Below, piece by piece: positions 1-64,000 of a stretch of DNA of 64,000 nucleotides. This stretch comes from Candidatus Latescibacterota bacterium. GTDB lineage: Bacteria; Latescibacterota; UBA2968. How positions within the stretch are numbered: position 1 is the stretch's first letter; each line of letters opens with the position of its first letter. A program made the position numbers and the translations under genes. Under the pieces are notes generated by a model. It saw only the letters and a list, made by a program, of their open reading frames with translations. It was not told the origin of the DNA and ran no database searches. The DNA lies in assembly GCA_965116885.1 (NCBI GenBank), contig OZ220741.1:774881-838880 (forward strand), given 5' to 3'.

Positions 1-849
1 CTTGCCCAACTTGTGAAACGTACTCGCAACAACACCTTTCTTATCCACGCGCTCATCCAACCGTTCCTGCATCTCCTGTGCCGCCTTATTCGCAAAAGCC
101 AGCATAAGAATCTCATCGGGCCGTGCCTGCCCGCTCTCAACCAAAAAACCCGCGCGCCCCACCATCGCACTCGTCTTGCCAGTACCCGCACCAGCCAGTA
201 CCAGATTATTATCTTCATCTATCACACACGCATCGCGCTGGCTCTCGCTCAGAGGATTGCTCTCCACCCCATCAAAAAAGGTCGAAAACGCTTCTTTGAG
301 GCGCTTGACATACTGCGCGCGAAAATCTTCTACCTCTTGATCGCCCCAGTGCGCCACCTCCTGCACCAGCGTAAAATCAGCATGGCGCTTGCGATCCAAA
401 TACCCTACCGCTGGCACCTTGCGAAACTGATCGAGCATTTCCCGCGCCAGCTCTTTTATCTTCAACAAACGTGAACTGCGCAGATAACCTTCATCCAGCA
501 ATCTATTAATCTCCCCGGCACACCGCTTCACTTCTGACGCGAACTTTTGAGACTCCTCCAACCAATACCAATAATCCTGCAACCAGTCGAAAAACCCATC
601 CACCTCTGCCTTGCACAGCCCCTTCAATCGCTCCTCTCCGCGATCCGTCGGCAACACCAGCTCAAAAAACAGCTTCCCGCGATATAATACATCTTCTCGC
701 GTCAAATTTTCAGCGCATAAGGCAAAGCGTTTGCCCCCGGCCCTCTCCAAAGTCAGACCATCAGATGAAATTAAAATCGTTGCCGTCCTCGCGCCCAAAA
801 GACGCATTGCCCAATGCGGGGTAACACTTTTGTTTTTAAGTGTATCCAT
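1..849 (-). CDS. UvrD/Rep-family DNA helicase (helicase IV-like), N-terminal part; gene continues beyond window start
   Basis: Reverse-strand translation from ATG (complement of 847-849) gives ...LVLAGAGTGKTSAMVGRAGFLV...ILMLAFANKAAQEMQERL... with a Walker A motif (AGAGTGKT) and helicase IV-like N-terminal context; no stop codon before window edge. Confidence 0.6.
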   Translation of the reverse strand, partial: MDTLKNKSVTPHWAMRLLGARTATILISSDGLTLERAGGKRFALCAENLTREDVLYRGKLFFELVLPTDRGEERLKGLCKAEVDGFFDWLQDYWYWLEESQKFASEVKRCAGEINRLLDEGYLRSSRLLKIKELAREMLDQFRKVPAVGYLDRKRHADFTLVQEVAHWGDQEVEDFRAQYVKRLKEAFSTFFDGVESNPLSESQRDACVIDEDNNLVLAGAGTGKTSAMVGRAGFLVESGQARPDEILMLAFANKAAQEMQERLDERVDKKGVVASTFHKLGK

Positions 850-915
850 TCACCAATTCTCAAAAAAGAAAAGCCTCCTTGCTTCGGAGACTTTTCAAAA
901 AATAAATAAAACAGC

Positions 916-989
916 GGGCGACCACAGGGGGTCGCCCCTACAAATCGGATTCACAATATCACCGTAGGGGACGGCCCCTGTGCCGTCCC
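916..989. repeat. Two adjacent GC-rich 26-nt palindromic REP-like elements (GGGCGACCACAGGGGGTCGCCCCTAC and GTAGGGGACGGCCCCTGTGCCGTCCC) between clpP and helicase gene
   Basis: Perfect hairpin-forming palindromes; same family recurs at 52219-52244, 53646-53672, 61455-61480, 61499-61525, 61536-61561. Confidence 0.8.
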
Positions 990-1019
990 GCATGCGTAGC
1001 CCAACCAACCCCCAGCCCC

Positions 1020-1643
1020 TCACTCACCTATCTCATCAAACCCATTCACAACCCGACTGATCAACCCGTATTCCACAGCCTCATCGGGACTCATCCAATA
1101 GTCTCGATCCGTATCTTCCTCAATCTTTTCAAGTGGCTGACCGGTCTCATCGGCATACATCTCGTTAATCTTCTTCTTAATCTTCACGACCTCCTCAGCC
1201 GTGCGCCGCACATCTTCAGCCACCCCTTGAAACCGCATCGAAGGCTGATGAATCATAAGGCGCGAATTTGGCAAAGCCAGCCGATCTGCCTTATCTGCCG
1301 CCATCATAATCACCGTCGCTGCACTCGCCGACAGACCCGCACTGATAATTTTTACTCTGGGACGGATAAACCGGATCATATCGTAAATCGCAAACCCATC
1401 GTACACACTACCGCCGGGTGAATTAATAAAAATTTTAATCGGTTCTTCTGGATCTTCATGATCCAAAAACAGCAACTGAGCCGTCACCTTAGCCGTCAAC
1501 TTGTGATCCACGGGATCGGAAATCAAAATCGTACGCGCATCTATCAACCCCTTGTTCAAAATACCGTTCTTCGACGCGCTATCTTCCTCTTTCTCCTCAT
1601 CATCGAGGATCACATCGTCCTCAAAAATCATCCAGTCCTCCAA
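1020..1643 (-). CDS. clpP: ATP-dependent Clp protease proteolytic subunit ClpP
   Basis: 207 aa; ...IFINSPGGSVYDGFAIYDMIRFIRP...ISAGLSASAATVIMMAADK...LPNSRLMIHQP... matches ClpP serine protease fold with acidic N-terminal extension. Confidence 0.85.
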   Translation of the reverse strand: MEDWMIFEDDVILDDEEKEEDSASKNGILNKGLIDARTILISDPVDHKLTAKVTAQLLFLDHEDPEEPIKIFINSPGGSVYDGFAIYDMIRFIRPRVKIISAGLSASAATVIMMAADKADRLALPNSRLMIHQPSMRFQGVAEDVRRTAEEVVKIKKKINEMYADETGQPLEKIEEDTDRDYWMSPDEAVEYGLISRVVNGFDEIGE

Positions 1644-1720
1644 AAATAAAAATCAAAAAACCCGTTATGTTCAATGGCTCAATTTATCCCATATCCCCAT
1701 TTGAGTCAAGAGCCTTGCGG

Positions 1721-4700
1721 TTAATTTTTTTTCTCCAAACGCCTATCCGCCTTCACCAACTTCACCCCCACGCTCTTACCATCCTGACACGTAAACGCCA
1801 CAACCGTCTGATCCGCCTGAACCCTTGCGTCCACCAGATCATACGCACCATCCAAACGCCATATCCCTCGCACCGTCACCTCTACCTTCCGGGGCATACT
1901 CGCCTGATTGACAATTAGCGAACCATCCTGACGATGCGGCGTCTGAATCTCCCAACGCCACCCAAAATCCGGATCAGCAACCGAAAGCAATAACCCATCA
2001 CCCACTTCTCGGGACATTACCAAACTCGGCAAAGACACAGACACAATAGCTCCATCCGTCGGCCTCGCATCCTTATCGAACAGCGCATAACCCGTCGCCT
2101 TCATCCCCCGATGATGCACAATATGAGCCTTGTGATCTCGCTGCCAGACATCATACTCGGGTGCATTGGCAAACGCGCTTACCCTATCCGGCGACCTCTG
2201 AACCAACACGGCATATTCATAGAATCCATCTTGAGGCGCGCTACCGTGATCCAGATACGCCAATTCAAAAGTTCCTGTACCACCGCTATCCCTACCATAA
2301 TTTTTAGAAACTTGCTCCTGACGCTGCACCCTCAGGTCGCCCCCATCTGGAACCACATACCCATTACCCAACGAATCCATCACCCATACCCTCTGCCCCT
2401 TTATCCCCTCAAACATATATGGAATCGCATGCACACGCTCCCCATTCACCCCCGTAGAACGGTCCTCAGAGATAGCCGCCTGAAATAGCGGCGTCACCGT
2501 CGTATGACCACCATCATCATTCTCAATACCAGACCCCAGGCAAACCAGTACATCGTCAAAACAAAACACCGTCTTAACAGCTCGAAAACTCGTATTGAAT
2601 CTCGTATCGTGCAACTTCAAGGAGAACACACCATTTTGCCCTTTCAGATTCACCCCACCCACAAAAGTCTCATCCGAAAAATTGCGATCACGTCCCTCGT
2701 GTTTGAGCTGCTCATGACTCAAGCGGATCACCGTCGTACCCGGCCACATACTCCAATCCCATCCATCTCGCACAATCCCACTCGCCTCCCGGCCAACCGG
2801 ATCGCCACTCGCGTAAACCAGCATCGTCCCATAGCTCAAATAACGACCGAGCGGATTATTCCTCCCCGACGACTCGTAATCCCACACATATTTACCCCAC
2901 CCCTTCATACTCACCATCCAGTCCGCACGCCGATGAATGGACAACGCGCCATAAGGCAGCGTCCAGTGCCCCGAAGGTGGAGTAGCAGATGCATATCCCG
3001 CACTTGCAAAATCCGCCATCATCTGTATCGCACCCGGCGTGTGCAAATACATCAGCCGCACCGATACCCGCTCAAACAAATCTTCTATCAGCAACTGCGA
3101 CTTCGGTTTCCAAAGCTGCATAAACGCGCCCGACAGTTCTGCATCCACCGGAGCATAACTCAAAGCCACATACATATATGCCGGCAAAAGTTTGGTAGCC
3201 ACCGCTGTATTCCGCGGAAAACGACCATTAACAGCCATTGAAATATCATACGTATTCGCCATAATCCTGGACGTCAACAACGCCTGCTTCAAATTATCGC
3301 GCTTATCATCTCCAACCGCAAAAGGCGTATCGTGCAACAAATACACCAGCACAGAAGCCACATGAAAAGCATTTGGCGCATACCCACTCGCGTAAATCCC
3401 CCGATGGTGAAAACCCACAAAATCCGGCTTAATCGTATCCAACCACCCCGGCGCAATAGATAGTGCATTATTGAGCCACGCGATATAGCAACGCATATTC
3501 GCCACCTTCTCGGGCGAATCGTCCATCATCAAAATGCACAACAACCGATACATCGCCACCGAGCGTATAAAATCCGCATTCGCGCCCAGCACCTGCGGAC
3601 CCTCATACAACTCGCCAAACATACTGAACCATTTCAGCGTTGCCAACTCTCGTTCCAGCCGCTCCGTATCTTTCAGAATATCCCGCATCAAATACACCGC
3701 ATGGGCATAGCCAGCAACCCGCAAAAACTCGTGATGCATCGCCCCAACACCACTGCCATCTGCCCAACCCTGATCGTGCAAATAGTCGAAAACATCTATC
3801 ACCCGATCACGCGCCTCCTCATTGCCATTCAACCGATAATCCAACACCAGACGCAACAAAACCCCCTGAAAAACACTCTGAAAAAGAGGTTCATAGGGCG
3901 ACAACTCGGCAAACAGGGGCTTCCCCAAAATGCGATCACCCTCGCGTCGAATCTCGTAATCCGCCAGACTGCGATACCCGCGCCTTATATAGGCTTTAAG
4001 CTCATTGAGCCGAATCCTCACAGGCTCCCGCTCGTCATCCTTCACCCCATCACCCAGCACCCACGCCTCATATCGCCGGGCAATCGTCTCAAAAGCCTGT
4101 CTCTCATCATCAGTTATCTCTGTAGGAAGCGGACCTGGCAATGTGTTTTGACTCCACCGATATTCGCGACTCCTATCTGCCCTATTCGCATTGACAAAGG
4201 GAACCTGAGCATCTGGAGACCGCCTGGGGTGAATCCTCTCCACCAACTCCATCAAATCCAGATAAACAGCACCGCTATTCGATGCCCTAATTTCAAACGC
4301 CGTCACCCGTCCATTTCTCGCCCCCTCATAAGACCTGTTCCGCGCATCATCCCGCAAATGGATCCACATCGCCCGCCAGCCCGTAAAATTCAAGCCAAAC
4401 TCAAACTGATAACGCGGATTATTTGCCGACAACTCAGATTCCGTGCCAAACCGAAATGTCAGCACCTCATCGAGAGCCTCCTCGTTGTACACCCACGCCC
4501 GAAACCCGGTCAGTGCCTTATTGCGTCCCGGCGCGGGATCCGTGAACAAAAGTCGCCCGTTATTCTGCCAGGTCCATTTGAGAGATTGTTGCCCCCCTTT
4601 ATAACGCCTCGCTGAAAGCGACACCTCGCTACCTGCATCCACCTGATAGCTCTCGCCCATAGCCTCAAAATCATAGCGCCAGGACACATCCTGCGCCATC

Positions 4701-4753
4701 GCCGCACTGGCCAAGCCAAGAGCGAAAATAACAATACAGCATTTCAAATTCAT
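1721..4753 (-). CDS. Large secreted protein, probable polysaccharide lyase (heparinase II/III-like / alpha-alpha toroid plus beta-sandwich architecture); function inferred
   Basis: About 1010 aa ORF; start chosen at MNLKCCIVIFALGLASAAMA (cleavable signal peptide) rather than upstream ATG at 4816; size and composition resemble heparinase II/III-type lyases; sits next to sulfatase block. Confidence 0.35.
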   Translation of the reverse strand: MNLKCCIVIFALGLASAAMAQDVSWRYDFEAMGESYQVDAGSEVSLSARRYKGGQQSLKWTWQNNGRLLFTDPAPGRNKALTGFRAWVYNEEALDEVLTFRFGTESELSANNPRYQFEFGLNFTGWRAMWIHLRDDARNRSYEGARNGRVTAFEIRASNSGAVYLDLMELVERIHPRRSPDAQVPFVNANRADRSREYRWSQNTLPGPLPTEITDDERQAFETIARRYEAWVLGDGVKDDEREPVRIRLNELKAYIRRGYRSLADYEIRREGDRILGKPLFAELSPYEPLFQSVFQGVLLRLVLDYRLNGNEEARDRVIDVFDYLHDQGWADGSGVGAMHHEFLRVAGYAHAVYLMRDILKDTERLERELATLKWFSMFGELYEGPQVLGANADFIRSVAMYRLLCILMMDDSPEKVANMRCYIAWLNNALSIAPGWLDTIKPDFVGFHHRGIYASGYAPNAFHVASVLVYLLHDTPFAVGDDKRDNLKQALLTSRIMANTYDISMAVNGRFPRNTAVATKLLPAYMYVALSYAPVDAELSGAFMQLWKPKSQLLIEDLFERVSVRLMYLHTPGAIQMMADFASAGYASATPPSGHWTLPYGALSIHRRADWMVSMKGWGKYVWDYESSGRNNPLGRYLSYGTMLVYASGDPVGREASGIVRDGWDWSMWPGTTVIRLSHEQLKHEGRDRNFSDETFVGGVNLKGQNGVFSLKLHDTRFNTSFRAVKTVFCFDDVLVCLGSGIENDDGGHTTVTPLFQAAISEDRSTGVNGERVHAIPYMFEGIKGQRVWVMDSLGNGYVVPDGGDLRVQRQEQVSKNYGRDSGGTGTFELAYLDHGSAPQDGFYEYAVLVQRSPDRVSAFANAPEYDVWQRDHKAHIVHHRGMKATGYALFDKDARPTDGAIVSVSLPSLVMSREVGDGLLLSVADPDFGWRWEIQTPHRQDGSLIVNQASMPRKVEVTVRGIWRLDGAYDLVDARVQADQTVVAFTCQDGKSVGVKLVKADRRLEKKN

Positions 4754-4827
4754 ACTCAGACCTCTAATACTATTTGGGACTGAATCGCGGCTGAAGCATG
4801 CCGCGATGACAACCAAAATCTTCTGAA

Positions 4828-6093
4828 TTACTGGCCTAATACCGGTGCATCTTCTGGCCTGGGAATATTCACAAAATAGGCAAAAACGGCAACTATCAAC
4901 ACTGCTGGTGCCAGCGCGTAAAACGCGGGCGCATAAGACCCCGCAGAACTAAAAACAGACTCAATAAACCACGGACCTGTTGCAGAAGCCAAAACCGCAA
5001 ACACCTGTGCCGCACCCTGAATTTTTCCCAAATGAAGACGGCCAAAAATATCTGCCCACGCCGTAAAAAAAATCACCGAAACCACACCCCCGGAAAACCC
5101 CAGCAATCCCGCATGTGTCAGCGCTTGCCCCGGTGTTTTAAGCTGCGGAAACAAAAGCAAATAAAGACCAACCGCCAGCATCGCAACCGTCATCAGCCTG
5201 CCCAAAGACCATCGGCGCGCCGCCCACCCCGCTGTAAAATTCCCCAACAAACCCGTCGCCATAAACGCCGCCATCGCGTATTGAAACACCGTCTCATCAA
5301 ACCCCAACTCCCCCAATATAGACTGATTGAACAGCATCACACCCGCAATAACCAGATTGTAGAGCGCACTCCCAATAGCAAACACATAAAAAGCCGGTGT
5401 CATCAACGCCTGTACAAGCGTAAACCCAATCACCGGCTCCTGCGGCTCATCATCTTTCACAACCTCGGTATCCAGCCCAACTGCCTCTGGATCTCGACGA
5501 ACAAATAGCAGACACAAACCAGATAGAATCATCAAAATCCACCCCAGCCCCGACCACATAACCCGCCAACCCTGCGTGAGCACAACATCACCAGCAACAA
5601 CAATCGCAACCGCAAAACCCAGACTCATAAGCACGGCGAAAATACCCATCGCAAAGCTCAACCGCCGCACAAACCACTTGCCAACCATCGTCAAACTCAC
5701 CACAGACAGCGCGCTTTGCCCCACACCCCGCATCAAAACCAGCAACAAAAGCAAAAAACCAGCACCTGTCATCTGGCTAAACCCCAAAACCACCAGACTC
5801 AGAACAAATAGCACCGCCGTCACAACAGCGCGAACCCCAAAGCGATCAATAGTTACACCGCAGACCAAATTGAACAACGCTCCCAAAATAGTCGCCCAGA
5901 AATTCATCCCGGCAAAATCGAGCCGAGAAATACCCAGATCCGCGATCAAAGGCTCTGTAATCAAACCAATACCAACACTTCTGCCCGGCAGCGTAGCCAC
6001 CATCGCAACCGCCGCAAAAACCAAAACCACCCAACCGTAATAAAACAGCATACGCGCGGGTAGCGCATTGTCAAAATTATTTTTTAAAATCAA
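4828..6093 (-). CDS. MFS (major facilitator superfamily) transporter
   Basis: 421 aa, about 12 predicted hydrophobic helices, motif ...GVTIDRFGVRAVV... between TM2 and TM3 typical of MFS. Confidence 0.8.
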   Translation of the reverse strand: MILKNNFDNALPARMLFYYGWVVLVFAAVAMVATLPGRSVGIGLITEPLIADLGISRLDFAGMNFWATILGALFNLVCGVTIDRFGVRAVVTAVLFVLSLVVLGFSQMTGAGFLLLLLVLMRGVGQSALSVVSLTMVGKWFVRRLSFAMGIFAVLMSLGFAVAIVVAGDVVLTQGWRVMWSGLGWILMILSGLCLLFVRRDPEAVGLDTEVVKDDEPQEPVIGFTLVQALMTPAFYVFAIGSALYNLVIAGVMLFNQSILGELGFDETVFQYAMAAFMATGLLGNFTAGWAARRWSLGRLMTVAMLAVGLYLLLFPQLKTPGQALTHAGLLGFSGGVVSVIFFTAWADIFGRLHLGKIQGAAQVFAVLASATGPWFIESVFSSAGSYAPAFYALAPAVLIVAVFAYFVNIPRPEDAPVLGQ

Positions 6094-6134
6094 TTTTCTA
6101 CTCTGTTAGAATGGGCGCTGAACATATAGTTAAA

Positions 6135-6168
6135 AAGCTCCAACAAGATGAACTGCTTGTTGGAGCTT
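6135..6168 (-). terminator. Rho-independent terminator-like hairpin for the minus-strand AT-rich operon (13-bp perfect stem AAGCTCCAACAAG / CTTGTTGGAGCTT, 8-nt loop) followed on minus strand by TTTTAACTAT
   Basis: Perfect inverted repeat 6135-6147 / 6156-6168 immediately downstream (minus strand) of stop at 6187. Confidence 0.6.
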
Positions 6169-6186
6169 TGCAAATTAAAAAATGGG

Positions 6187-6750
6187 TTAATCCGGTAAAC
6201 CAATTCGACCCCTAAAATTGTAAAACCTTTGCATCAGATGCTGAACATAAATTGGTGGTACAACTGCAATCCTATCTATACCGCCCTCTTCAATTGCACG
6301 ATAAATATTTAAAGTTGCAATACCAAAGACATTTTTGAAATCCATATACAAATCAGGTAGAGGTCGGACTTGATCACTATTTTCAATCGACGCTTCTTGA
6401 AGATGGTGATACCTTTCGTTTTGGTTACTCTTCACATTTCTAAACAAGCTCGAATTGAGCTGACTTCGCTGCCGAATATTTTCTTCCTCATAAACGTCAC
6501 AAAAAAAAATCTGAGCAAGCTCATTTTGTGGCTTTGGGGGGCCAGTAAATCGCGATACATAATCCCACTCTAAATCACAAGCCGGGTTCATCACCATTAC
6601 CAGATTATGTTCTATAGGATTAAATATTATTTCCAAATCTCGTGATGAAGCTTGAGCAGGTACATCTGCCACAAACTCATGTACACCATATAGTATCTCA
6701 CCCTGGATTAAGGCTCCAACTTCGGGGGAAGGTTCATATTTAAACGCCAC
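6187..6750 (-). CDS. Hypothetical protein (AT-rich island gene 3)
   Basis: 187 aa ORF, low GC, no recognisable motif; co-directional and tightly spaced with 6760-7326. Confidence 0.55.
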   Translation of the reverse strand: MAFKYEPSPEVGALIQGEILYGVHEFVADVPAQASSRDLEIIFNPIEHNLVMVMNPACDLEWDYVSRFTGPPKPQNELAQIFFCDVYEEENIRQRSQLNSSLFRNVKSNQNERYHHLQEASIENSDQVRPLPDLYMDFKNVFGIATLNIYRAIEEGGIDRIAVVPPIYVQHLMQRFYNFRGRIGLPD

Positions 6751-6759
6751 GTCACGTCC

Positions 6760-7326
6760 TCAACCGTCAATAATCAACTCTGGTCGAGGAATGGTTTTCC
6801 CGACTTTGGCTATTTTAGGTTGCGTCTCTTGCTCTTGGCTCTTCAACCGGAACCGGGCTGGCGGTGGTGGTTGTAAATGAAATTGAAGTATATCCGCCAA
6901 TGTTTCCAAAGCCTCTTCTAAGCCTTGAGATGGCAAACCCGATATGAGAAAATGACAAAAGAATCTCTGCGCGATCTCCCTGCTCTCGCCCTCCTGCTCA
7001 TTGTAAAAACTAATCTCTTGCCCCAAAGCACCCACGGTACCACTAAACCTCCAATATCCCTTTACATTTTCTATTTCATTCTGGTTCAAGAGCATATCTG
7101 AGCTTCGGGATGCGATCTCTCTACTCTCGCCCTCTTGCTCATTGTAAAAACTAATCTCTTGTCCTAAATCTCCCACAGTACCACTAAACTTCCAATATCC
7201 CTTTACATTTTCTATTTCATTCTGGTTCAAGGGCATATCTGAGCTTCGAGGAGAGAGTCCATCGGAAGAGGTCCCCCGCTGTGCGATTAAAGGATTTAAG
7301 AATTGAAGGAATTGCATCAAACTCAC
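6760..7326 (-). CDS. Hypothetical protein with internal 47-aa tandem duplication (AT-rich island gene 2); true start may be downstream because ORF overlaps upstream gene by 110 nt
   Basis: 188 aa; segment SSDM(P/L)LNQNEIENVKGYW(K/R)FSGTVG(D/A)LGQEISFYNEQEGESREIA occurs twice. Confidence 0.5.
   Translation of the reverse strand: MSLMQFLQFLNPLIAQRGTSSDGLSPRSSDMPLNQNEIENVKGYWKFSGTVGDLGQEISFYNEQEGESREIASRSSDMLLNQNEIENVKGYWRFSGTVGALGQEISFYNEQEGESREIAQRFFCHFLISGLPSQGLEEALETLADILQFHLQPPPPARFRLKSQEQETQPKIAKVGKTIPRPELIIDG
6971..7252. repeat. 141-bp direct tandem duplication (2 copies, about 92% identical) inside CDS 6760-7326
   Basis: Copy 1 6971-7111, copy 2 7112-7252; in-frame (47 codons). Confidence 0.85.
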
Positions 7327-7996
7327 TCCTTTCTTCGGTATAACAGTCTGTATCTATCAAATACTGCTCTTGATTATTTTTATAACTTAGACCATGTCGA
7401 AGCCTGACCTTCGATAGTCCTTTGATATCAACAATATCGAATTCTGCCTCAGAAATGATACGGGACGGTGCAGTCTGAAGGGTTGTATCGCCAAGCAACC
7501 CAATGAGAGCCGGATTCAATAATTCTGACCACGCTATACCATCTAAACCGATTTTTTCTCGCTCAATTATATCAATATACCTGAGTCCGATTCTGGTGTA
7601 AAAATTGGGTTTATACTCTTCGTCCAATGCCTCAGCAACCAGATTCATCTCCTGACTGAAATTCTCCCAACTCTTGTAGCCATTGTCCGTGAGAGCGATA
7701 AAGCCCTGAGTCAGATTGACATATTTTTTTTTATTTTCAGATGCAAACTTATGATTAGGCCCTTCGGGAGTTTTAAGAGAACCTATATTCGAAAGTTGTT
7801 CTACTATCCTGGAGAATTCCTCTGGAAGATATTGATTCTCTCCCTCATAATAGGGATATTGAGACCTTATTCGATCTTGGAAATTAGACGGCGGTTCACT
7901 TGCAATTTTCAAAATTTCAGGAAATCGCAACTGACAAATAACCCTCTGCAATGGGTTTTTTGCGAATATTATTCTGTCAGATTTGGGAAAGGCCAT
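7217..7996 (-). CDS. Hypothetical protein, resembles conserved uncharacterised family (possibly TIGR04255-like) (AT-rich island gene 1)
   Basis: 259 aa from MAFPKSDRIIFAKNPLQRVICQLRFPEILKI...; about 42% GC versus about 58% in flanking genes; family resemblance is from memory only. Confidence 0.5.
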   Translation of the reverse strand: MAFPKSDRIIFAKNPLQRVICQLRFPEILKIASEPPSNFQDRIRSQYPYYEGENQYLPEEFSRIVEQLSNIGSLKTPEGPNHKFASENKKKYVNLTQGFIALTDNGYKSWENFSQEMNLVAEALDEEYKPNFYTRIGLRYIDIIEREKIGLDGIAWSELLNPALIGLLGDTTLQTAPSRIISEAEFDIVDIKGLSKVRLRHGLSYKNNQEQYLIDTDCYTEERSEFDAIPSILKSFNRTAGDLFRWTLSSKLRYALEPE

Positions 7997-8060
7997 ATCA
8001 TAAATTGTTATTTTGATGAAACTCAAACTTTCACAGAATGAAATAGGCAAAACACTTTAC

Positions 8061-8085
8061 GTCAAGCACTTTTTGGACGCTTGAC
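8061..8085. promoter_or_regulatory. 7-bp perfect inverted repeat GTCAAGC-N11-GCTTGAC in the gap between the sugar isomerase gene and the AT-rich operon; candidate operator or weak terminator
   Basis: Seen in 8051-8103 intergenic spacer; contains TTGAC -35-like hexamers on minus strand. Confidence 0.25.
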
Positions 8086-8103
8086 CTATCAAATGGGTTT
8101 CTG

Positions 8104-8931
8104 CTATTTATATTCTACACACGCCTTGAGCTTTGCCAGACCCTCTTCAGCGACCACAACAGACCCTTTTGCCCAGTAACTCGGATTAAACAACTCCAGA
8201 GACAACATCCCCTCATACCCCGCATTCTCAAACCCCGCCACAATCTCTGCCCAGGGCGCCAAACCATCCCCTGGATAAACCCGATCCGCATCTGTTATGG
8301 TATCCCTGCCGGGCGAAGCTGGATAATCATTCACATGCACCAAACCCAACTTACCCGGACCCAGATGCTCCAGCCCGTGAAAATGTCCACTCCCCTTGTA
8401 CATGTGATACACATCCGCCAGAAGCACCGTATCTGGCCGCCCGCATTCAGCCGCTACAAACAAAGCTTCACCCAGCGTACCCAGAGTCTGCGCAATACCC
8501 CAAAACTCCAGCAGCGGTCTCGCCCGAAACCCGACAACCTCATCCATCAATTCCCCATAGCGACGCGCCACAGAAAACAAATCCACATCCCGGTCCCGGA
8601 TCCCAAAAGGCGGAGCCGCGACATACGTACAATCGAGCGCATCGGCCATCTCAAAACAGCGACGCGCTTCCTCAAGCCCCTTTGCCCGCTCCTCATCCTC
8701 TGGCACAGACCACTCAAAAAACGCGATCAAATTGACAATCTGAATCCCCCTATCCGCTGCCTTATCGCGTATCTCAGACAGCGAACCACCCCCTGCAACC
8801 CACGCATCAATTTCTGCCACCCACGGCTCAATCCCCTCATACCCCGCATCCGCCGCAATATCGATGGCATCGACCACAGAAACGCCCTCATTGCGAATCG
8901 TGCTGGTATTCAAACAATACGAAAAACCCAT
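8104..8931 (-). CDS. Sugar phosphate isomerase/epimerase (xylose isomerase-like TIM barrel)
   Basis: Start MGFSYCLNTSTI with GAGGAG RBS (8941-8946, minus strand); ...GYEGIEPW...HVNDYP... pattern typical of AP endonuclease 2/xylose isomerase-like TIM barrels. Confidence 0.7.
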   Translation of the reverse strand: MGFSYCLNTSTIRNEGVSVVDAIDIAADAGYEGIEPWVAEIDAWVAGGGSLSEIRDKAADRGIQIVNLIAFFEWSVPEDEERAKGLEEARRCFEMADALDCTYVAAPPFGIRDRDVDLFSVARRYGELMDEVVGFRARPLLEFWGIAQTLGTLGEALFVAAECGRPDTVLLADVYHMYKGSGHFHGLEHLGPGKLGLVHVNDYPASPGRDTITDADRVYPGDGLAPWAEIVAGFENAGYEGMLSLELFNPSYWAKGSVVVAEEGLAKLKACVEYK

Positions 8932-9043
8932 GTTTATTCTCCTCACACAAAGACACGAAGGGATAAAAAACGACCCGTTTTACCCCGCCCGCTCCGTCTA
9001 TTCATCTGCGTCTATCTGCGTCATCTGCGGATACTTCTGTTTC

Positions 9044-10432
9044 CTATATACTCGGCAAAGGTGCCGTATCACCCGTCTCGTGCTGCCACAGGCGAATCGC
9101 CGCCGCCATACTGCGAACGCGATCCCGGTGCTCGGGCGCATCGAACAAATTATTCTCCTCAAAAGGATCGGTATTCAAATCGAACAACTCGCACTGATCG
9201 CCCGCACACAAATTCAACTTCCACCGGTCGCCCGTCACAACACAGCGCCACGGCAGCGTCGCCACCAAATTGATATCGGGAGTTCCCAAATTGCGGTCGC
9301 CAATCCCATTCCACTCCATAAACGCCATGTGCGCCTTCAAATCGCGGTCGCCCGTCAAAGCACCCGCCACACTCTCACCCTGACACTGATCTGGAATCGG
9401 TACCCCCGCCAGATCCAAAAGCGTCGGAACCAGATCCGCGTGACCAAACACCCCATCCACCCGCGTCTGCTCCGCATTCAACCACGGCACATGCATCAAA
9501 AACGGAACCCGCGCCGACTCTTCGTAAAACGCCCGCTTCTCCCACATGCGGTGATCGCCCGCCATCTCGCCGTGATCGCTCGTAAACACAAAAATCGTAT
9601 TCTCCATCTGACCCGTCTCATCCAGCGCCTGCACCATCTGACCAATGGCATCATCCACAATTTTCACATTGCCCAAATACTGCGCCCGCAACTTTCGCCA
9701 ATTCTCATCCCGCGTCATATCTTCTGCCACAACCCGCGCATCCGTGGTATTGCGATAAAAATCCGAACGCACGCGGTTAAACAGCGAATGCCCCTCTGGA
9801 TGCTTCAAAAACGTCGGTCCCACCGGAATCTCCTCCGGATCGTACAACCCGTCATAAGGTCCCCGATAAGGCGGATGCGGCTCAAACGTACTGGCAACGA
9901 GCAGCCATGGCCGCCCCGTATGCTCGCGAATAAACCGCTCGGACTCCGCGCCCACATAAGCCCCAATCTGCGCGGAAGCCGGCATCTCCGCACGTTGCTG
10001 GGGCGTAAACCTGTTGGGCACATCCGGCGCAAAGCCCTGATCCACCAACCACTGGTGGTACCCACACCCATCCGCAATACTACACCACTCGTCAAACCCG
10101 TGCTGACAGTTGCCATCATCTCCCAGATGCCACTTGCCCACATACCCCTTGCGGTACGTATCGGGCATCATCTCCGCGATGGACAACGTCTCCTCCCTCA
10201 TCGGAATCCCATTGACCACACACCCATGCGAATGCGGATAAAGCCCGGTAATCAACGACCCCCGCGCCGGCGTACAAACCGCCTGCGTCACATAGGCATT
10301 CTCAAAAACAAAACTCCGCGCAGCCAGCGCGTCATGATGCGGCGACTGAATCCACTCATTGCCATAACACGCCATCGTATCCGTGCGCTGCTGATCTGTG
10401 ATAATAACTACTATATTTGGTTGACGCGACAT
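9044..10432 (-). CDS. Sulfatase (S1 family, formylglycine-dependent)
   Basis: 462 aa; N-terminal IVVIITDQQR and C-T-P-A-R-G-S-L-I-T-G formylglycine motif. Confidence 0.9.
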   Translation of the reverse strand: MSRQPNIVVIITDQQRTDTMACYGNEWIQSPHHDALAARSFVFENAYVTQAVCTPARGSLITGLYPHSHGCVVNGIPMREETLSIAEMMPDTYRKGYVGKWHLGDDGNCQHGFDEWCSIADGCGYHQWLVDQGFAPDVPNRFTPQQRAEMPASAQIGAYVGAESERFIREHTGRPWLLVASTFEPHPPYRGPYDGLYDPEEIPVGPTFLKHPEGHSLFNRVRSDFYRNTTDARVVAEDMTRDENWRKLRAQYLGNVKIVDDAIGQMVQALDETGQMENTIFVFTSDHGEMAGDHRMWEKRAFYEESARVPFLMHVPWLNAEQTRVDGVFGHADLVPTLLDLAGVPIPDQCQGESVAGALTGDRDLKAHMAFMEWNGIGDRNLGTPDINLVATLPWRCVVTGDRWKLNLCAGDQCELFDLNTDPFEENNLFDAPEHRDRVRSMAAAIRLWQHETGDTAPLPSI

Positions 10433-10434
10433 TG

Positions 10435-11772
10435 CTATCTCTCCTGAATTTTAAAATGCCTACCTTCTTTCGCTGCTTGCCATTGGTCTTCTGTATCGAT
10501 CTCCACGCCGGGATCGCCCTGTTGATTCATCCAGCAGTCCAGTTCGGCAGACAGGCGTTTCTTCGTCTCTGCGTGCGCGGGATCATCGACCAAATTATTC
10601 AACTCACAGGGATCCTCATCCATGCGATACAACTGCTCAGGGGGACGGCGCATGTATCGATCCACCAAAAACCGCGTATGCTCATTAAACGTCGTATCAA
10701 AAACCCATGTCGGCCAGTACTGGTGCCATCTAAACTGCCCCATCAGATGCTTCTCAATATAGATCGCCTCGGGCGTCAAATTGCGAATATAGTGATACGT
10801 ACCATCCGTCACCGCGCGGATCGGATAGGGCGGACCCTCGGGAATATTATTATGCATAAAATACGCGAACTCTCGATGTGCATCTGCCTCGCCCAAAAGC
10901 ACAGACATAAAACTCGACCCATCAAAATCAATCGCATCGGGATCGCCGCCCGCAGCCTCAATCAGCGTTGGTGCGACATCTTCATACTGAATAACCGCAT
11001 CGGTATATCCCGGCTTCACCACGCCGGGCCAGCGCACGATAAAACCCGTATGAACACCCGTATTCCAATTCGTCCACTTGCACCCGGGAAACTGCGACCC
11101 CTGCTCAGACGTAAAAATCACCAGCGTATTATCCGCCTGCCCGGACTCATCCAGCACCGATAGAATCTCACCCACCTCCTGATCCAGCACCTCGATCTCC
11201 GCCAAATACTTGGCATAATCACTCCGCGTCTCCTCTGTATCCGCCAGATACGGAGGCAACTTCAACGCATCCAGATCAAAATGCTCGGGATTGCCCAGCG
11301 TCCACGGCGCGTGCGGCTCAAAAAGACCTGCCACAAGACAAAAAGGCGCATCCCGATCTTGCTCCACAAACGCGCGAATACCCTCAACGCCAAACTCGGG
11401 ATCGGGATGTGTGCATCCCCCCTCAATACCCGGCACATATTCAAAAGGAAAACTCTTATTGGGACCCACATGCTTCTTGCCACACAGCCCCACGCGATAT
11501 CCCAGATCCCCCAGAAAATGCGGAAGACTCCTCGTCCCCGGACGCGCAGCAGAATGATTCCAGCACGAACCATTGCGCGCCGGGTACAACCCCGTATAAA
11601 GTGCCGTACGGCACGGATTGCACATCGCCATAGGCAAATACGCCCGATTAAAAACCAGACCATCCCGCGCCAACCCGTCAATATTCGGCGTATCCACATT
11701 CTGCCCACCGTAAAGCGACAAATCGAGATACGTCGCATCATCTGCAATCACGATCAAAATATTCGGTCCCAT
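10435..11772 (-). CDS. Sulfatase (S1 family)
   Basis: 445 aa; ILIVIADD... and C-N-P-C-R-T-A-L-Y-T-G motif. Confidence 0.9.
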   Translation of the reverse strand: MGPNILIVIADDATYLDLSLYGGQNVDTPNIDGLARDGLVFNRAYLPMAMCNPCRTALYTGLYPARNGSCWNHSAARPGTRSLPHFLGDLGYRVGLCGKKHVGPNKSFPFEYVPGIEGGCTHPDPEFGVEGIRAFVEQDRDAPFCLVAGLFEPHAPWTLGNPEHFDLDALKLPPYLADTEETRSDYAKYLAEIEVLDQEVGEILSVLDESGQADNTLVIFTSEQGSQFPGCKWTNWNTGVHTGFIVRWPGVVKPGYTDAVIQYEDVAPTLIEAAGGDPDAIDFDGSSFMSVLLGEADAHREFAYFMHNNIPEGPPYPIRAVTDGTYHYIRNLTPEAIYIEKHLMGQFRWHQYWPTWVFDTTFNEHTRFLVDRYMRRPPEQLYRMDEDPCELNNLVDDPAHAETKKRLSAELDCWMNQQGDPGVEIDTEDQWQAAKEGRHFKIQER

Positions 11773-13211
11773 AACCCCTCCTTTTTAAGTCCCAATCGCA
11801 CCAACAACTCTGACGGCGCATCAATAGCGCGCAATTTCTCAACCATCAAATTTTGCATACGAGCCAGCGCATCGGATTCACTATCGGCGAGATCATTCTC
11901 CTGATCGGGATCCGAAGGCATGTGATACAACCGCGTCTTGTGCTTCTCGGGATGTCGCGCAGGCGTCTGCTTGCTCCGCAGCACATCGGCACCCCAATCA
12001 AACTGATTCCGATTCGCAATAATACTCGAATAAGCATACACCGGCGGATTGGACTCATCCACCCCCTGCAACAGCACATACTCCCCATCGGTAATATTGC
12101 ACGTCCCCGAAAACTGACCGTACAAAATCGCATCGCGCCCGGGCGCATCCTCATCCCTCAGAAACGGAATCAAACTCTGCCCGTGCAAATTCACCCCATC
12201 GGGCACCGCCAACCCCATGGCCTCCACCACAGTCGGAAAATAATCAACCGGCTGAACAAACTGCACGGGACGCGCACCGTGACCAAACTCGGGATGCCAC
12301 ACAATCATCGGAATCCGCGTAATCTCATTCCAGAGCACCCAATTCTTTCCCGTGCGCCCGTGATCGCCATTGTGCGTCCCGTGATCCGACGCGAGAATAA
12401 TCATCGTATTATCCATCAACCCCATATTCTCAACCTGATCCAGAAAATGCCCCACCCAGCGATCCACCATCGTCACCTCACCCGCATAAATCGCCTGCAC
12501 CCGCTTCAACTCCGCCGCCGTCAAATTGCCATCCACCCAATCGTACGGCGCCACCGGATACTCCATCACATCGTCTTCCGAATCATCGTACAACTTCACA
12601 TAGTGGCGTGGCGGATCCCATGGCTCGTGCGGATCAAAAGAATCAATCATCAAAAAGAACTCTTGATCCGCATTGTGCTGAAGCCATCGCGCCGCCCGTG
12701 AAAACAACTGCGGCGAAAACCAATCGCGTTCTTCCTTGCGGATATATTGCGCATTGCGAAAATGCGGTTGCTCGGGCCTGTTATGCGGCGGATAATCCAG
12801 CGTCCGATTCTCAAAAACAATATCCGAATCCGTCACATACCGGTCCCGCTCCTGCCCGCGCACAAAATCAAATCCCGAAAACGGACGCCAGTACCCACTG
12901 CCCGGATTGCTCGTCCAGTGGTGATACACATCCGTAAAAAAGTAGGACACCTTACCCGCCTCATGCACCGTCCCACCCAGCGTCACATCATCCGGCTCTA
13001 TACCGCCCCACCCCCGCCACGGAAACTCGTATCGCCCCGTCGCAATATCCCGGCGACACGGCAGCGTAGGATACGAAGCCAAATACGCATTCTCAAAAAC
13101 CGCGCCCCGCTCGGCAAAACGATCTATATTCGGCGTGTGAATCCGAGAATTGTCATAACACCCCACATGATCTCGACGCCAGGTATCCAGCACAATCAGA
13201 ATGACATTCAT
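11754..13211 (-). CDS. Sulfatase-family (alkaline phosphatase superfamily) protein with non-canonical active site: Thr replaces the formylglycine Cys (T-L-P-C-R-R-D-I-A-T-G)
   Basis: 485 aa; VILIVLDTWRRDH...; aligned on the conserved TG, the position of FGly-Cys is Thr and a Cys sits at +3. Confidence 0.75.
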   Translation of the reverse strand: MNVILIVLDTWRRDHVGCYDNSRIHTPNIDRFAERGAVFENAYLASYPTLPCRRDIATGRYEFPWRGWGGIEPDDVTLGGTVHEAGKVSYFFTDVYHHWTSNPGSGYWRPFSGFDFVRGQERDRYVTDSDIVFENRTLDYPPHNRPEQPHFRNAQYIRKEERDWFSPQLFSRAARWLQHNADQEFFLMIDSFDPHEPWDPPRHYVKLYDDSEDDVMEYPVAPYDWVDGNLTAAELKRVQAIYAGEVTMVDRWVGHFLDQVENMGLMDNTMIILASDHGTHNGDHGRTGKNWVLWNEITRIPMIVWHPEFGHGARPVQFVQPVDYFPTVVEAMGLAVPDGVNLHGQSLIPFLRDEDAPGRDAILYGQFSGTCNITDGEYVLLQGVDESNPPVYAYSSIIANRNQFDWGADVLRSKQTPARHPEKHKTRLYHMPSDPDQENDLADSESDALARMQNLMVEKLRAIDAPSELLVRLGLKKEGLWDRIF

Positions 13212-13221
13212 AAAAAACTCC

Positions 13222-13884
13222 TCATGTTAAAACTTCTTCTACCCTCACCCGCAGATCCGCCACAGAATCACCCGCGGCATTGAGCACCACAGGACCATCA
13301 TAACCATTCGCCTTGAGCGCGCGGACCACATCCACATCATCCTCCCCAATCGTCACCATCCCGATACGTTCCACATACTTATCCACAATCCCAACAGCGT
13401 TATCAACATCCATCGCATTGAGCCAGACATGCGCGCGCTCGGGCAAATCGGGCATCAAAGCGTCAAAATCCGCCGCACTTTCCAAACACGTATCCACCCC
13501 ATTCCCGATATTCAGCGTCACATCGGGAATATTCTCAAGCAACGCATGCACACCCCTCACCAGAGCCTCACGCGCCTCGCGGGAACGCGCACCACAGAGA
13601 AAATTGGCACACCGCAAGCGGAGTGCCCGCGCCAGATGAACATCCCACTCAACCTGCCGCAAATTGGAACCCGGATCATCGCGCACATGTAACCCCATCA
13701 ACGCCACCCCCGCATCATCGAAATAATCGCGAATCATCCTCACCGAAGCATCTGGATGAAAAGGCGAACTCGCCGTAAACGCACAATGCAACACCATAGC
13801 ATCAAAACCCGCTGCCTTCGCAATCTTCAAGGCAGCGGGCAACACAGCTTTTGGACACATAACAGGATCAAAACACAAACGCAA
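13222..13884 (-). CDS. Sugar phosphate isomerase/epimerase-like TIM-barrel protein (small)
   Basis: 220 aa; hydrophobic beta/alpha pattern similar to 8104-8931 family; weak. Confidence 0.5.
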   Translation of the reverse strand: MRLCFDPVMCPKAVLPAALKIAKAAGFDAMVLHCAFTASSPFHPDASVRMIRDYFDDAGVALMGLHVRDDPGSNLRQVEWDVHLARALRLRCANFLCGARSREAREALVRGVHALLENIPDVTLNIGNGVDTCLESAADFDALMPDLPERAHVWLNAMDVDNAVGIVDKYVERIGMVTIGEDDVDVVRALKANGYDGPVVLNAAGDSVADLRVRVEEVLT

Positions 13885-13905
13885 AACAAACCTCCTTCCC
13901 TCGTC

Positions 13906-14685
13906 TCACATCCCCTCCCAATACGCCCACATATCATCCGGATCTTCAAACTTGAGATCATCCCAATTCGTCCACCGAAAACGCGTAATAATCGCCATGC
14001 GAATCTCATCGCTGCAATTCATACTCGCGCTGTGAATCAAATGACTGTGCCAGAGCATCGCGGATCCCGCCGGCCCAGAAATCTCTTCATAATCCTCTTC
14101 ATCCCAATCGAGAATCTCCAGCGGCCTCGTCGAACGCGGCTCCCCCTCGTAAATCGGCAACTGGTAAAACGCCTTACCCAGGCTCACCCGCGAATGGGTC
14201 TTAAAATAATCCGCCATGTGCTTATGTGTCCTCGGCCACACGCAGGTACCCCCACCCTGGGGCTTCACATCATTGAGATACAGCGTAATACCCACCGTCC
14301 AATTATTCACAACACCGCTGCCAAGCCCGTGGCCATCCATATGATTACCTCTGGGACCTACCCATTCACCACCCTGTGGAAACCGCAAATTCGCCGACGT
14401 AATTGGCGGATGCAAAGGCGCCAGCCGCCCCTTACCAGCCAACTCCTCAACCATACTGTACAGCGGCGAATCGTAAATCAGCGCGTGAAATGCCGCGTGC
14501 CCATCCATCCCCTGAGACCCCTCTTTCCCAACCCACGAAGAAGGATCATTGCGATCCACAGGCAAATGATCCCAGATCACATCTCGCGCAGCTGCCATCT
14601 GCGCGGGCGTCACCACATCGCGTTTAATCACATAGCCCTTCTCTCGAAACACCTCTTTATCATCAACCGTCAAATACGCCATCAC
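13906..14685 (-). CDS. Phytanoyl-CoA dioxygenase (PhyH) family Fe(II)/2-oxoglutarate oxygenase
   Basis: 259 aa; H-M-D motif (NHMDGHG) and distal His (LIHSASM). Confidence 0.75.
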   Translation of the reverse strand: MMAYLTVDDKEVFREKGYVIKRDVVTPAQMAAARDVIWDHLPVDRNDPSSWVGKEGSQGMDGHAAFHALIYDSPLYSMVEELAGKGRLAPLHPPITSANLRFPQGGEWVGPRGNHMDGHGLGSGVVNNWTVGITLYLNDVKPQGGGTCVWPRTHKHMADYFKTHSRVSLGKAFYQLPIYEGEPRSTRPLEILDWDEEDYEEISGPAGSAMLWHSHLIHSASMNCSDEIRMAIITRFRWTNWDDLKFEDPDDMWAYWEGM

Positions 14686-16136
14686 ACGCTCCTTCCGTCT
14701 GCGATATACCGCTCGACCATCTCCCTGAACTCGCGCACAATACCCGGTTCCTGGTTAAACTTATTATACGACTCAAACGGATCATCCCCCATATGATAAA
14801 GCTGACCCCTTGACCCCGGCACAGGACCCGTGCCCGCACACCCATCCACACCGCGCCCCATATCTCCAGAATTATCACAATCGCCAATCAACTTCCAATC
14901 CCCTCGCCGAATCGAAAACACCCCCATGCAGGAATGGTGTATCAAATCATCCCGAACAGGCTCAGTCTCCCCCATCAACGCGGGTAAAAAACTCGCACTA
15001 TCTTCCCCCGCATCCTCAGGAAGCGTCTCCCCCACAATATCCGCCACAGTCGCCATAAAATCCTGCAACCCGACCAGCGCATCGCAAACCGAATTCGGCG
15101 CAACAACACCCGGCCAGCGCGCGATAAACGGCTCTCTGTGTCCTCCCTCCCAGATAAACCCCTTAAAACCGCGCCAATCACCGCAAGACTTGTGACCATA
15201 CGTGCGTCCATTACACCCGGGCAACGCCCCATTATCACTCGTCACAATAACCAGCGTATCATCCGCCAAATCACAGCGATCCAGCGCATCCATCACCTGC
15301 CCCACCATCCAGTCAACCAGCGCGACCATATCCCCCCGGGGACCTGCCTCACTCGCACCGCGCAAAAACTCCGGCACGCATTCGACCGTACACGGTTCAT
15401 GCGGCGCAGAAGCCGCCAGATAAAGAAAAAAAGGCGTATCTTCATCCTCTGCCCGCTCCTCAATATACGCCACAGCCTTCTCCGTAAAAGCCGGATCCGC
15501 CTCCTTGTGGTCCCAATCTGGAACCATCAACCCGCGCCGACCACCCGCCATCTCAACCGGCTTTTGCACACTCGGAATACCCACCGTCTGATCCTGATCG
15601 ATAAAACAATAAGGCGGTTGCGCCGTCGAACAACCCGATGTCCCGTAAAACCTGTCAAACCCCAACTCAATCGGTCCGCCAGCAATCGGCTTTGAAAAAT
15701 CGATCTTATCTTCCTCCACCGGATCGGGTGATCCACCCGGCCACGGCAGGGGCTGATCAAAATCAAACACCTCACCATCCTTCACACCCCAGCCCAAACC
15801 CAAATGCCACTTACCAAAACATCCCGTGTGATATCCACACTTCTTCAACAAAGAAGCCACCGTCATACGCTCAGGCTCAATCAATGGCAGTTCGTAATTG
15901 AACAACACATGAGACTTCAATTCGGTGCGCCAGCAATAACGCCCGGTCAAAATCCCGTATCGCGTGGGCGTACACACCGCCGAAGGCGAATGTGCATCTG
16001 TAAACCGCATCCCCTCGCGCGCCAACCGATCCATATACGGCGTGGGAATCTTCGACTGCGGATTATAACACCCCACATCGCCATAGCCCATATCATCGGC
16101 GAGGATATAAACAATATTTGGACGTGTATTAGACAT
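14682..16136 (-). CDS. Sulfatase (arylsulfatase-like, S1 family)
   Basis: 484 aa; NIVYILADDMGYGDVGCYN and C-T-P-T-R-Y-G-I-L-T-G. Confidence 0.9.
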   Translation of the reverse strand: MSNTRPNIVYILADDMGYGDVGCYNPQSKIPTPYMDRLAREGMRFTDAHSPSAVCTPTRYGILTGRYCWRTELKSHVLFNYELPLIEPERMTVASLLKKCGYHTGCFGKWHLGLGWGVKDGEVFDFDQPLPWPGGSPDPVEEDKIDFSKPIAGGPIELGFDRFYGTSGCSTAQPPYCFIDQDQTVGIPSVQKPVEMAGGRRGLMVPDWDHKEADPAFTEKAVAYIEERAEDEDTPFFLYLAASAPHEPCTVECVPEFLRGASEAGPRGDMVALVDWMVGQVMDALDRCDLADDTLVIVTSDNGALPGCNGRTYGHKSCGDWRGFKGFIWEGGHREPFIARWPGVVAPNSVCDALVGLQDFMATVADIVGETLPEDAGEDSASFLPALMGETEPVRDDLIHHSCMGVFSIRRGDWKLIGDCDNSGDMGRGVDGCAGTGPVPGSRGQLYHMGDDPFESYNKFNQEPGIVREFREMVERYIADGRSV

Positions 16137-16138
16137 CT

Positions 16139-16552
16139 CTAACCTCTCATATCAATCCACGGTTCATCCCCCGACACATCGACCAGCACCTCACCATCGA
16201 ATTTAGCCGGAGACAAAATCGCCAAAAAAACCAGATCCTCATCCCCGGCATTATACGTCCCATGCACCATATCCATCGGAATATGCGCCGCATCCCCCGG
16301 ACCCAGAATTTGCGAAACCCTATCCACCCACTGTTCCGCCGTCCCCGAAATCACATAAATAACCTCTTCCATACACGGATGGCGATGAAACGCGTGCGCC
16401 TTGCCCGGCGGCATCGTCACCCGCACCAGCAACAAATGATCCGCCTCGGTCAACCCCTCCCGACTGATCCACTCGTGCGGCCCCCACGGCAATTCCTCCA
16501 CCTGCACATCGTCTTGCGCGATAAACCTCAACACATCAGATTTTGGCATCAC
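16139..16552 (-). CDS. Cupin domain protein
   Basis: 137 aa; HRHPCMEEVIYVISG...HIPMDMVHG two-motif cupin signature. Confidence 0.75.
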   Translation of the reverse strand: MMPKSDVLRFIAQDDVQVEELPWGPHEWISREGLTEADHLLLVRVTMPPGKAHAFHRHPCMEEVIYVISGTAEQWVDRVSQILGPGDAAHIPMDMVHGTYNAGDEDLVFLAILSPAKFDGEVLVDVSGDEPWIDMRG

Positions 16553-17941
16553 TCACTCCTGCGGCAATTCCTCGGCACAGATATCGATCTCCTCGATCAG
16601 CCGCGCCAGATCTGCTTCTACTTCTGCCTGCACATCGGCATACGCCGGATCGCCGTACACACTCGTCATCTCCCAGGGATCCTTCTCCAAATCGAACAAA
16701 TCGCGCTCGCCGGTTCGATGTACCGCGAGCGTATAATTTTGCGTACGCACGCCATAGTGCTTCGTCGGCCCATCCCAATACGCATAAAAAGCCGACTGCC
16801 GCCAATCTTCGGGCGTCTTCCCCTCGCACAGCGCGCGAAAACTCCTGCCCTGCACCTGTGCATCGGGTTGCAACCCGGCAAAATCGAGATACGTCGCGCC
16901 AAAATCCACATTCACCACAATATCCTCATTCACCGAACCCGGTGCAATCGCCCCTGGATACCGCATCACATAAGGCATGAGCAGCGACTCCTCCAGAATC
17001 AATCGCTTGTCAAAATACGAATGCTCGCCCAAAAACATACCCTGGTCAGAAGTATATACCACAATCGTATTCTCCGTCAACCCCTCCTCATCCAGATAAT
17101 CCAGCAACCGCCCCACACCCTCATCAATCGCCGTAATACACCGCAAATAATCCTTCACATACTTCTGATAAGCCGCGTGAATCTTCTCCGTCGTACTCAT
17201 CCCCGTCGTATCCAACCGCCCCGTGGGCCACTCCCTTCCCCGGAGGCCCTCATCCATCCGCTCGGCCTGCATCAGTATCGTACGGTGGTGATCCTCCAAC
17301 GCGCTGGACACCTTGTCAAACGGCTTATACAAATTCGACGGCTCGGGCAAATCCCCATCCGTGAACAAATCCGCATGACGAGGCGCGTACTCCCACAAAC
17401 CATGGGGCGCTTTGTGATGGCACAGCATCAAAAAGGGCTTATCCGGATCGCGCGCCTTCAACCAATTGAGCGACAAATCCGTAATAATATCCGTCGCATA
17501 CCCCTCGTACTGCGTCGGCTCGCCATTGCGCGTAAACGACGGATCAAAATAAGCACCCTGCCCCGGCAACACCTCCCAATAATCAAACCCATCCGGATCA
17601 GACCCCAAATGCCACTTACCCGCAATACCCGTTTGATACCCAGAAGCCTGCAACTGCCGCACAAAATTGGGATGATCGTCACTCAGAGGTTGATTCAACC
17701 GCAACACCCCATTTTTATGGCTGTATTGCCCCGTAATAATACTCGCCCTGCTCGGCGAACACAGCGCATTATTGCAAATACAATTGTCAAACCGCATCCC
17801 CTCATTGGCGATGCGGTCAATATTCGGTGTATCCACCACCTCATTCAGCCATCCGTTATAACAACTAATGGCATTCACAGTGTGATCATCAGACATAATG
17901 TAGAGAATATTGGGACGCGAATCAGACATTAAACCCTCCAT
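16553..17941 (-). CDS. Sulfatase (S1 family)
   Basis: 462 aa; NILYIMSDDH and C-S-P-S-R-A-S-I-I-T-G. Confidence 0.9.
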   Translation of the reverse strand: MEGLMSDSRPNILYIMSDDHTVNAISCYNGWLNEVVDTPNIDRIANEGMRFDNCICNNALCSPSRASIITGQYSHKNGVLRLNQPLSDDHPNFVRQLQASGYQTGIAGKWHLGSDPDGFDYWEVLPGQGAYFDPSFTRNGEPTQYEGYATDIITDLSLNWLKARDPDKPFLMLCHHKAPHGLWEYAPRHADLFTDGDLPEPSNLYKPFDKVSSALEDHHRTILMQAERMDEGLRGREWPTGRLDTTGMSTTEKIHAAYQKYVKDYLRCITAIDEGVGRLLDYLDEEGLTENTIVVYTSDQGMFLGEHSYFDKRLILEESLLMPYVMRYPGAIAPGSVNEDIVVNVDFGATYLDFAGLQPDAQVQGRSFRALCEGKTPEDWRQSAFYAYWDGPTKHYGVRTQNYTLAVHRTGERDLFDLEKDPWEMTSVYGDPAYADVQAEVEADLARLIEEIDICAEELPQE

Positions 17942-17953
17942 TTGAAAAAAATA

Positions 17954-19216
17954 TCACCGCTCCGGAACATAATCATCAATAAATTCCGGCATCATATCCA
18001 GCACCTTTTGCAAGCGTTCACGCGCCGCTTCAGAATCGGCATCGCCCAGCCCCAAAACAATATCGTGTTCTTCCAGCCGATCCGCAGGCACATCGTAAAA
18101 CCGGCCATCGTGATAAATTTTAAACCGATGTTCTCGCGCAAACTGCCCCGCGTGATCTTGACCAAAACCAAAACGCGGGTTGTAATGACAAAAAATCCAA
18201 TCCCTCGGATCGCCCCGTTCGCCCCGCAACTGGGGCAAAAAACTGCGCCCATCGCACGGCATCCCCTCCGGAATGGGCGCATCGGCCAAATCCATCAGCG
18301 TCGGCAAAAAATCGCTAAAATCCACCAGATCATCTAACACTATGCCCTCTGGCGCCACACCCTTCCAAAAAGCAATAAAAGGCACATGCGTCCCCGCATC
18401 GGGCATCGTACCCTTACCCCCCACAATCTCAACACCACCCTCAAGCTGGGACGTAATCGTGCGATGCGTACCATTATCACTCGTAAACATCACCAGTGTA
18501 TTCTCGAGCAAATCCAGCGCCTCGAGCTTCTCCACAATCCGCCCCACCAGCTTATCCGCATACGCCACCATATCGGCAAAATAGCGCGTATCCTGCTCAC
18601 CTCTCCGATCTCTATCCCGCCACTCCGGACTATCGGGCGTGGGAACAAAAGGCGCGTGAACCAGAATCATCGGATAATAAGCAAAAAAAGGCACATCCCG
18701 ATGTCGCTCAATAAAATCCAGCAAATAATCACAACAAATATCGGGACCATACCGATCTTGAATATAATCGTCGGGCAACCATTCCCCATTACATTCAATT
18801 TGCGGATTTGCATATCGTCTCTTACCCGTGCGAGTACCATCTTCTGGCGGCGGGGTCATATTCCACAAACAATGCTCGTCAAACCCAAAATGCGCGGGCA
18901 TCTTATTGTCCTTGCTCAACTGCCACTTGCCCGCAACACATGTTGCATACCCCGCATCCTGTAACAAATTGCCAAACGTCTTTTCTCTGGGATTCAAATA
19001 GGCGAACCTGTCGTAATTCCGAAAATTGTACTGCCCCGTCATAATCTCCACGCGAGAAGGCGTACACAAAGGCGTCGAATAACAATGTGAAAAGCGAATC
19101 CCCCGCGCTGCCAGATCATCCAACACTGGCGTCTCATACGTCGTACTCCCATAACAACTCAAACACTCAAATCCCATATCATCTGCCATAATCAACACAA
19201 CATTTGGTCTCGCCAT
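17954..19216 (-). CDS. Sulfatase (S1 family)
   Basis: Start MARPNVVLIMADDMGFE with GGAGGAG RBS; C-T-P-S-R-V-E-I-M-T-G. Confidence 0.9.
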   Translation of the reverse strand: MARPNVVLIMADDMGFECLSCYGSTTYETPVLDDLAARGIRFSHCYSTPLCTPSRVEIMTGQYNFRNYDRFAYLNPREKTFGNLLQDAGYATCVAGKWQLSKDNKMPAHFGFDEHCLWNMTPPPEDGTRTGKRRYANPQIECNGEWLPDDYIQDRYGPDICCDYLLDFIERHRDVPFFAYYPMILVHAPFVPTPDSPEWRDRDRRGEQDTRYFADMVAYADKLVGRIVEKLEALDLLENTLVMFTSDNGTHRTITSQLEGGVEIVGGKGTMPDAGTHVPFIAFWKGVAPEGIVLDDLVDFSDFLPTLMDLADAPIPEGMPCDGRSFLPQLRGERGDPRDWIFCHYNPRFGFGQDHAGQFAREHRFKIYHDGRFYDVPADRLEEHDIVLGLGDADSEAARERLQKVLDMMPEFIDDYVPER

Positions 19217-19373
19217 ACGCTCCTCCATTAAATAAACCCGAGCCAATTTAATACGACAACATCTCTATATCAACCCTCTTCTGGCACCACTATGAATCTG
19301 GTTGACACACCAATGCTACAGATGATACTATTATATTTCCGTGGAAACAACAGAACAAAGGGAAGGACAAAAA

Positions 19374-20222
19374 ATGAACATCTCGCTCACATCAACAGAA
19401 CGAAGCTCTGGTGAACTGGCAAAAGACAAATTGGCAAATGCGATAGAGGCAATACGGCACGACGGCTATGTCATCATCGAGCAAGTGGTAAATCACGCGA
19501 TCCTCGACGCCCTCAAAACGCGCATGGACGAAGACTCTGCAAAGCTAATTGAAGCACAAAAATGGGGTGGCGCAGGTGGCGTACAGGGTCATTTACAGCA
19601 AGGTCCGCCACCATTTGACCCATACCTATCCCCAGACATCCTTGTCAATCCCTATGCCATTCAGATCTCACGAGAAATGCTGGGCACAGGGTTTTACTGT
19701 TGCTTTTACAACGGCAACACCAATACGCCAAACAGCACCTTTCAACCCCTTCATTCTGACGGCGTTCACCTCTGGGGAGAGCAAAACCGCCCCCATCCAG
19801 CAACCCAACTCATCATCAACATCTTTCCCCAGGACACATCTGACAAAAACGGATCGACACAAATCTGGCCAGGCTCACACCTCGATATGCGCCCGGTAAC
19901 AGACGAAACAGAAGCCGATCGTCGATCCTTTTCACCCCCCATTCAGGCCACCCTCCAAAAAGGCGACATCCTGATCCGCGATTCGCGCCTCTGGCATCGC
20001 GGCGTACCAAATCCCTCCGATCACAACCGCCACATGATCGCAGTTGTGTACAACATCGGATGGCTGGTCAAACGGCGAACACTCTTCTTCGATAAAAGCA
20101 GTAAAAAAATATTCGAAGCAGGTGGCGTCGATCCCAATGCCGAATTCATCGATCCTCCGTTCGAATACCTGTTTGAAATGGCGTGCAGAAAAATAAAAAA
20201 CGATCCCATGCGCGGCGTCTAA
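19374..20222 (+). CDS. PhyH-family Fe(II)/2OG dioxygenase (only plus-strand gene of the block; lower GC)
   Basis: H-S-D (PLHSDGVHLW) and distal His (LWHRGV); start MNISL preferred over upstream ATG 19341. Confidence 0.7.
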   Translation: MNISLTSTERSSGELAKDKLANAIEAIRHDGYVIIEQVVNHAILDALKTRMDEDSAKLIEAQKWGGAGGVQGHLQQGPPPFDPYLSPDILVNPYAIQISREMLGTGFYCCFYNGNTNTPNSTFQPLHSDGVHLWGEQNRPHPATQLIINIFPQDTSDKNGSTQIWPGSHLDMRPVTDETEADRRSFSPPIQATLQKGDILIRDSRLWHRGVPNPSDHNRHMIAVVYNIGWLVKRRTLFFDKSSKKIFEAGGVDPNAEFIDPPFEYLFEMACRKIKNDPMRGV

Positions 20223-20336
20223 ACCACTTCATTCTCGCCTGGCATAACCGCCCAATCGGTACGCAGTTCCGCGACGTGTTCGCCCAGTTCGCTATCGCTG
20301 AGGGGATGGACCGGTCGCATGGGCTGATCTCCTATC

Positions 20337-21620
20337 TCACTCTGCCTGCTTTTGTTGATTTTTCAGAATCTCGTCGAGAAGCGGCAGTCCTTTGAGCCGC
20401 GCTTTCCAGTTTCGAGGCTGTTTTTCGGCAAGGCTCATAATGCCTTTATTGTATTTGAATCCCTCGCTGGTCACATTCTCAATAATCGGATGCCAACTAT
20501 CCCCAGTGCGATCTCTTACAACCCCAACTGAGGGACCTCTAACCCGTTTGATCTTCCTATCATTCTTATCAAACCGTAGCGCTTTCAGGTATTCCTCCGG
20601 AACATTCGCAAGCCCCTTGAGTGCAATGGCCGCATTTGTCCCAAATATCGCATGGATATTCTTTACCGTAGTCCCATCTGAAAACACACCGGGTTTATAA
20701 CGCTCATCCGTCTGATTCCGTTTCTCCACATAACCAGGTCCCATCGTCACGGCAAAAGCACAACTCTTCACAGTCACACCGTCGATTTTGACAACGCCGT
20801 TTTGAGCTTTGTGTGGTCCAAGCAACACCGCAGTACTGCCATTCTCACAATATAGATTCTTTGCCGTAATATCATGCACGCCGCCGTTATGCCCTCCGGC
20901 ACCCGTTTCCAGTCTAAAAGTCACCCCACCGCCAATGGCTTCGAGATTTTCAAAATGGATGGTCTCCCCCGCATGCATCTGAACCAAACCGTAACCTGGG
21001 CTGGTATTCGTGCTTCTCAGGTTTCTCACCAGACCAGCGGTTGGCCTGAAGACGCCCTCACTCTCCACATCTCTATCGCTGGACGGCGTAAAGATAAATG
21101 CAGAATAAGTGGTAAAACTATCCTTAACATCAATATCGGAGAGCAGGAAATTTTTGACCTTCCTGCAGTTGACGGTCCGTATGCCTTCCCCCGCCACACT
21201 TCCGCGATCTGAATAATCGACAATAAACTTACCGCCCAACCCGCGAATACTGACATTCTCTATGGATTCGGCATTCCTTCCCGTACCCAATCCAAAAACA
21301 ATGGTCTTCGTACCTTTGGGCCAATAGGGTTTGATAACCGTGTCTTTCTCGATCAACAGGTGTACATTGGACTTCAAATTGATGCCCCCAAAACGATAAA
21401 CCCCTTTCGGAACGATCAGGCGTCCGCCACCTTTTACAGAGACCTCATCAATCGCTTTTTGCAATCGCTCACTCTGATTGCTCTCACCCCCATCATCAAC
21501 CAGTCCGAAATCCGTCTTCAGATTCATCGTCAAACCATTTGGATCCATCGTTTCCACGTATGTCGCCTCCGCAACCGCAGTCATTACAAATAGGGTTATC
21601 ATCAACAATACGGTCTTCAT
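20337..21620 (-). CDS. Secreted right-handed parallel beta-helix protein (pectate-lyase-3 / GH28-like glycosidase fold)
   Basis: 427 aa; signal peptide MKTVLLMITLFVMTAVAEA; N-term ...DFGLVDDGGESNQSERLQKAIDEV..GGGRLIVPKGVYRF.. matches pectate_lyase_3-type beta-helix; about 47% GC. Confidence 0.6.
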   Translation of the reverse strand: MKTVLLMITLFVMTAVAEATYVETMDPNGLTMNLKTDFGLVDDGGESNQSERLQKAIDEVSVKGGGRLIVPKGVYRFGGINLKSNVHLLIEKDTVIKPYWPKGTKTIVFGLGTGRNAESIENVSIRGLGGKFIVDYSDRGSVAGEGIRTVNCRKVKNFLLSDIDVKDSFTTYSAFIFTPSSDRDVESEGVFRPTAGLVRNLRSTNTSPGYGLVQMHAGETIHFENLEAIGGGVTFRLETGAGGHNGGVHDITAKNLYCENGSTAVLLGPHKAQNGVVKIDGVTVKSCAFAVTMGPGYVEKRNQTDERYKPGVFSDGTTVKNIHAIFGTNAAIALKGLANVPEEYLKALRFDKNDRKIKRVRGPSVGVVRDRTGDSWHPIIENVTSEGFKYNKGIMSLAEKQPRNWKARLKGLPLLDEILKNQQKQAE

Positions 21621-21632
21621 GGTTGTCTCCCC

Positions 21633-23441
21633 TCACTGACGTTCAACATAAACGTAGTAAGCGCCGCAGATGGGCTGGTTGCGCTCGTCGTCGAACCAGG
21701 TGTGCAAAAGCGTGGGGCCCGGCTCCAGATCCACGGTAAACACAACACCCTGATCGTCTGGCTTAACGGGCCTGGCGTAGAATTGTCCACCGACCAGCAC
21801 ACGCGCTCTGGCAATCGGCAACGCAATACCCGCTTTCAGTTCGCCATCGGTCAATTGAGCCGCCTGGCAAGCCTCTCTCAGCTTGAGGCCGCTCTCTCTC
21901 GGCCAGCGCCGCAGTTCAAAAGTGTACGTGCCAGCGGCCTCGACCATCAGGTGCCAGTAACTGTTCTTCCGCACGGCCGTCCTCACCTGCCGCTGCTGAT
22001 CCACAAAGACATCTCGCCACTCGCAGGCCGACAGCGTCATCGGATTCTCGGCTTCACTGCCGATGGTAATCCGCTGCACTTGATTGGCGACCGGTTCCAC
22101 TTCTTGCCACCAGGCATTTAGATAATCCCGCATCTGCCGGACAATGTCAGGATGCTGATCGGCAACATCGAGATTCTGTTCGGGATCGCTATCCAGATCA
22201 TACAGTGCCGTTCCTTCAAGCAAGCGCCACCGTTTCCAGAGCACAGCAGCCCCCTCGCGTCTTATGAACGAAGGGCTGTCGGGCGTCGGGTAGTCCAGCT
22301 GCCCGGGCATACGGCTGTAATTCACCGTCAACATGCGATCTTCCGGCACCTGCTCCGCACCCCGCAAAGCCGGAGATAGGCTAATCCCGTCCAAACGCAA
22401 TTCGGCTGGCGATTCCAGCCCACAAAACTCGATCAAAGTCGGCAAAATATCCTGCACCTGAGTCAGTCCCTCAATCTCCCGGGGTTCGCCCAGACCACCA
22501 TTTGGCCAATGCAAGAAAAACGGTACCCGATGCCCACCTTCCCAGAGCTCGCACTTTTTACCCCGCATCCCGGCATTGTAATAGACAGAACCAAAAGTAC
22601 TGCCATTATCAGTCATAAAAATCAGGATGGTATCCCTATCTACGCCCTGTTCTTGCAGAAAGCGCCGAAGCGCACCGACCTGAGTATCCAGATTTCGAAT
22701 CATAGCGAGAAAGCGAATGATATTTTCTCGCAAATTTTCGGGAAGTGCAGGCAACTGGTGTTCATCCTCTGCAAATGCCGCCTCAATGGCCTCGCGGTCT
22801 TCGGCAGGCACAAAAAGTGGGGCGTGCGGGGCATTGGTCGGCAGGAAAGTGAAAAAGGGTTCTGAAGCCGCGATCCGTGCTTGCATCCACGCTTTTGCCG
22901 CGTTGAAAAAGACCTCGGTACAGTACCCATCCTGTCGCACGCGAGAGCCATTGTGACAGTATATATCATCGAAATAATCGTTCTCCCAGTAGTCGGGCAC
23001 CGAACTGATATGAGAGGATGGAAACCAGAGACTTTCCTCAAAACCGCGGTCTTGAGGACGGTACGGATAGTTGTCGCCCAGATGCCATTTGCCAAACACA
23101 CCCGTTCGGTAACCGTTCGACCGGAAAATATCGGCCATGGTCGGCAAATCTGGGCGCAAAAGCGAGCGTCCGCTGCTCACGTTCACAGCGCCATTGCGTG
23201 CCGCATCAAGTCCGCTCAGCAATTGACCGCGAGTAGGCGTACACATGGGCGCGACGTGAAAATCCATCAGCCGAATACTTTCCCCGTGCAAGCTGTCCAG
23301 ATTCGGCGTCCGGGCAACGGGATTGCCGTGACAGCCCAGATCGCCATACCCCTGGTCGTCGGTAATGATCAAAATCACATTGGGGCGAGAAGGGTGCAGG
23401 CTCGATGATTCGCGTTCTTTCAAAACAGTTTTACCTTTCAA
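21633..23441 (-). CDS. Sulfatase (S1 family) with C-terminal extension domain
   Basis: 602 aa; NVILIITDDQGYGDLGCHGN and C-T-P-T-R-G-Q-L-L-S-G. Confidence 0.9.
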   Translation of the reverse strand: MKGKTVLKERESSSLHPSRPNVILIITDDQGYGDLGCHGNPVARTPNLDSLHGESIRLMDFHVAPMCTPTRGQLLSGLDAARNGAVNVSSGRSLLRPDLPTMADIFRSNGYRTGVFGKWHLGDNYPYRPQDRGFEESLWFPSSHISSVPDYWENDYFDDIYCHNGSRVRQDGYCTEVFFNAAKAWMQARIAASEPFFTFLPTNAPHAPLFVPAEDREAIEAAFAEDEHQLPALPENLRENIIRFLAMIRNLDTQVGALRRFLQEQGVDRDTILIFMTDNGSTFGSVYYNAGMRGKKCELWEGGHRVPFFLHWPNGGLGEPREIEGLTQVQDILPTLIEFCGLESPAELRLDGISLSPALRGAEQVPEDRMLTVNYSRMPGQLDYPTPDSPSFIRREGAAVLWKRWRLLEGTALYDLDSDPEQNLDVADQHPDIVRQMRDYLNAWWQEVEPVANQVQRITIGSEAENPMTLSACEWRDVFVDQQRQVRTAVRKNSYWHLMVEAAGTYTFELRRWPRESGLKLREACQAAQLTDGELKAGIALPIARARVLVGGQFYARPVKPDDQGVVFTVDLEPGPTLLHTWFDDERNQPICGAYYVYVERQ

Positions 23442-23490
23442 TGAACAATTATCAGGTCTTTTTCAGATCTTCCCTGGCCAGATCATCCAT

Positions 23491-24879
23491 TTAATAAATC
23501 AGCCGGCCTTTGCGTAGCGCAGGCTCATTGTAGCGCTCCATCTGGGCAATCAGCTCAGCTTTAAACTTCTCGGCAATCTCTTTGTATTCGGGATCGGAAT
23601 ATACGTTGACCAGCTCATCCGGGTCCTTATGCAGATCGTACAACCAGGGATCATCAACCTGTGAGAGAACCAGTTTATAACGTCGGTTAACGGCCATAAC
23701 GGTCTGCGATCCTGAAGTAGTCATATAGACAATGCGATCATCATCTACCACCTTTTCATCACCGAGAAACGCCGCAGCATCATTTAACCCATGGGCATCT
23801 GGAATCTCCTCCTCAATCCCCATAATACCCAGAATCGTCGGACCGAAATCAACCGTCGTATAGGCGGTATTCACAACTTTCCCCGGCGCGATCTTCTCCG
23901 GCCAGCGAATCACAAACGGAATCTTTGCACTGCCCTCGTAGGGCATCCCCTTGTTGTGGCGTCTATGTTCGCCCATCAGGTCGCCGTGATCGGCAGTAAA
24001 AATTACGATCGTATTCTGATCCAACCCCCCGGCTTCCAGATCTGCCAGAATGCGCCCCACATTATCGTCGATGCATTTGACCATCCCAAAATACCTCTGC
24101 ATCTGCCTCTGATTCAGCTCATGGGCCGTATTCCTGTCTCCAAACCGGTGCCATTTCGGCATTTTCTCCACAGGAAAATCCATCGTGCGCGGATTTTGAA
24201 AAACCATGTCTTTGTACATCGTATCGTAGGGCGCGCGAACCGTATTTGGCCCGTGCGGATCCGGGATAGAAACCATAATGCAAAAGGGTTGATTCTGATC
24301 GCGCTCGATAATTTCCAGGGTGCGGATAGTCAACCAATCAGTTGTAAACGATTTTTCGTCGGCATCATCTACTCTGCTGGCAGGTCCACCCCTGTTGTTC
24401 CTCGCCGCAACATAGGGCGTGCCATCATCTTTCAACCCAAGTTTCTTCCAGTGACCGCGGTTCCACATATACCGATTGTCTTCAAAACCGAATTTGTGCT
24501 CTGGCGCAAAACCGGGCTTGGCTTCTCCACCCAGATGCCACTTGCCGAGATATGAGGTGGCATAACCCTGATTCTTGAGCACCTCGGCAAACGTGATCAG
24601 CCCCTCTTTCAGGGGAATGTCGTTTTTATAAACATCGGTAGCAATCGGATAAAGACCGGAAACAAAAGAAGCACGCGAAGGCGAACAAACAGGCGACGAC
24701 GAATAATAACTGTCGCAAATAGCACCGTCCCGCGCGAGCGAATCAATATGCGGCGTATCTACTTTAACGCCTGGTCCCCAGACAAAAGCCTGATCCTCCG
24801 TCATCAAATCGCGATAACAACCCAATGTGCGAAAATTGTGTTCATCGGTATGAATAATCAGCAGATTCGGTTTACTCAT
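23491..24879 (-). CDS. Sulfatase (S1 family)
   Basis: 462 aa; NLLIIHTDEH and C-S-P-S-R-A-S-F-V-S-G. Confidence 0.9.
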   Translation of the reverse strand: MSKPNLLIIHTDEHNFRTLGCYRDLMTEDQAFVWGPGVKVDTPHIDSLARDGAICDSYYSSSPVCSPSRASFVSGLYPIATDVYKNDIPLKEGLITFAEVLKNQGYATSYLGKWHLGGEAKPGFAPEHKFGFEDNRYMWNRGHWKKLGLKDDGTPYVAARNNRGGPASRVDDADEKSFTTDWLTIRTLEIIERDQNQPFCIMVSIPDPHGPNTVRAPYDTMYKDMVFQNPRTMDFPVEKMPKWHRFGDRNTAHELNQRQMQRYFGMVKCIDDNVGRILADLEAGGLDQNTIVIFTADHGDLMGEHRRHNKGMPYEGSAKIPFVIRWPEKIAPGKVVNTAYTTVDFGPTILGIMGIEEEIPDAHGLNDAAAFLGDEKVVDDDRIVYMTTSGSQTVMAVNRRYKLVLSQVDDPWLYDLHKDPDELVNVYSDPEYKEIAEKFKAELIAQMERYNEPALRKGRLIY

Positions 24880-24894
24880 TTGGTTCTCCCTTAC

Positions 24895-25611
24895 TCAAAC
24901 TGGGCCAGCCGCCCATCTTACAGCCTTTTCCACCAGATAACCCAGTGCGTCTGTCTTTTCGGGATGCGCGCTAAAACAAAATACACGGCCTTTTTCAAAC
25001 TGCGTGCGAACAATGGCTGAAGTGCCTGGCATAACGCCTTCAGGCGCACCTTTTTTTGCGATCTCAGTGCGGTATAGAGCAAGACATTCGTAATCGGGGA
25101 CGAGTGGATCATCCGATTCACGGCGTCCCAGCAGCGGTCCCTGACCATAGAAAATCTGAAGATTTTTCTCCTTGATCCCAAACAACTTCTGGGCATCCGA
25201 AGACAGTTCAATCGTCACAATGCCAGTGCCCCGCGCCCAGTGTTCTCGGTCTATCACCTTTGCATCTATCAAGTCGAGAGACCACAGGTAGTCATTGGTC
25301 GCAAGATAGGCTCCGGCACAGATCCCGATAAAACCGCCTCCCTCTTTTACAAATTCCCGCACTGCTTCTCTCCCCTTTGACTCCAGGGCACGCCCTTGCT
25401 TTCCACCGCTACCACCGGGTTGGATGAGAACATCCACCTCCGAGAGCTTACCCCCACGAATTGCCAGAGCGTCCATCCTGACGATCTCGAAATCCGGCTT
25501 TGCCTTTGCCTTGCCGAGCACTTCGAGAAGTTCCGCGCAACTTGGACCAGCGCCTTCGCCCTCATACACAGCGATCCGAATCCGGGTATTTTTTATTTTC
25601 TTTTCACTCAT
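24895..25611 (-). CDS. Class I glutamine amidotransferase-like / BPL_N-type domain protein
   Basis: Start MSEKKIKN; ...EGGGFIGICAGAYLAT... nucleophile-elbow-like motif. Confidence 0.5.
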   Translation of the reverse strand: MSEKKIKNTRIRIAVYEGEGAGPSCAELLEVLGKAKAKPDFEIVRMDALAIRGGKLSEVDVLIQPGGSGGKQGRALESKGREAVREFVKEGGGFIGICAGAYLATNDYLWSLDLIDAKVIDREHWARGTGIVTIELSSDAQKLFGIKEKNLQIFYGQGPLLGRRESDDPLVPDYECLALYRTEIAKKGAPEGVMPGTSAIVRTQFEKGRVFCFSAHPEKTDALGYLVEKAVRWAAGPV

Positions 25612-26443
25612 ATTGCACAACCGGTGGTTTTGATGGCTCAATAGGCCGAATAATCTTTCGACGGGCGGGCGTCAATCTCGCCACCAACTCATCGGAATAT
25701 TCATACCCCAAACGATCTCGGGTCCAAAAAGACGAATACCGATAAATCAATGCGCGGCGCTCTCCTTCGTTGGTCCTCACACTGGCACCGTGAATAAGTG
25801 CATCAGTAAACACAACGGCATCTCCCGCCTTGAGATGCACCTCCTTGAGAAGGGGAGCCATATCACCGGGCTCGAGAACATAATCCTTCCTGCCCTGCCT
25901 TTTCTGATGCACCAGCGGATTTGGAAGATTGGACTTATGGGACCCGGGAACGACCAGTGTCCCACCATCCCCGGGACCAATATCATTCAGCGCCAGGAGA
26001 ATGTTCAAATTGCCACAGAAAAATTTATTGTCGTGATATTCAAAACTCGTGCGATACATCTTATTGTGACCGCCAGCATGCAACCTCACATGGCTCCCAC
26101 GACGGATGATCGGAAGAAAATTCATCCAGATGTGCAAACCGTGGTTATCCACGTACCGCTTGACAAACTCGATCCAGTTCGGATTATCGATCAACGCCTC
26201 AAAACACGAACCCCCTTCGATAACATTTCTGAAACTCACACTGTGACTATTGGTATTTTCATTTTTCACAACATGAACATTGCCCAACCATTCCTCACCA
26301 GCGTCGCTCAAAACAAGCCATTCATCAACCTTCTCATTGATCTCGGCAATAAGCTCTGGCTGCACGGCGTTTTCCAGAATGAGGAAGCCCTCAAGATCAA
26401 AACAATAGTCATCCCATTTATCGGGCATAGGTGTCATAGTCAT
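25604..26443 (-). CDS. PhyH-family dioxygenase-like protein, HxG variant (LHAGGH), paralog of 26457-27293
   Basis: 279 aa; no HxD/E upstream of distal His (ALIHGASV); about 55% identical to the next gene. Confidence 0.7.
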   Translation of the reverse strand: MTMTPMPDKWDDYCFDLEGFLILENAVQPELIAEINEKVDEWLVLSDAGEEWLGNVHVVKNENTNSHSVSFRNVIEGGSCFEALIDNPNWIEFVKRYVDNHGLHIWMNFLPIIRRGSHVRLHAGGHNKMYRTSFEYHDNKFFCGNLNILLALNDIGPGDGGTLVVPGSHKSNLPNPLVHQKRQGRKDYVLEPGDMAPLLKEVHLKAGDAVVFTDALIHGASVRTNEGERRALIYRYSSFWTRDRLGYEYSDELVARLTPARRKIIRPIEPSKPPVVQYE

Positions 26444-26456
26444 ATCCCCTAAAAAA

Positions 26457-27293
26457 TCATGCAGTCACAGATTGAACAGGCGGTCTTATCGGCACAACAG
26501 GCCGCACAATTTTTCTGCGTGCAGGCGTGAGCCTGGCGAGCAATTCTTCTGACGGCTCAAAACCAGTAGCATTTTTCATCCAAAACGCAGTGTATCGATA
26601 AATCAGTATCCTGCGCTCGCCATCATTAGTCCGCACACTGGCACCGTGTGTACACGCATCCGTAAAAATAACAGCATCTCCAGCATCGAGATGCATTTCC
26701 TTTAAATAGGGCCTCAATTTCGTCTCCTCAACCGCAGTCTTATGTCGCCCATTCTCCGCCTCAAAAACCAGAGGATTAACCACATTGCATTTATGTGATC
26801 CAGGCACAATCATAGTACCGCCATCCCCCGGACCAATATCGTTCAGCGCGAGTAAAACATTGAAATTGCCACAATAGAAATTATCGTTATGATATCGAAA
26901 ACTGGTGCGATAACTCTTATTATGCCCACCGGAATGCACAGGTACATAGCTACCTTTTCGACTGACAGACAGATGGTTCGCCCAGATGTACAACCCATCA
27001 TTATCGACATAGCGCTTCACGTACTCGAGCCAATTGGGATTATCGATCAACGCCTCAAAAGCTGGTCCACCCTCAATAATATTGGCAAACTTAATATCGG
27101 GACCCTTTACGGGTTCGGGATCGCTACCGCGAACATGACCGATCCATTTGTGTCCGGCCTCGTGTAAAGCAACCCACTCATCAACCGTCTCATTAATCTC
27201 CGCAATCAACTCTGGGGAAACGACATCCTTCAGAACGAGATATCCCTGAAGATCAAAACGGTAATCATCCCATTCAGTGGGTGAGGGTACCAT
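26457..27293 (-). CDS. PhyH-family dioxygenase-like protein, HxG variant (VHSGGH)
   Basis: 278 aa; tandem paralog of 25604-26443. Confidence 0.7.
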   Translation of the reverse strand: MVPSPTEWDDYRFDLQGYLVLKDVVSPELIAEINETVDEWVALHEAGHKWIGHVRGSDPEPVKGPDIKFANIIEGGPAFEALIDNPNWLEYVKRYVDNDGLYIWANHLSVSRKGSYVPVHSGGHNKSYRTSFRYHNDNFYCGNFNVLLALNDIGPGDGGTMIVPGSHKCNVVNPLVFEAENGRHKTAVEETKLRPYLKEMHLDAGDAVIFTDACTHGASVRTNDGERRILIYRYTAFWMKNATGFEPSEELLARLTPARRKIVRPVVPIRPPVQSVTA

Positions 27294-27421
27294 ATTTTTT
27301 CTCCTTATTTATCAACGCGAATGCCCCCAGTGTGCCCAGAACCCAATCGAAACCACTGGGGGCAATTGTACTGCTGTCAAGATTCCCACGTTGCTTTAAA
27401 TCGTACCATACAATTTCCCTG

Positions 27422-28516
27422 TTATTCACAGTACAACTTCGCCACGGCAATCGCATCCTCTTCCCAGCAGGTATAAAACAAATACAACTGACCATCTTCT
27501 TTGAAGGCATAAGAATCGTGCACCACATCGCCCTCCCAATCCTCCTCAGCGCGGACCATATCTTCGGGGGGATAACTCGTCTGCCACGTCCGCCAATCGC
27601 CTGCACTCAAATCCACAGTCGAACGCATAATATATTCCGGCTCCTCCCATTTTCGGCTGTAAAACACCTCCAGCGTCTCGCCGTCTTCCATCACCCGCAC
27701 AGACCCGTGGCGCAGACCCAACCCCCCATTGGGAAGATGATCACCCGCCAGCCCATCGGCGACGAGATCATCTTCAATAGGCGACGACTCAGCAGACACC
27801 CACAGAGGGTCGCTCGTATTCCAACCCTCTGGCGCATCCCACGGACATTCGGGATCAGCCGGCTCTAAAAAAAATCCGCGCTGTGCAAAACCGTACCAAT
27901 CGCCGCGATAGGTAAACACCCGCAAATAATTTCGATCCGCAAATTTCAACCTTTTCAATCCATGGCCTTCTTCCCCACCTACCTCGGGACGGTTAAAATT
28001 CAACCCGGACTTCGACGTCGCCACAAATGAACGCTGGCCATCATTGCTCTTCCCGTGAACCACCATGATAAAATGCCGATTATCCTCATCCACAATCACC
28101 TCGGGAGACGACACATGCCCCGTCAACACAATGCCATCTACCACATCAATCGTCTCAGTCTCATTGCCCAGCCGCAAATCAAACACCCCGCGCCCCGGAA
28201 AACGCGGATCATCCAATCTCCCGGCATTAAAAATCGTCCAATCCGCCGAATCCACCCGATCTGACCACGCCATGTGAATACTCGTCCCGTGATGCGACGC
28301 AAAATAGAGATAATAATTCGCATCCGAATGTGCCCGATCTTCCGCAGACACCCAATCGGGAATCCGAACCACCGTGGGAAACATCGCATCGCCGCGCAAC
28401 CTCGAGCGATTGGGATCTGCGCCAATTCTGAGCCGCCGCACATCATTTCCCTCGACAATCGGCCTGCCGTGCAATTTCTCGACCCGATAAGTTACTACAC
28501 CCATACATTCCTCCAT
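27422..28516 (-). CDS. Hypothetical protein, possibly beta-propeller glycoside hydrolase-like
   Basis: 364 aa, Trp/Asp-rich, no secure motif; embedded in sulfatase/PhyH block. Confidence 0.4.
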   Translation of the reverse strand: MEECMGVVTYRVEKLHGRPIVEGNDVRRLRIGADPNRSRLRGDAMFPTVVRIPDWVSAEDRAHSDANYYLYFASHHGTSIHMAWSDRVDSADWTIFNAGRLDDPRFPGRGVFDLRLGNETETIDVVDGIVLTGHVSSPEVIVDEDNRHFIMVVHGKSNDGQRSFVATSKSGLNFNRPEVGGEEGHGLKRLKFADRNYLRVFTYRGDWYGFAQRGFFLEPADPECPWDAPEGWNTSDPLWVSAESSPIEDDLVADGLAGDHLPNGGLGLRHGSVRVMEDGETLEVFYSRKWEEPEYIMRSTVDLSAGDWRTWQTSYPPEDMVRAEEDWEGDVVHDSYAFKEDGQLYLFYTCWEEDAIAVAKLYCE

Positions 28517-28519
28517 AAT

Positions 28520-29476
28520 TCAACGGCGTTCATTCAGCGACGTCCAACCGCGTCCCGGGGTGTGAACCTTCTTTCTATCCCACTCCCTCCGCAACGCGGC
28601 AAATTCCCCGGGATCTCGCATCTCGCGCTCGGGATTTTGCGTATCCTGAATCACGAAATACGCCTCACCCGGATGGCACGCCATCGTCACTGGCTCGCGT
28701 TCTGGCGTATAATCTTCGGGCACCTCGCCGATATTGCTCGGCACGCCAAAATCCTGATATCGCAAATCCATACTCCACCGCACAATATCCGTCTTGTTTT
28801 CAAACGAAGCATGCGGCGTCAAATTCGTCAAAAACAAAACCGACCCCGCCGACATCTCCACAGGTATCGCACCCTCGGGAACATTTTCAGGTGCAATTTC
28901 CAAAAAGCCCGCGTGCCCACCCGTATAATGTCGAATAATCCCCTTATCCTGCACCTTTGGAATCACCCACAAACACCCATTATCCAGCGTCGCATCCACC
29001 AGCGGTACCCAACACGTCACCATCAAATACTCGTAACAATGCGCCATTGAATAACCCGCATCCTGATGCCACGGCACCTCCCCGCGCGAATAGCCCGGCA
29101 CCTTGGGACGTATGCGATAAATCGACGTACCGACGATATTGGGACCAATAATATCCTCAATACACGCAATCAACGGCCGATGCCGCAACGCCTTCAAAAT
29201 CCCCGGCCCGTGAAACCTGCCCGACCAGATCGACATCAACACCTTGTGGGCGGCCTCCGGATTGTACCGATTAAGCCTCGTCAGCCGCGTCTCAAACGGC
29301 TCCTCAGCAAAATCGCGGTCCAGCTCGCCTTCGGCAATCAACTCATCGCACTTCTCCTGAACCGCGCCCGTCAACCCATCCTTCAAAAGTTGCAAATCGT
29401 CCGAAGAATAAATGGATTCTTTAACCACATAACCAAGCTCTTTGAATTGTCTAACTTCCTCTGCTGTAAGCCCCAT
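28520..29476 (-). CDS. PhyH-family Fe(II)/2OG dioxygenase
   Basis: Start MGLTAEEV (RBS AAAGGAAA); classic VPWHQDAGY motif. Confidence 0.75.
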   Translation of the reverse strand: MGLTAEEVRQFKELGYVVKESIYSSDDLQLLKDGLTGAVQEKCDELIAEGELDRDFAEEPFETRLTRLNRYNPEAAHKVLMSIWSGRFHGPGILKALRHRPLIACIEDIIGPNIVGTSIYRIRPKVPGYSRGEVPWHQDAGYSMAHCYEYLMVTCWVPLVDATLDNGCLWVIPKVQDKGIIRHYTGGHAGFLEIAPENVPEGAIPVEMSAGSVLFLTNLTPHASFENKTDIVRWSMDLRYQDFGVPSNIGEVPEDYTPEREPVTMACHPGEAYFVIQDTQNPEREMRDPGEFAALRREWDRKKVHTPGRGWTSLNERR

Positions 29477-29493
29477 AGATATTTCCTTTCCGA

Positions 29494-30264
29494 TCACATC
29501 ACCACTGGTTGCCGCCCGCCAATCGACGGCGGCTCCATAATCCGTCGCTGCTGATCTGTCACATTGGGATAATCGTCTGGATTGTAATAATTCTGTGCCC
29601 ACGCCGAATGTCCCGGACTGAATTTATACAGCAATGAACGGCGCTCGTGCTCGCCTTCCCAGGGCATTGTTCCGTGCACCAGAGCCTCTGTAAAAATGAT
29701 CATATCCCCAGCCTCTGCTTCGGGCTGATGTACATAGTGCGCTGGCCGCTCAAAATTGCGCACATCGTTGGGAATATTGACAAAATTGCTCTTATGCGAC
29801 CCGGGAACACAGGCAAAGCCGCCATCCCCTTTGCGCGCGGGCGCAAGATTATACGTAAACACCGTCAACCCATTGCGCATCACGCCATCATGGTATTTGT
29901 ACCAATGATCGCCCGGCACACCCGCCTGCAGTGATGGCCCACCGTGCAATCGCCCGCGTCTCGCGCCCTTCTTCATAAAAATAGAATAATCGTGATCCAC
30001 GCGAAACGTCGGCCCCAACAACTCAATCATATACGGCAACGCATTGGGATGATCGAACAACGCCTGCGTCTCTGGACCCCACATTGAAACGCGACTCGTG
30101 CGGCGGTGCCCATCTTTTTCGTCGTCAGGATCAGCCCATACCTCATCGGCCAACTTATTCAGCGCATCCACCTCATCTGCACTCAACACATCTTTAACAA
30201 CCAAAAACCCCTGCAAATCAAATCGAAACTTCTCTTCCGGTGTCATAATGGCCTCCGTTTCCAT
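29494..30264 (-). CDS. PhyH-family dioxygenase-like protein, HxG variant (RLHGGP)
   Basis: 256 aa; distal His in FTEALVHGT; no HxD/E found. Confidence 0.7.
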   Translation of the reverse strand: METEAIMTPEEKFRFDLQGFLVVKDVLSADEVDALNKLADEVWADPDDEKDGHRRTSRVSMWGPETQALFDHPNALPYMIELLGPTFRVDHDYSIFMKKGARRGRLHGGPSLQAGVPGDHWYKYHDGVMRNGLTVFTYNLAPARKGDGGFACVPGSHKSNFVNIPNDVRNFERPAHYVHQPEAEAGDMIIFTEALVHGTMPWEGEHERRSLLYKFSPGHSAWAQNYYNPDDYPNVTDQQRRIMEPPSIGGRQPVVM

Positions 30265-31061
30265 TACAGATTATCAACCGCATAAACCGCTTTCTCTATC
30301 TGTTCCTCTCCGACGGTTTTGACCTTCGCATCAGAACCGAGCAACAGGGCAATATCGCAAATATTATTTATATCTCGCGGAACACCATTGGACGCTTGAT
30401 AGAGCGCGTCGAGCGCGTCCTCGTCGAACAAGGATCGATCGGCTCCCGCTTTTTCCAGACGTGTTTGCACATAAGACAGGGTTTCTTCGCGCTTAAATGG
30501 TGCGAGGTGATATTGGCGTGCGACCTGTTGTCCCAATGGCTCAATGCCAGCGACCCGGTCCTTGAGACCTGTCTGTCCAATGAGGAGAAGAGTAAGAAAA
30601 AAACGCCCGTTGCGTTGAAAGCTGAACAGAGATTGCAACTCTTCAAATGTATTGTCGTCTGCTATTGCATCGGCATCATCGACAATGACAACCGTATATT
30701 TGCCCGCATTGGCACTTTTGACAGTCTGAACCTCAAGTGCGCGTTGCAATTTTCCATTCGATTGGTCCTCAACACCCAATTGCCCGAGCATATCTCGAAG
30801 AAAGTCTTCCGGCGCAAGACCGGGTCTATTCATAAGCGCGATTTTATACCTATCGGATGACAGTTCATGGATGAGCATGCGACTCACAACGGTTTTGCCA
30901 CAGCCCGCATCGCCCGTGAGTACGGCAGCCCCCATGCGAGTATTAATCGCGTAAAACATTTGCAACAGTGCTCTCTGGTGATCTGCTGAAGAATAAAAAA
31001 AACGCGGATCCGGCACACTTTCAAACGGCAATTCTGTCAGATTCCAATATTCCTGGTACAC
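30264..31061 (-). CDS. ExeA/GspA-like AAA+ ATPase (AAA_22 family)
   Basis: 265 aa; N-term YWNLTELPFESVPDPRFFYSSADHQRALLQMFYAINTRMGAAVLTGDAGCGKT matches ExeA-type pattern; stop overlaps PhyH start by 1 nt. Confidence 0.7.
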   Translation of the reverse strand: MYQEYWNLTELPFESVPDPRFFYSSADHQRALLQMFYAINTRMGAAVLTGDAGCGKTVVSRMLIHELSSDRYKIALMNRPGLAPEDFLRDMLGQLGVEDQSNGKLQRALEVQTVKSANAGKYTVVIVDDADAIADDNTFEELQSLFSFQRNGRFFLTLLLIGQTGLKDRVAGIEPLGQQVARQYHLAPFKREETLSYVQTRLEKAGADRSLFDEDALDALYQASNGVPRDINNICDIALLLGSDAKVKTVGEEQIEKAVYAVDNL

Positions 31062-31338
31062 GGTTTTAACCCTTTATTTTAAATCCGACCATGGTCTTTA
31101 CAGCCCAATCGGAGTCGTGGTTTAACGCTGCCCATTGCACCTATTTTGTCGCAATCCAATATAGTTACCTCAAACGGTCTGTGTCAAGTAATCGACAAAG
31201 CGATTTAAGGGCTTTCCCATGTTTTATACAACACGGAGACATTGGCACAAAATACTTTGACGGAACGTAACCAAACCCTATATTTTGCTGCACTGCGCTT
31301 GTGACATATCTGTTTTGACTCTCATTTTGGAGATCTGT

Positions 31339-32835
31339 ATGGCCTGGTGGCAATCCGTTTTGCTGGCCACTTACAGCCTGGTGTTTGCATTGCTGATGCT
31401 CGTAAGTCTGCATAGACACTTGATGGTACACCTCTATTACAAGCACCGTCGCAAACAACCCATTCCCCGCGGCACCTTTGATGAATTGCCCTTTGTGACA
31501 GTGCAATTGCCCGTATTTAATGAACGCTATGTGGTCGAACGATTGATTCGCGCGGTCGCCAAAATGGATTATCCAACCGACCGCCTCGAAATTCAGGTTT
31601 TAGATGACTCAACCGATGAAACAACCGCCATTGCCAGACAGTGCGTGGATGAACTTCGGCGTTCGGGACTGGATATCGCGCTGATACACCGCAACACGCG
31701 CACCGGGTATAAAGCCGGTGCTCTCGCAGAGGGATTGCGGGTTGCACGGGGTGAATTGATCGCAATTTTTGACGCCGATTTCCTGCCGCCACCAGACTTT
31801 TTGAACAAAACCATCCCGCACTTCGTCGAACCGCAGGTCGGCATGGTTCAGACGCGCTGGGGACATCTGAATCGGGACTATTCCATTTTGACACGCGTAC
31901 AGGCCATCTATCTCGACGGTCATTTTGTGATGGAACACGGTGCGCGAAGCCGCTCGGGCTTGTTCTTCAATTTTAACGGCACAGCGGGCGTCTGGCGCCG
32001 AGCCTGTATCGATGAAGCGGGCGGTTGGCAGCACGACACCCTGACCGAAGACCTCGATTTGAGCTACCGCGCGCAATTGGCGGGCTGGCGATTTGTCTAT
32101 CTTGAGAATACCGTAACACCGGCAGAAATCCCCGTGGAAGTAAATGCCTGGAAGTCACAGCAATTTCGGTGGGCAAAAGGCTCGGTTCAGACCGCAAAAA
32201 AAACACTAAAGACCCTGTTGAAAAGTCATCTCTCCTGGCGCGTGAAGGGCGAAGCCGCTTTTCATCTGGTAACCAATTTCGCATATTGTTTGATGGCAAT
32301 GATCGCCATTCTCATCTTTCCCGCAATTGTCCTGAGGGAAGACCTGGGATGGCTCCGGGTGGTAATAATCGATTTTCCCCTCTTTGTAGGCGCAACGGGC
32401 GTGATCTCCAGATACTATATCCACTCGCAGCGGGAAATATATTCGGATTGGAAATCGCGCATCCTGTATTTGCCATTTGTACTCGCCCTGGGCATGGGAA
32501 TTTCATTGAACAACGCGCGCGGAGTAATTCAGGCACTGCGAGGGCACGAGACTGCATTTAACCGCACCCCTAAGTATCGCGTTATCGGACGGAATGGAAG
32601 TTGGTATCGCAAAAATTACGCCCTGCGAAAAAACATGACGTCATTTTTGGAAATTGGACTCGGTTTTTATTTGCTGGCCGCTATGGCGTATTCGATTGCG
32701 AAAGGACTGTATTTCCCCGTACCATTCCTGGTTTTGTTTGCCTCTGGATTTTTTTATGTAGGGTGCCTGTCTTTGTTCCAGGGTACCTGGGCAAAGATGC
32801 ATTCGCAATCAATTGAAGTCGCGGAAGCAAACTAA
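31339..32835 (+). CDS. Processive family-2 glycosyltransferase (cellulose synthase/CslA-like) with N- and C-terminal TM helices
   Basis: LDDSTDET (DxD), FDADF, TED and QQFRW (QxxRW) motifs; start MAWWQ with GGAG RBS. Confidence 0.8.
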   Translation: MAWWQSVLLATYSLVFALLMLVSLHRHLMVHLYYKHRRKQPIPRGTFDELPFVTVQLPVFNERYVVERLIRAVAKMDYPTDRLEIQVLDDSTDETTAIARQCVDELRRSGLDIALIHRNTRTGYKAGALAEGLRVARGELIAIFDADFLPPPDFLNKTIPHFVEPQVGMVQTRWGHLNRDYSILTRVQAIYLDGHFVMEHGARSRSGLFFNFNGTAGVWRRACIDEAGGWQHDTLTEDLDLSYRAQLAGWRFVYLENTVTPAEIPVEVNAWKSQQFRWAKGSVQTAKKTLKTLLKSHLSWRVKGEAAFHLVTNFAYCLMAMIAILIFPAIVLREDLGWLRVVIIDFPLFVGATGVISRYYIHSQREIYSDWKSRILYLPFVLALGMGISLNNARGVIQALRGHETAFNRTPKYRVIGRNGSWYRKNYALRKNMTSFLEIGLGFYLLAAMAYSIAKGLYFPVPFLVLFASGFFYVGCLSLFQGTWAKMHSQSIEVAEAN

Positions 32836-32855
32836 AACAAAGGTGGAATAGGCAC

Positions 32856-33704
32856 ATGGCAATGCGACTCGACAATCCATATCTCTGGGCATATACCGCA
32901 GCCATTCTGTTGCACATTCTACTCCTGCTCCTGGAAAACCCGCTGTCTGCGATCATTGTGCCGCAACCAGAAAAAATACCCGTGTCACCGCCCCTGACAT
33001 TTGAATTTGTCGATGTGCCCCAAAATCGAGACGACGCCCCGCCTGAAGAAACCCCGTTGCTCGCAGAGCGCGATAACATCTCTCGCGATCAACAAATGGA
33101 CCCCTTGCCCGAAAGCCACTTGCCATATTCCGATGGCATATCGCGGGCAAAGAACATAGCGACGCCAGCGCAGGGAAAGTCGCGCAGTGAGACACAGAGT
33201 ACAGACCGCGCACCGGAAACCACCGACAATCCCTTTAGCTTTGTAGAGGTATTGCAGAAAAATCCCGAAGAAGCGCGAAAAGAGCGAGAACGCGCGGTGC
33301 TGGGTGGGGAACTGCCTCAAGTGCGTATAGATATGGACAACAGCAAAACCCGCGCACTCGAACGCGGGGGATTGCAACTGAGCACGTATGCCTGGGACTA
33401 TGCGCCCTATATGCAATATCTCAAGCGACATATTGACCGTCATATTTATCCACCCCGCGCATTCGAGTTGGGTATGATCGACGGCATGACCCAGGTAAAA
33501 TTTAGAATCTGGCGCGATGGTCGGCTTGAAGGTCCCGAACTGATCGACTATAAGGGCCATGGCTTGTTGCGCGATACGAGCCTGAAGGCTGTTGAACTCT
33601 CGGCACCATTCAAGGCATTACCGCCAGATTTCCCGGATGAGTACCTCGAAATTGTGGGGACTTTTGAGTATTTAATTTTTGGAAAAGGACAAAGGCGACA
33701 ATAA
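32856..33704 (+). CDS. TonB-family energy transducer (N-terminal TM, Pro/Glu-rich linker, TonB C-terminal domain)
   Basis: 282 aa; C-term YPPRAFELGMIDGMTQVKFRIWRDGRLEGPELID... Confidence 0.65.
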   Translation: MAMRLDNPYLWAYTAAILLHILLLLLENPLSAIIVPQPEKIPVSPPLTFEFVDVPQNRDDAPPEETPLLAERDNISRDQQMDPLPESHLPYSDGISRAKNIATPAQGKSRSETQSTDRAPETTDNPFSFVEVLQKNPEEARKERERAVLGGELPQVRIDMDNSKTRALERGGLQLSTYAWDYAPYMQYLKRHIDRHIYPPRAFELGMIDGMTQVKFRIWRDGRLEGPELIDYKGHGLLRDTSLKAVELSAPFKALPPDFPDEYLEIVGTFEYLIFGKGQRRQ

Positions 33705-33705
33705 T

Positions 33706-34329
33706 ATGGGCTGGGCACTATTTGAACAGGGTGGTCTCATGATGTATCCTCTGACTTTGTGCTCAGTACTGGCTTTGGGCATTGCAATTGAGCGCGGATT
33801 TGCACTGCGCCGTCGCGCCATCATCCGGCCCGAGATTGTCAGTGTAATCGACAATATTCAAGGATCCGAAGACATTGGATTGGCTTTGAACGTCTGCAGA
33901 CAACACAAAGGTCCTTTCTCTGCAGTGATGCGCGCGGGATTAGACAACCGACATTTGTCCTTAGAAGAGATCCGAGAAAGTATTCTGGATCAGGGCCGTC
34001 AAGAGATGGGGGTATTGCAGAAGGGACTGGTAGTTCTGGAAACCGTAGCGGGAGTTTCGCCGCTTTTGGGACTTTTGGGCACTGTTTTGGGCATGATTAA
34101 AGTTTTTCAACAGGTTTCAGAAGTGGGCGTAGGGCAGGCCAATCTCCTGGCAGGGGGTATTTCGGAAGCAATTCTAACGACTGCTGCCGGACTTTTTATT
34201 GCAATTCCATCACTTGTATTTTACAATCTATACAGCAGTCGGGCAGAAAGCCTGATTTTGGAAATTGAGAAATACGCCAACACCCTGCTAAAAAAACTCC
34301 GGGGATTTCAAGGATCCGAAGGTGGATAG
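33706..34329 (+). CDS. exbB: MotA/TolQ/ExbB proton channel protein
   Basis: 3 TM helices, ...GVSPLLGLLGTVLGMIKVFQ... signature; ATG overlaps TonB stop. Confidence 0.8.
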   Translation: MGWALFEQGGLMMYPLTLCSVLALGIAIERGFALRRRAIIRPEIVSVIDNIQGSEDIGLALNVCRQHKGPFSAVMRAGLDNRHLSLEEIRESILDQGRQEMGVLQKGLVVLETVAGVSPLLGLLGTVLGMIKVFQQVSEVGVGQANLLAGGISEAILTTAAGLFIAIPSLVFYNLYSSRAESLILEIEKYANTLLKKLRGFQGSEGG

Positions 34330-34331
34330 CG

Positions 34332-34739
34332 ATGCGATTGCAAATGCCCGGCAAACGCCGCCCGGCCATCAATGTGACCTCTTTGATCGACGTCCTGTTT
34401 TTATTGCTTACATTTTTTCTCGTAACCACGCAATTTGTCGATCAATCCGCGCTCAAAGTCGAACTGCCCGCCATGGCACACGCGGAAAAAACGCAGCACG
34501 CGAGGCGTTATATTCTCAACATATCGGCAGATGGTCAAATGGCATTGGATGGTCAGATCGTCGATCAAACGACATTGCGGGAATTATTAAAACAACACGC
34601 AGCGGCCATAGATGAAAGTGGGGGCCTGATTTTGCGGGCAGACCGCCAATTGCCTTATGGCGATGTGATGTCGATTCTGGACCTCGTCAGAGGTGTGGGA
34701 ATCAGACGGATTACCAATGCCACAGCGGAACCCGAATAG
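34332..34739 (+). CDS. exbD: ExbD/TolR biopolymer transport protein
   Basis: 135 aa; INVTSLIDVLFLLLTFFLVTTQF single TM; stop TAG lies inside the GACGAATA repeat. Confidence 0.8.
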   Translation: MRLQMPGKRRPAINVTSLIDVLFLLLTFFLVTTQFVDQSALKVELPAMAHAEKTQHARRYILNISADGQMALDGQIVDQTTLRELLKQHAAAIDESGGLILRADRQLPYGDVMSILDLVRGVGIRRITNATAEPE

Positions 34740-34850
34740 ACGAATAGACGGTGCGGGGTACAACTGGTCGTTTCCCAGACCAGTTCATAGACGAATAGAC
34801 GAACCCTGCCCTACCAGCCAACCGCTATCGTTGATTCGTTGATTCGTTGC
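34733..34850. repeat. Composite repeat element: (GACGAATA)n octamers flanking hairpin GGTACAACTGGTC-N9-GACCAGTTCATAG, then GAACCCTGCCCTACCAGCCAAC and inverted GATTCGTT copies
   Basis: About 85% identical to element at 53474-53650. Confidence 0.8.
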
Positions 34851-34861
34851 GAGGTAGGAAC

Positions 34862-35471
34862 AATGCGCGTTTCCAAATCGTCCAATTTTTCACATATTGA
34901 AGATATCCAAATCGTTGCCCGGGTCTTAGAAGGCAACACAGAGGCTTTCTCTGTGCTGGTACAGCGACACCATGAACGCGTGTACAATACAGTTTACAGC
35001 TTCATTGGCGATATCGACGAAGCCGACGATTTGGCGCAAGAAGCATTTCTCAAAGCATTTCGCGCTCTGAAACGATTTCGAGGACAATCGCTATTTTCAA
35101 CATGGGTACACCGCATCGCTGTCAATTGCTGCTTAGACCATCTCAAGTCCAGACATCGGCGCAGCTTTGTTTCTCTGGATGAACATCGAGAAAATTGGGA
35201 CGCACCGCGCATCTGGGTGGGCCAGCCCCCAAATGCAGATGTGCGCGTTGAACGGCGGGAACTTCAAGAAATTCTCGAACGCGCCCTGAATGATCTGTCG
35301 GAAGAATATCGCGTGACCTTTGTTTTGCGAGAAATTGAAGGCCTGGCCTATGAAGAAATTGCCGAAGTGCTCAAATGCTCGATAGGAACCGTGAAATCTC
35401 GCCTGTTTCGCGGACGGACAAAACTCCGCGAAATTTTGCAAGTACAATACGACAACTGGATTGAGGCGTAA
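34862..35471 (+). CDS. ECF (sigma-70 family, group 4) RNA polymerase sigma factor
   Basis: Region 2 (DDLAQEAFLKAFRAL) and region 4 HTH (YEEIAEVLKCSIGTVKSRLFRGR); RBS AGGTAGG. Confidence 0.85.
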
Positions 35472-35473
35472 AT

Positions 35474-35947
35474 ATGGACGCAGACAACACCGTTGACATC
35501 AACTGCGAATTGTTGTCGGCTTATCTCGACGATGCGCTTACAGAAGCAGAACGGACGAGAGTTGAGAAGCTATTGCGCGTGTCCGATAGTCTCAGGCGTG
35601 AACTGGCCGAGATGGTGCGAGTGCGACAACTTTTTGCGGCCTGGTCTCCACCTGCACCCGATCGTTTTTTTGTACGGCGTGTAGATATAAAAATCCGGGA
35701 AGAAATGGCGCAAATGAAGAACAGGTGGGGGTTTCAAAAATTCGCCACTGCCGCAATATTGCTGATTTCTATTGGCTCTCTGGCATTTTTAACCCAACGC
35801 CTGGACAGAACTGTTGAACCCGTCACGCTGGATGCTTTTTTGCAGAGTTCGCTCGACCGAGAGGTTCGAGAAGTTGTGAGTTTGACCGAAGATGATTTTT
35901 CCAAAGACCGCGTGCTCGACCTCGTCTTATCAGACAACGCGCGTTAG
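35474..35947 (+). CDS. Putative anti-sigma factor (N-terminal anti-sigma helix, single TM)
   Basis: 157 aa immediately after sigma gene; CELLSAYLDDALTEAER motif; central hydrophobic helix. Confidence 0.6.
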   Translation: MDADNTVDINCELLSAYLDDALTEAERTRVEKLLRVSDSLRRELAEMVRVRQLFAAWSPPAPDRFFVRRVDIKIREEMAQMKNRWGFQKFATAAILLISIGSLAFLTQRLDRTVEPVTLDAFLQSSLDREVREVVSLTEDDFSKDRVLDLVLSDNAR

Positions 35948-35959
35948 AAGGTTTTTATT

Positions 35960-36346
35960 ATGTTTATTTCGCGTTTCCGCTTTATATGCCTGATCGTTTT
36001 GTGTCTCTTACTTGGCGCGGTAATAGGGACTGTTTACGAAAGTCTCGCGTCTGGTGATTCTGGAAAGAGGCGAGTGCGCCTGTCTGAAATGGTGGCAAAG
36101 CTCGACCTGTCAGATGGTCAGAAAGCGCAACTGGACACAATCCTCGAACAAGGGCGCAAATGCATGGTCGATATCAACACGGCCTATCGCTCAGAGTTTG
36201 GAAAAGTGAGAAACATAACCCGCGCTCAAATACGGGAAATCTTGACGCCTGATCAGCGCAAAGAATTTGATGAAATGATGGCCGAACAAGAGGCTCTGCG
36301 GCATCATCAGCGCAAAAACAGGACCCCCGGCAATCAGGCCGAGTGA
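35960..36346 (+). CDS. Periplasmic Spy/CpxP-like (LTxxQ) stress protein
   Basis: 128 aa, signal/TM then LSDGQKAQLDTIL and LTPDQRKEFDEMM repeats. Confidence 0.6.
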   Translation: MFISRFRFICLIVLCLLLGAVIGTVYESLASGDSGKRRVRLSEMVAKLDLSDGQKAQLDTILEQGRKCMVDINTAYRSEFGKVRNITRAQIREILTPDQRKEFDEMMAEQEALRHHQRKNRTPGNQAE

Positions 36347-36416
36347 TAAAAAGAATTTTATGAAAAAATAAGTGAGTAATCGTTTACTTTCTTCAAAGAT
36401 TTGAGAGGACGGAAGA

Positions 36417-38072
36417 ATGATAAAAAAAATAGCTACTTGCCGATGGTTCATGCTGCTTTTTCTCGCGCTCTTTGCCTGTGGCGAAGAAGAAGCACAACAG
36501 GCAGAGGGACAAGGCGGACGTGCTGGACGCGGCGGACGTGCTGGACGCGGTGGTGGCGCTGCTGCGCCCGTCAAGGTCGAGACTGTACAGCGAGGAGACA
36601 TTTCTGCATATATTCTCAAAAATACGACACTCGAAGCCGAAAGATGGGTTGACGTTCGAGCGCGCAGAGCTGGGCAGGTCATCGCATTACTAAAAGAAGA
36701 AGGCGACCCCGTACGTGCGGGTACCATCCTGGCACGACTCGACGCCGACGCTGCTCAAATCAGCGTCTCGCAGCGAGAAATTTCGTATCGCGAAGCCAAA
36801 CAGCGGTATGAACGCGAAGATGCCTTATTTCAGCGCAATCTGGGTAGCAAACAGTCTTATGAAAATGCCAAGACCCAATTCGAATCGTCCAAAGCACAAC
36901 TCGAACAGGCCAAACTCGATTTGAGTTACACGGCAATTAGAGCACCCATTGAAGGCATTATGACGCTGAGAAATATTGAGGTCGGCAACATGGTCACCAA
37001 CAATCAGGTGGTCGCCTCTGTAGCCAAATTCGATCCCCTGCTTGCACGCATCCAGGTAACCGAAAAGGACTTTGGCAAAATCACCGTAGGGCAGACCGCG
37101 CGCATTACGGTTGAAGCCGCACCTGAAAGAGAATTTACGGGCACAGTCAAAATGATCAGCCCGGTGGTAGATCCCGAAAGCGGCACGGTTAAAGTAACCG
37201 TTGAGATACCTCGAACAGATGCAAGTCTGCTGCGCCCGGGAATGTTTGCCTCGGTTTATATTATCACGGAAACGCGAAGAAACACCCTGGTTATTCCCAA
37301 AAAAGCCCTCGTACTCGAAGGAGAAGGCAACCAGGTATTCACCTTTGAAACCGATCCCGAAAGCGGGCGCGGTCAGGCACAACGCAGGCGCATTGAAATC
37401 GGCTTTACAGACAGTGACCGTTTAGAGATTCTCACAGGTCTTTCCCAAGGAGAGCAAGTCATTACCGTAGGACAGGAAGGATTGCGGCCCGGTTCTTCCG
37501 TACGCCTCGTAGGCGAGGCAGCACCTCCCGCATTTGCCGGACGCGGTGGACAGGGACGCGCTGGACGTGGACAGATGGGACAAAGTGGACAGGGACGCGC
37601 TGGACGCGGACAGATGGGACAAGGTGGGCAGGGTAGGCAGGGGCGTGGACAGATGGGACAGGGCGAAGGACGCGCTGGACGCGGACAGATGGGACAAGGC
37701 GGGCAGGGTAGGCAGGGGCGCGGACAGATGGGGCAAGGCGGACAACGAGGTGGTGATGGACAGGGACGCGCTGGACGTGGGCAGATGGGGCAAGGTGGAC
37801 AACGAGGTGGTGATGGACAGGGACGCGCTGGACGCGGGCAGATGGGGCAAGGCGGACAACGAGGTGGCGGTTTTGCCGGTGGACAAGGCGGCGGTGATCC
37901 CACAGACCGCATAAAACGCATGATTGAGCGCTTCCCCGAAGTCAAAGCCGAATACGAAAAGCGCGTGAAAGACGACCCCGAACTCGCAACAAATATGGAA
38001 AAACTCCGCGCTTTTATAGCTGAGATGCAAGAAAAAGGATTGATACCAGCACGAGGCAGACGAGGTAATTAA
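36417..38072 (+). CDS. RND efflux membrane fusion protein (HlyD/AcrA family) lipoprotein with N-terminal GRAGRGG and about 110-aa C-terminal Gly/Gln/Arg/Met repeat extension
   Basis: Lipobox LALFAC; biotinyl-lipoyl/beta-barrel MFP core; repeats GRAGRGQMGQGGQ. Confidence 0.8.
   Translation: MIKKIATCRWFMLLFLALFACGEEEAQQAEGQGGRAGRGGRAGRGGGAAAPVKVETVQRGDISAYILKNTTLEAERWVDVRARRAGQVIALLKEEGDPVRAGTILARLDADAAQISVSQREISYREAKQRYEREDALFQRNLGSKQSYENAKTQFESSKAQLEQAKLDLSYTAIRAPIEGIMTLRNIEVGNMVTNNQVVASVAKFDPLLARIQVTEKDFGKITVGQTARITVEAAPEREFTGTVKMISPVVDPESGTVKVTVEIPRTDASLLRPGMFASVYIITETRRNTLVIPKKALVLEGEGNQVFTFETDPESGRGQAQRRRIEIGFTDSDRLEILTGLSQGEQVITVGQEGLRPGSSVRLVGEAAPPAFAGRGGQGRAGRGQMGQSGQGRAGRGQMGQGGQGRQGRGQMGQGEGRAGRGQMGQGGQGRQGRGQMGQGGQRGGDGQGRAGRGQMGQGGQRGGDGQGRAGRGQMGQGGQRGGGFAGGQGGGDPTDRIKRMIERFPEVKAEYEKRVKDDPELATNMEKLRAFIAEMQEKGLIPARGRRGN
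37541..37870. repeat. Imperfect tandem DNA repeats (about 39-66 bp units) encoding GQGRAGRGQMGQGGQ(RGGD) in the MFP gene
   Basis: GGACAGGGACGCGCTGGACG(T/C)GG(A/G)CAGATGGG(A/G)CAAGG(T/C)GG repeated 7 or more times. Confidence 0.85.
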
Positions 38073-38076
38073 ACCT

Positions 38077-41000
38077 ATGAAACTCATTGAATTTTCGACC
38101 CGGCGACGGGTAACAGTAACTATGTTTGTGGCTGCGGCAGTACTATTCGGCATGGTAGCTTTTCAACGCCTATCGATTAACCTGCTCCCCGACATCACCT
38201 ATCCCACCCTGACGGTACGCACAGAATACGAAGGTACAGCACCCTCAGAGATGGAACGCTTAATCACCGAACCGATTGAAGGGTCTGTGGGTGTGGTAAA
38301 CGGAGTTATCCGGGTAACCTCGGCCTCGCGCCCTGGCATATCGGATGTGGTTGTGGAATTCGCCTGGGGCACGGACATGGATTTTGCTTCACTCGATATT
38401 CGAGAAAAGCTCGATCAAGTGCGCCTGCCACAGGATGTGAGAAAACCCGTACTGCTGAGATTTGACCCTTCGCTCGACCCAATCATGCGTATCGGCCTCT
38501 ACGGCGAAGAAAGTTTGATTTCGCTGCGCCTCCTGGCCGAAGAAGAAATTAAGCCCGAACTGGAAAGCCTTGAAGGCGTCGCATCTGTGCGCGTCAATGG
38601 CGGGCTGGAAGAAGAAATACAAGTTGAAATCGACCAACCCAAACTGGCTGCATTGCGCATTCCACTCGCTCAGGTCGTCAATCGCTTAGCCCAGGAAAAT
38701 GTGAACTTAACGGGCGGAGAACTCAAAGACGGCGAAGCGGAATACCTGGTTCGCACATTCAACGAATTTAAAACAATAGAAGAAATTCAGGATATCGTGG
38801 TAGGCCAGCGGCAGGGCACAGTTATCACATTAGCCGATATAGGACTGGTGACCCGAGGACATCGCGAACGCACGGTAATTACGCGCATTGATCAGCAAGA
38901 AAGTGTCGAACTGGCCATATACAAAGAGGGCGACGCCAACACTGTAACAGTTGCACAAGCCGTTAAAGAAGCCATCGCGCAATTCCGCCGCACATCCGGC
39001 GATTTGCTCGGTAATTCGCGTATGGAGGTCGTCTCCGATCAATCGACATTCATTCGAGACTCAGTATCCGAGGTCCTCAACACCGCTATTTTGGGCGGCT
39101 TTTTGGCCATCATCGTTCTCTACCTATTTTTGCAAAGCCCCAAAAGCACGGGCATCATCAGCGTATCCATTCCCATCTCAGTTGTTGCCACATTTTTCCT
39201 CATGTACGCATCGGATGTGAGTCTCAACATCATGTCGTTGGGTGGACTCGCCCTGGGAATAGGCATGCTGGTTGACAACTCAATTGTCGTACTCGAAAGC
39301 GTACAGCGTTACCAGGAAAGCGGCATGAGTCCGCGTGAAGCGACCAATAAAGGGGGGTCTGAAGTGGGGCAAGCCGTGGTGGCTTCTACAATGACGACAA
39401 TATGCGTCTTTGTCCCCATTGTTTTTGTAGAAGGCATTGCCGGACAGCTCTTCCGAGATCAGGCACTCACCGTGACCTATTCACTTGTCGCTTCCCTTCT
39501 TGTCGCACTCACAGTCATACCCATGCTGGCTTCGTTGGAATTTTCATGGATCGGCGAATTTGCCGCTGTAGAGCAACGGAAAAAGGAAAGTGGACACAAG
39601 GGGGGAGTAGAAGGTCCCGCCCACATAATGGGAATGCTCGGGGCGGTTGCGGGATGGCTCGGACGCGGTATTCTGGCCTGTCTGGCACCCTTATTCTGGC
39701 TTTTCGACAGGGTGATTGGGCGCGCTTATCTCATCTATCCGCACATTATCAGGTGGGCACTCAGGCATCGCCTGTATGTAATTGGGTTGGCAATAGCCCT
39801 CCTGGCCGGCACTGCGACACTTGGCAATAGACTCGGCAGTGAACTGATCCCTGAAATGAGCCAGGGAGAGTTCTCAATTTCAGTTGAAATGCCACTGGGT
39901 ACGCCCCTTGCCGCGACCACGCAATCCATTCAAGCCATTGAGAGAATTGTGCGCAGCCAACCCGAAGTACGTCTGGTGTACAGCATTGTCGGTACGCAAT
40001 CGGCATCTGGAGGAAGCGGCGGAGAAGAAAGGGAAAATGTAGGCGAAGTCAATGTCGTACTCCACGAGGGTATTATTCGAGATCGCGAAATTGCCGTAAT
40101 GGATCGCTTGCGCCAAATGATCCTGGAAATTCCCGCCGTGGATACAAAATTTACTCGTCCATCGCTATTTTCTTCCCGCACGCCCATCGAAGTGGAAGTC
40201 GCCGGTTATAATTTGCAGTCTCTACAGATGATCGCCGGGGAAATGATGGCGCGCATGCAAACCATTCCGGGACTGACAGATGTTAAAACCACGAGCGAGG
40301 GCGGTACACCCGAAGTGCAAATTCGGTTTGACCGCAAGCGTGTGGCTCAAATGGGCACGACGATAAATGCCATTGGCGAGATTATCCGCAATCAGGTTCA
40401 AGGGGAGGTTGCCACACAATTTACCCGAGGAGATCGGCGAGTCGATATTCGCGTCCGAGCCGAGGAGGAACATCGAAGCACAGTAGATGATCTGAGGCGA
40501 TTGATCATCAGCCCCAACAATGCCCCATCGCCAGTTCCTTTGAGTGTGGTCGCCGATTTACAGGTGGAAATGGGACCTGCTGAAATTCGCAGAATTGATC
40601 AGGAGCGCGTGGCATTGATTTCAGCCAACCTGGTGGGGCGAAGTCTGAGTGCTGTCGTCGCAGACCTCGAACGCGAAATCGATCGGATGGAGTTGCCCGC
40701 CGATTTTGCTATTAAAGTGGGTGGACAAAATGAAGAGCAACAGCGGTCGTTTGAAAGTATGCAATTGGCGATTGGACTGGCGATCTTTCTCGTCTATCTG
40801 GTCATGGCATCGCAGTTTGAATCGCTCGTTCACCCCTTCGTGATCATGTTTGCCATCCCTTTTGCGCTGGTAGGTGTTTTTGCCCTGCTCCTCCTGACCG
40901 GACAAACCATCAGTGTGGTCGTGCTCATCGGTTTGATTATGCTCGCTGGCATTGTCGTCAACAATGCCATTGTGCTCATCGATTATATCAACACCCTTCG

Positions 41001-41352
41001 AAGAGATCAAGGCATGCCCAAAATGGAGGCCATAGCAGAAGGGGGCAAAGTGCGCCTGCGTCCCATTTTAATGACCACCTCGACAACCGTGCTCGGTTTG
41101 TTGCCTATGGCGCTGGGCGTTTTCAATTTTCAGCCCCTTGTCAAAAGCATCGAAGGCGCGCTGGATGGCATATTGTCCGGACAGGTATTCGTCGTGGTCA
41201 TGGCTGTAGTGGGTATGATATTCCCCGTGGGACAGGGCGCAGAGATACGCGCGCCTATGGCCATTACTGTTATCGGCGGCCTGGTCGTATCAACACTGGT
41301 AACCCTGGTACTGATCCCAACGCTGTATTCGCTAACCGACCGCAAGGAATAG
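38077..41352 (+). CDS. RND family efflux transporter permease (AcrB/HAE1-like)
   Basis: 1091 aa, 12-TM with two large periplasmic loops; 4-nt spacing from MFP gene. Confidence 0.9.
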   Translation: MKLIEFSTRRRVTVTMFVAAAVLFGMVAFQRLSINLLPDITYPTLTVRTEYEGTAPSEMERLITEPIEGSVGVVNGVIRVTSASRPGISDVVVEFAWGTDMDFASLDIREKLDQVRLPQDVRKPVLLRFDPSLDPIMRIGLYGEESLISLRLLAEEEIKPELESLEGVASVRVNGGLEEEIQVEIDQPKLAALRIPLAQVVNRLAQENVNLTGGELKDGEAEYLVRTFNEFKTIEEIQDIVVGQRQGTVITLADIGLVTRGHRERTVITRIDQQESVELAIYKEGDANTVTVAQAVKEAIAQFRRTSGDLLGNSRMEVVSDQSTFIRDSVSEVLNTAILGGFLAIIVLYLFLQSPKSTGIISVSIPISVVATFFLMYASDVSLNIMSLGGLALGIGMLVDNSIVVLESVQRYQESGMSPREATNKGGSEVGQAVVASTMTTICVFVPIVFVEGIAGQLFRDQALTVTYSLVASLLVALTVIPMLASLEFSWIGEFAAVEQRKKESGHKGGVEGPAHIMGMLGAVAGWLGRGILACLAPLFWLFDRVIGRAYLIYPHIIRWALRHRLYVIGLAIALLAGTATLGNRLGSELIPEMSQGEFSISVEMPLGTPLAATTQSIQAIERIVRSQPEVRLVYSIVGTQSASGGSGGEERENVGEVNVVLHEGIIRDREIAVMDRLRQMILEIPAVDTKFTRPSLFSSRTPIEVEVAGYNLQSLQMIAGEMMARMQTIPGLTDVKTTSEGGTPEVQIRFDRKRVAQMGTTINAIGEIIRNQVQGEVATQFTRGDRRVDIRVRAEEEHRSTVDDLRRLIISPNNAPSPVPLSVVADLQVEMGPAEIRRIDQERVALISANLVGRSLSAVVADLEREIDRMELPADFAIKVGGQNEEQQRSFESMQLAIGLAIFLVYLVMASQFESLVHPFVIMFAIPFALVGVFALLLLTGQTISVVVLIGLIMLAGIVVNNAIVLIDYINTLRRDQGMPKMEAIAEGGKVRLRPILMTTSTTVLGLLPMALGVFNFQPLVKSIEGALDGILSGQVFVVVMAVVGMIFPVGQGAEIRAPMAITVIGGLVVSTLVTLVLIPTLYSLTDRKE

Positions 41353-41353
41353 C

Positions 41354-42175
41354 ATGGAGCAGAGCCGAAATGAAGCGTTTGTCGAATCGCTTCAGAACTA
41401 TTCGCTTTCAGAACTCGAAGATATTTATGCACATCTGGACCGAGACCTGTTTCCAGAGCGATTCGATCAAGTCAGGGACGAAATTGAAGCGCGCTTAAAG
41501 GACTTTGATTCAAAAGCTACAGGCATAAGTACACTAACTGGATCACCCGGATTTTTGAGACGCATCGCATCGAGCGCGATTGATTTCTCCATGCAAGTGC
41601 TCGTTCCCTTTTTGATTTTTTTTCTTCTCAAAAGCGTTCTTTTTCCAAGTGCCCCAACCGCAAGTGGCGGGGGTGGACGCGGCGGACGAGGTGGCGGGGG
41701 ACGCGGCGGACGAGGTGGGGGCGGTGGCGGCAATCAATCCGATGACCTCTGGTCAGACATCACGGGTTTTGTGGGCAGTGCAAAGGACATCGCTGTTGGA
41801 TTGGTCGAAGGGGATCCCGCAGCACAGAGCAGGGCGATGCTTATCTGGAACGATTTTGGTATCATCCTGGTCATTCTACTCGTTTTCCGGGTCTTCATGA
41901 CCTTATCGGGGTGGGCGCGTTCTGGATTTACCCCTGGAATGCGCGAATTGGGCATTCGGGTCGAGCGCGTTGGAGGCGGTGTTCCAACCTGGTCACAAGC
42001 GGTGGGCAGATTTGTTCTACAGCCTCTAATTTTTATCGCGACACTGGGGCTCAGTGGTCTGTGGATGCTATGGGATCGCGACAGTCGGGCACTTCACGAT
42101 AAAATTCTCGGCACAAGGCTCGTTCGCGTGGTGCGCACCTGGGAAAAAACTGGATCCGAGAGAAGATTTGAATAG
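41354..42175 (+). CDS. RDD family membrane protein with internal GGGRGGRGGGGRGGRGGGGGG tract
   Basis: C-term LWDRDSRALHDKILGTRLVR (R..D..D); start 2 nt after RND stop. Confidence 0.6.
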   Translation: MEQSRNEAFVESLQNYSLSELEDIYAHLDRDLFPERFDQVRDEIEARLKDFDSKATGISTLTGSPGFLRRIASSAIDFSMQVLVPFLIFFLLKSVLFPSAPTASGGGGRGGRGGGGRGGRGGGGGGNQSDDLWSDITGFVGSAKDIAVGLVEGDPAAQSRAMLIWNDFGIILVILLVFRVFMTLSGWARSGFTPGMRELGIRVERVGGGVPTWSQAVGRFVLQPLIFIATLGLSGLWMLWDRDSRALHDKILGTRLVRVVRTWEKTGSERRFE

Positions 42176-42255
42176 AATATGTCAGTTATCCGAAACTTTT
42201 AATCATGTGATTTCGTCTAAACCCTCGAAATATTTTAAGAGGAGGAGTAAGTATT

Positions 42256-42693
42256 ATGTATAGACGGATGTATAAAGTGTGTTGTGTCGTGCTGGCAACC
42301 GCATTTTTTTGGGGGTGTTTGGCCCCTGTTGCCGAAGCGCAGTCCCTTTTTACTGCACGGCGCACATTTGGTATCTTATTTCTCGGAGGTAGTGCGTTTA
42401 TGGCCAAGCGCGCCATTGATTATAAGCGCGATGCAAACGACATCTATGAAGCCTACAAGGCGGCGACAGATGCACGGGAAGCCGAGCGGCTTTTTAACCG
42501 CACAAGTGATCGAGATACCAAGAGCCAGATGAGTATTGGATTTTCCGCAATTTTGTTGATCAGTGGTTTGCGTTTGCTCATGCACAGCGGCGTGGATGAT
42601 AAAATGCCCAAAATTGATCGACGAATCAAAATTGATCTCAACAGTGATATTCGCAAAAAGTCTGTTGGGATTGTGTTAAAGAAAAAATTTTAA
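42256..42693 (+). CDS. Small hypothetical lipoprotein/secreted protein
   Basis: Strong RBS AGGAGGAG; signal VLATAFFWGCLAPVAEAQS. Confidence 0.55.
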   Translation: MYRRMYKVCCVVLATAFFWGCLAPVAEAQSLFTARRTFGILFLGGSAFMAKRAIDYKRDANDIYEAYKAATDAREAERLFNRTSDRDTKSQMSIGFSAILLISGLRLLMHSGVDDKMPKIDRRIKIDLNSDIRKKSVGIVLKKKF

Positions 42694-42702
42694 TCATCAA
42701 TA

Positions 42703-45700
42703 ATGGGCCATGAGGAGATTATTATGAATCACTGGTGGACGCGCCGACTACAAGTCGGCCTTTTGGGGATTGCGATAATTTTAATTGCTATGTGGGGATG
42801 CGGACGCGAGCGCGTAAATCCAATTGACGCACAATATGAGGGTGAGGGAAGCGTAACTCTGAATGCGCCGGGCAATATTCGCGCCCAGGGCGGTATTGGA
42901 CGGATCACTTTGAACTGGAATCCGGTAAACAGCACCAGCCTTGCGGGATACGGCATATCGCGGTCAACATCGGCTACGGGAGACTACGTGCTGTTACGCG
43001 GCGAATCATCTGTCCCCGGCGCGACGACAGCACGGACGACATTTGTGGATTCAACAATAGATGTTAGTGTATCGAAAATATACTTTTACAAACTCAGCAG
43101 CGTAGATGTAGATGGACAAGCGAGCGAGTTGTCTGCATTTGTAAGCGCAGAAGTCCTCGATGATACGCGCGCACCAGCTATGCCGACAAATCTCGTCGCT
43201 ATCACCGATGCCGATGGCAAACAGGTGACACTGGGCTGGTCAGCACCAGAAACGGATGAGGGCAATCAGGAATTGACCGGCTTGTCCGGGTACAGAATTT
43301 TCAGGATCAAAGATTCGCAGGGCAAACTCCAGATACAGGGATCACAAACAGCTCTGGTTCAACTCGCAACAGAACTGGGCATTGACCTCGATAATCTGGG
43401 AGCAATATCCGACGACTTGAAGGATATTTTCGTCGAACTTGGGACAGTGCCAGCCGGCCAGACTTATTTCCTCGATACCGATGGACTCGAAGCTGGTGTG
43501 CTTCACGTTTATGTGGTCATCGCTGTTGATCCAGATGGCAACACCGGGCCTCCAGCACTTGCTTTAGTGACCATAAGCGCACCGGGCGCGAACGTACCAG
43601 TGCCTGCTGGCTTGCGCGCGACGAAAAATGAACAGGCGCGCATTGTCATCTCCTGGAATCCCGTGAACGATCCCAATTTGCTGGGCTATCTGGTCTTGCG
43701 GTCACAATCGACACAAGGTCCCTTCACATCCGTAACAAGTGATACGCTCTTTACCACGGGACAGACGACCTATGTCGATTCGCTCGTCACCACCGATCAA
43801 GTGTACTACTACAAAGTTCAAACCGTTGTGCAAGATCCTCAGCTTGGGCTATTGCGCAGTGATACTTCCACTTTCATTGACGGACAGGCACTTGCCGACC
43901 AGAGTGCTCCTGGCGCGCCCTCAGATCTCATCGTCAGCCTGGACGATGAGAATTTCCAGCGGGTGATGCTGAACTGGACTGCACCTGTAACAGACAGAAA
44001 TGGCAATGAACTGACCGGACTGGCCTCTTTTGAAATCTACCGGTCGCGCGAGAACAATACATCCTTTGCACTGATCGCCACAGTATCGAGCGATCAGGTG
44101 AGTTTTGTGGATACTTCTGTCGAATTGCTCACCACGTATTTCTATGCAATCAGAGCATTGGATCAAGCCGGCAATGCCGGACCCCGGTCTCAGCCGATAT
44201 CTGTGACCACCAGGGGATTTGCCATCCCGCGCAACGTGCGGGCAACTTCTGGTGTGCAGAAAATCACCTTGACCTGGACGGCAAACACCGAGCCTGAATT
44301 AACGGGATATGAAATCTTGCGCTTTACAGATCCCACGCACGAAACCCCCGACAAAACCTTCTCTTCTGTACTGACGACGTATGTGGATACCCCTGTCACA
44401 GCAGATCAACCCTTTGTCTATCGGGTGCGGGCGGTTGGCACCGCCAATGTAAAGAGCGAATTGTCACCCCCCGTCTCTGCACAGGCCACGGAAGCTGCTC
44501 CGGTTCTGGCAGCACCGCGCAATGTGCAGGCAAGGGGTGGGATTGGTCACATTACCATCACCTGGGCGGCAAACACAGAAGCAGAACTGATCGGATATCG
44601 CGTGATGCGCTATACAGACCCGGCACAAACCGAGGCTGAAGCGACCTTTATGACCGTGCAAACGACTTATGTCGATTCACCACTGGTATCGGAACAGACC
44701 TATGTGTATCGCGTACAGGCGCTTGGTACCAACAACGAAGAAAGCGAACGGTCACTATATGCCTCTGCAACGGTCTCAGCCGATCAGAGTCCTCCTGGCG
44801 CGCCTTCGGATCTCATCGTCAGTCTGGACGAGGCGAATTTCCAGCGCGTGACGCTCAGCTGGACGGCTCCCACGAGAGACAGCAATGGCAATGAATTGAC
44901 CGGATTGACCTCCTTTGAAATCTACCGGTCACGCGACAATAATACATCCTTTGCGCTAATCGCCACAGTATCGAGCGATCAGGTGAGTTATGAAGACACA
45001 TCTGTCGAGTTGTTGACGCGATACTTTTATGCGGTCAGAGCATTGGATCAGGCCGACAATGCCGGACCCCGGTCTCAGTCGGTATCTGTGACGACCAAAG
45101 GATTTGCTGCACCGCGCAACTTGCAGGCGACTGCTGGTGTGCAGCAAATCACCTTGACCTGGGCGGCAAATACCGAGCCGGAATTGACGGGATATGAAAT
45201 CTTGCGCTTTACAGATCCCACACAAGCAACACCTGAGCGAATCTTCTCTTCTGTGTTGACGACGTATGTGGACACCCCTGTCACAGCAGATCACCCCTAT
45301 GTGTATCGCGTGCGTGCGATTGGTCCTTCCAATGTGAAGAGCGAACTATCGGCTCCCGTTTTTGCACAGGCCACTGCGCCAGTTTTGGCAGCCCCGCGCA
45401 ATGTGCGCGCGACTGCTGGAATTGAGTACATTACCATCACCTGGTCTGCCAATACAGAAGCAGAACTGACCGGGTATCGCGTGATGCGCTATACAGACCC
45501 GGCACAAACCGAAGCCGAAGCGACCTTCACAATCGTGCATACGACTTATGTCGATTCGCCGCTGGTAGCAGGACAGACCTATGTCTATCGCGTACAGGCG
45601 GTAGGTGTAAACAATACAGAAAGCGAACTCTCGCTATTTGCCTCTGCAACGGTACTGATCGATGATAGCCCACCTGCTACTCCTGGCAATTTTGCCGCCG

Positions 45701-46281
45701 TTTTGGCGAGTACCGGCACAGCGGTAGAGTTGAGTTGGGATGCCTCCATAAGAGATGCAAATGGCGGTGCTCTGACCGGACTTGTCCGCTATGTGATTTA
45801 TCGAGACACATCGAATACTGTGCCGATTGAGCTAACGACCGTAGATGCGGCGCATCAAATGTATATAGATACCGGCCTGGTAAACCGCACGACTTACAGG
45901 TATCAGATCTCTGCCATTGACCATCGTGGTAATGAGAGTGCGCGATCACCCATCAGGACAGTGACCACATCTGAAACAGATGTCGTGGCACCATCGAACC
46001 TGCAGGTTTCTTATAATGGCGACGTCCCCGAGGTCACTTTGAACTGGAGTTCCCCCGCTGAGTTTGACAGTTTTGTGATTCAACGGGCAGTACTCGCTCC
46101 AGGTGCTTCACTTCAAGATTTAACAGATGCAAATTACACGAATTTGGACATCTCACAACAGACCACTTCTTATAGCGATACAACTATACAAAGTGGTGTC
46201 ACCTATGTTTACCGGGTCCGCACAAATCTTGCCGGACGGATCAGCAGTCCTTCCAATATTGTGATTATTGTGGTCCCATAG
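42703..46281 (+). CDS. Large cell-surface lipoprotein with multiple fibronectin type III-like domains; contains 885-bp tandem duplication
   Basis: 1192 aa; lipobox IAMWGC; repeated xPxNVxAxxGxxxITLxWxANTExELTGYxIxR FN3-like units. Confidence 0.8.
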   Translation: MGHEEIIMNHWWTRRLQVGLLGIAIILIAMWGCGRERVNPIDAQYEGEGSVTLNAPGNIRAQGGIGRITLNWNPVNSTSLAGYGISRSTSATGDYVLLRGESSVPGATTARTTFVDSTIDVSVSKIYFYKLSSVDVDGQASELSAFVSAEVLDDTRAPAMPTNLVAITDADGKQVTLGWSAPETDEGNQELTGLSGYRIFRIKDSQGKLQIQGSQTALVQLATELGIDLDNLGAISDDLKDIFVELGTVPAGQTYFLDTDGLEAGVLHVYVVIAVDPDGNTGPPALALVTISAPGANVPVPAGLRATKNEQARIVISWNPVNDPNLLGYLVLRSQSTQGPFTSVTSDTLFTTGQTTYVDSLVTTDQVYYYKVQTVVQDPQLGLLRSDTSTFIDGQALADQSAPGAPSDLIVSLDDENFQRVMLNWTAPVTDRNGNELTGLASFEIYRSRENNTSFALIATVSSDQVSFVDTSVELLTTYFYAIRALDQAGNAGPRSQPISVTTRGFAIPRNVRATSGVQKITLTWTANTEPELTGYEILRFTDPTHETPDKTFSSVLTTYVDTPVTADQPFVYRVRAVGTANVKSELSPPVSAQATEAAPVLAAPRNVQARGGIGHITITWAANTEAELIGYRVMRYTDPAQTEAEATFMTVQTTYVDSPLVSEQTYVYRVQALGTNNEESERSLYASATVSADQSPPGAPSDLIVSLDEANFQRVTLSWTAPTRDSNGNELTGLTSFEIYRSRDNNTSFALIATVSSDQVSYEDTSVELLTRYFYAVRALDQADNAGPRSQSVSVTTKGFAAPRNLQATAGVQQITLTWAANTEPELTGYEILRFTDPTQATPERIFSSVLTTYVDTPVTADHPYVYRVRAIGPSNVKSELSAPVFAQATAPVLAAPRNVRATAGIEYITITWSANTEAELTGYRVMRYTDPAQTEAEATFTIVHTTYVDSPLVAGQTYVYRVQAVGVNNTESELSLFASATVLIDDSPPATPGNFAAVLASTGTAVELSWDASIRDANGGALTGLVRYVIYRDTSNTVPIELTTVDAAHQMYIDTGLVNRTTYRYQISAIDHRGNESARSPIRTVTTSETDVVAPSNLQVSYNGDVPEVTLNWSSPAEFDSFVIQRAVLAPGASLQDLTDANYTNLDISQQTTSYSDTTIQSGVTYVYRVRTNLAGRISSPSNIVIIVVP
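43901..45670. repeat. Two tandem 885-bp (295-codon) near-identical units inside FN3 gene
   Basis: Unit A 43901-44785, unit B 44786-45670; both start APGAPSDLIVSLD(D/E)(E/A)NFQRV. Confidence 0.85.
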
Positions 46282-46302
46282 AAACCCGCGAGAAAGGAAA
46301 AA

Positions 46303-46340
46303 AATGGCGTTCTTCTTTTGAAGGACGCCATTTTCTTTAT
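46303..46340 (+). terminator. Rho-independent terminator after FN3 gene (AATGGCGTTCT / AGGACGCCATT stem, then TTCTTTAT)
   Basis: 11-bp stem with 1 mismatch, 8-nt loop, T-rich tail. Confidence 0.6.
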
Positions 46341-46446
46341 AAATAGGCGTCAACTGTCGCCTTTTATGCGTCAGATATCAAAGTTAAGAATTTTCATAAT
46401 CTCTTTAACCAATTTATTATCAACATGTTATAAATCTCATCACCTC

Positions 46447-46462
46447 TGGCACAGATTGTGCA
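46447..46462 (+). promoter_or_regulatory. Candidate sigma-54 (-24/-12) promoter TGGCACAGATTGTGCA about 42 nt upstream of the sigma-54 activator gene
   Basis: GG and GC elements with correct spacing (consensus TGGCACG-N4-TTGCW, one mismatch in -12 box). Confidence 0.35.
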
Positions 46463-46504
46463 TGATGTCTCTTGTAAAACAACTCACTACATATTGGAGG
46501 TTTT

Positions 46505-47854
46505 ATGGGAGACATACTGATTGTTGATGGAAACCCGCAACGCGCAATGCAATTGGCGCAACTGGCAGAAGAACTCGGCGCAAACGCGCGCACAGCGAGT
46601 TCCTTTTTTCACTGCTTGAAACGCATTGAAGAAAAAATTCCCGATCTCGCCCTTGTCGCTGAAACCCTCCCCGATGGACGGGGATTAAAGCTACTTCCCG
46701 TATTTGATGGCCTGTGTCCCGTCGTAATTATCGGTGAATATATGGCATCTGATAGAATACTCGAGGCTCTGTCGTCGGGAGCGCGCGATTTTCTCGTACA
46801 CCCCATTGACCGTCAGACGCTGGATATTCTGATCTCTCAATTGCAGGGTGAGGGCAAAATCGCACTGCACTATCTGTCTCAGAATCCCGGGGGTGAGTCG
46901 CCGACGGGAATGGTAATTGGATCGTGTCCAGACATGTTATTTGCACTCAAGCGCGCGGGCCTGGCAGCGCGAACATCAGCAACGGTCCTGATCTATGGTG
47001 AAAGTGGAACTGGAAAAGAGTTAATGGCGCGAGAAATCCATCGGGCATCGGGACGGGTGGGTGCATTTGTAGCACTCAATTGTGCTGCAATAGCAGAAAA
47101 TATTGCCGAAAGTGAACTCTTTGGGCATGAGCGAGGTGCTTTTACCGGTGCCATAACCCGTCGGGCAGGGTGTTTTGAACAAGCCGATGGTGGCACGCTT
47201 TTTCTCGACGAAATTGGCGAGGCTTCGCCTGCATTTCAAGCCAAGCTATTGCGGGTATTAGACCGCGGTGAATTTGTCAGAGTTGGCGGGCAATCCCCCA
47301 TACAAACGCAGGTTCGGATCATTGCTGCCACCAACCGCGACCTCGATTCCATGATCGAGCAAGACAAATTTCGCCTGGATTTGTTTTACAGGCTCAGCGC
47401 CGTGACCATAGCCCTCCCCCCACTGCGAGAGCGCAGCGAAGATATTCCACACATTGTTCAAGCAATGCTAACGCGATTGAAAACCGATACCGGCGTGGAG
47501 GTCCGGGGGGTATCTGAAGCGGCAGTTGCATATCTGGCGGGATGTGAATGGCCGGGCAATTTAAGGGAATTGCAACACGCCATTTACCGCGCAGCCCTGG
47601 CCTGTCAAAAAGGGGTAATTCGACCTGAACATCTCGATGTACTCAAATCTACACAGTCCAGCGCACAGGACAAAGTTGAAACCCTGGATGAAATCGAGCA
47701 GGCGCATATTGAACGGGTACTACTCACTACCGGTGGCAATCAGGGACGAGCCTGTGAGTTGCTCGGAATATCCAGACCGACGTTGAGACGAAAAATACGC
47801 CGATACGCGCTTGAAAGAGTGAAAAACGGACAGGTGAGTTCAACCTTGACTTGA
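46505..47854 (+). CDS. Sigma-54-dependent transcriptional activator (NtrC-family response regulator: receiver, AAA+ sigma-54 interaction and HTH_8 domains)
   Basis: GESGTGKELMAREIH Walker A; ESELFGHERGAFTGA (GAFTGA); C-term ...GNQGRACELLGISRPTLRRKIRRY. Confidence 0.9.
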   Translation: MGDILIVDGNPQRAMQLAQLAEELGANARTASSFFHCLKRIEEKIPDLALVAETLPDGRGLKLLPVFDGLCPVVIIGEYMASDRILEALSSGARDFLVHPIDRQTLDILISQLQGEGKIALHYLSQNPGGESPTGMVIGSCPDMLFALKRAGLAARTSATVLIYGESGTGKELMAREIHRASGRVGAFVALNCAAIAENIAESELFGHERGAFTGAITRRAGCFEQADGGTLFLDEIGEASPAFQAKLLRVLDRGEFVRVGGQSPIQTQVRIIAATNRDLDSMIEQDKFRLDLFYRLSAVTIALPPLRERSEDIPHIVQAMLTRLKTDTGVEVRGVSEAAVAYLAGCEWPGNLRELQHAIYRAALACQKGVIRPEHLDVLKSTQSSAQDKVETLDEIEQAHIERVLLTTGGNQGRACELLGISRPTLRRKIRRYALERVKNGQVSSTLT

Positions 47855-47910
47855 GAAAAGGTACAACCCATACTATGACGAGTTTTTAATTTTTTTATAG
47901 AGAGGTATTT

Positions 47911-49077
47911 ATGGGATTTCTCATTGATCTGGTCTGTACAAAAACGGACAAAGCGTATTCAAAAGACCTCCTCTGGAATTTGAGTCCAGAGGCAGAGGCG
48001 CCGTTATTTGCCCGATATGACCTCGATGCGGTTGCAAAAGCTATGCGCCGGGAAAAACTCGCAGAACGAGTACCGACAATGTGGCGTTATGCCGAAGTTT
48101 TACCCGTCGAAAACGAGCAATTTCAGGTAAGTCTCGGCGAAGGATTTACCCCCTTGTTGCAAGCAACATCGTTGGGGCGAAAAATTGGCGTGCCAAAGCT
48201 GTACATCAAAGACGAAGGCTTAAATCCAACGGGATCATTTAAAGCGCGAGGCATGTCAGCGGCAATTTCGAGAGCTGCGGAATTGGGTGCTCGGGCCATT
48301 GCCATCCCCTCGGCTGGCAATGCAGGTGGCGCAACAGCCGCTTATGCTGCGCGAGCGGGCTTGCCAGCGCATATTTTTATGCCTAAAGATGTGCCACAGG
48401 CCAATTATATCGAATGTAAGGTCTTGGGCGCAAATGTCGAATTGATAGACGGTCTGATTTCCGATTGCGGAAAAATTGTGGCATCGCGCAAAGAAGCCGA
48501 GGGATGGTTCGATATCTCGACACTCAAAGAGCCATACCGCGTGGAAGGCAAAAAAACGATGGGCTATGAATTGGCCGAACAATTTGATTGGGAATTGCCA
48601 GAAGTCGTCATCTATCCAACCGGAGGTGGCACGGGACTGATAGGCATGTGGAAGGCATTTGACGAAATGGAACAAATGGGATGGATTGGCTCAGAACGCC
48701 CCCGCATGATATCCGTACAAGCCGAGGGATGCGCACCCATTGTTCGAGCTTATAGCGCAGGAGAAGAACACGCCGAACCGTGGGCCGATGCAGAAACAAT
48801 CGCCGCAGGTCTGCGCGTTCCCGCTGCCGTAGGCGATTTTTTAATGCTAAAAGCCATCCGCGACAGCGGTGGATGCGCGCTCTCCGTCACAGATGAAGAA
48901 CTGATGGCATCCGCATCAAAAATGGCTGCTGCCGTGGGTTCATTTCCCGCACCCGAAGGCGCAGCTACCCTCTCTGCCCTCGAAAAACTCATAGCACAAA
49001 ACCTGGTTAGCGAGCGCGAGCGCGTCGTATTATTCAACACGGGAACAGGCTTAAAATACATCGAACTATTTGAGTGA
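47911..49077 (+). CDS. Threonine synthase-like PLP-dependent enzyme (fold type II)
   Basis: 388 aa; LNPTGSFKARG PLP-lysine motif; short ThrC-like N-terminus. Confidence 0.6.
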   Translation: MGFLIDLVCTKTDKAYSKDLLWNLSPEAEAPLFARYDLDAVAKAMRREKLAERVPTMWRYAEVLPVENEQFQVSLGEGFTPLLQATSLGRKIGVPKLYIKDEGLNPTGSFKARGMSAAISRAAELGARAIAIPSAGNAGGATAAYAARAGLPAHIFMPKDVPQANYIECKVLGANVELIDGLISDCGKIVASRKEAEGWFDISTLKEPYRVEGKKTMGYELAEQFDWELPEVVIYPTGGGTGLIGMWKAFDEMEQMGWIGSERPRMISVQAEGCAPIVRAYSAGEEHAEPWADAETIAAGLRVPAAVGDFLMLKAIRDSGGCALSVTDEELMASASKMAAAVGSFPAPEGAATLSALEKLIAQNLVSERERVVLFNTGTGLKYIELFE

Positions 49078-50379
49078 AATCGCATCTGCAGCCGCGTACC
49101 CGCTTCTGACAGCACCTTCGATAGTAGGTGGCAATCCAGTGTCAGTCCAATCGCCCGCGAGAAACAAACGGGGATGTGGCGTCTGAGTCTCGGGCACTGC
49201 ATAAGAAAGTGGCAACGCGCAAGTCGCCGCGTGTTCGCATATCACTTTGGCGTGTAATACCTCGGCACGCCTACTTTCGGGAAAGACCTGATGGAGTTCT
49301 CTACAAGCCATGTCAATGAGTTCTTCATGTGACATGTGTAAAAGATGATGCGCCGCACTTGCGACCATAGTGAGAAAACCCTCAGAAGCGCGGTCATGGT
49401 CGCCATAGAGCACAGGCTTATTAAAAACCCATTCCATTGTCGTGCCGAGCAAACCGCACATAGGTTCACGCATAATGGACCGATCAAACCATAAGTTGAC
49501 GGAAAAAATCGGCGATGGCTCGTATTGACAAAGCGTGTGATGGAGTTCGGCAAAGGTTTTCGCACAAATCATTCTCGCGAGTTGTAGTGGGGGAACCGCC
49601 GCAATACACATATCTGTATCTATCACATCTCCCGAGCGGGTATGAATGCGAACGCCAGAGGAAGCTGGCACAATAGATGTCACAGCTTTTCCGCACAGGA
49701 CCTCGCCATCCCGTTTTGAGATATATTCCCGTGCGCGATTGGCAAACAAACCGCTCAGACCCGTCCGCGCATATCCCAAACGCGCGCCATCTGATTCGCC
49801 CCAAAAAGCTTCTCGCAGCACGGCTTGAAGATATCGCGCACTGGCATTTTTCGGTCGCTGGTTGAGGGCCGCAATGCAAAGCGGATCCCAGAAAGCCCTC
49901 CGCATACGCGGCTTCTGACCGCACTGCTTGAGCCAGGCATCCACCGTGAGACGGGTATCGAGATCCTGGTGCAACTCCGCCACAATTTTTCTCAACGATG
50001 GGATATCTGTCCAGTGAACCGCGCCAAATCGCAAAAAGCCCGATAGCAAATTTAGCGGCACGGGCAAAAAGGATGGAAACCTCAATGTGTACGCGCCATC
50101 AACAGCGTGACGAAAGTCTATCCTGAACTGAGGTTGAAACACCACATCATCGCGCGCACCAATCCGCTCGAGAAAATCGAGCGTCTCCCGATAGCACTTC
50201 ATCAACAGATGCTGCCCATTATCAACAGTATCGCCCGTAACGGGATCTGTATAAGAAAAGGTGCGCCCCCCCAGTTGCTGCCGCCGCTCCAAAAGCGTGA
50301 CGGAATATCCCGCATCGCAAAGGCGGACACCCGCTGCAAGACCAGCAAATCCCCCCCCGATTATGATAACGCGTTTCAC
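49066..50379 (-). CDS. hpnE: Hydroxysqualene dehydroxylase HpnE (squalene-associated FAD-dependent desaturase)
   Basis: Rossmann VIIIGGGFAGLAAGVRL...E; downstream of two squalene/phytoene synthase paralogs; start GTG 50379 or upstream ATG 50472 (ambiguous). Confidence 0.65.
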   Translation of the reverse strand: MKRVIIIGGGFAGLAAGVRLCDAGYSVTLLERRQQLGGRTFSYTDPVTGDTVDNGQHLLMKCYRETLDFLERIGARDDVVFQPQFRIDFRHAVDGAYTLRFPSFLPVPLNLLSGFLRFGAVHWTDIPSLRKIVAELHQDLDTRLTVDAWLKQCGQKPRMRRAFWDPLCIAALNQRPKNASARYLQAVLREAFWGESDGARLGYARTGLSGLFANRAREYISKRDGEVLCGKAVTSIVPASSGVRIHTRSGDVIDTDMCIAAVPPLQLARMICAKTFAELHHTLCQYEPSPIFSVNLWFDRSIMREPMCGLLGTTMEWVFNKPVLYGDHDRASEGFLTMVASAAHHLLHMSHEELIDMACRELHQVFPESRRAEVLHAKVICEHAATCALPLSYAVPETQTPHPRLFLAGDWTDTGLPPTIEGAVRSGYAAADAISLK

Positions 50380-50380
50380 A

Positions 50381-51229
50381 TTACCCCCAGGCGAAACGAC
50401 TGCCCAGCCAATAGCGCAGTGCAATGCCCAGTTTGTGCAAATTGTTGAGGCGAACAGACGTGCCAAAAACATCGTAGTTGGCGCGCTGGATCTTCACGAG
50501 CAACTGGGCATAAATTTTGCCCATAATCTGTGCCGAAAACATGGCTGTTTGGTCCTCGGCGGGAAGCAATTCTTCTGCTTTTTGATAATAGTCCCATGCG
50601 CGTTGCGCTTGAAACCGCATCAAATCGACAAACGCGGCATTATAATCTCCCCGAGCAAGAGCCTCTTCCGGATATCCAAACCGCACCATCTCTTCCCCCG
50701 GAAGATAAATACGGTCCTGTTGCCAATCCGTATGCACATCTCGCAAAATATTAGTCAGTTGAAGCGCGAGACCCAGATTGACGGCATATTCGCGGGTCTG
50801 CGAATTGCGGTACCCAAAAATTTCAATACAAATTAACCCCACAACCGATGCGACCCGATAGCAGTATTCGCGCAACTCGTCAAACGTCGCATACCGATTC
50901 TTAGTCAAATCCATCTCCACGCCCTCAATAAGCGCCAGAAAATGCGCTTTGGGAATGGGAAAATCTCGCAAAACGCCCTGCAGATTCTGCGCAATTGGAT
51001 GCGTAGCACTGCCCTCATAACAGGCGTGGAGTTGCTCACGCCATGCCTCAAGGCGGCACCCCGCCTCTTCTGGCGAAGCCGCATCATCCACAATATCATC
51101 GGTATGTCGGCTAAACGCATAAGCCGAAAAAATGGCCTCGCGTTTTTTGCGCGGCAAAAAAACAAAGGCATAAAAAAAATTCGTTTGGGCACCTCGCACA
51201 ATTTTGGCAACGTGTCTTTTGAGGTTCAT
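50381..51229 (-). CDS. hpnD: Presqualene diphosphate synthase HpnD (squalene/phytoene synthase family)
   Basis: FFYAFVFLPRKKREAIFSAYAFSRHTDDIVDD Asp-rich motif; ATGA overlap with upstream hpnC. Confidence 0.65.
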   Translation of the reverse strand: MNLKRHVAKIVRGAQTNFFYAFVFLPRKKREAIFSAYAFSRHTDDIVDDAASPEEAGCRLEAWREQLHACYEGSATHPIAQNLQGVLRDFPIPKAHFLALIEGVEMDLTKNRYATFDELREYCYRVASVVGLICIEIFGYRNSQTREYAVNLGLALQLTNILRDVHTDWQQDRIYLPGEEMVRFGYPEEALARGDYNAAFVDLMRFQAQRAWDYYQKAEELLPAEDQTAMFSAQIMGKIYAQLLVKIQRANYDVFGTSVRLNNLHKLGIALRYWLGSRFAWG

Positions 51230-52110
51230 GATCCAAAGCCTCGAAAAAAAAGCATCTTGAACAAAAGCATGGGTAAATCGCGTTTTGTAACCGTAGGCCG
51301 TCGATGAAAAATATCGCAATCGCTATCGCGAATCTTTTTTAGAATATGCATCCCGCCCAAACAGGTCAACCGCAGTTCAAAGCGCAACCGTCCCTTCACC
51401 ATATCCAGCAGGGGATAACCCTGCACAAAGAGATCCCGCGTACTGTTGATAAGATGATCCATAAGCTCGCAAAATTGCGGCGTAACGCGCTGATCGCGCA
51501 GATCTGAAATCCCCACGCCAAACCGTTTGAGATCCTCCTGCGGGAGATAAATGCGCCCACGCGAAAAATCAATCGCAATATCCTGCCAGAAATTGGCGAG
51601 TTGCAACGCACTACATATCGCGTCGGAATGCCGCGCATAGTGCTCGCCGCGATACCCAAACAGATGGAGAATAAGCCGCCCAACGGGATTCGCAGAAAAG
51701 GTACAATACGCCAGCAAATCCTCATAAGCCCGATGGCGATTGGTCGTCACATCCATGCGAAAAGCCGTGAGCAAATCCCTGAGCAATTGCACGGGTAAAT
51801 CGCGCGTGCGAATCGTCTCTGCAAGCGCCGTAAATATCGGACCAACCGGGTCTGAAAGACACGCATCGAGCCGCGCTTCCCACTCCGCCAGATGACCGAG
51901 CCGCTCCTGTGCCGTCAAACCCGGCTCATCGGCAAAATCATCCGCCGTACGCGCAAACGCATAGATACTATACACATGGGGCCGAACGCGTTTTGGAATA
52001 AGCACCGAGCCAACCGGAAAATTCTCATAATGCGCGCGGGTGAGTGCCTCGCAATGGGCATAAGCCTCTGCAATCGCAATCCCGCGGGTATTGTGTGCAG
52101 TCTGTGACAT
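51226..52110 (-). CDS. hpnC: Hydroxysqualene synthase HpnC (squalene/phytoene synthase family)
   Basis: HYENFPVGSVLIPKRVRPHVYSIYAFARTADDFADE; start MSQTAHN (52110) preferred because longer ORF would read through the REP element at 52219. Confidence 0.65.
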   Translation of the reverse strand: MSQTAHNTRGIAIAEAYAHCEALTRAHYENFPVGSVLIPKRVRPHVYSIYAFARTADDFADEPGLTAQERLGHLAEWEARLDACLSDPVGPIFTALAETIRTRDLPVQLLRDLLTAFRMDVTTNRHRAYEDLLAYCTFSANPVGRLILHLFGYRGEHYARHSDAICSALQLANFWQDIAIDFSRGRIYLPQEDLKRFGVGISDLRDQRVTPQFCELMDHLINSTRDLFVQGYPLLDMVKGRLRFELRLTCLGGMHILKKIRDSDCDIFHRRPTVTKRDLPMLLFKMLFFRGFGS

Positions 52111-52218
52111 AAGATGAAGATACGACAGGGGGGTGGGAAAATCAATATATTGACTTTCGGGTGTGTATCCTTGCATTTTACAGCGTGCGTGTGTATCTTT
52201 GCCCGCGCACAATAAAAC

Positions 52219-52244
52219 GGGACGGCACAGGGGCCGTCCCCTAC
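52219..52244. repeat. REP-like palindrome GGGACGGCACAGGGGCCGTCCCCTAC preceded by AATAAAAC
   Basis: Identical to copies at 61455 and 61536; reverse complement of copy at 964. Confidence 0.8.
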
Positions 52245-52285
52245 AACACCATGCCGCAATGACAACTAAAACAAAGGAAAAAATA

Positions 52286-53482
52286 ATGTTTGAATCCCTG
52301 ACAATGGCCCCTGCGGATCCCATTATAGGATTGACCGAAGCATTCAAAAACGATCCAAACCCCAACAAAATAAACCTCGGCGTTGGCGTGTACAAAGACG
52401 GCGACGGCAACACACCAATATTTGTCTCTGTAAAAACAGCAGAAGAACGCCTACTCGCACATGAAGACACCAAAAATTATCTCGGCATAGAAGGCGACGA
52501 AGCGTATAACAAAGCCGTCCAGGAACTCCTCTGGGGAACAGAACACGAAATCCTCACCAGTGGACGCGCGGGAACAGCCCAGGCACCGGGCGGCACGGGC
52601 GCGTTGCGCATTGCCGGTGACTTTATTCATCAGCACTATCCCCATGCCCGCGTATGGCTGAGCGATCCCACCTGGGCAAACCACCCCAAAATTTTTGAAT
52701 CTGCCAGCGTACCCACAGCGACCTACCGCTATTACAACCCCGCGTCTTTCGGCCTGGACTTTGATGCACTCATCCAGGACCTCGAACAAATCCCCGCTGG
52801 CGATGTCGTATTACTACACGGATGTTGCCACAACCCCACCGGCGTCGATCCCTCCGCCGAGCAATGGGCACAAATAGCCGATATCATCGCAGATCGCGGC
52901 ATCATCCCACTCGTTGACTTTGCCTATCAGGGCCTGGGCAATGGCCTTGCTGAAGACGCAGTCGGACTCCTATCTCTCAGCCGACCCGGCAGCGAACTCC
53001 TCGTCGCCAGTTCCTTCTCCAAAAACTTTGGCCTCTACCGCGAACGCACAGGCGCATTGACCCTCGTGGGAAAAAACGCCGCCACCGTTGAAAAAGCGAT
53101 GAGCCACATCAAAATCTGCATCCGCACAAATTATTCCAACCCGCCATCGCACGGCGCACAGGCAGTCGCAACAGTCCTCAACGACACCGACCTGCGAGCA
53201 CAATGGGACGGCGAAGTAAAAGCCATGCGCGACCGCATCAACACCATGCGCACCCTATTTGTGGATACCCTCGAAACAAAAGGCGTGCGGCGCGACTTTT
53301 CGTTTATCGCACACCAGAGGGGAATGTTCTCATTCTCCGGGTTGACCCCCGAGCAAGTAGATGCATTGCGCGAGCGATATTCGATATACATCGTCAGTTC
53401 GGGACGCATCAACGTGGCGGGCATGACAAAGGACAATATTGGGCCATTGTGTGAGGCGATCGCGGAAGTGATAGACGAATAG
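52286..53482 (+). CDS. aspC: Aspartate/aromatic-amino-acid aminotransferase (class I, AspC/TyrB family)
   Basis: 399 aa from MFESLTMAPADPIIGLTEAFKNDPNPNKINLGVGVY; SFSKNFGLYRER PLP-lysine motif. Confidence 0.85.
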   Translation: MFESLTMAPADPIIGLTEAFKNDPNPNKINLGVGVYKDGDGNTPIFVSVKTAEERLLAHEDTKNYLGIEGDEAYNKAVQELLWGTEHEILTSGRAGTAQAPGGTGALRIAGDFIHQHYPHARVWLSDPTWANHPKIFESASVPTATYRYYNPASFGLDFDALIQDLEQIPAGDVVLLHGCCHNPTGVDPSAEQWAQIADIIADRGIIPLVDFAYQGLGNGLAEDAVGLLSLSRPGSELLVASSFSKNFGLYRERTGALTLVGKNAATVEKAMSHIKICIRTNYSNPPSHGAQAVATVLNDTDLRAQWDGEVKAMRDRINTMRTLFVDTLETKGVRRDFSFIAHQRGMFSFSGLTPEQVDALRERYSIYIVSSGRINVAGMTKDNIGPLCEAIAEVIDE

Positions 53483-53765
53483 ACGAATAGACGAATAGAC
53501 GGAGCGGTGTACAACTGGCCGCCTCTCAGGCCAGTTCATAGACGAATAGACGAATAGACGAATAGACGAATAGACGAATAGACGAATAGACGAATAGACG
53601 AATAGACGAATAGACGAATAGACGAACCCCGCCCAACCACCCAACGGGCGGGCACAGGGGCACCGCCCCTACATTGATGAACTGTACCGAACCAGTTGTA
53701 CCCCGTTCCGTAGATTCGCTGATGAACTGCTGGCGCAGTTGTACCCCGTTCCGCTGATTCGCCTT
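53474..53765. repeat. Composite repeat: (GACGAATA)x3, hairpin GTACAACTGGCC-N9-GGCCAGTTCATAG, (GACGAATA)x10, GAACCCCGCCCAACCACCCAAC, a REP-like palindrome (53646-53672), then two inverted degenerate copies of the hairpin unit
   Basis: Octamer units start at 53541 every 8 nt to 53620; first units overlap aspC stop codon. Confidence 0.85.
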
Positions 53766-53779
53766 TCCAGGGAGACATC

Positions 53780-54553
53780 ATGACACTCAAAGACCGCATA
53801 GCAATCGTCACAGGCGCAAGCTCTGGCATTGGACGGGGCATAGCACTGGCACTTGCCCGAGAAGGCGCAGGTGTAGCAGTGGCCGATATTCAGGAAGCAC
53901 CTAAAAAGGGCATCTATCACGACACTGACCTGACCACTTCTACAGTTGAAGAAATAGAAAAACTGGGAGGAAAAGGGATCTTTGTGCAGACCGACGTATC
54001 CGATGACGAGGCGGTGAAAATCCTGATCGAACGGACCGTCTCCGAATTTGGCAAACTGGACATCCTAATAAACAACGCCGGCATCACAATACCCGGCGGC
54101 ATTGAAGAAACGACCATCGCCGACTACGACACCGTAATGGGCGTAAACCTTCGGGCACTATATGTCGCCAGCAAACTCGCCATGCCACACCTCAAAAAAC
54201 CCTCGGGCAGAATCATCCACATCGCATCTGTACAGTCATTCGGCGGTGGTGGCGGACCCGCGTATGCCGCATCAAAAGCCGGCGTAGTCAACCTCACGCG
54301 AGACACCGCCCTGGAATTGGCCCCCTTTGGCGCAACCGTCAACGCCATCTGCCCGGGCTACATCGAAACGCCCATACAGGATTATCTCACACCGCAGGAA
54401 ATTGAAGACTGCCGGGTAAAAACCCCACTGCCCCGCCTGGGTTTGCCATCGGACATCGGCAACGCCGCGGTATTCTTCGCATCGGACGCCGCCGCATGGA
54501 TCACCGGCACCGCCCTGCCCGTGGATGGCGGATGGATGGCGTCTATTTTTTGA
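53780..54553 (+). CDS. SDR family NAD(P)-dependent oxidoreductase
   Basis: TGASSGIG cofactor motif; S..YAASK catalytic tetrad. Confidence 0.85.
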   Translation: MTLKDRIAIVTGASSGIGRGIALALAREGAGVAVADIQEAPKKGIYHDTDLTTSTVEEIEKLGGKGIFVQTDVSDDEAVKILIERTVSEFGKLDILINNAGITIPGGIEETTIADYDTVMGVNLRALYVASKLAMPHLKKPSGRIIHIASVQSFGGGGGPAYAASKAGVVNLTRDTALELAPFGATVNAICPGYIETPIQDYLTPQEIEDCRVKTPLPRLGLPSDIGNAAVFFASDAAAWITGTALPVDGGWMASIF

Positions 54554-54559
54554 TTCTCA

Positions 54560-57034
54560 TCAATGCGGTATTCCCAACTGATGCATCCGCCGATGAATCG
54601 CTGCACGGGCTTCGACAAAGGGACGTTCCAAATACGCGAGATGGTCCAACTCGCCATGATGGTGCGTCGCCGTGCCAGAGGCGTGTCGGGCAGCGGTTTG
54701 ACGGATGTACGCCAGGTCGCCATCGATAAGCGTCAGCATATACTGGGCGGCTTCCAGATCGAACATCCACCACTCGCCACCGCAGGCGATATAAATCGGC
54801 GACGTATGGGCGAAAATCCCCCGTCCCCAGCCATCGTGATGGGGAACACTGGTATAATTGGGACCGGCACATCGGGCGGCAATCCACGTATGACCATCCA
54901 CCTTCACCTTTCCCTTTAGTTCCAGTCGTCGCGCACCTTTATTATCCTCCGTCGAAGCAACAACGCGCCCTGCCTGAACGATCTCGAGCGTATGAATCGG
55001 GAAAATACTCTCTGCCCACGCCTCGACCTCCACCGTACCGGCTCCCGACAACTGCATCGTATCGCCAACCTGGTGTCCATCTGCGGTAAGATGAATGATG
55101 GGACCACCGCTGTGAAATGTTCGCCCCTGTGACACACTCTTGCACCAATTATCGTAGGTGAATTCCTCGTCGGGCAAATAGGCGTACGTGCGGTAAATAC
55201 CAACGGGCACATCGCTACTCATCTTATCCGTTCCACCAACCAGCGGCAAGCGGTAACCGCAGTTGAGATAGCGGTAGTATTCCAGATGATTGAACGGCGC
55301 ATGACGCAGCATCTCCACGCCATCCACGCGCCCCGTGGCAATCAGCGCCGCAGGCTCCCCATTTGGATTCGGGAGATGCGGGATAATAACCGAGCCACCC
55401 TGCGCGTGACACTGATCCGCCCAATCGCTCATCGTAATCTCCAGCGTACCACCCAGTTCGGACTCACCCGGACCGTCACTGCACCACGGCATCACCGGCT
55501 CCTTGAGACCCCACAGGATGAGATGCCCCAAAAAGTGCTGCCTATTCTCCTGACCCACATAGACGATATTATTCCCATCTTGCGAAATACTCGGCCTGCC
55601 CGTAAAATCCTCCGTATTGGTAAAAAGATTGCCCCACTGCGACGGAAGCAAATTAACGATATTGAGATCCTCCCCCTGGGACTCCGTATGACTTCCCTGT
55701 GTCGAAAGAAAGTGAACGTGCGAATCCCCGCTATACCATCCCCCCTCGTTCATATGAATCCATCGCTTGAGACGCAAAGTCAGTTCGCGTTGACCCGGTT
55801 CGATCTTCACCCGCGTCCGCACCGGCTCATACTCAAATCCCCGGGCGACATCCACAATAACTTCACCGCGCGGCAACCACCCCTGGCAACGACCGTCGAT
55901 GTACGCATAAGTGATTTGTCCGAGCCGAAGATCGCCACCAATATCAACATGCCAGCTATCGAGGTTAGAATTGACCTGATTGTGATGCCCGTAAGGCTGA
56001 TAGGGAATCCCCTCTGGCGAGCGGAAATGGACGCGGCAAGGGATAGGCTTGCCCGTATCGTCATCGAGCACAGTGACGTGAACCCAGTTCCGTCCCCGAT
56101 CCAGGAGTTCCACACGCATGCGCGGGGTCTCGACCACCTTCTTCTCCTCCACATCACCCCACTTGACCTCGCCCACCTTTTCCTCGCCCTGCTTCACCGT
56201 CATCGTAGCCGAAGGCGTGGCAGCGACCTCGACATAAGCCGGACTCGATTTGGGATTCTGCGCCTCTCCCCAACCGGCGAAATCATCATTGACAAAATCA
56301 TCGGCAGACGCTTCGGGCAAGGGATGCACATAAGTTGCCGTCCCCCGATCCACCTCTACGTTGAGATCAAACGGTTTTTCCGCATCTTCGGGATGGGTCA
56401 GAATCAGACGCGCTTCCCGCTTCCCGTGTCGCACAAAAGGATACTCATCCAGATGCGAAAGCGTAACACCCGCGATAATAAAACGCGGACCGCCCGGGAT
56501 AATCTCCAGCGACTCGACTACGCGATCCGGCAAAGGATTCTCCCACGCCCACAGAAAATAACCGCGGGCCGACCCGCGCGACACCTCGGTCTGACGTCGC
56601 CCCATACTCTCCCATTTCCCTTCATAACGCGGCATCAACTGGTCGTTCTGGTCCGAAAATGCGACAAAAGGCGCGCCGCCGCTGGATAAATGTGCAATCT
56701 CAAATCGCTCGCGGATGGGAATGCGGAATTCTTCACCCTCCGCCATCCGAAACAAATAATCCGCCACAGTCTCCCCCAACGGACCGCCCTCCATCAGATC
56801 GGAATCCAACAGGCGATGAGCAATAATCACGCGGCGTGCCGACGCATTGATCGGAATCGTCACGCGACCAGAAGCCTCATCCAGCGCGATAAAACAATTC
56901 GAACCGTCGTCGTTTACCAAAAATGGCAGACCGCGGAAGGATTGTTTGCCTATAGGAGCCTTCGCATTTGCGCCCAGAACTTCCAGTCCCGCACTGCACA
57001 ACGCCGACAAATCGAGAGGTTGATAGTCTGCCAT
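54560..57034 (-). CDS. Large PHP-like/CehA-McbA-type metallohydrolase domain protein
   Basis: 824 aa; GDSHVHFLSTQGSHT His-rich metal-binding motif; no signal peptide obvious. Confidence 0.45.
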   Translation of the reverse strand: MADYQPLDLSALCSAGLEVLGANAKAPIGKQSFRGLPFLVNDDGSNCFIALDEASGRVTIPINASARRVIIAHRLLDSDLMEGGPLGETVADYLFRMAEGEEFRIPIRERFEIAHLSSGGAPFVAFSDQNDQLMPRYEGKWESMGRRQTEVSRGSARGYFLWAWENPLPDRVVESLEIIPGGPRFIIAGVTLSHLDEYPFVRHGKREARLILTHPEDAEKPFDLNVEVDRGTATYVHPLPEASADDFVNDDFAGWGEAQNPKSSPAYVEVAATPSATMTVKQGEEKVGEVKWGDVEEKKVVETPRMRVELLDRGRNWVHVTVLDDDTGKPIPCRVHFRSPEGIPYQPYGHHNQVNSNLDSWHVDIGGDLRLGQITYAYIDGRCQGWLPRGEVIVDVARGFEYEPVRTRVKIEPGQRELTLRLKRWIHMNEGGWYSGDSHVHFLSTQGSHTESQGEDLNIVNLLPSQWGNLFTNTEDFTGRPSISQDGNNIVYVGQENRQHFLGHLILWGLKEPVMPWCSDGPGESELGGTLEITMSDWADQCHAQGGSVIIPHLPNPNGEPAALIATGRVDGVEMLRHAPFNHLEYYRYLNCGYRLPLVGGTDKMSSDVPVGIYRTYAYLPDEEFTYDNWCKSVSQGRTFHSGGPIIHLTADGHQVGDTMQLSGAGTVEVEAWAESIFPIHTLEIVQAGRVVASTEDNKGARRLELKGKVKVDGHTWIAARCAGPNYTSVPHHDGWGRGIFAHTSPIYIACGGEWWMFDLEAAQYMLTLIDGDLAYIRQTAARHASGTATHHHGELDHLAYLERPFVEARAAIHRRMHQLGIPH

Positions 57035-57067
57035 AACAGGTATCCTTTCTTTATAGGTGTCTATATC

Positions 57068-58756
57068 TCACAAAAAATCCAAATCTGCGCCGAGGTGAGC
57101 GGGCAAAACGCATTTGGCATACAGATGTCGCCATCCGCGCTCGGGAATTGGCAAAGGAACAAAAGCCTCGCGGCGACGCGCAAGCTCTGCCTCATCGACC
57201 AGCAAATCAATGCGGCGCTCTTTTGCATTCAACGCCACCATATCGCCATCGCGCACAAAAGCAAGCGGTCCCCCTGTCGCCGCCTCGGGAGAACAGTGCA
57301 ACACCACCGTACCATAAGACGTCCCACTCATACGCGCATCGGAAATCCGCACCATATCTTTGACCCCTCTTTGCGCCAGATATTTGGGAATGGGAAGAGA
57401 CCCCGCCTCTGGAAACCCATCCCCCACAGGACCGGCATTTCGCAAAATCATCACATGATCGGGCGTAATATTGAGAGACGGGTCATCAATCCGCGCAGAT
57501 GCATCCTCAGCAGAATCAAAAACAACCGCGGGACCCCGGTGCGCGAGCAATTCCGGAGACGCCGCAGCAACCTTCAGCACAGCCCCGTCCGGCGCCAGAT
57601 TGCCGCGAACCACAATCAGCGCGCCCGTAGCACCAAGAGGATCGTCCAGCGTGCGAATAGTACTTTGCCACGGTTGAGGAGGTTGAACCGTCTCCAAATA
57701 ATCGCCCAGCGTCTGCCCCGTAATCGTCGGCACAGAACAATCCAGCAAAGACGCCAGCGCCTTGAGCAACGCGGGAACACCGCCCGCATCGTGAAAATCC
57801 TCCATATAACCCACACCTGCGGGCTTGCAATCCACCAGCAGTGGCACATGTTGCGACACATCGTGCATATCTTCCAGAGTCAGCCGAGTCCCCGCCCGCC
57901 GTGCAATAGCCAGAAGATGCACAATCGCATTCGTAGAACCACCCAGCGCGTGGAGCACTGCAAGCGCATTGAGAAAAGACCCCCGCGTGAGCAATTGCGC
58001 AGGACGCCGTTCTGCGCGAGCTATCGCAACAGCCATGCGTCCAGACCGCACGCCCACGCGCAAGCGATCTCCCGTACCCGAAAGCGGAGTCGCCCCGCCA
58101 GAAACCATCAAACCCAGCGTCTCCACCACACTCGCCATCGTCGAAGCAGTCCCCATAACCATACACGTCCCCGGCGTACTGCAAAGCGACTGCGTCACAC
58201 CTTCGATCTGCCAATCGCTCAGTTCCCCAGCACGATATTGCGCCCAATAGCGGCGACAATCTGTACACGCACCCAACCTCTCACCCTGCCACGAACCCGT
58301 TCGCATCGCACCAGACACCACCTGAACAGCGGGAATATTAGCCGAAGCAGCCGCCATCAATTGCGCCGGCACAGTCTTATCGCACCCCCCCATCAGCACC
58401 ACAGCATCCATAGGTTGCGCCCTGATCAGTTCCTCGGTCTCCATAGACAGCAAATTCCGAAAAAGCATCGTCGTAGGCGAAAAGAAAATTTCATTCAGCG
58501 AAATCGTGGGAAACACAAACGGCAGGCCGCCGCCTTCGAAAACCCCGCGTTTGACCGCCTCGATCAAATCCGGCATATGCCCGTGGCAGGGGTTATAATC
58601 AGAAGCTGTCGATGCAATCCCAATAACGGGACGATCCACATCCTCACCATCATATCCCGCAGCCGCGAGAAACGCCCTGCGAATATACTTGCTAAATTCC
58701 GGATCGCCGTAGCTCGTCAAATTCCGGTTAATACCGGTGTCTGTCGATTGGGTCAT
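57068..58756 (-). CDS. IlvD/EDD family dehydratase (dihydroxy-acid/sugar-acid dehydratase)
   Basis: Start MTQSTDTG; ...CDKTVPAQLMAAA... Fe-S cluster Cys motif region. Confidence 0.8.
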   Translation of the reverse strand: MTQSTDTGINRNLTSYGDPEFSKYIRRAFLAAAGYDGEDVDRPVIGIASTASDYNPCHGHMPDLIEAVKRGVFEGGGLPFVFPTISLNEIFFSPTTMLFRNLLSMETEELIRAQPMDAVVLMGGCDKTVPAQLMAAASANIPAVQVVSGAMRTGSWQGERLGACTDCRRYWAQYRAGELSDWQIEGVTQSLCSTPGTCMVMGTASTMASVVETLGLMVSGGATPLSGTGDRLRVGVRSGRMAVAIARAERRPAQLLTRGSFLNALAVLHALGGSTNAIVHLLAIARRAGTRLTLEDMHDVSQHVPLLVDCKPAGVGYMEDFHDAGGVPALLKALASLLDCSVPTITGQTLGDYLETVQPPQPWQSTIRTLDDPLGATGALIVVRGNLAPDGAVLKVAAASPELLAHRGPAVVFDSAEDASARIDDPSLNITPDHVMILRNAGPVGDGFPEAGSLPIPKYLAQRGVKDMVRISDARMSGTSYGTVVLHCSPEAATGGPLAFVRDGDMVALNAKERRIDLLVDEAELARRREAFVPLPIPERGWRHLYAKCVLPAHLGADLDFL

Positions 58757-60594
58757 GATGTCACCGCTTCCAGCGCGCACGCCGCTGAATCGAGCATCCC
58801 ATTGACAATCTCCTCGGCGAACTGATCGACATTTTCGCGCGTCTGCTCCAAATCATCCCCAGCCAGATCTGCGCGATCAGCCGAAGCCGCCGACACGTAA
58901 TACTTGATCTTCGGTTCTGTGCCAGAAGGCCGAGCTGTTACCCGCGTGTACCCTTTCTCCGACAAAGTAAACGCGAGAACATTGCCTGTACTCCCCTCAA
59001 TTGTGCGCGTATTCCCCGTCTGAACATTGTACACAGTATTCGTCTGGCGATCAATAACCTCAACCACCTTGTACCCGCCAATTGCAACAGGTGGATCCCG
59101 GCGCAGACCATTCATAATTTGGGCAATCTCCTCATTGCCCCGCGCGCCTTCTCGATACGTCGATCTCTGCACCTCGCAAAAATAACCGAACATGCGATAA
59201 ATATCATCCAGATAATCCCGCAGCGTGCGACCTTGCCTCTTGAGTTTAGCCGCGCACTCCGCGATCAAAACCGCTGCAACAGCCGCATCCTTATCGCGCA
59301 CAAAATCCGTAAACAAATAACCGTGGCTCTCTTCCGTCCCAAACACAAAAGTCTCATCTTCTGCCAGACTATTGATCACATCGCCAATATATTTAAACCC
59401 AACGAGCAGATTGTCAACAGGCATCAAACCAAAATGCCTGGCAATAAGACTGATGAGATCTGTCGTAACAATCGTCTTACACACAATTCCCCTATTGGGC
59501 AATTTATCCTGCTCCCTGAGCGAAGTCAAAATATAATAACACAAAACAGCACCGATCTGATTGCCATTAATCGCGAGACCATCGGGAGCGGCATCCCAAC
59601 CCTTCTGCGGATCGGGCAGCGCACACCCCAGACGATCGGCATCTGGATCGCTCGCCAGAACAACATCAGCCCGAACCTGTCTCGCCTCTTCAATAGCCAG
59701 AGCAAGCGCGCCCGGATCTTCGGGATTTGCCACACCCCTTGCCACCGTCGGAAAATTGCCATCCGGAACATCTTGCGCCTCCACCAGATGGAGAGAATAC
59801 CCCAGATTCTGAAGCGCGGGCACAACACTCGTTGCACCAACGCCGTGTAGCGGCGTATATACAACACTTATATCGCGGGCATCGCAAAGGGAAAGATTCG
59901 CCAGACTTTTGACATATTGCGCGTCGAGCTTCTCATCGAGCACCTCAATCAGCCCCCGTTCCACCCCCTCCTCATAGCCAATTCTATTGAGGCTCTTAAC
60001 ACCACCAACCTCGGCAATAATATTCTTATCGTGTGGCGGAACAACCTGCCCGCCATCTATCCAGTACGCCTTAAAACCATTATCCGAAGGCGGATTGTGA
60101 CTCGCGCTAATAACCACCCCTGCAACAGCACCCACCTTGCGAAGCGCAAAAGAAAGATGAGGCGTTGCGCGAGGACCGTCAAACAGACGCGCAACAATAC
60201 CATTGCCCGCAATAATCGAAGCCGTCTCCCGCGCAAAAACATCCGAATTATTGCGCGTATCATACGCGATCACCACACCCTTATCTCTAACATCTTCAAT
60301 ACCCGACTTGAGAATATACTGCGCCAAACCCTGTGCGGCTTCTCCAATCGTCCTCAAATTAATCCGATTGGGACCCGGCCCCATCTTGCCCCGAATACCC
60401 CCCGTACCAAACTCAATATGGGTGCGAAAAGCATCCTCAATCTCGTCCATATCTCCATCTTCAATAAACAATTGAATCTCCGGCACAAAATCGGCAAATT
60501 CCGGATCAATAAGCCATTGTGAAACGGCTCGAAATGCCGCGGCAGAAAGCCTGTTCTCCGCTGCCCAGTCTTTGATCTGCTGGTGTATCGTCAT
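58753..60594 (-). CDS. Phosphoglucomutase/phosphomannomutase (alpha-D-phosphohexomutase) family
   Basis: VISASHNPPSDNGFK phosphoserine loop; 4-nt overlap with downstream gene. Confidence 0.85.
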   Translation of the reverse strand: MTIHQQIKDWAAENRLSAAAFRAVSQWLIDPEFADFVPEIQLFIEDGDMDEIEDAFRTHIEFGTGGIRGKMGPGPNRINLRTIGEAAQGLAQYILKSGIEDVRDKGVVIAYDTRNNSDVFARETASIIAGNGIVARLFDGPRATPHLSFALRKVGAVAGVVISASHNPPSDNGFKAYWIDGGQVVPPHDKNIIAEVGGVKSLNRIGYEEGVERGLIEVLDEKLDAQYVKSLANLSLCDARDISVVYTPLHGVGATSVVPALQNLGYSLHLVEAQDVPDGNFPTVARGVANPEDPGALALAIEEARQVRADVVLASDPDADRLGCALPDPQKGWDAAPDGLAINGNQIGAVLCYYILTSLREQDKLPNRGIVCKTIVTTDLISLIARHFGLMPVDNLLVGFKYIGDVINSLAEDETFVFGTEESHGYLFTDFVRDKDAAVAAVLIAECAAKLKRQGRTLRDYLDDIYRMFGYFCEVQRSTYREGARGNEEIAQIMNGLRRDPPVAIGGYKVVEVIDRQTNTVYNVQTGNTRTIEGSTGNVLAFTLSEKGYTRVTARPSGTEPKIKYYVSAASADRADLAGDDLEQTRENVDQFAEEIVNGMLDSAACALEAVTS

Positions 60595-60713
60595 AAATAC
60601 TCCTGTCCATCGCGTTTACATAACTATCTATTGCCAAATATTGCAATCTACACGCCACTGTGTCAAGTGCATAGGCAAAACTACTTGACTTTAACCCTCA
60701 TTTATGCCCTATT

Positions 60714-61493
60714 TTGAAAATGCTCACAACAATCCTCATCGCCATTGGCCTTGTGCTGGGTATTCCCCTGGCTATTATAGCACTTTTCTTATGCCTGCCA
60801 ATCCGCATACGTGCAACGGGATACTACCGCGAAAACGACTATAGTATATCCGGTTTTGCGCGCGGTTGTGCCGGGCTATGTGGTATTATCTGCGACATCG
60901 ACAAAAAGGGGATACAACTACGCGTCGTTATCGGACGCTGGACCGCGTGGCGACCCCGAGAAAAACCGCCATCATCAGAGCCGACAACAGAATCCGAAAG
61001 AGATACCGCCACTGAACCACAACGGGACAGACCAGAATCATATCCGACAACAAAACCCTCCTATTGGTCGCGTTTGCAAACCCTGCGCGCAAAAACAAAA
61101 CAATACCTGAACTACGCCGCGGATGCGCGTCCTATTCTGACGCGATTTATGAAACGGTTGCTGAAAACAATATCACTTCAACACGCGGAATTGAATCTGG
61201 AGTTAGGAACAGACGATCCCGCCTTCACCGGACGTCTATTTGGATATATCGAAGCGACCAAATGCATCTTTGGCAAACGCATCCACATCTCAATCACCCC
61301 TGATTTTTTGCAACCGCGCTTTGCCGGATCGGGATCCTTGAAACTCTCCATTTATCTTCACCGTTTGATATTCGCCGCACTCGCCCTGATCCTGCGCGGC
61401 GGACTCATGCGCGCAAAAATCTGGTGGACAAAACGCAAAAACAGGCGCAAAGCAGGGACGGCACAGGGGCCGTCCCCTACGATGATATTGTGA
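60714..61493 (+). CDS. DUF2953/YtfI-like membrane protein
   Basis: N-terminal TM, Pro/Glu/Thr-rich linker; upstream of a GerW/YtfJ-like gene as in Bacillus ytfIJ; C-terminal 14 codons are encoded by a REP element. Confidence 0.45.
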   Translation: MKMLTTILIAIGLVLGIPLAIIALFLCLPIRIRATGYYRENDYSISGFARGCAGLCGIICDIDKKGIQLRVVIGRWTAWRPREKPPSSEPTTESERDTATEPQRDRPESYPTTKPSYWSRLQTLRAKTKQYLNYAADARPILTRFMKRLLKTISLQHAELNLELGTDDPAFTGRLFGYIEATKCIFGKRIHISITPDFLQPRFAGSGSLKLSIYLHRLIFAALALILRGGLMRAKIWWTKRKNRRKAGTAQGPSPTMIL

Positions 61494-61561
61494 TTTTTGT
61501 AGGGGCGACCCCCCTGTGGTCGCCCGCTGACTGCTGGGACGGCACAGGGGCCGTCCCCTAC
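61455..61561. repeat. Cluster of three REP-like palindromes (61455-61480, 61499-61525, 61536-61561) in alternating orientation
   Basis: Same 26-nt family as at 916-989 and 52219-52244. Confidence 0.85.
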
Positions 61562-61597
61562 GGCTAATTATCGCGACTTTATTTATTGGGAGGAAAC

Positions 61598-61987
61598 ATG
61601 GCCATCGAAGACATGGTGCGAACGATGTTAAATGAACTGCGTGAAATCGTAAAAACCGAAACCGTAGTAGGCGAGCCTGTAATTGCGGGCGACATCACCA
61701 TCATCCCCGTATCCAAAATATCCTTTGGATTTGGTGCAGGAGGAGGACAGGGAAAAAAAGACGACGGAAGCAGTGGCACGGGTGGAGGCGGCTCTGTGCA
61801 ACCCGTGGCATTCATCGTCATACAAAAAGGCAAAGCACAGCTTCTGCCCATAGAAGACAAAAGCATGTCCATCGCCGACCTGCTCAAATACGCGCCCGAT
61901 GTACTTGAAAAAATTAAAGCATTTAAGGACAAGCGAAAACAGAAGAAAGATGACGAGGAAGCCGACAGCGAAAAAGAAAAAAAATAA
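61598..61987 (+). CDS. GerW/YtfJ family protein
   Basis: About 130 aa; ...VVGEPVIAGDITIIPVSKISFGFGAGGGQG... followed by Lys/Glu-rich tail; RBS GGGAGG. Confidence 0.6.
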   Translation: MAIEDMVRTMLNELREIVKTETVVGEPVIAGDITIIPVSKISFGFGAGGGQGKKDDGSSGTGGGGSVQPVAFIVIQKGKAQLLPIEDKSMSIADLLKYAPDVLEKIKAFKDKRKQKKDDEEADSEKEKK

Positions 61988-61993
61988 AATAAT

Positions 61994-64000
61994 ATGCTCT
62001 CAAACTTAAACCAACCCTTGCGAACTCTGCCGGGTATTGGGCTAAAACGCGAAAAAGTATTGGAAAACGCAGGCATCGCCACCGTGGGCGATCTCCTATT
62101 GTATTTGCCCTATCGGTACATAGATCGCTCTACCGAAGTCGGCATCGCACACCTGCCGCTGGATCGAGAAGTCACCGCAGTAGGCGAAATCGTGAGCATG
62201 CAGACAATCCCCGGCAAGCGTCGGCGATTCGTCATGACAGTCGAAGACCAGACCGGATCGGTCGCCTGTACGTGGTTCGGAGGCATTCAATACCTCAAAA
62301 ATTCATATCGCGCGGGCGACATCGTAGCACTCGGAGGCAAATTGACGCGGTTTGGGCGCACATTGCAAATGGTACACCCCGAAATAGAAGTTCTCGCAAA
62401 CGAAGACGACGACAATCAGCGGCTGCATACCGGACGCATCATCCCGCTGTATTCCACCACATCAAAAATGAAAGCAGACCGCCTCACAGCCCGCGCACTT
62501 CGCCGTCTCTTATTCGCCGCGCTACAAGCTATTGGAGATCAAATCGAAGACCCATTGGACGAAAACATACGCAAACGCTGTGGCCTGATGCGCCTGCGAG
62601 ACGCAATTGAAAAAATCCATTTCCCAGACACAACAACGGACATAGACACTGCGCGGCAGCGCCTATCTTTCGACGAGATCTTCTACATCCAGCTCTATCT
62701 GGGACACGCAAAAAAGCTGCGCCAGCGCACACCCGGACGCGTACTGGCATCCAGTGGCCCCCTGACGCAACAACTCGTGGCGAATCTACCCTTCAAACTA
62801 ACGCATGCACAAACGCACGCTATAGCAGAAATCGGCCATGACCTGCAGCGACCCGTAGCCATGCACCGCCTGTTACAGGGCGACGTGGGATCTGGCAAAA
62901 CCCTGGTCGCCCTTCACGCCATGTTGTGTGCCGCAGACAGCGGCGCGCAAGCCGCCTTAATGGCACCCACAGAGATCCTCGCCGAGCAGCACGCCCATAC
63001 CATTCGAGAACTCGTCGCCCCACTGGGCTTAGAAATAGCATTGGTAACAGGACGCATGCGAAAAGCGCAACGCACCAAAATACTGGACGGATTGCATTCT
63101 GGAAAAATAAAAATAGCAGTCGGCACACATGCCCTATTGCAAAACGACATCGCATTTGCCGACCTCGCACTCATCGTCGTCGATGAGCAACATCGCTTTG
63201 GCGTGGTCCAGCGCGCCATGCTGCGCGAAAAAGGCAACGCGCCCCATCTTCTGGTCATGACCGCCACCCCCATACCCAGATCCCTATCGCTGACCCTGTA
63301 CGGCGACCTGGATGTCACCATCATCGACGCCCTGCCGCCTGGTCGCATCCCTGTACGCACGGGATGGCGTTATGCACAGGACCGCGCTCGCGCACTGCAA
63401 TTTCTGCGCAGCGAACTGCAACAAGGACATCAGGCATATATCGTCTATCCACTCGTCTCCGAATCCGAAAAAAGCGACCTGCAAGCCGCCACCGCCGCCT
63501 TTGAAGACCTGCAAAAAGGCGCACTCTCCAACTCCCGGTTGGGCTTGCTTCACGGACGGCTAAAACGCGACGAAAAAGAAACCACAATGTCTGCCTTCAG
63601 GCGCGGCGATCTGGATGCGCTGGTCACGACAACAGTCATAGAAGTCGGCGTCGATGTTCCCAATGCCACAGTCATGATGGTCGAACACGCCGAGCGCTTT
63701 GGACTATCGCAATTGCACCAATTGCGCGGGCGCGTGGGCCGCGGTCAACATCAATCCTACTGTATTTTAATCGCAGACCCCCAGGAAGGGCTATCGGATG
63801 ACGCACATGAACGCCTCGACGCCATGGCGCGAACAACGGACGGATTCGAAATCTCAGAAGCCGACTTGTGCATCCGGGGACCCGGACATATTTTTGGCAC
63901 CCAACAAGCCGGCTTCCCCAAATTCCACTTTGCCGACCTCGTACGCGACGGCGCCTTAATCACCGCCGCGCGTAGAGAAGTACAGACACTCCTGGACCAC
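61994..64000 (+). CDS. recG: ATP-dependent DNA helicase RecG (runs off window end)
   Basis: Wedge domain then helicase motifs GDVGSGKT, VVDEQHRFGV, ...QLHQLRGRVGRG; no stop within window. Confidence 0.85.
   Translation, partial: MLSNLNQPLRTLPGIGLKREKVLENAGIATVGDLLLYLPYRYIDRSTEVGIAHLPLDREVTAVGEIVSMQTIPGKRRRFVMTVEDQTGSVACTWFGGIQYLKNSYRAGDIVALGGKLTRFGRTLQMVHPEIEVLANEDDDNQRLHTGRIIPLYSTTSKMKADRLTARALRRLLFAALQAIGDQIEDPLDENIRKRCGLMRLRDAIEKIHFPDTTTDIDTARQRLSFDEIFYIQLYLGHAKKLRQRTPGRVLASSGPLTQQLVANLPFKLTHAQTHAIAEIGHDLQRPVAMHRLLQGDVGSGKTLVALHAMLCAADSGAQAALMAPTEILAEQHAHTIRELVAPLGLEIALVTGRMRKAQRTKILDGLHSGKIKIAVGTHALLQNDIAFADLALIVVDEQHRFGVVQRAMLREKGNAPHLLVMTATPIPRSLSLTLYGDLDVTIIDALPPGRIPVRTGWRYAQDRARALQFLRSELQQGHQAYIVYPLVSESEKSDLQAATAAFEDLQKGALSNSRLGLLHGRLKRDEKETTMSAFRRGDLDALVTTTVIEVGVDVPNATVMMVEHAERFGLSQLHQLRGRVGRGQHQSYCILIADPQEGLSDDAHERLDAMARTTDGFEISEADLCIRGPGHIFGTQQAGFPKFHFADLVRDGALITAARREVQTLLDH

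What the first reader, a model, noticed from the sequence alone, without database searches (positions are those of the whole stretch)
36417..42175. RND efflux operon with Gly/Gln/Arg-repeat membrane fusion protein and an RGG-tract RDD protein, downstream of an ECF sigma / anti-sigma / Spy-like triad
The MFP carries an N-terminal GRAGRGGRAGRGG and a C-terminal extension of about 110 aa made of GQGRAGRGQMGQGGQ(RGGD) repeats. At the DNA level these are 7 or more imperfect tandem units at 37541-37870. The RDD protein that follows the pump, starting 2 nt after its stop, has GGGRGGRGGGGRGGRGGGGGG. RGG/GR-rich low-complexity tails are rare in bacterial envelope proteins. They may bind nucleic acid or polyanions such as sulfated polymers, or be phase-variable. 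An ECF sigma, an anti-sigma and a periplasmic LTxxQ (Spy/CpxP-like) protein lie directly upstream (34862-36346), which suggests envelope-stress control of the pump.
Basis: partly seen in the sequence, partly recalled or inferred. Interest (0 to 1): 0.55.

Follow-up and report, generated by a model that had tools for sequence, protein, structure and literature searches.

The report
Efflux adaptor with hypervariable tethered module
In an uncultured Latescibacterota bacterium, the periplasmic adaptor of an RND export pump ends in a floppy Gly/Gln/Arg repeat whose length differs between near-identical strains, and this repeat tethers a small, conserved, undescribed three-helix domain; this is a new variant of a familiar pump, not a new kind of system.

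Summary
All six genes, the Gly/Gln/Arg repeats and the RGG tract are at the stated coordinates. Dozens of independent assemblies reproduce them, so they are real.

The repeat is not the conserved feature. It is a predicted-disordered, in-frame linker of variable length: 31-157 aa among close relatives, and up to 74 aa apart between proteins with identical cores. It tethers a conserved three-helix C-terminal module of about 53 aa that has no Pfam, PDB-sequence or fold match. Only 60 representatives of the module turned up among 1.84 billion proteins. Most sit at the ends of adaptor proteins, some are duplicated, and one is on a YceI-like protein.

MFP-RND-RDD lies in a 12-gene same-strand cluster (GT2, TonB-like, ExbB, ExbD ... 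p145, Fn3 giant) kept in about 50 Latescibacterota species. The ECF sigma / anti-sigma / Spy-like triad is an optional insert, present in roughly half of them.

A conserved quasi-palindrome, not an ECF-type promoter, precedes the pump in many genomes, with and without the triad. All repeat units are multiples of 3 nt, so an on/off phase switch is not supported.

Function is inferred, not shown: a tethered docking or recruitment module, with cationic flexible tracts lying near the inner membrane. Verdict: new variant of a known kind, moderate interest.

The parts
31285..32835 (+). GT2-family glycosyltransferase, first gene of the conserved same-strand cluster (context)
   Evidence: Pfam Glyco_tranf_2_3, Glycos_transf_2 and Glyco_transf_21. 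It lies upstream of the TonB-like gene in most orthologous loci.
32856..33704 (+). TonB-like protein (N-terminal TM segment, C-terminal TonB_C domain)
   Evidence: Pfam TonB_C, 26.3 bits against a cutoff of 24.6. Position conserved.
33679..34329 (+). ExbB/TolQ-type proton channel subunit
   Evidence: Pfam MotA_ExbB, E = 1.8e-32.
34332..34739 (+). ExbD/TolR-type subunit
   Evidence: Pfam ExbD, E = 3.2e-28.
34733..34850 (.). Spacer between ExbD and the ECF sigma gene, made of 8-nt tandem repeats plus a hairpin. It is specific to this genome; most close relatives have about 27 nt here.
   Evidence: TRF rows at 34733-34849. Comparison of intergenic sequences.
34863..35471 (+). ECF-type sigma factor (optional module, part 1)
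   Evidence: Sigma70_r2, Sigma70_r4_2 and Sigma70_ECF; TIGR02937 116 bits. Present in only a subset of orthologous clusters.
35474..35947 (+). Single-pass anti-sigma factor (optional module, part 2)
   Evidence: zf-HC2 25.3 bits; NF052375 anti-sigma hit below cutoff. Only one Cys and no HxxxCxxC motif (read directly from the sequence).
35960..36346 (+). Membrane-anchored LTXXQ (Spy/CpxP-family) periplasmic protein (optional module, part 3)
   Evidence: PF07813 28.8 bits, above cutoff. A family profile hits Spy structures at E = 6e-5 and does not hit CnrX. Two LTXXQ-type motifs are conserved in relatives.
36370..36389 (+). Conserved quasi-palindrome AAGTGAGTAATCGTTTACTT, 47 nt upstream of the MFP start. 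Either an operator or a small 5'-UTR hairpin.
   Evidence: One hit in the window against 0.01 expected. It is found once per locus at the same relative position in many loci, with and without the triad. Folding energies are no better than shuffled controls.
36417..36479 (+). MFP lipoprotein signal peptide and lipobox (LFAC; Cys21)
   Evidence: Read from the sequence. C21 and G22 are at least 90% conserved in 68 homologues.
36480..36551 (+). MFP N-terminal disordered G/R tether (residues 22-45, GGRAGRGGRAGRGGG)
   Evidence: AF2 pLDDT below 50. 18-nt repeat. R/G-rich in all homologues. The region falls within the MdtA/MuxA-family profile match, residues 24-366.
36552..37526 (+). MFP core: membrane-proximal, beta-barrel, lipoyl and alpha-hairpin domains (residues 46-370)
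   Evidence: TIGR01730 residues 52-364. AF2 pLDDT about 90. Closest solved relatives are the TriA-TriB fusion 6vej, MexJ and ZneB.
37527..37892 (+). Hypervariable Gly/Gln/Arg(/Met) repeat linker (residues 371-492): 7 in-frame units, net charge about +13
   Evidence: units of 36-60 nt, all multiples of 3. AF2 pLDDT 32-40 with no secondary structure. Length 31-157 aa among close homologues; it differs in 145 of 155 pairs with at least 98.5% core identity.
37893..38051 (+). Conserved C-terminal three-helix module (residues 493-545), an undescribed domain
38052..38072 (+). Basic C-terminal tail RGRRGN, plus the stop codon
   Evidence: Tail net charge is +1 to +4 in all 31 aligned homologues.
38077..41352 (+). 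RND inner-membrane transporter
   Evidence: ACR_tran 816 bits. Closest solved relatives are MdtB (5e-105) and ZneA. TM4 reads GIGMLVDNSIVVLES and TM10 reads GIVVNNAIVLID, conserved in about 50 orthologues.
41354..42175 (+). RDD-family membrane protein, the conserved third gene of the pump operon
   Evidence: PF06271 50.4 bits. It follows the RND gene within 30 nt or less in most of about 47 loci.
41666..41731 (+). GGGGRGGRGGGGRGGRGGGGGG tract in the TM1-TM2 loop of RDD (predicted periplasmic)
   Evidence: A (G)nR tract at the same position persists in RDD homologues down to 33% identity. It is absent in some clades.
42256..42693 (+). Conserved 145-aa protein with no family match (p145), next gene of the cluster (context)
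   Evidence: No significant Pfam hit. Conserved position, and 47-99% identity across loci.
42703..46281 (+). Giant Fn3-repeat protein, last conserved gene of the cluster before the sigma-54 response regulator (context)
   Evidence: Pfam fn3, E = 1.4e-43. Conserved position.

Best explanation
SHOWN. The locus is the Latescibacterota version of an RND export pump. It has a lipoprotein adaptor (MFP), an RND transporter and a tightly linked RDD membrane protein. It sits inside a long same-strand cluster (GT2, TonB-like, ExbB, ExbD, [ECF sigma, anti-sigma, Spy-like], MFP, RND, RDD, p145, Fn3 giant) that is kept in about 50 species.

The Gly/Gln/Arg repeats are a predicted-disordered linker built from in-frame 36-60-nt units. 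The linker gains and loses units between near-identical strains. It tethers a conserved three-helix module of about 53 aa, followed by a short basic tail, to the membrane-proximal domain of the adaptor. The module, not the repeat, is what is conserved. It is kept in all intact orthologues, duplicated in several, found at the ends of adaptors in other lineages, and found once on a YceI-like periplasmic protein in a genome of the same phylum.

INFERRED. The module is a portable periplasmic docking or recruitment element. It binds a partner close to the pump, either the RND subunit or a general envelope component. The RDD protein is probably not an obligate partner, because module-bearing adaptors exist without an adjacent RDD gene. 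The linker acts as a flexible leash whose exact length matters little. The cationic Gly/Arg tracts (adaptor N-tether, C-linker, C-tail and RDD loop) lie at the outer face of the inner membrane and probably contact anionic lipid head groups. The RDD protein is an accessory subunit of the pump.

The ECF / anti-sigma / Spy-like triad is a lineage-specific regulatory insert. It may add envelope-stress input, mainly by read-through. The pump's own conserved upstream element exists without it.
For: Domain assignments.

Linker disordered and module folded.

Module conserved while the linker varies in length, composition and charge.

Strain-level variation: proteins with identical 313-aa cores differ by up to 74 aa in the linker, and 145 of 155 near-identical pairs differ. 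Units are multiples of 3 nt. Complete chromosomes also differ, with linkers of 92-150 aa.

Rarity and architecture of the module: 60 representatives, mostly at the C-terminus of proteins of about 440-660 aa after a low-complexity linker; 2-3 tandem copies in P0126, P0127, P0131, P0132, P0145 and P0153. Duplicated in L004/L021, L019, L020 and L059. YceI fusion P0124 at a separate site of the 8.08-Mb genome that also carries L003.

Module without an adjacent RDD gene: L039 and L063.

Synteny across about 50 species-level genomes. RND-RDD gaps are mostly 1-30 nt. The G/R tract persists in the RDD loop down to 33% identity.

Triad optional. The upstream quasi-palindrome is present with and without the triad.
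Against: No partner of the module has been identified, and no interaction was modelled or measured. The fold search returns only generic three-helix bundles, so it gives no functional hint.

Membrane contact by the G/R tracts is inference from composition and predicted topology only.

The co-occurrence of long cationic linkers, RDD G/R tracts and the triad is confounded by phylogeny. It could equally mean that these three features work together, in a way this explanation plays down.

Some of the length variation may come from misassembly of short reads. Only the variation among complete chromosomes is secure.

The substrate of the pump is unknown, and no outer-membrane factor gene is linked.
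Confidence: 0.5

Rival explanations
1. Substrate-capture leash. The C-terminal module binds the pump's substrate, or a carrier of it, in the periplasm and hands it to the RND subunit. This is what the CusF-like C-terminal domain of SilB does for Ag/Cu. The linker sets the capture radius.
For: There is a precedent for an adaptor with an appended C-terminal chaperone domain (SilB). Tandem duplication of the module fits an avidity or capacity role. The module also occurs on a YceI-like lipid/isoprenoid-binding protein and, weakly, on an MlaD-like protein (P0179, E = 6.7e-4).
Against: A highly charged three-helix bundle of about 53 aa shows no obvious ligand pocket. It has no similarity to CusF or any known binding domain. 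It has no conserved Cys, His or Met cluster.
Confidence: 0.15
2. Polyanion-binding tail. The cationic Gly/Arg/Gln repeat is itself the functional element and binds polyanions in the periplasm, such as sulfated oligosaccharides.
For: Linker net charge is about +13, with 14% Arg and 44% Gly. The G/R tract in RDD recurs at the same position down to 33% identity. The same window encodes a PL8 lyase and at least 9 sulfatases, which points to a lifestyle based on sulfated glycans.
Against: Orthologous adaptors in about half of the species have 27-40-aa linkers that are neutral or acidic and poor in Arg. Linker length is unconstrained between near-identical strains. There is no nucleic acid in the periplasm. 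In most of the sulfatases the catalytic domain begins at residues 2-20, which leaves little room for a signal peptide. This suggests that desulfation is cytoplasmic.
Confidence: 0.15
3. Metal-resistance system. A CnrYXH-like sigma / anti-sigma / periplasmic-sensor triad controls a heavy-metal RND pump, and the Met-containing repeats (GQMGQ) act as a soft-metal sponge.
For: The gene architecture resembles cnrYXH-cnrCBA. The LTXXQ protein gives a weak Metal_resist hit (19.7 bits, below cutoff). The second-best specific family hits are CzcB/NccB for the MFP and ZneA/CusA for the RND. There is one Met in each repeat unit.
Against: The profile of the LTXXQ protein hits Spy, not CnrX, and no conserved His or Met ligand set is visible. 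The repeats have no His or Cys and no MxxM/MxM motifs. More distant orthologues lack the Met repeats. All heavy-metal family scores are far below their cutoffs, and the best RND match is the MdtB type.
Confidence: 0.07
4. Phase-variable contingency locus. Slippage in the repeats switches the adaptor, or its module, on and off.
For: The repeat number is hypervariable. A few assemblies are frame-shifted inside the repeat and lose the module (P0055, P0063; L016), or are frame-shifted inside the RDD tract (P0223).
Against: All units are 36, 39, 57 or 60 nt, which are multiples of 3. More than 95% of homologues are in frame. The rare frameshifts are equally well explained by sequencing error in G-rich repeats.
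Confidence: 0.05
5. The repeat region is an assembly artefact.
For: Imperfect tandem repeats spanning about 330 nt are hard to assemble from short reads.
Against: The same repeat family, with the same flanks and the same downstream module, is seen in more than 60 independent assemblies, including complete chromosomes. The reading frame is maintained through the repeat.
Confidence: 0.01

Closest known systems
Tripartite RND efflux pumps of the MdtABC / TriABC / AcrAB type (lipoprotein adaptor plus RND transporter)
   Same: The adaptor has the four canonical domains and a lipobox. The RND gene follows 4 nt later. The closest solved relatives are MdtB/ZneA for the RND and TriAB/MexJ/ZneB for the adaptor. 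An Arg/Gly-rich N-terminal tether also falls within the MdtA/MuxA profile match.
   Different: The adaptor carries a 122-aa disordered repeat linker, a three-helix C-terminal module and a basic tail. A conserved RDD membrane protein is the third gene. No outer-membrane factor gene is linked. At the positions that are DD (TM4) and K (TM10) in AcrB (AcrB residues from my own knowledge), this RND has DN and N, and this is conserved in about 50 orthologues.
SilB (Cupriavidus metallidurans), an adaptor with a C-terminal CusF-like metallochaperone domain
   Same: It is an RND adaptor extended at its C-terminus by an extra small domain that also exists outside adaptors. Here, likewise, the module occurs on a YceI-like protein.
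   Different: SilB's extra domain is a metal-binding beta-barrel. This module is an all-helical bundle with no metal ligands, and it is separated from the core by a long hypervariable linker.
cnrYXH-cnrCBA (ECF sigma CnrH, anti-sigma CnrY, periplasmic sensor CnrX, upstream of an RND pump)
   Same: An ECF sigma, a membrane anti-sigma and a small membrane-anchored helical periplasmic protein lie directly upstream of RND pump genes on the same strand.
   Different: The gene order differs. The third protein is Spy/CpxP-like by profile, not detectably CnrX-like. No outer-membrane factor gene is present. The triad is dispensable in half of the orthologous clusters. No ECF-type promoter is recognisable before the pump.
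Small accessory partners of RND pumps (AcrZ and YajC with AcrB; from my own knowledge)
   Same: An extra inner-membrane protein encoded with, or acting with, the RND transporter.
   Different: RDD is a 273-aa protein with a cytoplasmic N-domain, several predicted TM segments and a periplasmic G/R loop. Its association with the pump is inferred only from conserved gene linkage.
In-frame variable-number tandem repeats in bacterial envelope proteins
   Same: Repeat copy number differs between otherwise identical alleles, and the reading frame is kept.
   Different: The repeat is in a periplasmic adaptor of a pump, not in a surface-exposed adhesin or antigen. That makes diversifying selection by a host or by phage less obvious.

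Membership tests
RND periplasmic adaptor (MFP; TIGR01730 / HlyD_D23) | Four-domain core (membrane-proximal, beta-barrel, lipoyl, alpha-hairpin) recognised by the family profile | tested here: met
   TIGR01730 250 bits against a cutoff of 94.9, residues 52-364. The AF2 core has pLDDT about 90, with two long helices (111-139, 145-170) flanked by beta domains.
RND periplasmic adaptor (MFP; TIGR01730 / HlyD_D23) | Encoded next to its transporter and anchored to the inner membrane | tested here: met
   The RND gene starts 4 nt after the MFP stop. Lipobox LFAC with a conserved Cys21.
RND transporter (ACR_tran, HAE-1-like) | 12-TM RND architecture recognised by the family profile | tested here: met
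   PF00873 816 bits, residues 4-1014. Best solved relative MdtB, 5e-105.
RND transporter (ACR_tran, HAE-1-like) | AcrB-type proton relay (Asp-Asp in TM4, Lys in TM10; residues from my own knowledge of AcrB) | tested here: not met
   TM4 is LVDNS (Asp-Asn) and TM10 is VVNNA (Asn instead of Lys), conserved in about 50 orthologues. All equivalog and subfamily NCBIfam scores are below cutoff. The protein is therefore a member of the superfamily but of no named subfamily.
Heavy-metal RND system (CzcCBA / CusCBA / CnrCBA) | Family-specific profile scores above cutoff for the transporter and the adaptor | tested here: not met
   TIGR00914 496 against 701; TIGR00999 133 against 319; CusB 62 against 390.
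RDD family (PF06271) | Profile match above the gathering score | tested here: met
   50.4 bits against 24.1, residues 65-252. Homologues are annotated as RDD family.
ECF sigma factor with cognate anti-sigma | Sigma regions 2 and 4 only, with a co-transcribed membrane anti-sigma factor immediately downstream | tested here: met
   Sigma70_r2, Sigma70_r4_2; TIGR02937 116 bits against 42.9. The anti-sigma gene starts 2 nt after the sigma stop and has one TM segment.
Zinc-binding anti-sigma (ZAS) | HxxxCxxC zinc motif | tested here: not met
   The N-terminal region has a single Cys (C11) and no His-Cys-Cys motif (sequence). The zf-HC2 match covers only profile positions 6-25 of 35.
Spy / CpxP / LTXXQ periplasmic proteins | Profile match and two LTXXQ-type motifs | tested here: met
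   PF07813 28.8 bits against 24.3. The family profile hits Spy structures at E = 6e-5 with two stretches. The motifs LDLSDGQK and ILTPDQRK are conserved. Difference: an N-terminal hydrophobic anchor, whereas Spy is soluble.
CnrX-type metal sensor | Homology to CnrX and a conserved metal-ligand set | tested here: not met
   No CnrX chain appears among the PDB hits of the profile. Metal_resist scores 19.7 bits, below the cutoff of 29.2. No conserved His cluster.
ECF-regulated pump operon (CnrH-type control) | Conserved ECF-type -35/-10 promoter upstream of the pump genes | tested here: not met
   No conserved AAC...CGT/GTC pair. The CGTT in the window is TTAT, TTGT or TCAT in close relatives. 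The conserved element is a quasi-palindrome that also occurs in triad-less genomes. ECF promoter consensus sequences differ between groups, so this is not decisive.
SilB-type adaptor with C-terminal chaperone domain | CusF-like beta-barrel C-terminal domain | tested here: not met
   The module is predicted to be all-helical. No CusF-like hit by sequence or by fold.
Phase-variable (on/off) contingency gene | Repeat unit length not divisible by 3, so that copy-number change shifts the frame | tested here: not met
   Units are 36, 39, 57 and 60 nt. The great majority of alleles are in frame.
RGG/GAR nucleic-acid-binding low-complexity domains | Located in a compartment that contains nucleic acid | tested here: not met
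   The composition is similar. But the tracts follow a lipoprotein signal or lie in the TM1-TM2 loop of RDD, so they are predicted to be periplasmic. The topology is predicted, not measured.

The most novel reading that the evidence does not exclude
The C-terminal three-helix module is a portable periplasmic 'address tag'. It recruits inner-membrane-anchored, lipid-handling proteins (the RND adaptor, a YceI-like protein, possibly an MlaD-like protein) to one envelope hub. On this reading, the phylum-wide GT2 / TonB-ExbBD / MFP-RND-RDD / p145 / Fn3 cluster is a dedicated envelope-building machine that exports a glycolipid or a surface polymer, with RDD as a new obligatory RND subunit, and is not a drug or metal efflux pump.
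Probability: 0.12. Interest if true: 0.7.

Novelty: new variant of a known kind. Interest (0 to 1): 0.4.

Why it matters
RND adaptors are usually described as four-domain proteins. Appended domains are known mainly from metal pumps. This locus adds four things:
- An undescribed small domain that is conserved across a whole candidate phylum and scattered elsewhere.
- A leash whose length changes between otherwise identical strains. It is a natural experiment on how much tether length matters for a periplasmic assembly.
- An RDD protein as a conserved pump neighbour, which gives a testable role to a family with almost no assigned function.
- An RND lineage with non-canonical residues at the proton-relay positions.

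None of this changes how efflux is thought to work. It does define concrete, clonable targets for structural and interaction studies in an uncultured lineage, some of whose MAG names suggest sponge or coral hosts.

Tried and rejected
1. Is the module related to the neighbouring LTXXQ/Spy-like protein? Some relatives begin the module with MTPEQ/MSPE. hhalign of A1 against A4 gave probability 0.2%. Rejected.

2. PPR proteins were the top PDB sequence hits for the module (E about 1e-8). Every individual stretch is only the 10-mer EMxEKGIxP, with i-Evalue 200-340, summed over designer repeats. Rejected as an artefact.

4. Sigma-70-type promoter and terminator scan of 32.7-42.8 kb: no more sites than in shuffled sequence.

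5. Search for an ECF-type -35/-10. GGAAC-N19-GTCT spans the ExbD stop in close relatives, but the GGAAC is inside coding sequence, and the arrangement is broken in the window by the repeat insertion. Nothing is conserved upstream of the MFP.

6. RNA-hairpin reading of the upstream quasi-palindrome. The hairpin appears in the minimum-free-energy folds, but the z-scores run from -1.7 to +0.6. Undecided.

7. The exact window MFP is not on record in the contig index.

8. The search for related loci with the module alignment alone failed, because no stretch was conserved enough. The full-length alignment A2 was used instead.

9. Word-based search with RDD found only 56 proteins, all of the same lineage. 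Whether RDD-RND linkage exists in other phyla could therefore not be tested.

10. Literature searches for RDD with RND, and for Latescibacteria with efflux, found nothing relevant.

Full report
OBSERVATION

They are an ECF sigma factor (34863-35471), a single-pass anti-sigma factor (35474-35947), an LTXXQ-family protein (35960-36346), an RND membrane fusion protein (MFP, 36417-38072), an RND transporter (38077-41352) and an RDD-family membrane protein (41354-42175).

Tandem Repeats Finder reports arrays at 37545-37867 (periods 39, 57 and 75 nt), 36513-36561 (18 nt) and 41675-41731 (24 nt). Parsing the main array gives seven units of 39, 39, 36, 39, 57, 57 and about 60 nt, each beginning RGQMGQ. 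In all six frames of the 64-kb window, only these two proteins contain G/R- or G/Q/R-rich 20-residue stretches.

ORGANISM AND CONTEXT

A scan of one genome per species found 55 related loci. About 50 are from Candidatus Latescibacterota, including many complete chromosomes of 4-8 Mb. A few records are labelled Gemmatimonadota. Latescibacterota belongs to the FCB group. The window is therefore from an uncultured Latescibacterota bacterium.

BLAST of the window's proteins against all ORFs of these loci shows one conserved same-strand order: GT2 glycosyltransferase, TonB-like, ExbB, ExbD, [ECF sigma, anti-sigma, LTXXQ], MFP, RND, RDD, a 145-aa protein with no family match (p145), a giant Fn3-repeat protein and a sigma-54 response regulator. 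This holds from 55% to 95% MFP identity. The bracketed triad is present in the window's clade and a few others. It is absent from about half of the loci, where the MFP gene follows ExbD directly. RDD follows the RND gene within 1-30 nt in most loci. No outer-membrane factor gene is linked.

WHAT THE REPEAT IS

The decisive result came from aligning homologues. Behind the repeat lies a module of about 53 residues. Its consensus is ..R(M/L)xERFPxxKxEYDxRVKxDPELATxxEKxRAFxxEMREKG..P, and it is followed by a short basic tail (RGGRGN and similar). Nearly invariant positions are R505, P507, K510, R516, P521, K529, A532, F533, E536, R538, K540 and G541. The module is as conserved as the adaptor core.

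The segment between core and module behaves quite differently. It varies from 24 to 181 residues. Its composition ranges from Gly/Gln/Arg/Met repeats in the window's clade to Pro/Ala/Ser/Glu-rich stretches elsewhere. Its net charge ranges from +13 to -6.

AlphaFold2 on a 68-sequence alignment gives a confident core (pLDDT about 90). Residues 22-45 and 371-492 have no structure and pLDDT 32-40. The module (493-545) is confident at pLDDT 92-95 and forms three helices. Modelled alone, the module gives the same three helices with pLDDT 79.

THE MODULE IS UNDESCRIBED

- Pfam gives nothing below E = 0.01.
- NCBIfam matches to the MFP all end by residue about 371.
- The PDB sequence search gives only a spurious summed match to designer PPR repeats, through the 10-mer EMxEKGIxP.
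- It is not detectably related to the neighbouring LTXXQ protein (hhalign probability 0.2%).

An exhaustive profile search of 1.84 billion representative proteins found only 60 hits at E of 0.001 or better. Most are C-terminal in proteins of about 440-660 aa, and those I checked against Pfam are MFPs. The module always follows a low-complexity linker. Several proteins carry two or three tandem copies. In three loci from other lineages, the module-bearing MFP again precedes an RND gene in the two contigs long enough to show it.

Within Latescibacterota the module is duplicated in L004/L021, L019, L020 and L059. One hit, P0124, is a YceI-like periplasmic protein carrying a GR linker, the module and a basic tail. 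It is encoded about 290 kb away from the pump cluster in the 8.08-Mb genome that carries L003. A weaker hit, P0179, is an MlaD-domain protein. The module is therefore portable among periplasmic, inner-membrane-associated proteins.

HYPERVARIABILITY

Among 64 close single-module homologues the linker is 31-157 aa long (median 119), with 0-8 QMG motifs. Of 155 pairs with at least 98.5% identity over the 313-aa core, 145 differ in linker length. Pairs with 100% identical cores differ by up to 74 residues, often in steps of 13.

Complete chromosomes also differ, with linkers of 92-150 aa, so short-read misassembly cannot be the whole explanation. All units are multiples of 3 nt. A handful of assemblies are frame-shifted inside the repeat (P0055 and P0063; L016), or inside the RDD tract (P0223). 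These may be sequencing errors. The data fit in-frame slippage or recombination under weak constraint on length. They do not fit an on/off switch.

THE G/R TRACTS

The N-terminal tract lies between the lipidated Cys21 and the first strand. It is R/G-rich in all homologues and falls inside the MdtA/MuxA profile match, so it is ordinary for this kind of adaptor.

The RDD tract lies in the loop after the first TM segment. RDD has no signal peptide and has an R-R pair before TM1, so this loop is predicted to be periplasmic. A (G)nR tract recurs at the same place in RDD homologues down to 33% identity and is followed by a conserved (D/N)(I/L)W(S/G)D motif. It is missing in some clades (L001, L003).

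Long cationic MFP linkers, RDD G/R tracts and the triad tend to occur in the same clades. This association is confounded by phylogeny and I could not correct for that. All tracts are predicted to lie at the periplasmic face of the inner membrane. That rules out nucleic acid as a normal ligand and makes anionic lipid head groups the simplest target. This last point is inference.

REGULATION

In most close relatives the ECF sigma gene starts about 27 nt after ExbD. In others it overlaps ExbD. It is therefore probably co-transcribed with the upstream genes. The window has a genome-specific insertion of about 120 nt there, made of 8-nt tandem repeats.

The 70-nt spacer before the MFP is strongly conserved, but it holds no conserved ECF-type -35/-10. 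The window's CGTT is not conserved. What is conserved is a quasi-palindrome, AAGTRA-N4/N8-TTACTT (window 36370-36389; one hit against 0.01 expected). It occurs once per locus, always just upstream of the MFP. It is present in loci with the triad and in several without it (L001, L029, L038, L039, L042, L048, L054). It is absent where the ExbD-MFP spacer is shorter than about 110 nt. It is often preceded by a T-rich TTTTTTTTATATTG-like box. It could be an operator or a small 5'-UTR hairpin; folding energies do not decide between these.

The pump therefore has a cis-element of its own that does not depend on the triad. ECF control remains possible by read-through or through an unrecognised promoter, and it has a precedent in cnrYXH-cnrCBA. 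It is not demonstrated. The third protein of the triad is Spy-like by profile (E = 6e-5) and not CnrX-like, and it has an N-terminal anchor.

THE PUMP

The transporter is closest to MdtB and ZneA, and the adaptor to TriAB, MexJ and ZneB. No NCBIfam subfamily cutoff is reached. TM4 reads LVDNS and TM10 reads VVNNA in about 50 orthologues. From my own knowledge of AcrB (Asp407-Asp408, Lys940), this is a non-canonical proton relay. The substrate is unknown.

MECHANISM

Shown: the anatomy, the disorder and fold predictions, the conservation pattern, the hypervariability, the synteny, and the optional nature of the triad.

Inferred:
- The module is a tethered docking or recruitment element.
- The linker is a leash of loosely constrained length.
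- The G/R tracts contact the membrane surface.
- RDD is an accessory subunit. It is probably not the module's obligate partner, because L039 and L063 have the module without an adjacent RDD gene.

Rivals: substrate capture as in SilB; polyanion binding, noting the PL8 lyase and the at least 9 sulfatases in the same window; a metal sponge; and phase variation. Each is weighed in its own section of this report.

VERDICT

This is a new variant of a known kind: an RND pump whose adaptor carries a hypervariable disordered tether and an undescribed portable three-helix module, with a conserved RDD partner, inside a phylum-wide envelope gene cluster. Interest is moderate (0.4).

Noticed in passing
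window 36370-36389 (and the equivalent position in L001, L003-L018, L021-L024, L026, L028, L029, L038, L039, L042, L048, L054): A conserved quasi-palindrome, AAGTRA-N4/N8-TTACTT, lies about 30-60 nt upstream of the MFP start where the start codon is clear. It occurs once per locus, in genomes with and without the ECF triad, and is often preceded by a T-rich TTTTTTTTATATTG-like box. It could be an operator or a 5'-UTR hairpin.
   Followed up: partly
window 1721-24879, minus strand: A large locus for using sulfated glycans: a PL8 polysaccharide lyase (1721-4816), an MFS transporter (4828-6093) and at least 9 sulfatases (9044-24879). In most of the sulfatases the catalytic domain starts at residues 2-20, leaving little room for a signal peptide.
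   Followed up: partly
window 31285-47854 and loci L001-L059: A 12-gene same-strand cluster (GT2, TonB-like, ExbB, ExbD, [triad], MFP, RND, RDD, p145, Fn3 giant, sigma-54 response regulator) is conserved across about 50 Latescibacterota species. It may be one envelope-related functional unit and not just a pump with neighbours.
   Followed up: partly
window 34733-34850; L005, L008, L019, L020 and L059, same intergenic positions: The spacers between ExbD and the sigma gene, and between the LTXXQ gene and the MFP, pick up different short tandem-repeat insertions in different genomes. Examples are the 8-nt units CGAATAGA and TCGTTGAT here, and GGCAAGAGG-like and AAAGGCGATAGCC-like units elsewhere. 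Most relatives have only about 27 nt between ExbD and the sigma gene.
   Followed up: partly
window 39260-39310 (RND residues about 398-412) and 40960-41010 (about 962-978): The RND transporter has Asp-Asn (LVDNS) in TM4 and Asn (VVNNA) in TM10, where AcrB-type pumps have Asp-Asp and Lys (AcrB residues from my own knowledge). This is conserved in about 50 orthologues and suggests a different proton-coupling arrangement.
   Followed up: partly
window 41120-41352 (RND C-terminal region): The ACR_tran profile match ends at residue 1014 of 1091, with 38 profile positions left unmatched. The C-terminal part, around the last TM segments, therefore seems to hold about 40 extra, partly hydrophobic residues.
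   Followed up: no
window 42256-42693 and orthologues in L001, L003, L004: p145 is a conserved 145-aa protein with no family match. It has a signal-like N-terminus and two hydrophobic stretches, and in the four sequences I inspected (window, L001, L003, L004) it ends in ...K(K/R)x F.
   Followed up: no
L060 6001-6813 (P0124): A YceI-like periplasmic protein fused to a GR-rich linker, the same C-terminal module and a basic tail. It is encoded away from the pump cluster in the 8.08-Mb Latescibacterota genome.
   Followed up: partly
L004/L021, L019, L020, L059; P0126, P0127, P0131, P0132, P0145, P0153: The C-terminal module occurs in two or three tandem copies, each preceded by its own low-complexity linker.
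   Followed up: partly
P0055, P0063, L016 10001-11565; P0223: A few assemblies are frame-shifted inside the MFP repeat or the RDD G/R tract, giving the alternative-frame peptide DRDALDADRWDKV... and losing the downstream part. These could be sequencing errors or real pseudogenes.
   Followed up: no
window 37373-38153 minus strand and 37534-37914 plus strand: Long ORFs in other frames and on the opposite strand across the repeat (Pro/Cys-rich, Ser/Leu-rich, and DRWDK-rich) are by-products of the repeat composition, not genes.
   Followed up: no

What the first reader, a model, noticed from the sequence alone, without database searches (positions are those of the whole stretch)
53474..53765. Expanded copy of the octamer-hairpin element (13 GACGAATA units) plus two inverted degenerate copies and a REP palindrome, between aspC and an SDR gene
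It has 3 + 10 octamer units around the hairpin, then a REP-like palindrome (53646-53672), then two reverse-orientation hairpin units (TGATGAACTG...CAGTTGTACCCCGTTCCG...GATTCGC). Translating the minus strand across the array gives spurious SSIRLFVY repeat ORFs. An 8-nt period is not a multiple of 3, so expansion or contraction would shift any readthrough frame. This is a likely hotspot for slipped-strand variation and for assembly error.
Basis: seen in the sequence. Interest (0 to 1): 0.55.

Follow-up and report, generated by a model that had tools for sequence, protein, structure and literature searches.

The report
Latescibacterial mosaic repeat with octamer arrays
The space between an aminotransferase gene and a dehydrogenase gene is filled by one copy of an apparently undescribed, probably mobile, repeat family found only in Latescibacterota genomes: a highly conserved small hairpin set in 8-base tandem arrays that change length between related genomes, which is interesting to repeat specialists but of an ordinary kind.

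Summary
Window 53471-53765 holds 3+10 perfect GACGAATA units around a hairpin, a C-rich box, a GTAG-headed REP-like palindrome and two inverted hairpin copies.

All of this is one composite element of a canonical type. A smaller copy lies at 34733-34849.

The 30-39-nt hairpin core (GRAR-CGGKGTACAACTG-variable tip-CAGTTCAT) was found in 109 of the 110 genome stretches returned, from 16 Latescibacterota MAGs. It was absent from viral contigs, Rfam and the papers searched.

Its flanks differ by subfamily. They are 7-10-nt tandem repeats or a 130-nt MITE.

Orthologous comparisons show:
- whole-element presence or absence;
- core-only presence or absence;
- different flanks at the same site (the aspC-SDR ortholog L022);
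- octamer differences in exact multiples of 8 nt.

The GACGAATA arm is polar: 19 sense against 3 antisense. It usually supplies the upstream gene's stop codon, as it does for aspC.

Best reading: a REP/BIME-like, non-autonomous mosaic element with slippage-prone arms. No transposase was found, so the mobilising enzyme is unknown. An RNA-level role is not excluded.

The parts
52286..53482 (+). AspC-like aminotransferase gene. Its last three codons and its TAG stop (53480-53482) lie inside the first octamer units.
   Evidence: Pfam PF00155, E 1e-85. Sequence read. The ortholog in L022 ends ..EVLRD* instead of ..EVIDE*.
53471..53501 (+). Left arm, octamer array 1: 3.9 x ATAGACGA (3 full GACGAATA units), running into the GGAG junction of the core.
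   Evidence: TRF, 100% matches; positions.
53501..53539 (+). Core hairpin, long form, pointing inward: GGAG-CGGTGTAC-AACTGGCC-gcctctca-GGCCAGTT-CAT. Stem 53513-53520 with 53529-53536.
   Evidence: Covariance model R1, 65.6 bits, E 3e-18. DNA fold -8.0 kcal/mol.
53538..53626 (+). Octamer array 2: 11.1 x ATAGACGA (10 full GACGAATA units plus GACGAAcc), all units identical.
   Evidence: TRF score 178, 100% matches.
53627..53644 (+). C-rich box CCCCGCCCAACCACCCAA. This is the central module that follows the GACGAA end of the arm in many composites.
   Evidence: Motif search: 29 copies in the loci and 2 in the window. Architecture table.
53646..53672 (-). GTAG-headed REP-like palindrome GTAGGGGCGGTGCCCCTGTGCCCGCCC, nested in the centre of the composite.
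   Evidence: Fold z = -2.9. The family head motif occurs 117 times in the loci, with other window copies at 932(-) and 61499(+).
53677..53709 (-). Core hairpin, shortened form with a 5-bp stem, pointing inward (right arm, inner copy).
   Evidence: R1, 40.4 bits, E 1e-10.
53710..53721 (-). First 12 nt of the 16-nt, two-octamer linker (minus strand CAGCGAATCTACGGAA) between the tandem right-arm cores. Its last four bases (GGAA) are counted in the core at 53677-53709.
   Evidence: Read. Linkers between tandem cores elsewhere are 8, 16 or 24 nt.
53722..53752 (-). Core hairpin, short form (AACTGC-gcca-GCAGTT), pointing inward (right arm, outer copy).
   Evidence: R1, 47.2 bits, E 1e-12. Fold.
53753..53765 (-). 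Outer end of the right arm: a degenerate GCGAATCA-type octamer (minus strand GGCGAATCAG). It ends a few nt before the GGGAGA ribosome-binding site of the SDR gene.
   Evidence: Sequence. Right arms of the same type appear.
53780..54553 (+). Short-chain dehydrogenase/reductase gene immediately downstream.
   Evidence: Pfam PF13561/PF00106.
34733..34849 (+). Second, small composite of the same type, between ExbD and an ECF sigma factor gene. Layout: 2 octamers, core (34750-34788), 2 octamers, C-box (34804-34821), inverted TCGTTGAT x 2.8 (34828-34849). The ExbD stop TAG (34737-34739) lies in the first unit.
   Evidence: (59.1 bits).

Best explanation
Window 53471-53765 is one copy of a lineage-specific, non-autonomous mosaic repeat of Latescibacterota. 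It is analogous to REP/REPIN and BIME elements.

Its constant module is a 30-39-nt hairpin, the 'core'. The core has an invariant single-stranded 5' flank (GRAR-CGGKGTAC), an invariant stem base (AACTG/CAGTT), a freely varying or deletable stem tip, and a 3' CAT.

The core sits in arms made of short tandem repeats. In this subfamily the left arm is GACGAATA. The right arm is a related NCGAATCN octamer in inverted orientation. Between the arms lie a C-rich box and, here, a nested GTAG-type REP.

Shown:
- The family and its architecture.
- The hairpin, with compensatory changes.
- Presence/absence of whole composites and of the core alone at orthologous sites.
- Replacement of flanks at the same site.
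- Changes of octamer number in exact multiples of 8 nt.
- A strong polarity: the GACGAATA arm lies sense and directly against the 3' end of the upstream gene, and commonly provides its stop codon.

Inferred:
- The core is the recognition site of a trans-acting enzyme that acts on hairpin DNA. A tyrosine/HUH-type enzyme such as a RAYT is the obvious model. This enzyme would spread or exchange the modules.
- The arrays grow and shrink by slipped-strand mispairing. The perfect 3+10 array here would be a recent expansion.
- The polarity arises because only the orientation with stops in all three frames (TAG in the left arm, TGA in the right arm) is tolerated when the element overlaps a gene end.
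For: Family and specificity:
109 of them come from 16 Latescibacterota MAGs.
- There were 0 hits in viral contigs, none in 80 unrelated metagenome loci, no Rfam match and no paper.

Hairpin:
- Two inner stem pairs covary: GC<->CG 24 cells and CG<->UA 13 cells. In total 94.8% of cells pair, against 87% in shuffles and at most 41% in slid registers (same on model-derived hits).
- The outer five pairs and both flanks are invariant.

Modularity:
- The same core occurs with six flank types.
- Core-only filled/empty pairs: L079/L064, L072/L097 and L080/L005 (the last in a REP loop). A 130-nt MITE occurs with and without the core.

Mobility or turnover:
- Whole composites are present in L031, L074 and L081 but absent from the orthologous sites of L042, L107 and L098.
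- The aspC-SDR ortholog L022 (92% identity in the genes) has the same core at the same place but decamer-type flanks and no right arm.

Symmetry:
- Neighbouring cores of opposite orientation always face inward, 6 pairs against 0 outward.
- All 27 composites have the layout arm> .. <arm.

Slippage:
- Arrays range from 2 to 13 units.
- Orthologous differences are exactly 8 or 16 nt.
- Short tandem repeats are about 7-fold enriched within 150 nt of cores.

Polarity:
- The GACGAATA arm is sense 19 times and antisense 3 times, p = 0.0009.
- It abuts a co-oriented gene end in 21 of 27 loci.
- The stop codon lies inside the array in 12 of 18 cases.
Against: - No transposase was found. E. coli RayT used as a phmmer seed hit nothing in the six-frame translation of 0.93 Mb. 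Genes recurring near cores are ordinary ones: sulfatases, GFO/IDH/MocA, SDR, LRR, ABC.
- The three whole-element filled/empty pairs show no target-site duplication and no consistent terminal nucleotides. Deletion rather than insertion could explain them.
- Inverted core doublets are rare: 12 of 144 cores, with 107 solo. This is unlike REPINs.
- Core orientation shows no bias with local GC skew, 60 vs 50. So there is no sign of lagging-strand targeting.
- The strong polarity towards transcription could equally mean a function in the mRNA.
Confidence: 0.6

Rival explanations
1. The composite is a functional intercistronic RNA module. Three-frame stop arrays release ribosomes. The left arm plus core then pairs with the inverted right arm plus core to form a long stem in the mRNA. 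That stem would protect the upstream 3' end, be processed, attenuate read-through, or couple the stop of gene 1 to the ribosome-binding site of gene 2.
For: - The GACGAATA arm is strongly polar towards transcription: 19 sense vs 3 antisense, abutting stop codons.
- The right arm ends a few nt before the downstream ribosome-binding site.
- The 316-nt region folds at -101 kcal/mol, z = -6, with the left core paired to a right core.
- In L066 a composite occupies the place where the ortholog L063 has a canonical hairpin plus T-run terminator.
- No canonical terminator or sigma-70-like promoter lies in the aspC-SDR spacer.
Against: - Cores occur in both orientations relative to transcription, depending on the arm. 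Overall they show no bias (57 vs 51). This argues against recognition of the conserved single-stranded flanks in RNA.
- Orthologous genes manage without the element, or with a different subfamily.
- A long stem is an automatic property of any inverted repeat.
- The core is not followed by a U-tract.
Confidence: 0.2
2. The octamer array is a contingency (phase-variation) locus. Changes in unit number would tune expression of the downstream SDR gene, as with intergenic simple-sequence repeats in Haemophilus.
For: - A perfect 89-nt array lies 150-240 nt upstream of the SDR start.
- Unit number changes between related genomes.
- Intergenic heptamer repeats are known to control hmw expression in H. 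influenzae (PMC8262952, PMC12721329, abstracts listed).
Against: - Arrays of the same unit lie next to many unrelated housekeeping genes. They sit next to the upstream gene's stop rather than at a fixed distance from a promoter.
- No promoter-like site lies in or next to the array.
- The ortholog L022 has no array at all.
Confidence: 0.07
3. The tandem 7-10-bp units are operator-like arrays for a DNA-binding protein on double-stranded DNA, for example a ribbon-helix-helix or nucleoid protein. The hairpin would be incidental.
For: - Units of all subfamilies share a GAAT or GAT core: GACGAATA, AACGAATC, GAATTAA, CGCAGATGAA.
- They occur in direct and inverted arrays.
- From my own knowledge, not tested here: MetJ binds tandem 8-bp boxes (AGACGTCT) and the omega repressor binds heptad arrays in both orientations.
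Against: - The most conserved part is the hairpin, not the units. The units differ freely between subfamilies and are replaced at orthologous sites.
- Unit number is unconstrained, 2 to 13.
- No candidate protein was identified.
Confidence: 0.05
4. The long perfect array is an assembly artefact (over- or under-extension of a low-complexity repeat), and the rest is chance similarity.
For: - All 14 units are identical. This is what a collapsed or mis-extended repeat would also look like.
- The source reads are not available.
Against: - Arrays of 7, 8 and 13 units of the same octamer occur in independent assemblies, including chromosome-level ones: L070 in OX638317, L024 in OZ242195, L075.
- At 89 nt the array is shorter than a typical read.
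- Chance is excluded by shuffles and by 144 related cores.
Confidence: 0.03

Closest known systems
REP / REPIN elements mobilised by RAYT tyrosine transposases (Pseudomonas, E. coli; Bertels & Rainey 2011, PMC3116915)
   Same: - A short extragenic hairpin of about 35 nt, with a conserved single-stranded 5' motif directly next to the stem (here GTAC; GTAG in REPs).
- Many copies per genome, confined to a lineage.
- Inverted copies always face inward and can form a large hairpin.
- Tandem copies also occur.
- Singlets, doublets and clusters coexist.
   Different: - No sequence similarity, and the head motif differs.
- Inward-facing doublets are rare: 6 pairs among 144 cores.
- The core is embedded in 7-10-nt tandem-repeat arms that differ between subfamilies.
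- The element is polar towards transcription and donates stop codons.
- No RAYT was found in the DNA sampled.
- A separate, classical GTAG-REP family coexists in the same genomes.
Bacterial interspersed mosaic elements (BIMEs) of E. coli, and neisserial intergenic mosaic elements (from my own knowledge)
   Same: - Intergenic mosaics built from a few recurring modules.
- Hairpin units in alternating orientation, separated by conserved linker motifs.
- Located after genes and between genes of operons.
   Different: - The modules are unrelated in sequence.
- The linkers here are expandable tandem octamers plus a C-rich box, rather than fixed motifs.
- One module type (the core) also occurs inside other repeats: a MITE and REP loops.
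Pneumococcal BOX elements (boxA-(boxB)n-boxC) and cyanobacterial STRR heptamer arrays (from my own knowledge)
   Same: - A modular element with an internal unit that varies in number.
- Dispersed intergenic arrays of 7-8-nt units that are specific to one lineage.
   Different: - boxB is 45 nt, not 8.
- STRR arrays are not described as arms around a conserved hairpin.
- Polarity and stop donation are not features reported for either, as far as I know.
Intergenic simple-sequence contingency loci, e.g. the 7-bp repeats upstream of hmw1A/hmw2A in Haemophilus influenzae (PMC8262952, PMC12721329)
   Same: A perfect short-unit tandem array in an intergenic region, whose unit number changes by slippage.
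   Different: - Those arrays are single, gene-specific and tied to a promoter or 5' UTR.
- This array is one of many copies of a dispersed element. It is anchored to the upstream gene's stop codon.

Membership tests
REP/REPIN-RAYT system | Short (about 20-40 nt) imperfect palindrome that folds as a hairpin | tested here: met
   Core of 30-39 nt with a stem of 5-8 bp. Covariation occurs at two pairs.
REP/REPIN-RAYT system | Conserved GTAG (or GTGG) tetranucleotide at the 5' foot of the hairpin | tested here: not met
   The invariant 5' flank is CGGKGTAC, so the four bases next to the stem are GTAC, not GTAG. The nested palindrome at 53646-53672 does have GTAG.
REP/REPIN-RAYT system | Inverted doublets (REPINs) over-represented relative to singlets | tested here: not met
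   107 solo cores, 25 only in tandem pairs, 12 in six inward-facing pairs (one of these also in a tandem pair) and 0 outward-facing. The repeat arms themselves are inverted in all 27 composites.
REP/REPIN-RAYT system | A cognate RAYT (Y1/HUH transposase) gene in the genome, usually flanked by its REPs | tested here: inconclusive
   phmmer with E. coli RayT against the six-frame translation of the window plus 109 loci (0.93 Mb) gave no hit at E <= 10. No transposase appeared among the recurrent or core-flanked genes. This used one distant seed, and only about 1% of the 16 genomes was sampled.
MITE derived from a DDE-transposase insertion sequence | Terminal inverted repeats plus a target-site duplication of fixed length | tested here: not met
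   The arms are inverted, but three whole-element filled/empty pairs (L031/L042, L074/L107, L081/L098) show no duplication and no common termini. Core insertions inside arrays are flanked by one extra octamer, which cannot be told apart from a change in unit number.
BIME-type mosaic element | Intergenic combination of hairpin units in opposite orientations, joined by a small set of recurring linker motifs | tested here: met
   Canonical order: gene> A-array [core>] C-box [hp2 or REP] <core <B-array gene>. This holds in 27 composites, including both window loci. The match is architectural only, with no sequence relationship.
Intrinsic (Rho-independent) terminator | GC-rich hairpin followed directly by a U-tract | tested here: not met
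   The consensus scan finds none between 53483 and 53779. The core is followed by CAT plus the repeat unit.
CRISPR array | Regularly spaced identical repeats separated by unique spacers | tested here: not met
   At most 2-4 cores lie together. The sequences between them are multiples of the octamer or other repeats, not unique spacers.
Simple-sequence contingency locus | Unit number varies within a population and switches expression of an adjacent gene | not testable with these tools
   Only between-species variation could be seen. No reads or expression data are available.
Any described RNA family (Rfam 15) | Match to a curated covariance model | tested here: not met
   No hit at gathering score in the whole window. 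Only noise (E > 5) appeared in 53400-53800.

The most novel reading that the evidence does not exclude
The 35-nt core may be the smallest unit of a so far unknown hairpin-directed DNA-exchange system. In this reading, an unidentified enzyme inserts the hairpin at G|AAT-like sites. Such sites are present in every type of flanking repeat, in the MITE and in the REP loops. The enzyme would also recombine elements through the core, so that flanks are swapped at a fixed chromosomal site, as at the aspC 3' end. The polar, stop-codon-donating composite would then have been co-opted as an intercistronic insulator.
Probability: 0.12. Interest if true: 0.7.

Novelty: new variant of a known kind. Interest (0 to 1): 0.45.

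Why it matters
Practical consequences:
- The element rewrites the last codons and the stop of aspC, and of ExbD at the second locus.
- It generates long spurious antisense ORFs (SSIRLFVY repeats).
- It fills whole intergenic spacers.

Annotation and assembly of Latescibacterota MAGs should therefore mask it.

Biological interest:
- It documents a rich, apparently undescribed repeat system in an uncultured phylum. A nearly invariant hairpin has been kept across at least 16 species, while its surroundings are exchanged.
- This gives a concrete handle for finding the enzyme that recognises the hairpin.
- The arrays and the filled/empty sites are ready-made strain markers.
- The strict polarity, with stop codons in all frames on the sense strand only, is a clean example of how selection, or function, shapes where small repeats can live in compact genomes.

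Tried and rejected
- Exact look-up of the SDR protein in the assembly index: not on record.
- Metagenome scan with AspC, to find more orthologs of this spacer. The best hits were only 57-66% identical, and none of the 80 loci carries the core or the octamers. Length variation at this very locus therefore stayed untested.
- Viral contigs: 0 matches.
- Rfam at gathering and at permissive thresholds: nothing. No tRNA or tmRNA.
- Literature: no paper with the octamer string, and nothing relevant on Latescibacteria repeats. The search for cyanobacterial STRR papers gave nothing usable.
- RAYT search with E. coli RayT: nothing.
- Clustering of 831 ORFs to find a recurrent mobile-element gene gave only metabolic families.
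- Genes enclosed by inward-facing cores or arrays are ordinary or spurious.
- Replication-strand bias of core orientation against local GC skew: 60 vs 50, not significant.
- Cyanobacterial HIP1 idea: GCGATCGC occurs once in the window, so it was rejected.
- Fixed 8-bp target duplication as the origin of the arrays: rejected, because other subfamilies have periods of 7, 9 and 10.
- Terminator reading of the core: no T-tract.
Full report
**1. Observation**

- TRF finds 3.9 and 11.1 copies of ATAGACGA at 53471-53501 and 53538-53626, both without a single mismatch.
- GACGAATA occurs 3 + 10 times.
- A two-unit probe matches 14 times, against none in 100 shuffles.
- Between the two arrays lies a hairpin, AACTGGCC-8 nt-GGCCAGTT.
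- Downstream come a C-rich box (53627-53644), a palindrome (53646-53672) and two hairpin units on the minus strand (53677-53709, 53722-53752).
- The palindrome reads GTAGGGGCGGTGCCCCTGTGCCCGCCC on the minus strand.
- The flanking genes are a class I/II aminotransferase (AspC-like, 52286-53482) and an SDR (53780-54553).
- A small copy of the same arrangement lies at 34733-34849, between ExbD and an ECF sigma factor gene.

**2. The constant part is a hairpin 'core'**

The four window copies share CGG[G/T]GTACAACTG - variable - CAGTTCAT.

Of these, 109 come from 16 Latescibacterota MAGs. The single exception is a 2-nt-loop match that looks like chance. The pattern is absent from viral contigs and from 80 unrelated metagenome loci. 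Nothing matches in Rfam or in the paper library.

A fuzzy search finds 144 cores in these loci plus the window.

An alignment of 78 distinct cores gives the following picture:
- an almost invariant 5' flank, GRAR-CGGKGTAC;
- an invariant stem base, AACTG/CAGTT;
- an invariant 3' CAT;
- a stem tip that is either long (GCC-G.....CA-GGC or GTC-..-GAC), shortened, or replaced by a C-G pair plus a tetraloop.

The inner pairs covary: GC<->CG in 24 cells and CG<->UA in 13. In total 94.8% of cells pair, against 87% in shuffles and at most 41% in slid registers. Hits collected by the covariance model give the same result.

The outer pairs never vary. They therefore show sequence constraint but say nothing about structure.

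This pattern is a conserved single-stranded flank, a conserved stem foot and a free tip. It is what one expects of a hairpin read by a protein.

**3. The variable part**

The core is found in six kinds of surroundings:
- GACGAATA octamers;
- AACGAATC-like octamers;
- GAATTAA/G heptamers;
- CGCAGATGAA decamers with an A-tract/T-tract linker;
- CAGGATGAN units;
- the interior of a roughly 130-nt MITE with CCTGTCATTCTGAGCG termini.

Core variants go with flank types, so the subfamilies propagate as units.

Short tandem repeats of period 6-12 are about seven-fold enriched within 150 nt of a core: 66 of 181 arrays lie in 5% of the sequence. Arrays of the same units also exist without a core, for example L024 with 8.8 units.

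**4. One composite element, with a canonical order**

I oriented all 27 loci that hold a GACGAATA array. They give one layout:

gene> (stop) - (GACGAATA)n - [core>] - C-rich box on either strand - [a second hairpin module or a GTAG-REP] - <core - (inverted NCGAATCN)m - next gene.

Both window loci fit this order.

The finding is therefore one composite, not four separate things. It has a left arm with a core, an expanded inner array, a C-box, a nested REP, and a right arm with two tandem short-form cores separated by a 16-nt (two-octamer) linker.

Where two cores of opposite orientation are neighbours, they face inward in 6 pairs and outward in none.

**5. Turnover between related genomes**

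The loci contain many orthologous pairs at 88-95% identity.

- The aspC-SDR spacer has one ortholog, L022 (92% identity in aspC). It carries the same core at the same position with one loop difference. However, its flanks are of the decamer type, there are no octamers, no REP and no right-arm cores, and AspC ends ..EVLRD* instead of ..EVIDE*.
- Whole composites are present in L031, L074 and L081 and absent from the same sites in L042, L107 and L098. No target duplication is visible.
- The core alone is present or absent in L079/L064 and in L072/L097. It is also present inside the loop of a GTAG-REP in L080 but not in L005.
- The MITE exists with and without the core. L097 has an extra core plus three octamers relative to L072.
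- In these cases the junction looks like G|A|AT becoming G[GAGCGG..CAGTTC]AT. This is a lead, not a demonstrated target rule, because position -4 (G) is itself conserved.
- Octamer number differs by exact multiples of 8 nt: 2 vs 4 in L004/L077 and 2 vs 3 in L050/L073.
- Across loci the arrays hold 2-13 units. The window's inner array (10 units) is second only to L075 (13 units).

**6. Polarity and stop codons**

Three GACGAATA units place TAG in all three frames. The reverse strand has no stop, which is why the spurious SSIRLFVY ORFs appear. The right arm read on the same strand (TGATTCGT) places TGA in all three frames. Its reverse strand has no stop either.

- The GACGAATA arm is sense to the flanking genes 19 times and antisense 3 times, p = 0.0009.
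- Its outer end touches the 3' end of a co-oriented gene in 21 of 27 loci.
- In 12 of 18 such cases the stop codon is inside the array: 10 use the TAG of GAATAG and 2 use TGAcgaatag. aspC and ExbD in the window both do this.
- Cores taken alone show no orientation bias towards genes (57 vs 51 with simple ORF calls). This is because they can sit in either arm.
- Cores show no bias with local GC skew (60 vs 50).

**7. Explanation**

The inverted symmetry of arms and cores, the filled/empty sites, the nesting in other repeats and the near-identity of cores across species point to DNA-level spread or exchange of a non-autonomous element. The core would be its recognition module. REP/REPIN-RAYT is the nearest model (PMC3116915).

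The perfect arrays and the 8-nt-step differences point to slipped-strand mispairing.

The polarity is most simply explained by selection. An element that overlaps a gene end is tolerated only in the orientation that stops translation at once.

None of the enzymatic steps is shown.
- RayT as a seed found nothing in 0.93 Mb.
- The gene families that recur near cores are sulfatases, GFO/IDH/MocA oxidoreductases, SDRs, DUF6785, LRR proteins and ABC transporters.
- Genes enclosed by inward-facing cores are ordinary or spurious.

That search covered about 1% of the genomes with one distant seed, so it is inconclusive.

**8. Rivals**

An RNA-level role is the serious alternative. The polarity, the position from stop codon to ribosome-binding site, the strong predicted long stem (-101 kcal/mol, z = -6), the lack of a canonical terminator or promoter in the spacer, and one case where a composite replaces a canonical terminator (L066 vs L063) all fit it.

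Against it:
- Cores are read in both orientations.
- The elements are dispensable at orthologous sites.
- Any inverted repeat folds well.

Three further readings are each unlikely, for the reasons given in their entries: phase variation of the SDR gene, a duplex-DNA operator array, and an assembly artefact.

**9. Comparison and novelty**

In architecture this is a BIME/REPIN-like mosaic with expandable arms. It recalls BOX elements and cyanobacterial STRR arrays (my own knowledge).

It fails two REP/REPIN criteria that could be tested, the GTAG head and the predominance of doublets. The RAYT criterion is open. I therefore do not file it as a REPIN.

It has no match in Rfam or in the searched literature. 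I rate it a new variant of a known kind.

It is of moderate interest for three reasons:
- a very conserved hairpin whose surroundings are swapped;
- strict polarity with donation of stop codons;
- a whole repeat ecosystem in an uncultured phylum.

Noticed in passing
window 1-24000 and 32000-48000; loci of OX638329.1: Local GC skew is unusually strong. It is -0.19 to -0.31 per 8 kb in the first 24 kb of the window and about +0.05 in the middle. In the related chromosome OX638329.1 the sign of the 8-kb skew switches near 2.05 Mb and about 6.2 Mb, as if marking the two replication arms.
   Followed up: partly
window 932(-), 975(+), 52219-52240(-), 61460(-), 61499(+), 61541(-): A second, classical-looking REP family (GTAGGGGCGACC..GGTCGCCC), with relatives GGGGACGGCCCCTGTGCCGTCCC. 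There are 117 head-motif hits in the related loci. The copy at 52219-52240 is followed by GTTTTATT and scores as terminator-like after the squalene/phytoene synthase genes.
   Followed up: partly
window 6971-7248: A 141-nt unit repeated twice in tandem at 92% identity. Its content and coding status were not examined.
   Followed up: no
window 36513-36561, 37545-37867, 41675-41731: GGACGCGCTGGACGC-type repeats with periods of 9 to 75 nt. The first two lie inside the HlyD-like ORF 36417-38072 and would encode a Gly/Arg/Gln-rich repetitive segment.
   Followed up: no
window 54560-57034 (-): An 823-aa ORF directly downstream of the SDR gene, convergent with it, has no Pfam match at E <= 1e-4.
   Followed up: no
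L074 about 3690-3800; L013, L009, L018, L030 and others: A roughly 130-nt MITE with termini CCTGTCATTCTGAGCG.. / ..CGCTCAGCATGACA is frequent in these genomes. Most copies carry the core in the middle. The L074 copy lacks it, with junction GAAGAAT|CTCTTACC.
   Followed up: partly
L092 5951-6160: A 66-nt unit repeated about 3.5 times. Each unit contains a 5'-truncated core (GTACAACTGCGATAGCGGTTCAT) plus an identical 43-nt CTTGCCT-rich segment. This is a tandem duplication, not a CRISPR array.
   Followed up: partly
L072 about 7715-7780: A left-arm core is itself interrupted by a 24-nt insertion between GGGGTA and CTGGCC. The orthologous arm in L097 has no core at all.
   Followed up: no
L050/L073, L044, L051, L064, L079 and others (absent from the window): Another recurrent central module, AACCTCTGGATTGCGGC-loop-GCCGCAATGACGG, gave 39 hits. 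It is a hairpin that often sits between the C-box and the right-arm core. A diverged copy occupies the aspC-SDR spacer of L022.
   Followed up: partly
L100/L110, L039/L006, L068, L099: ACTGAC[AC] heptamer arrays also change unit number between orthologous or duplicated loci, for example 1 vs 2 units in L039/L006.
   Followed up: no
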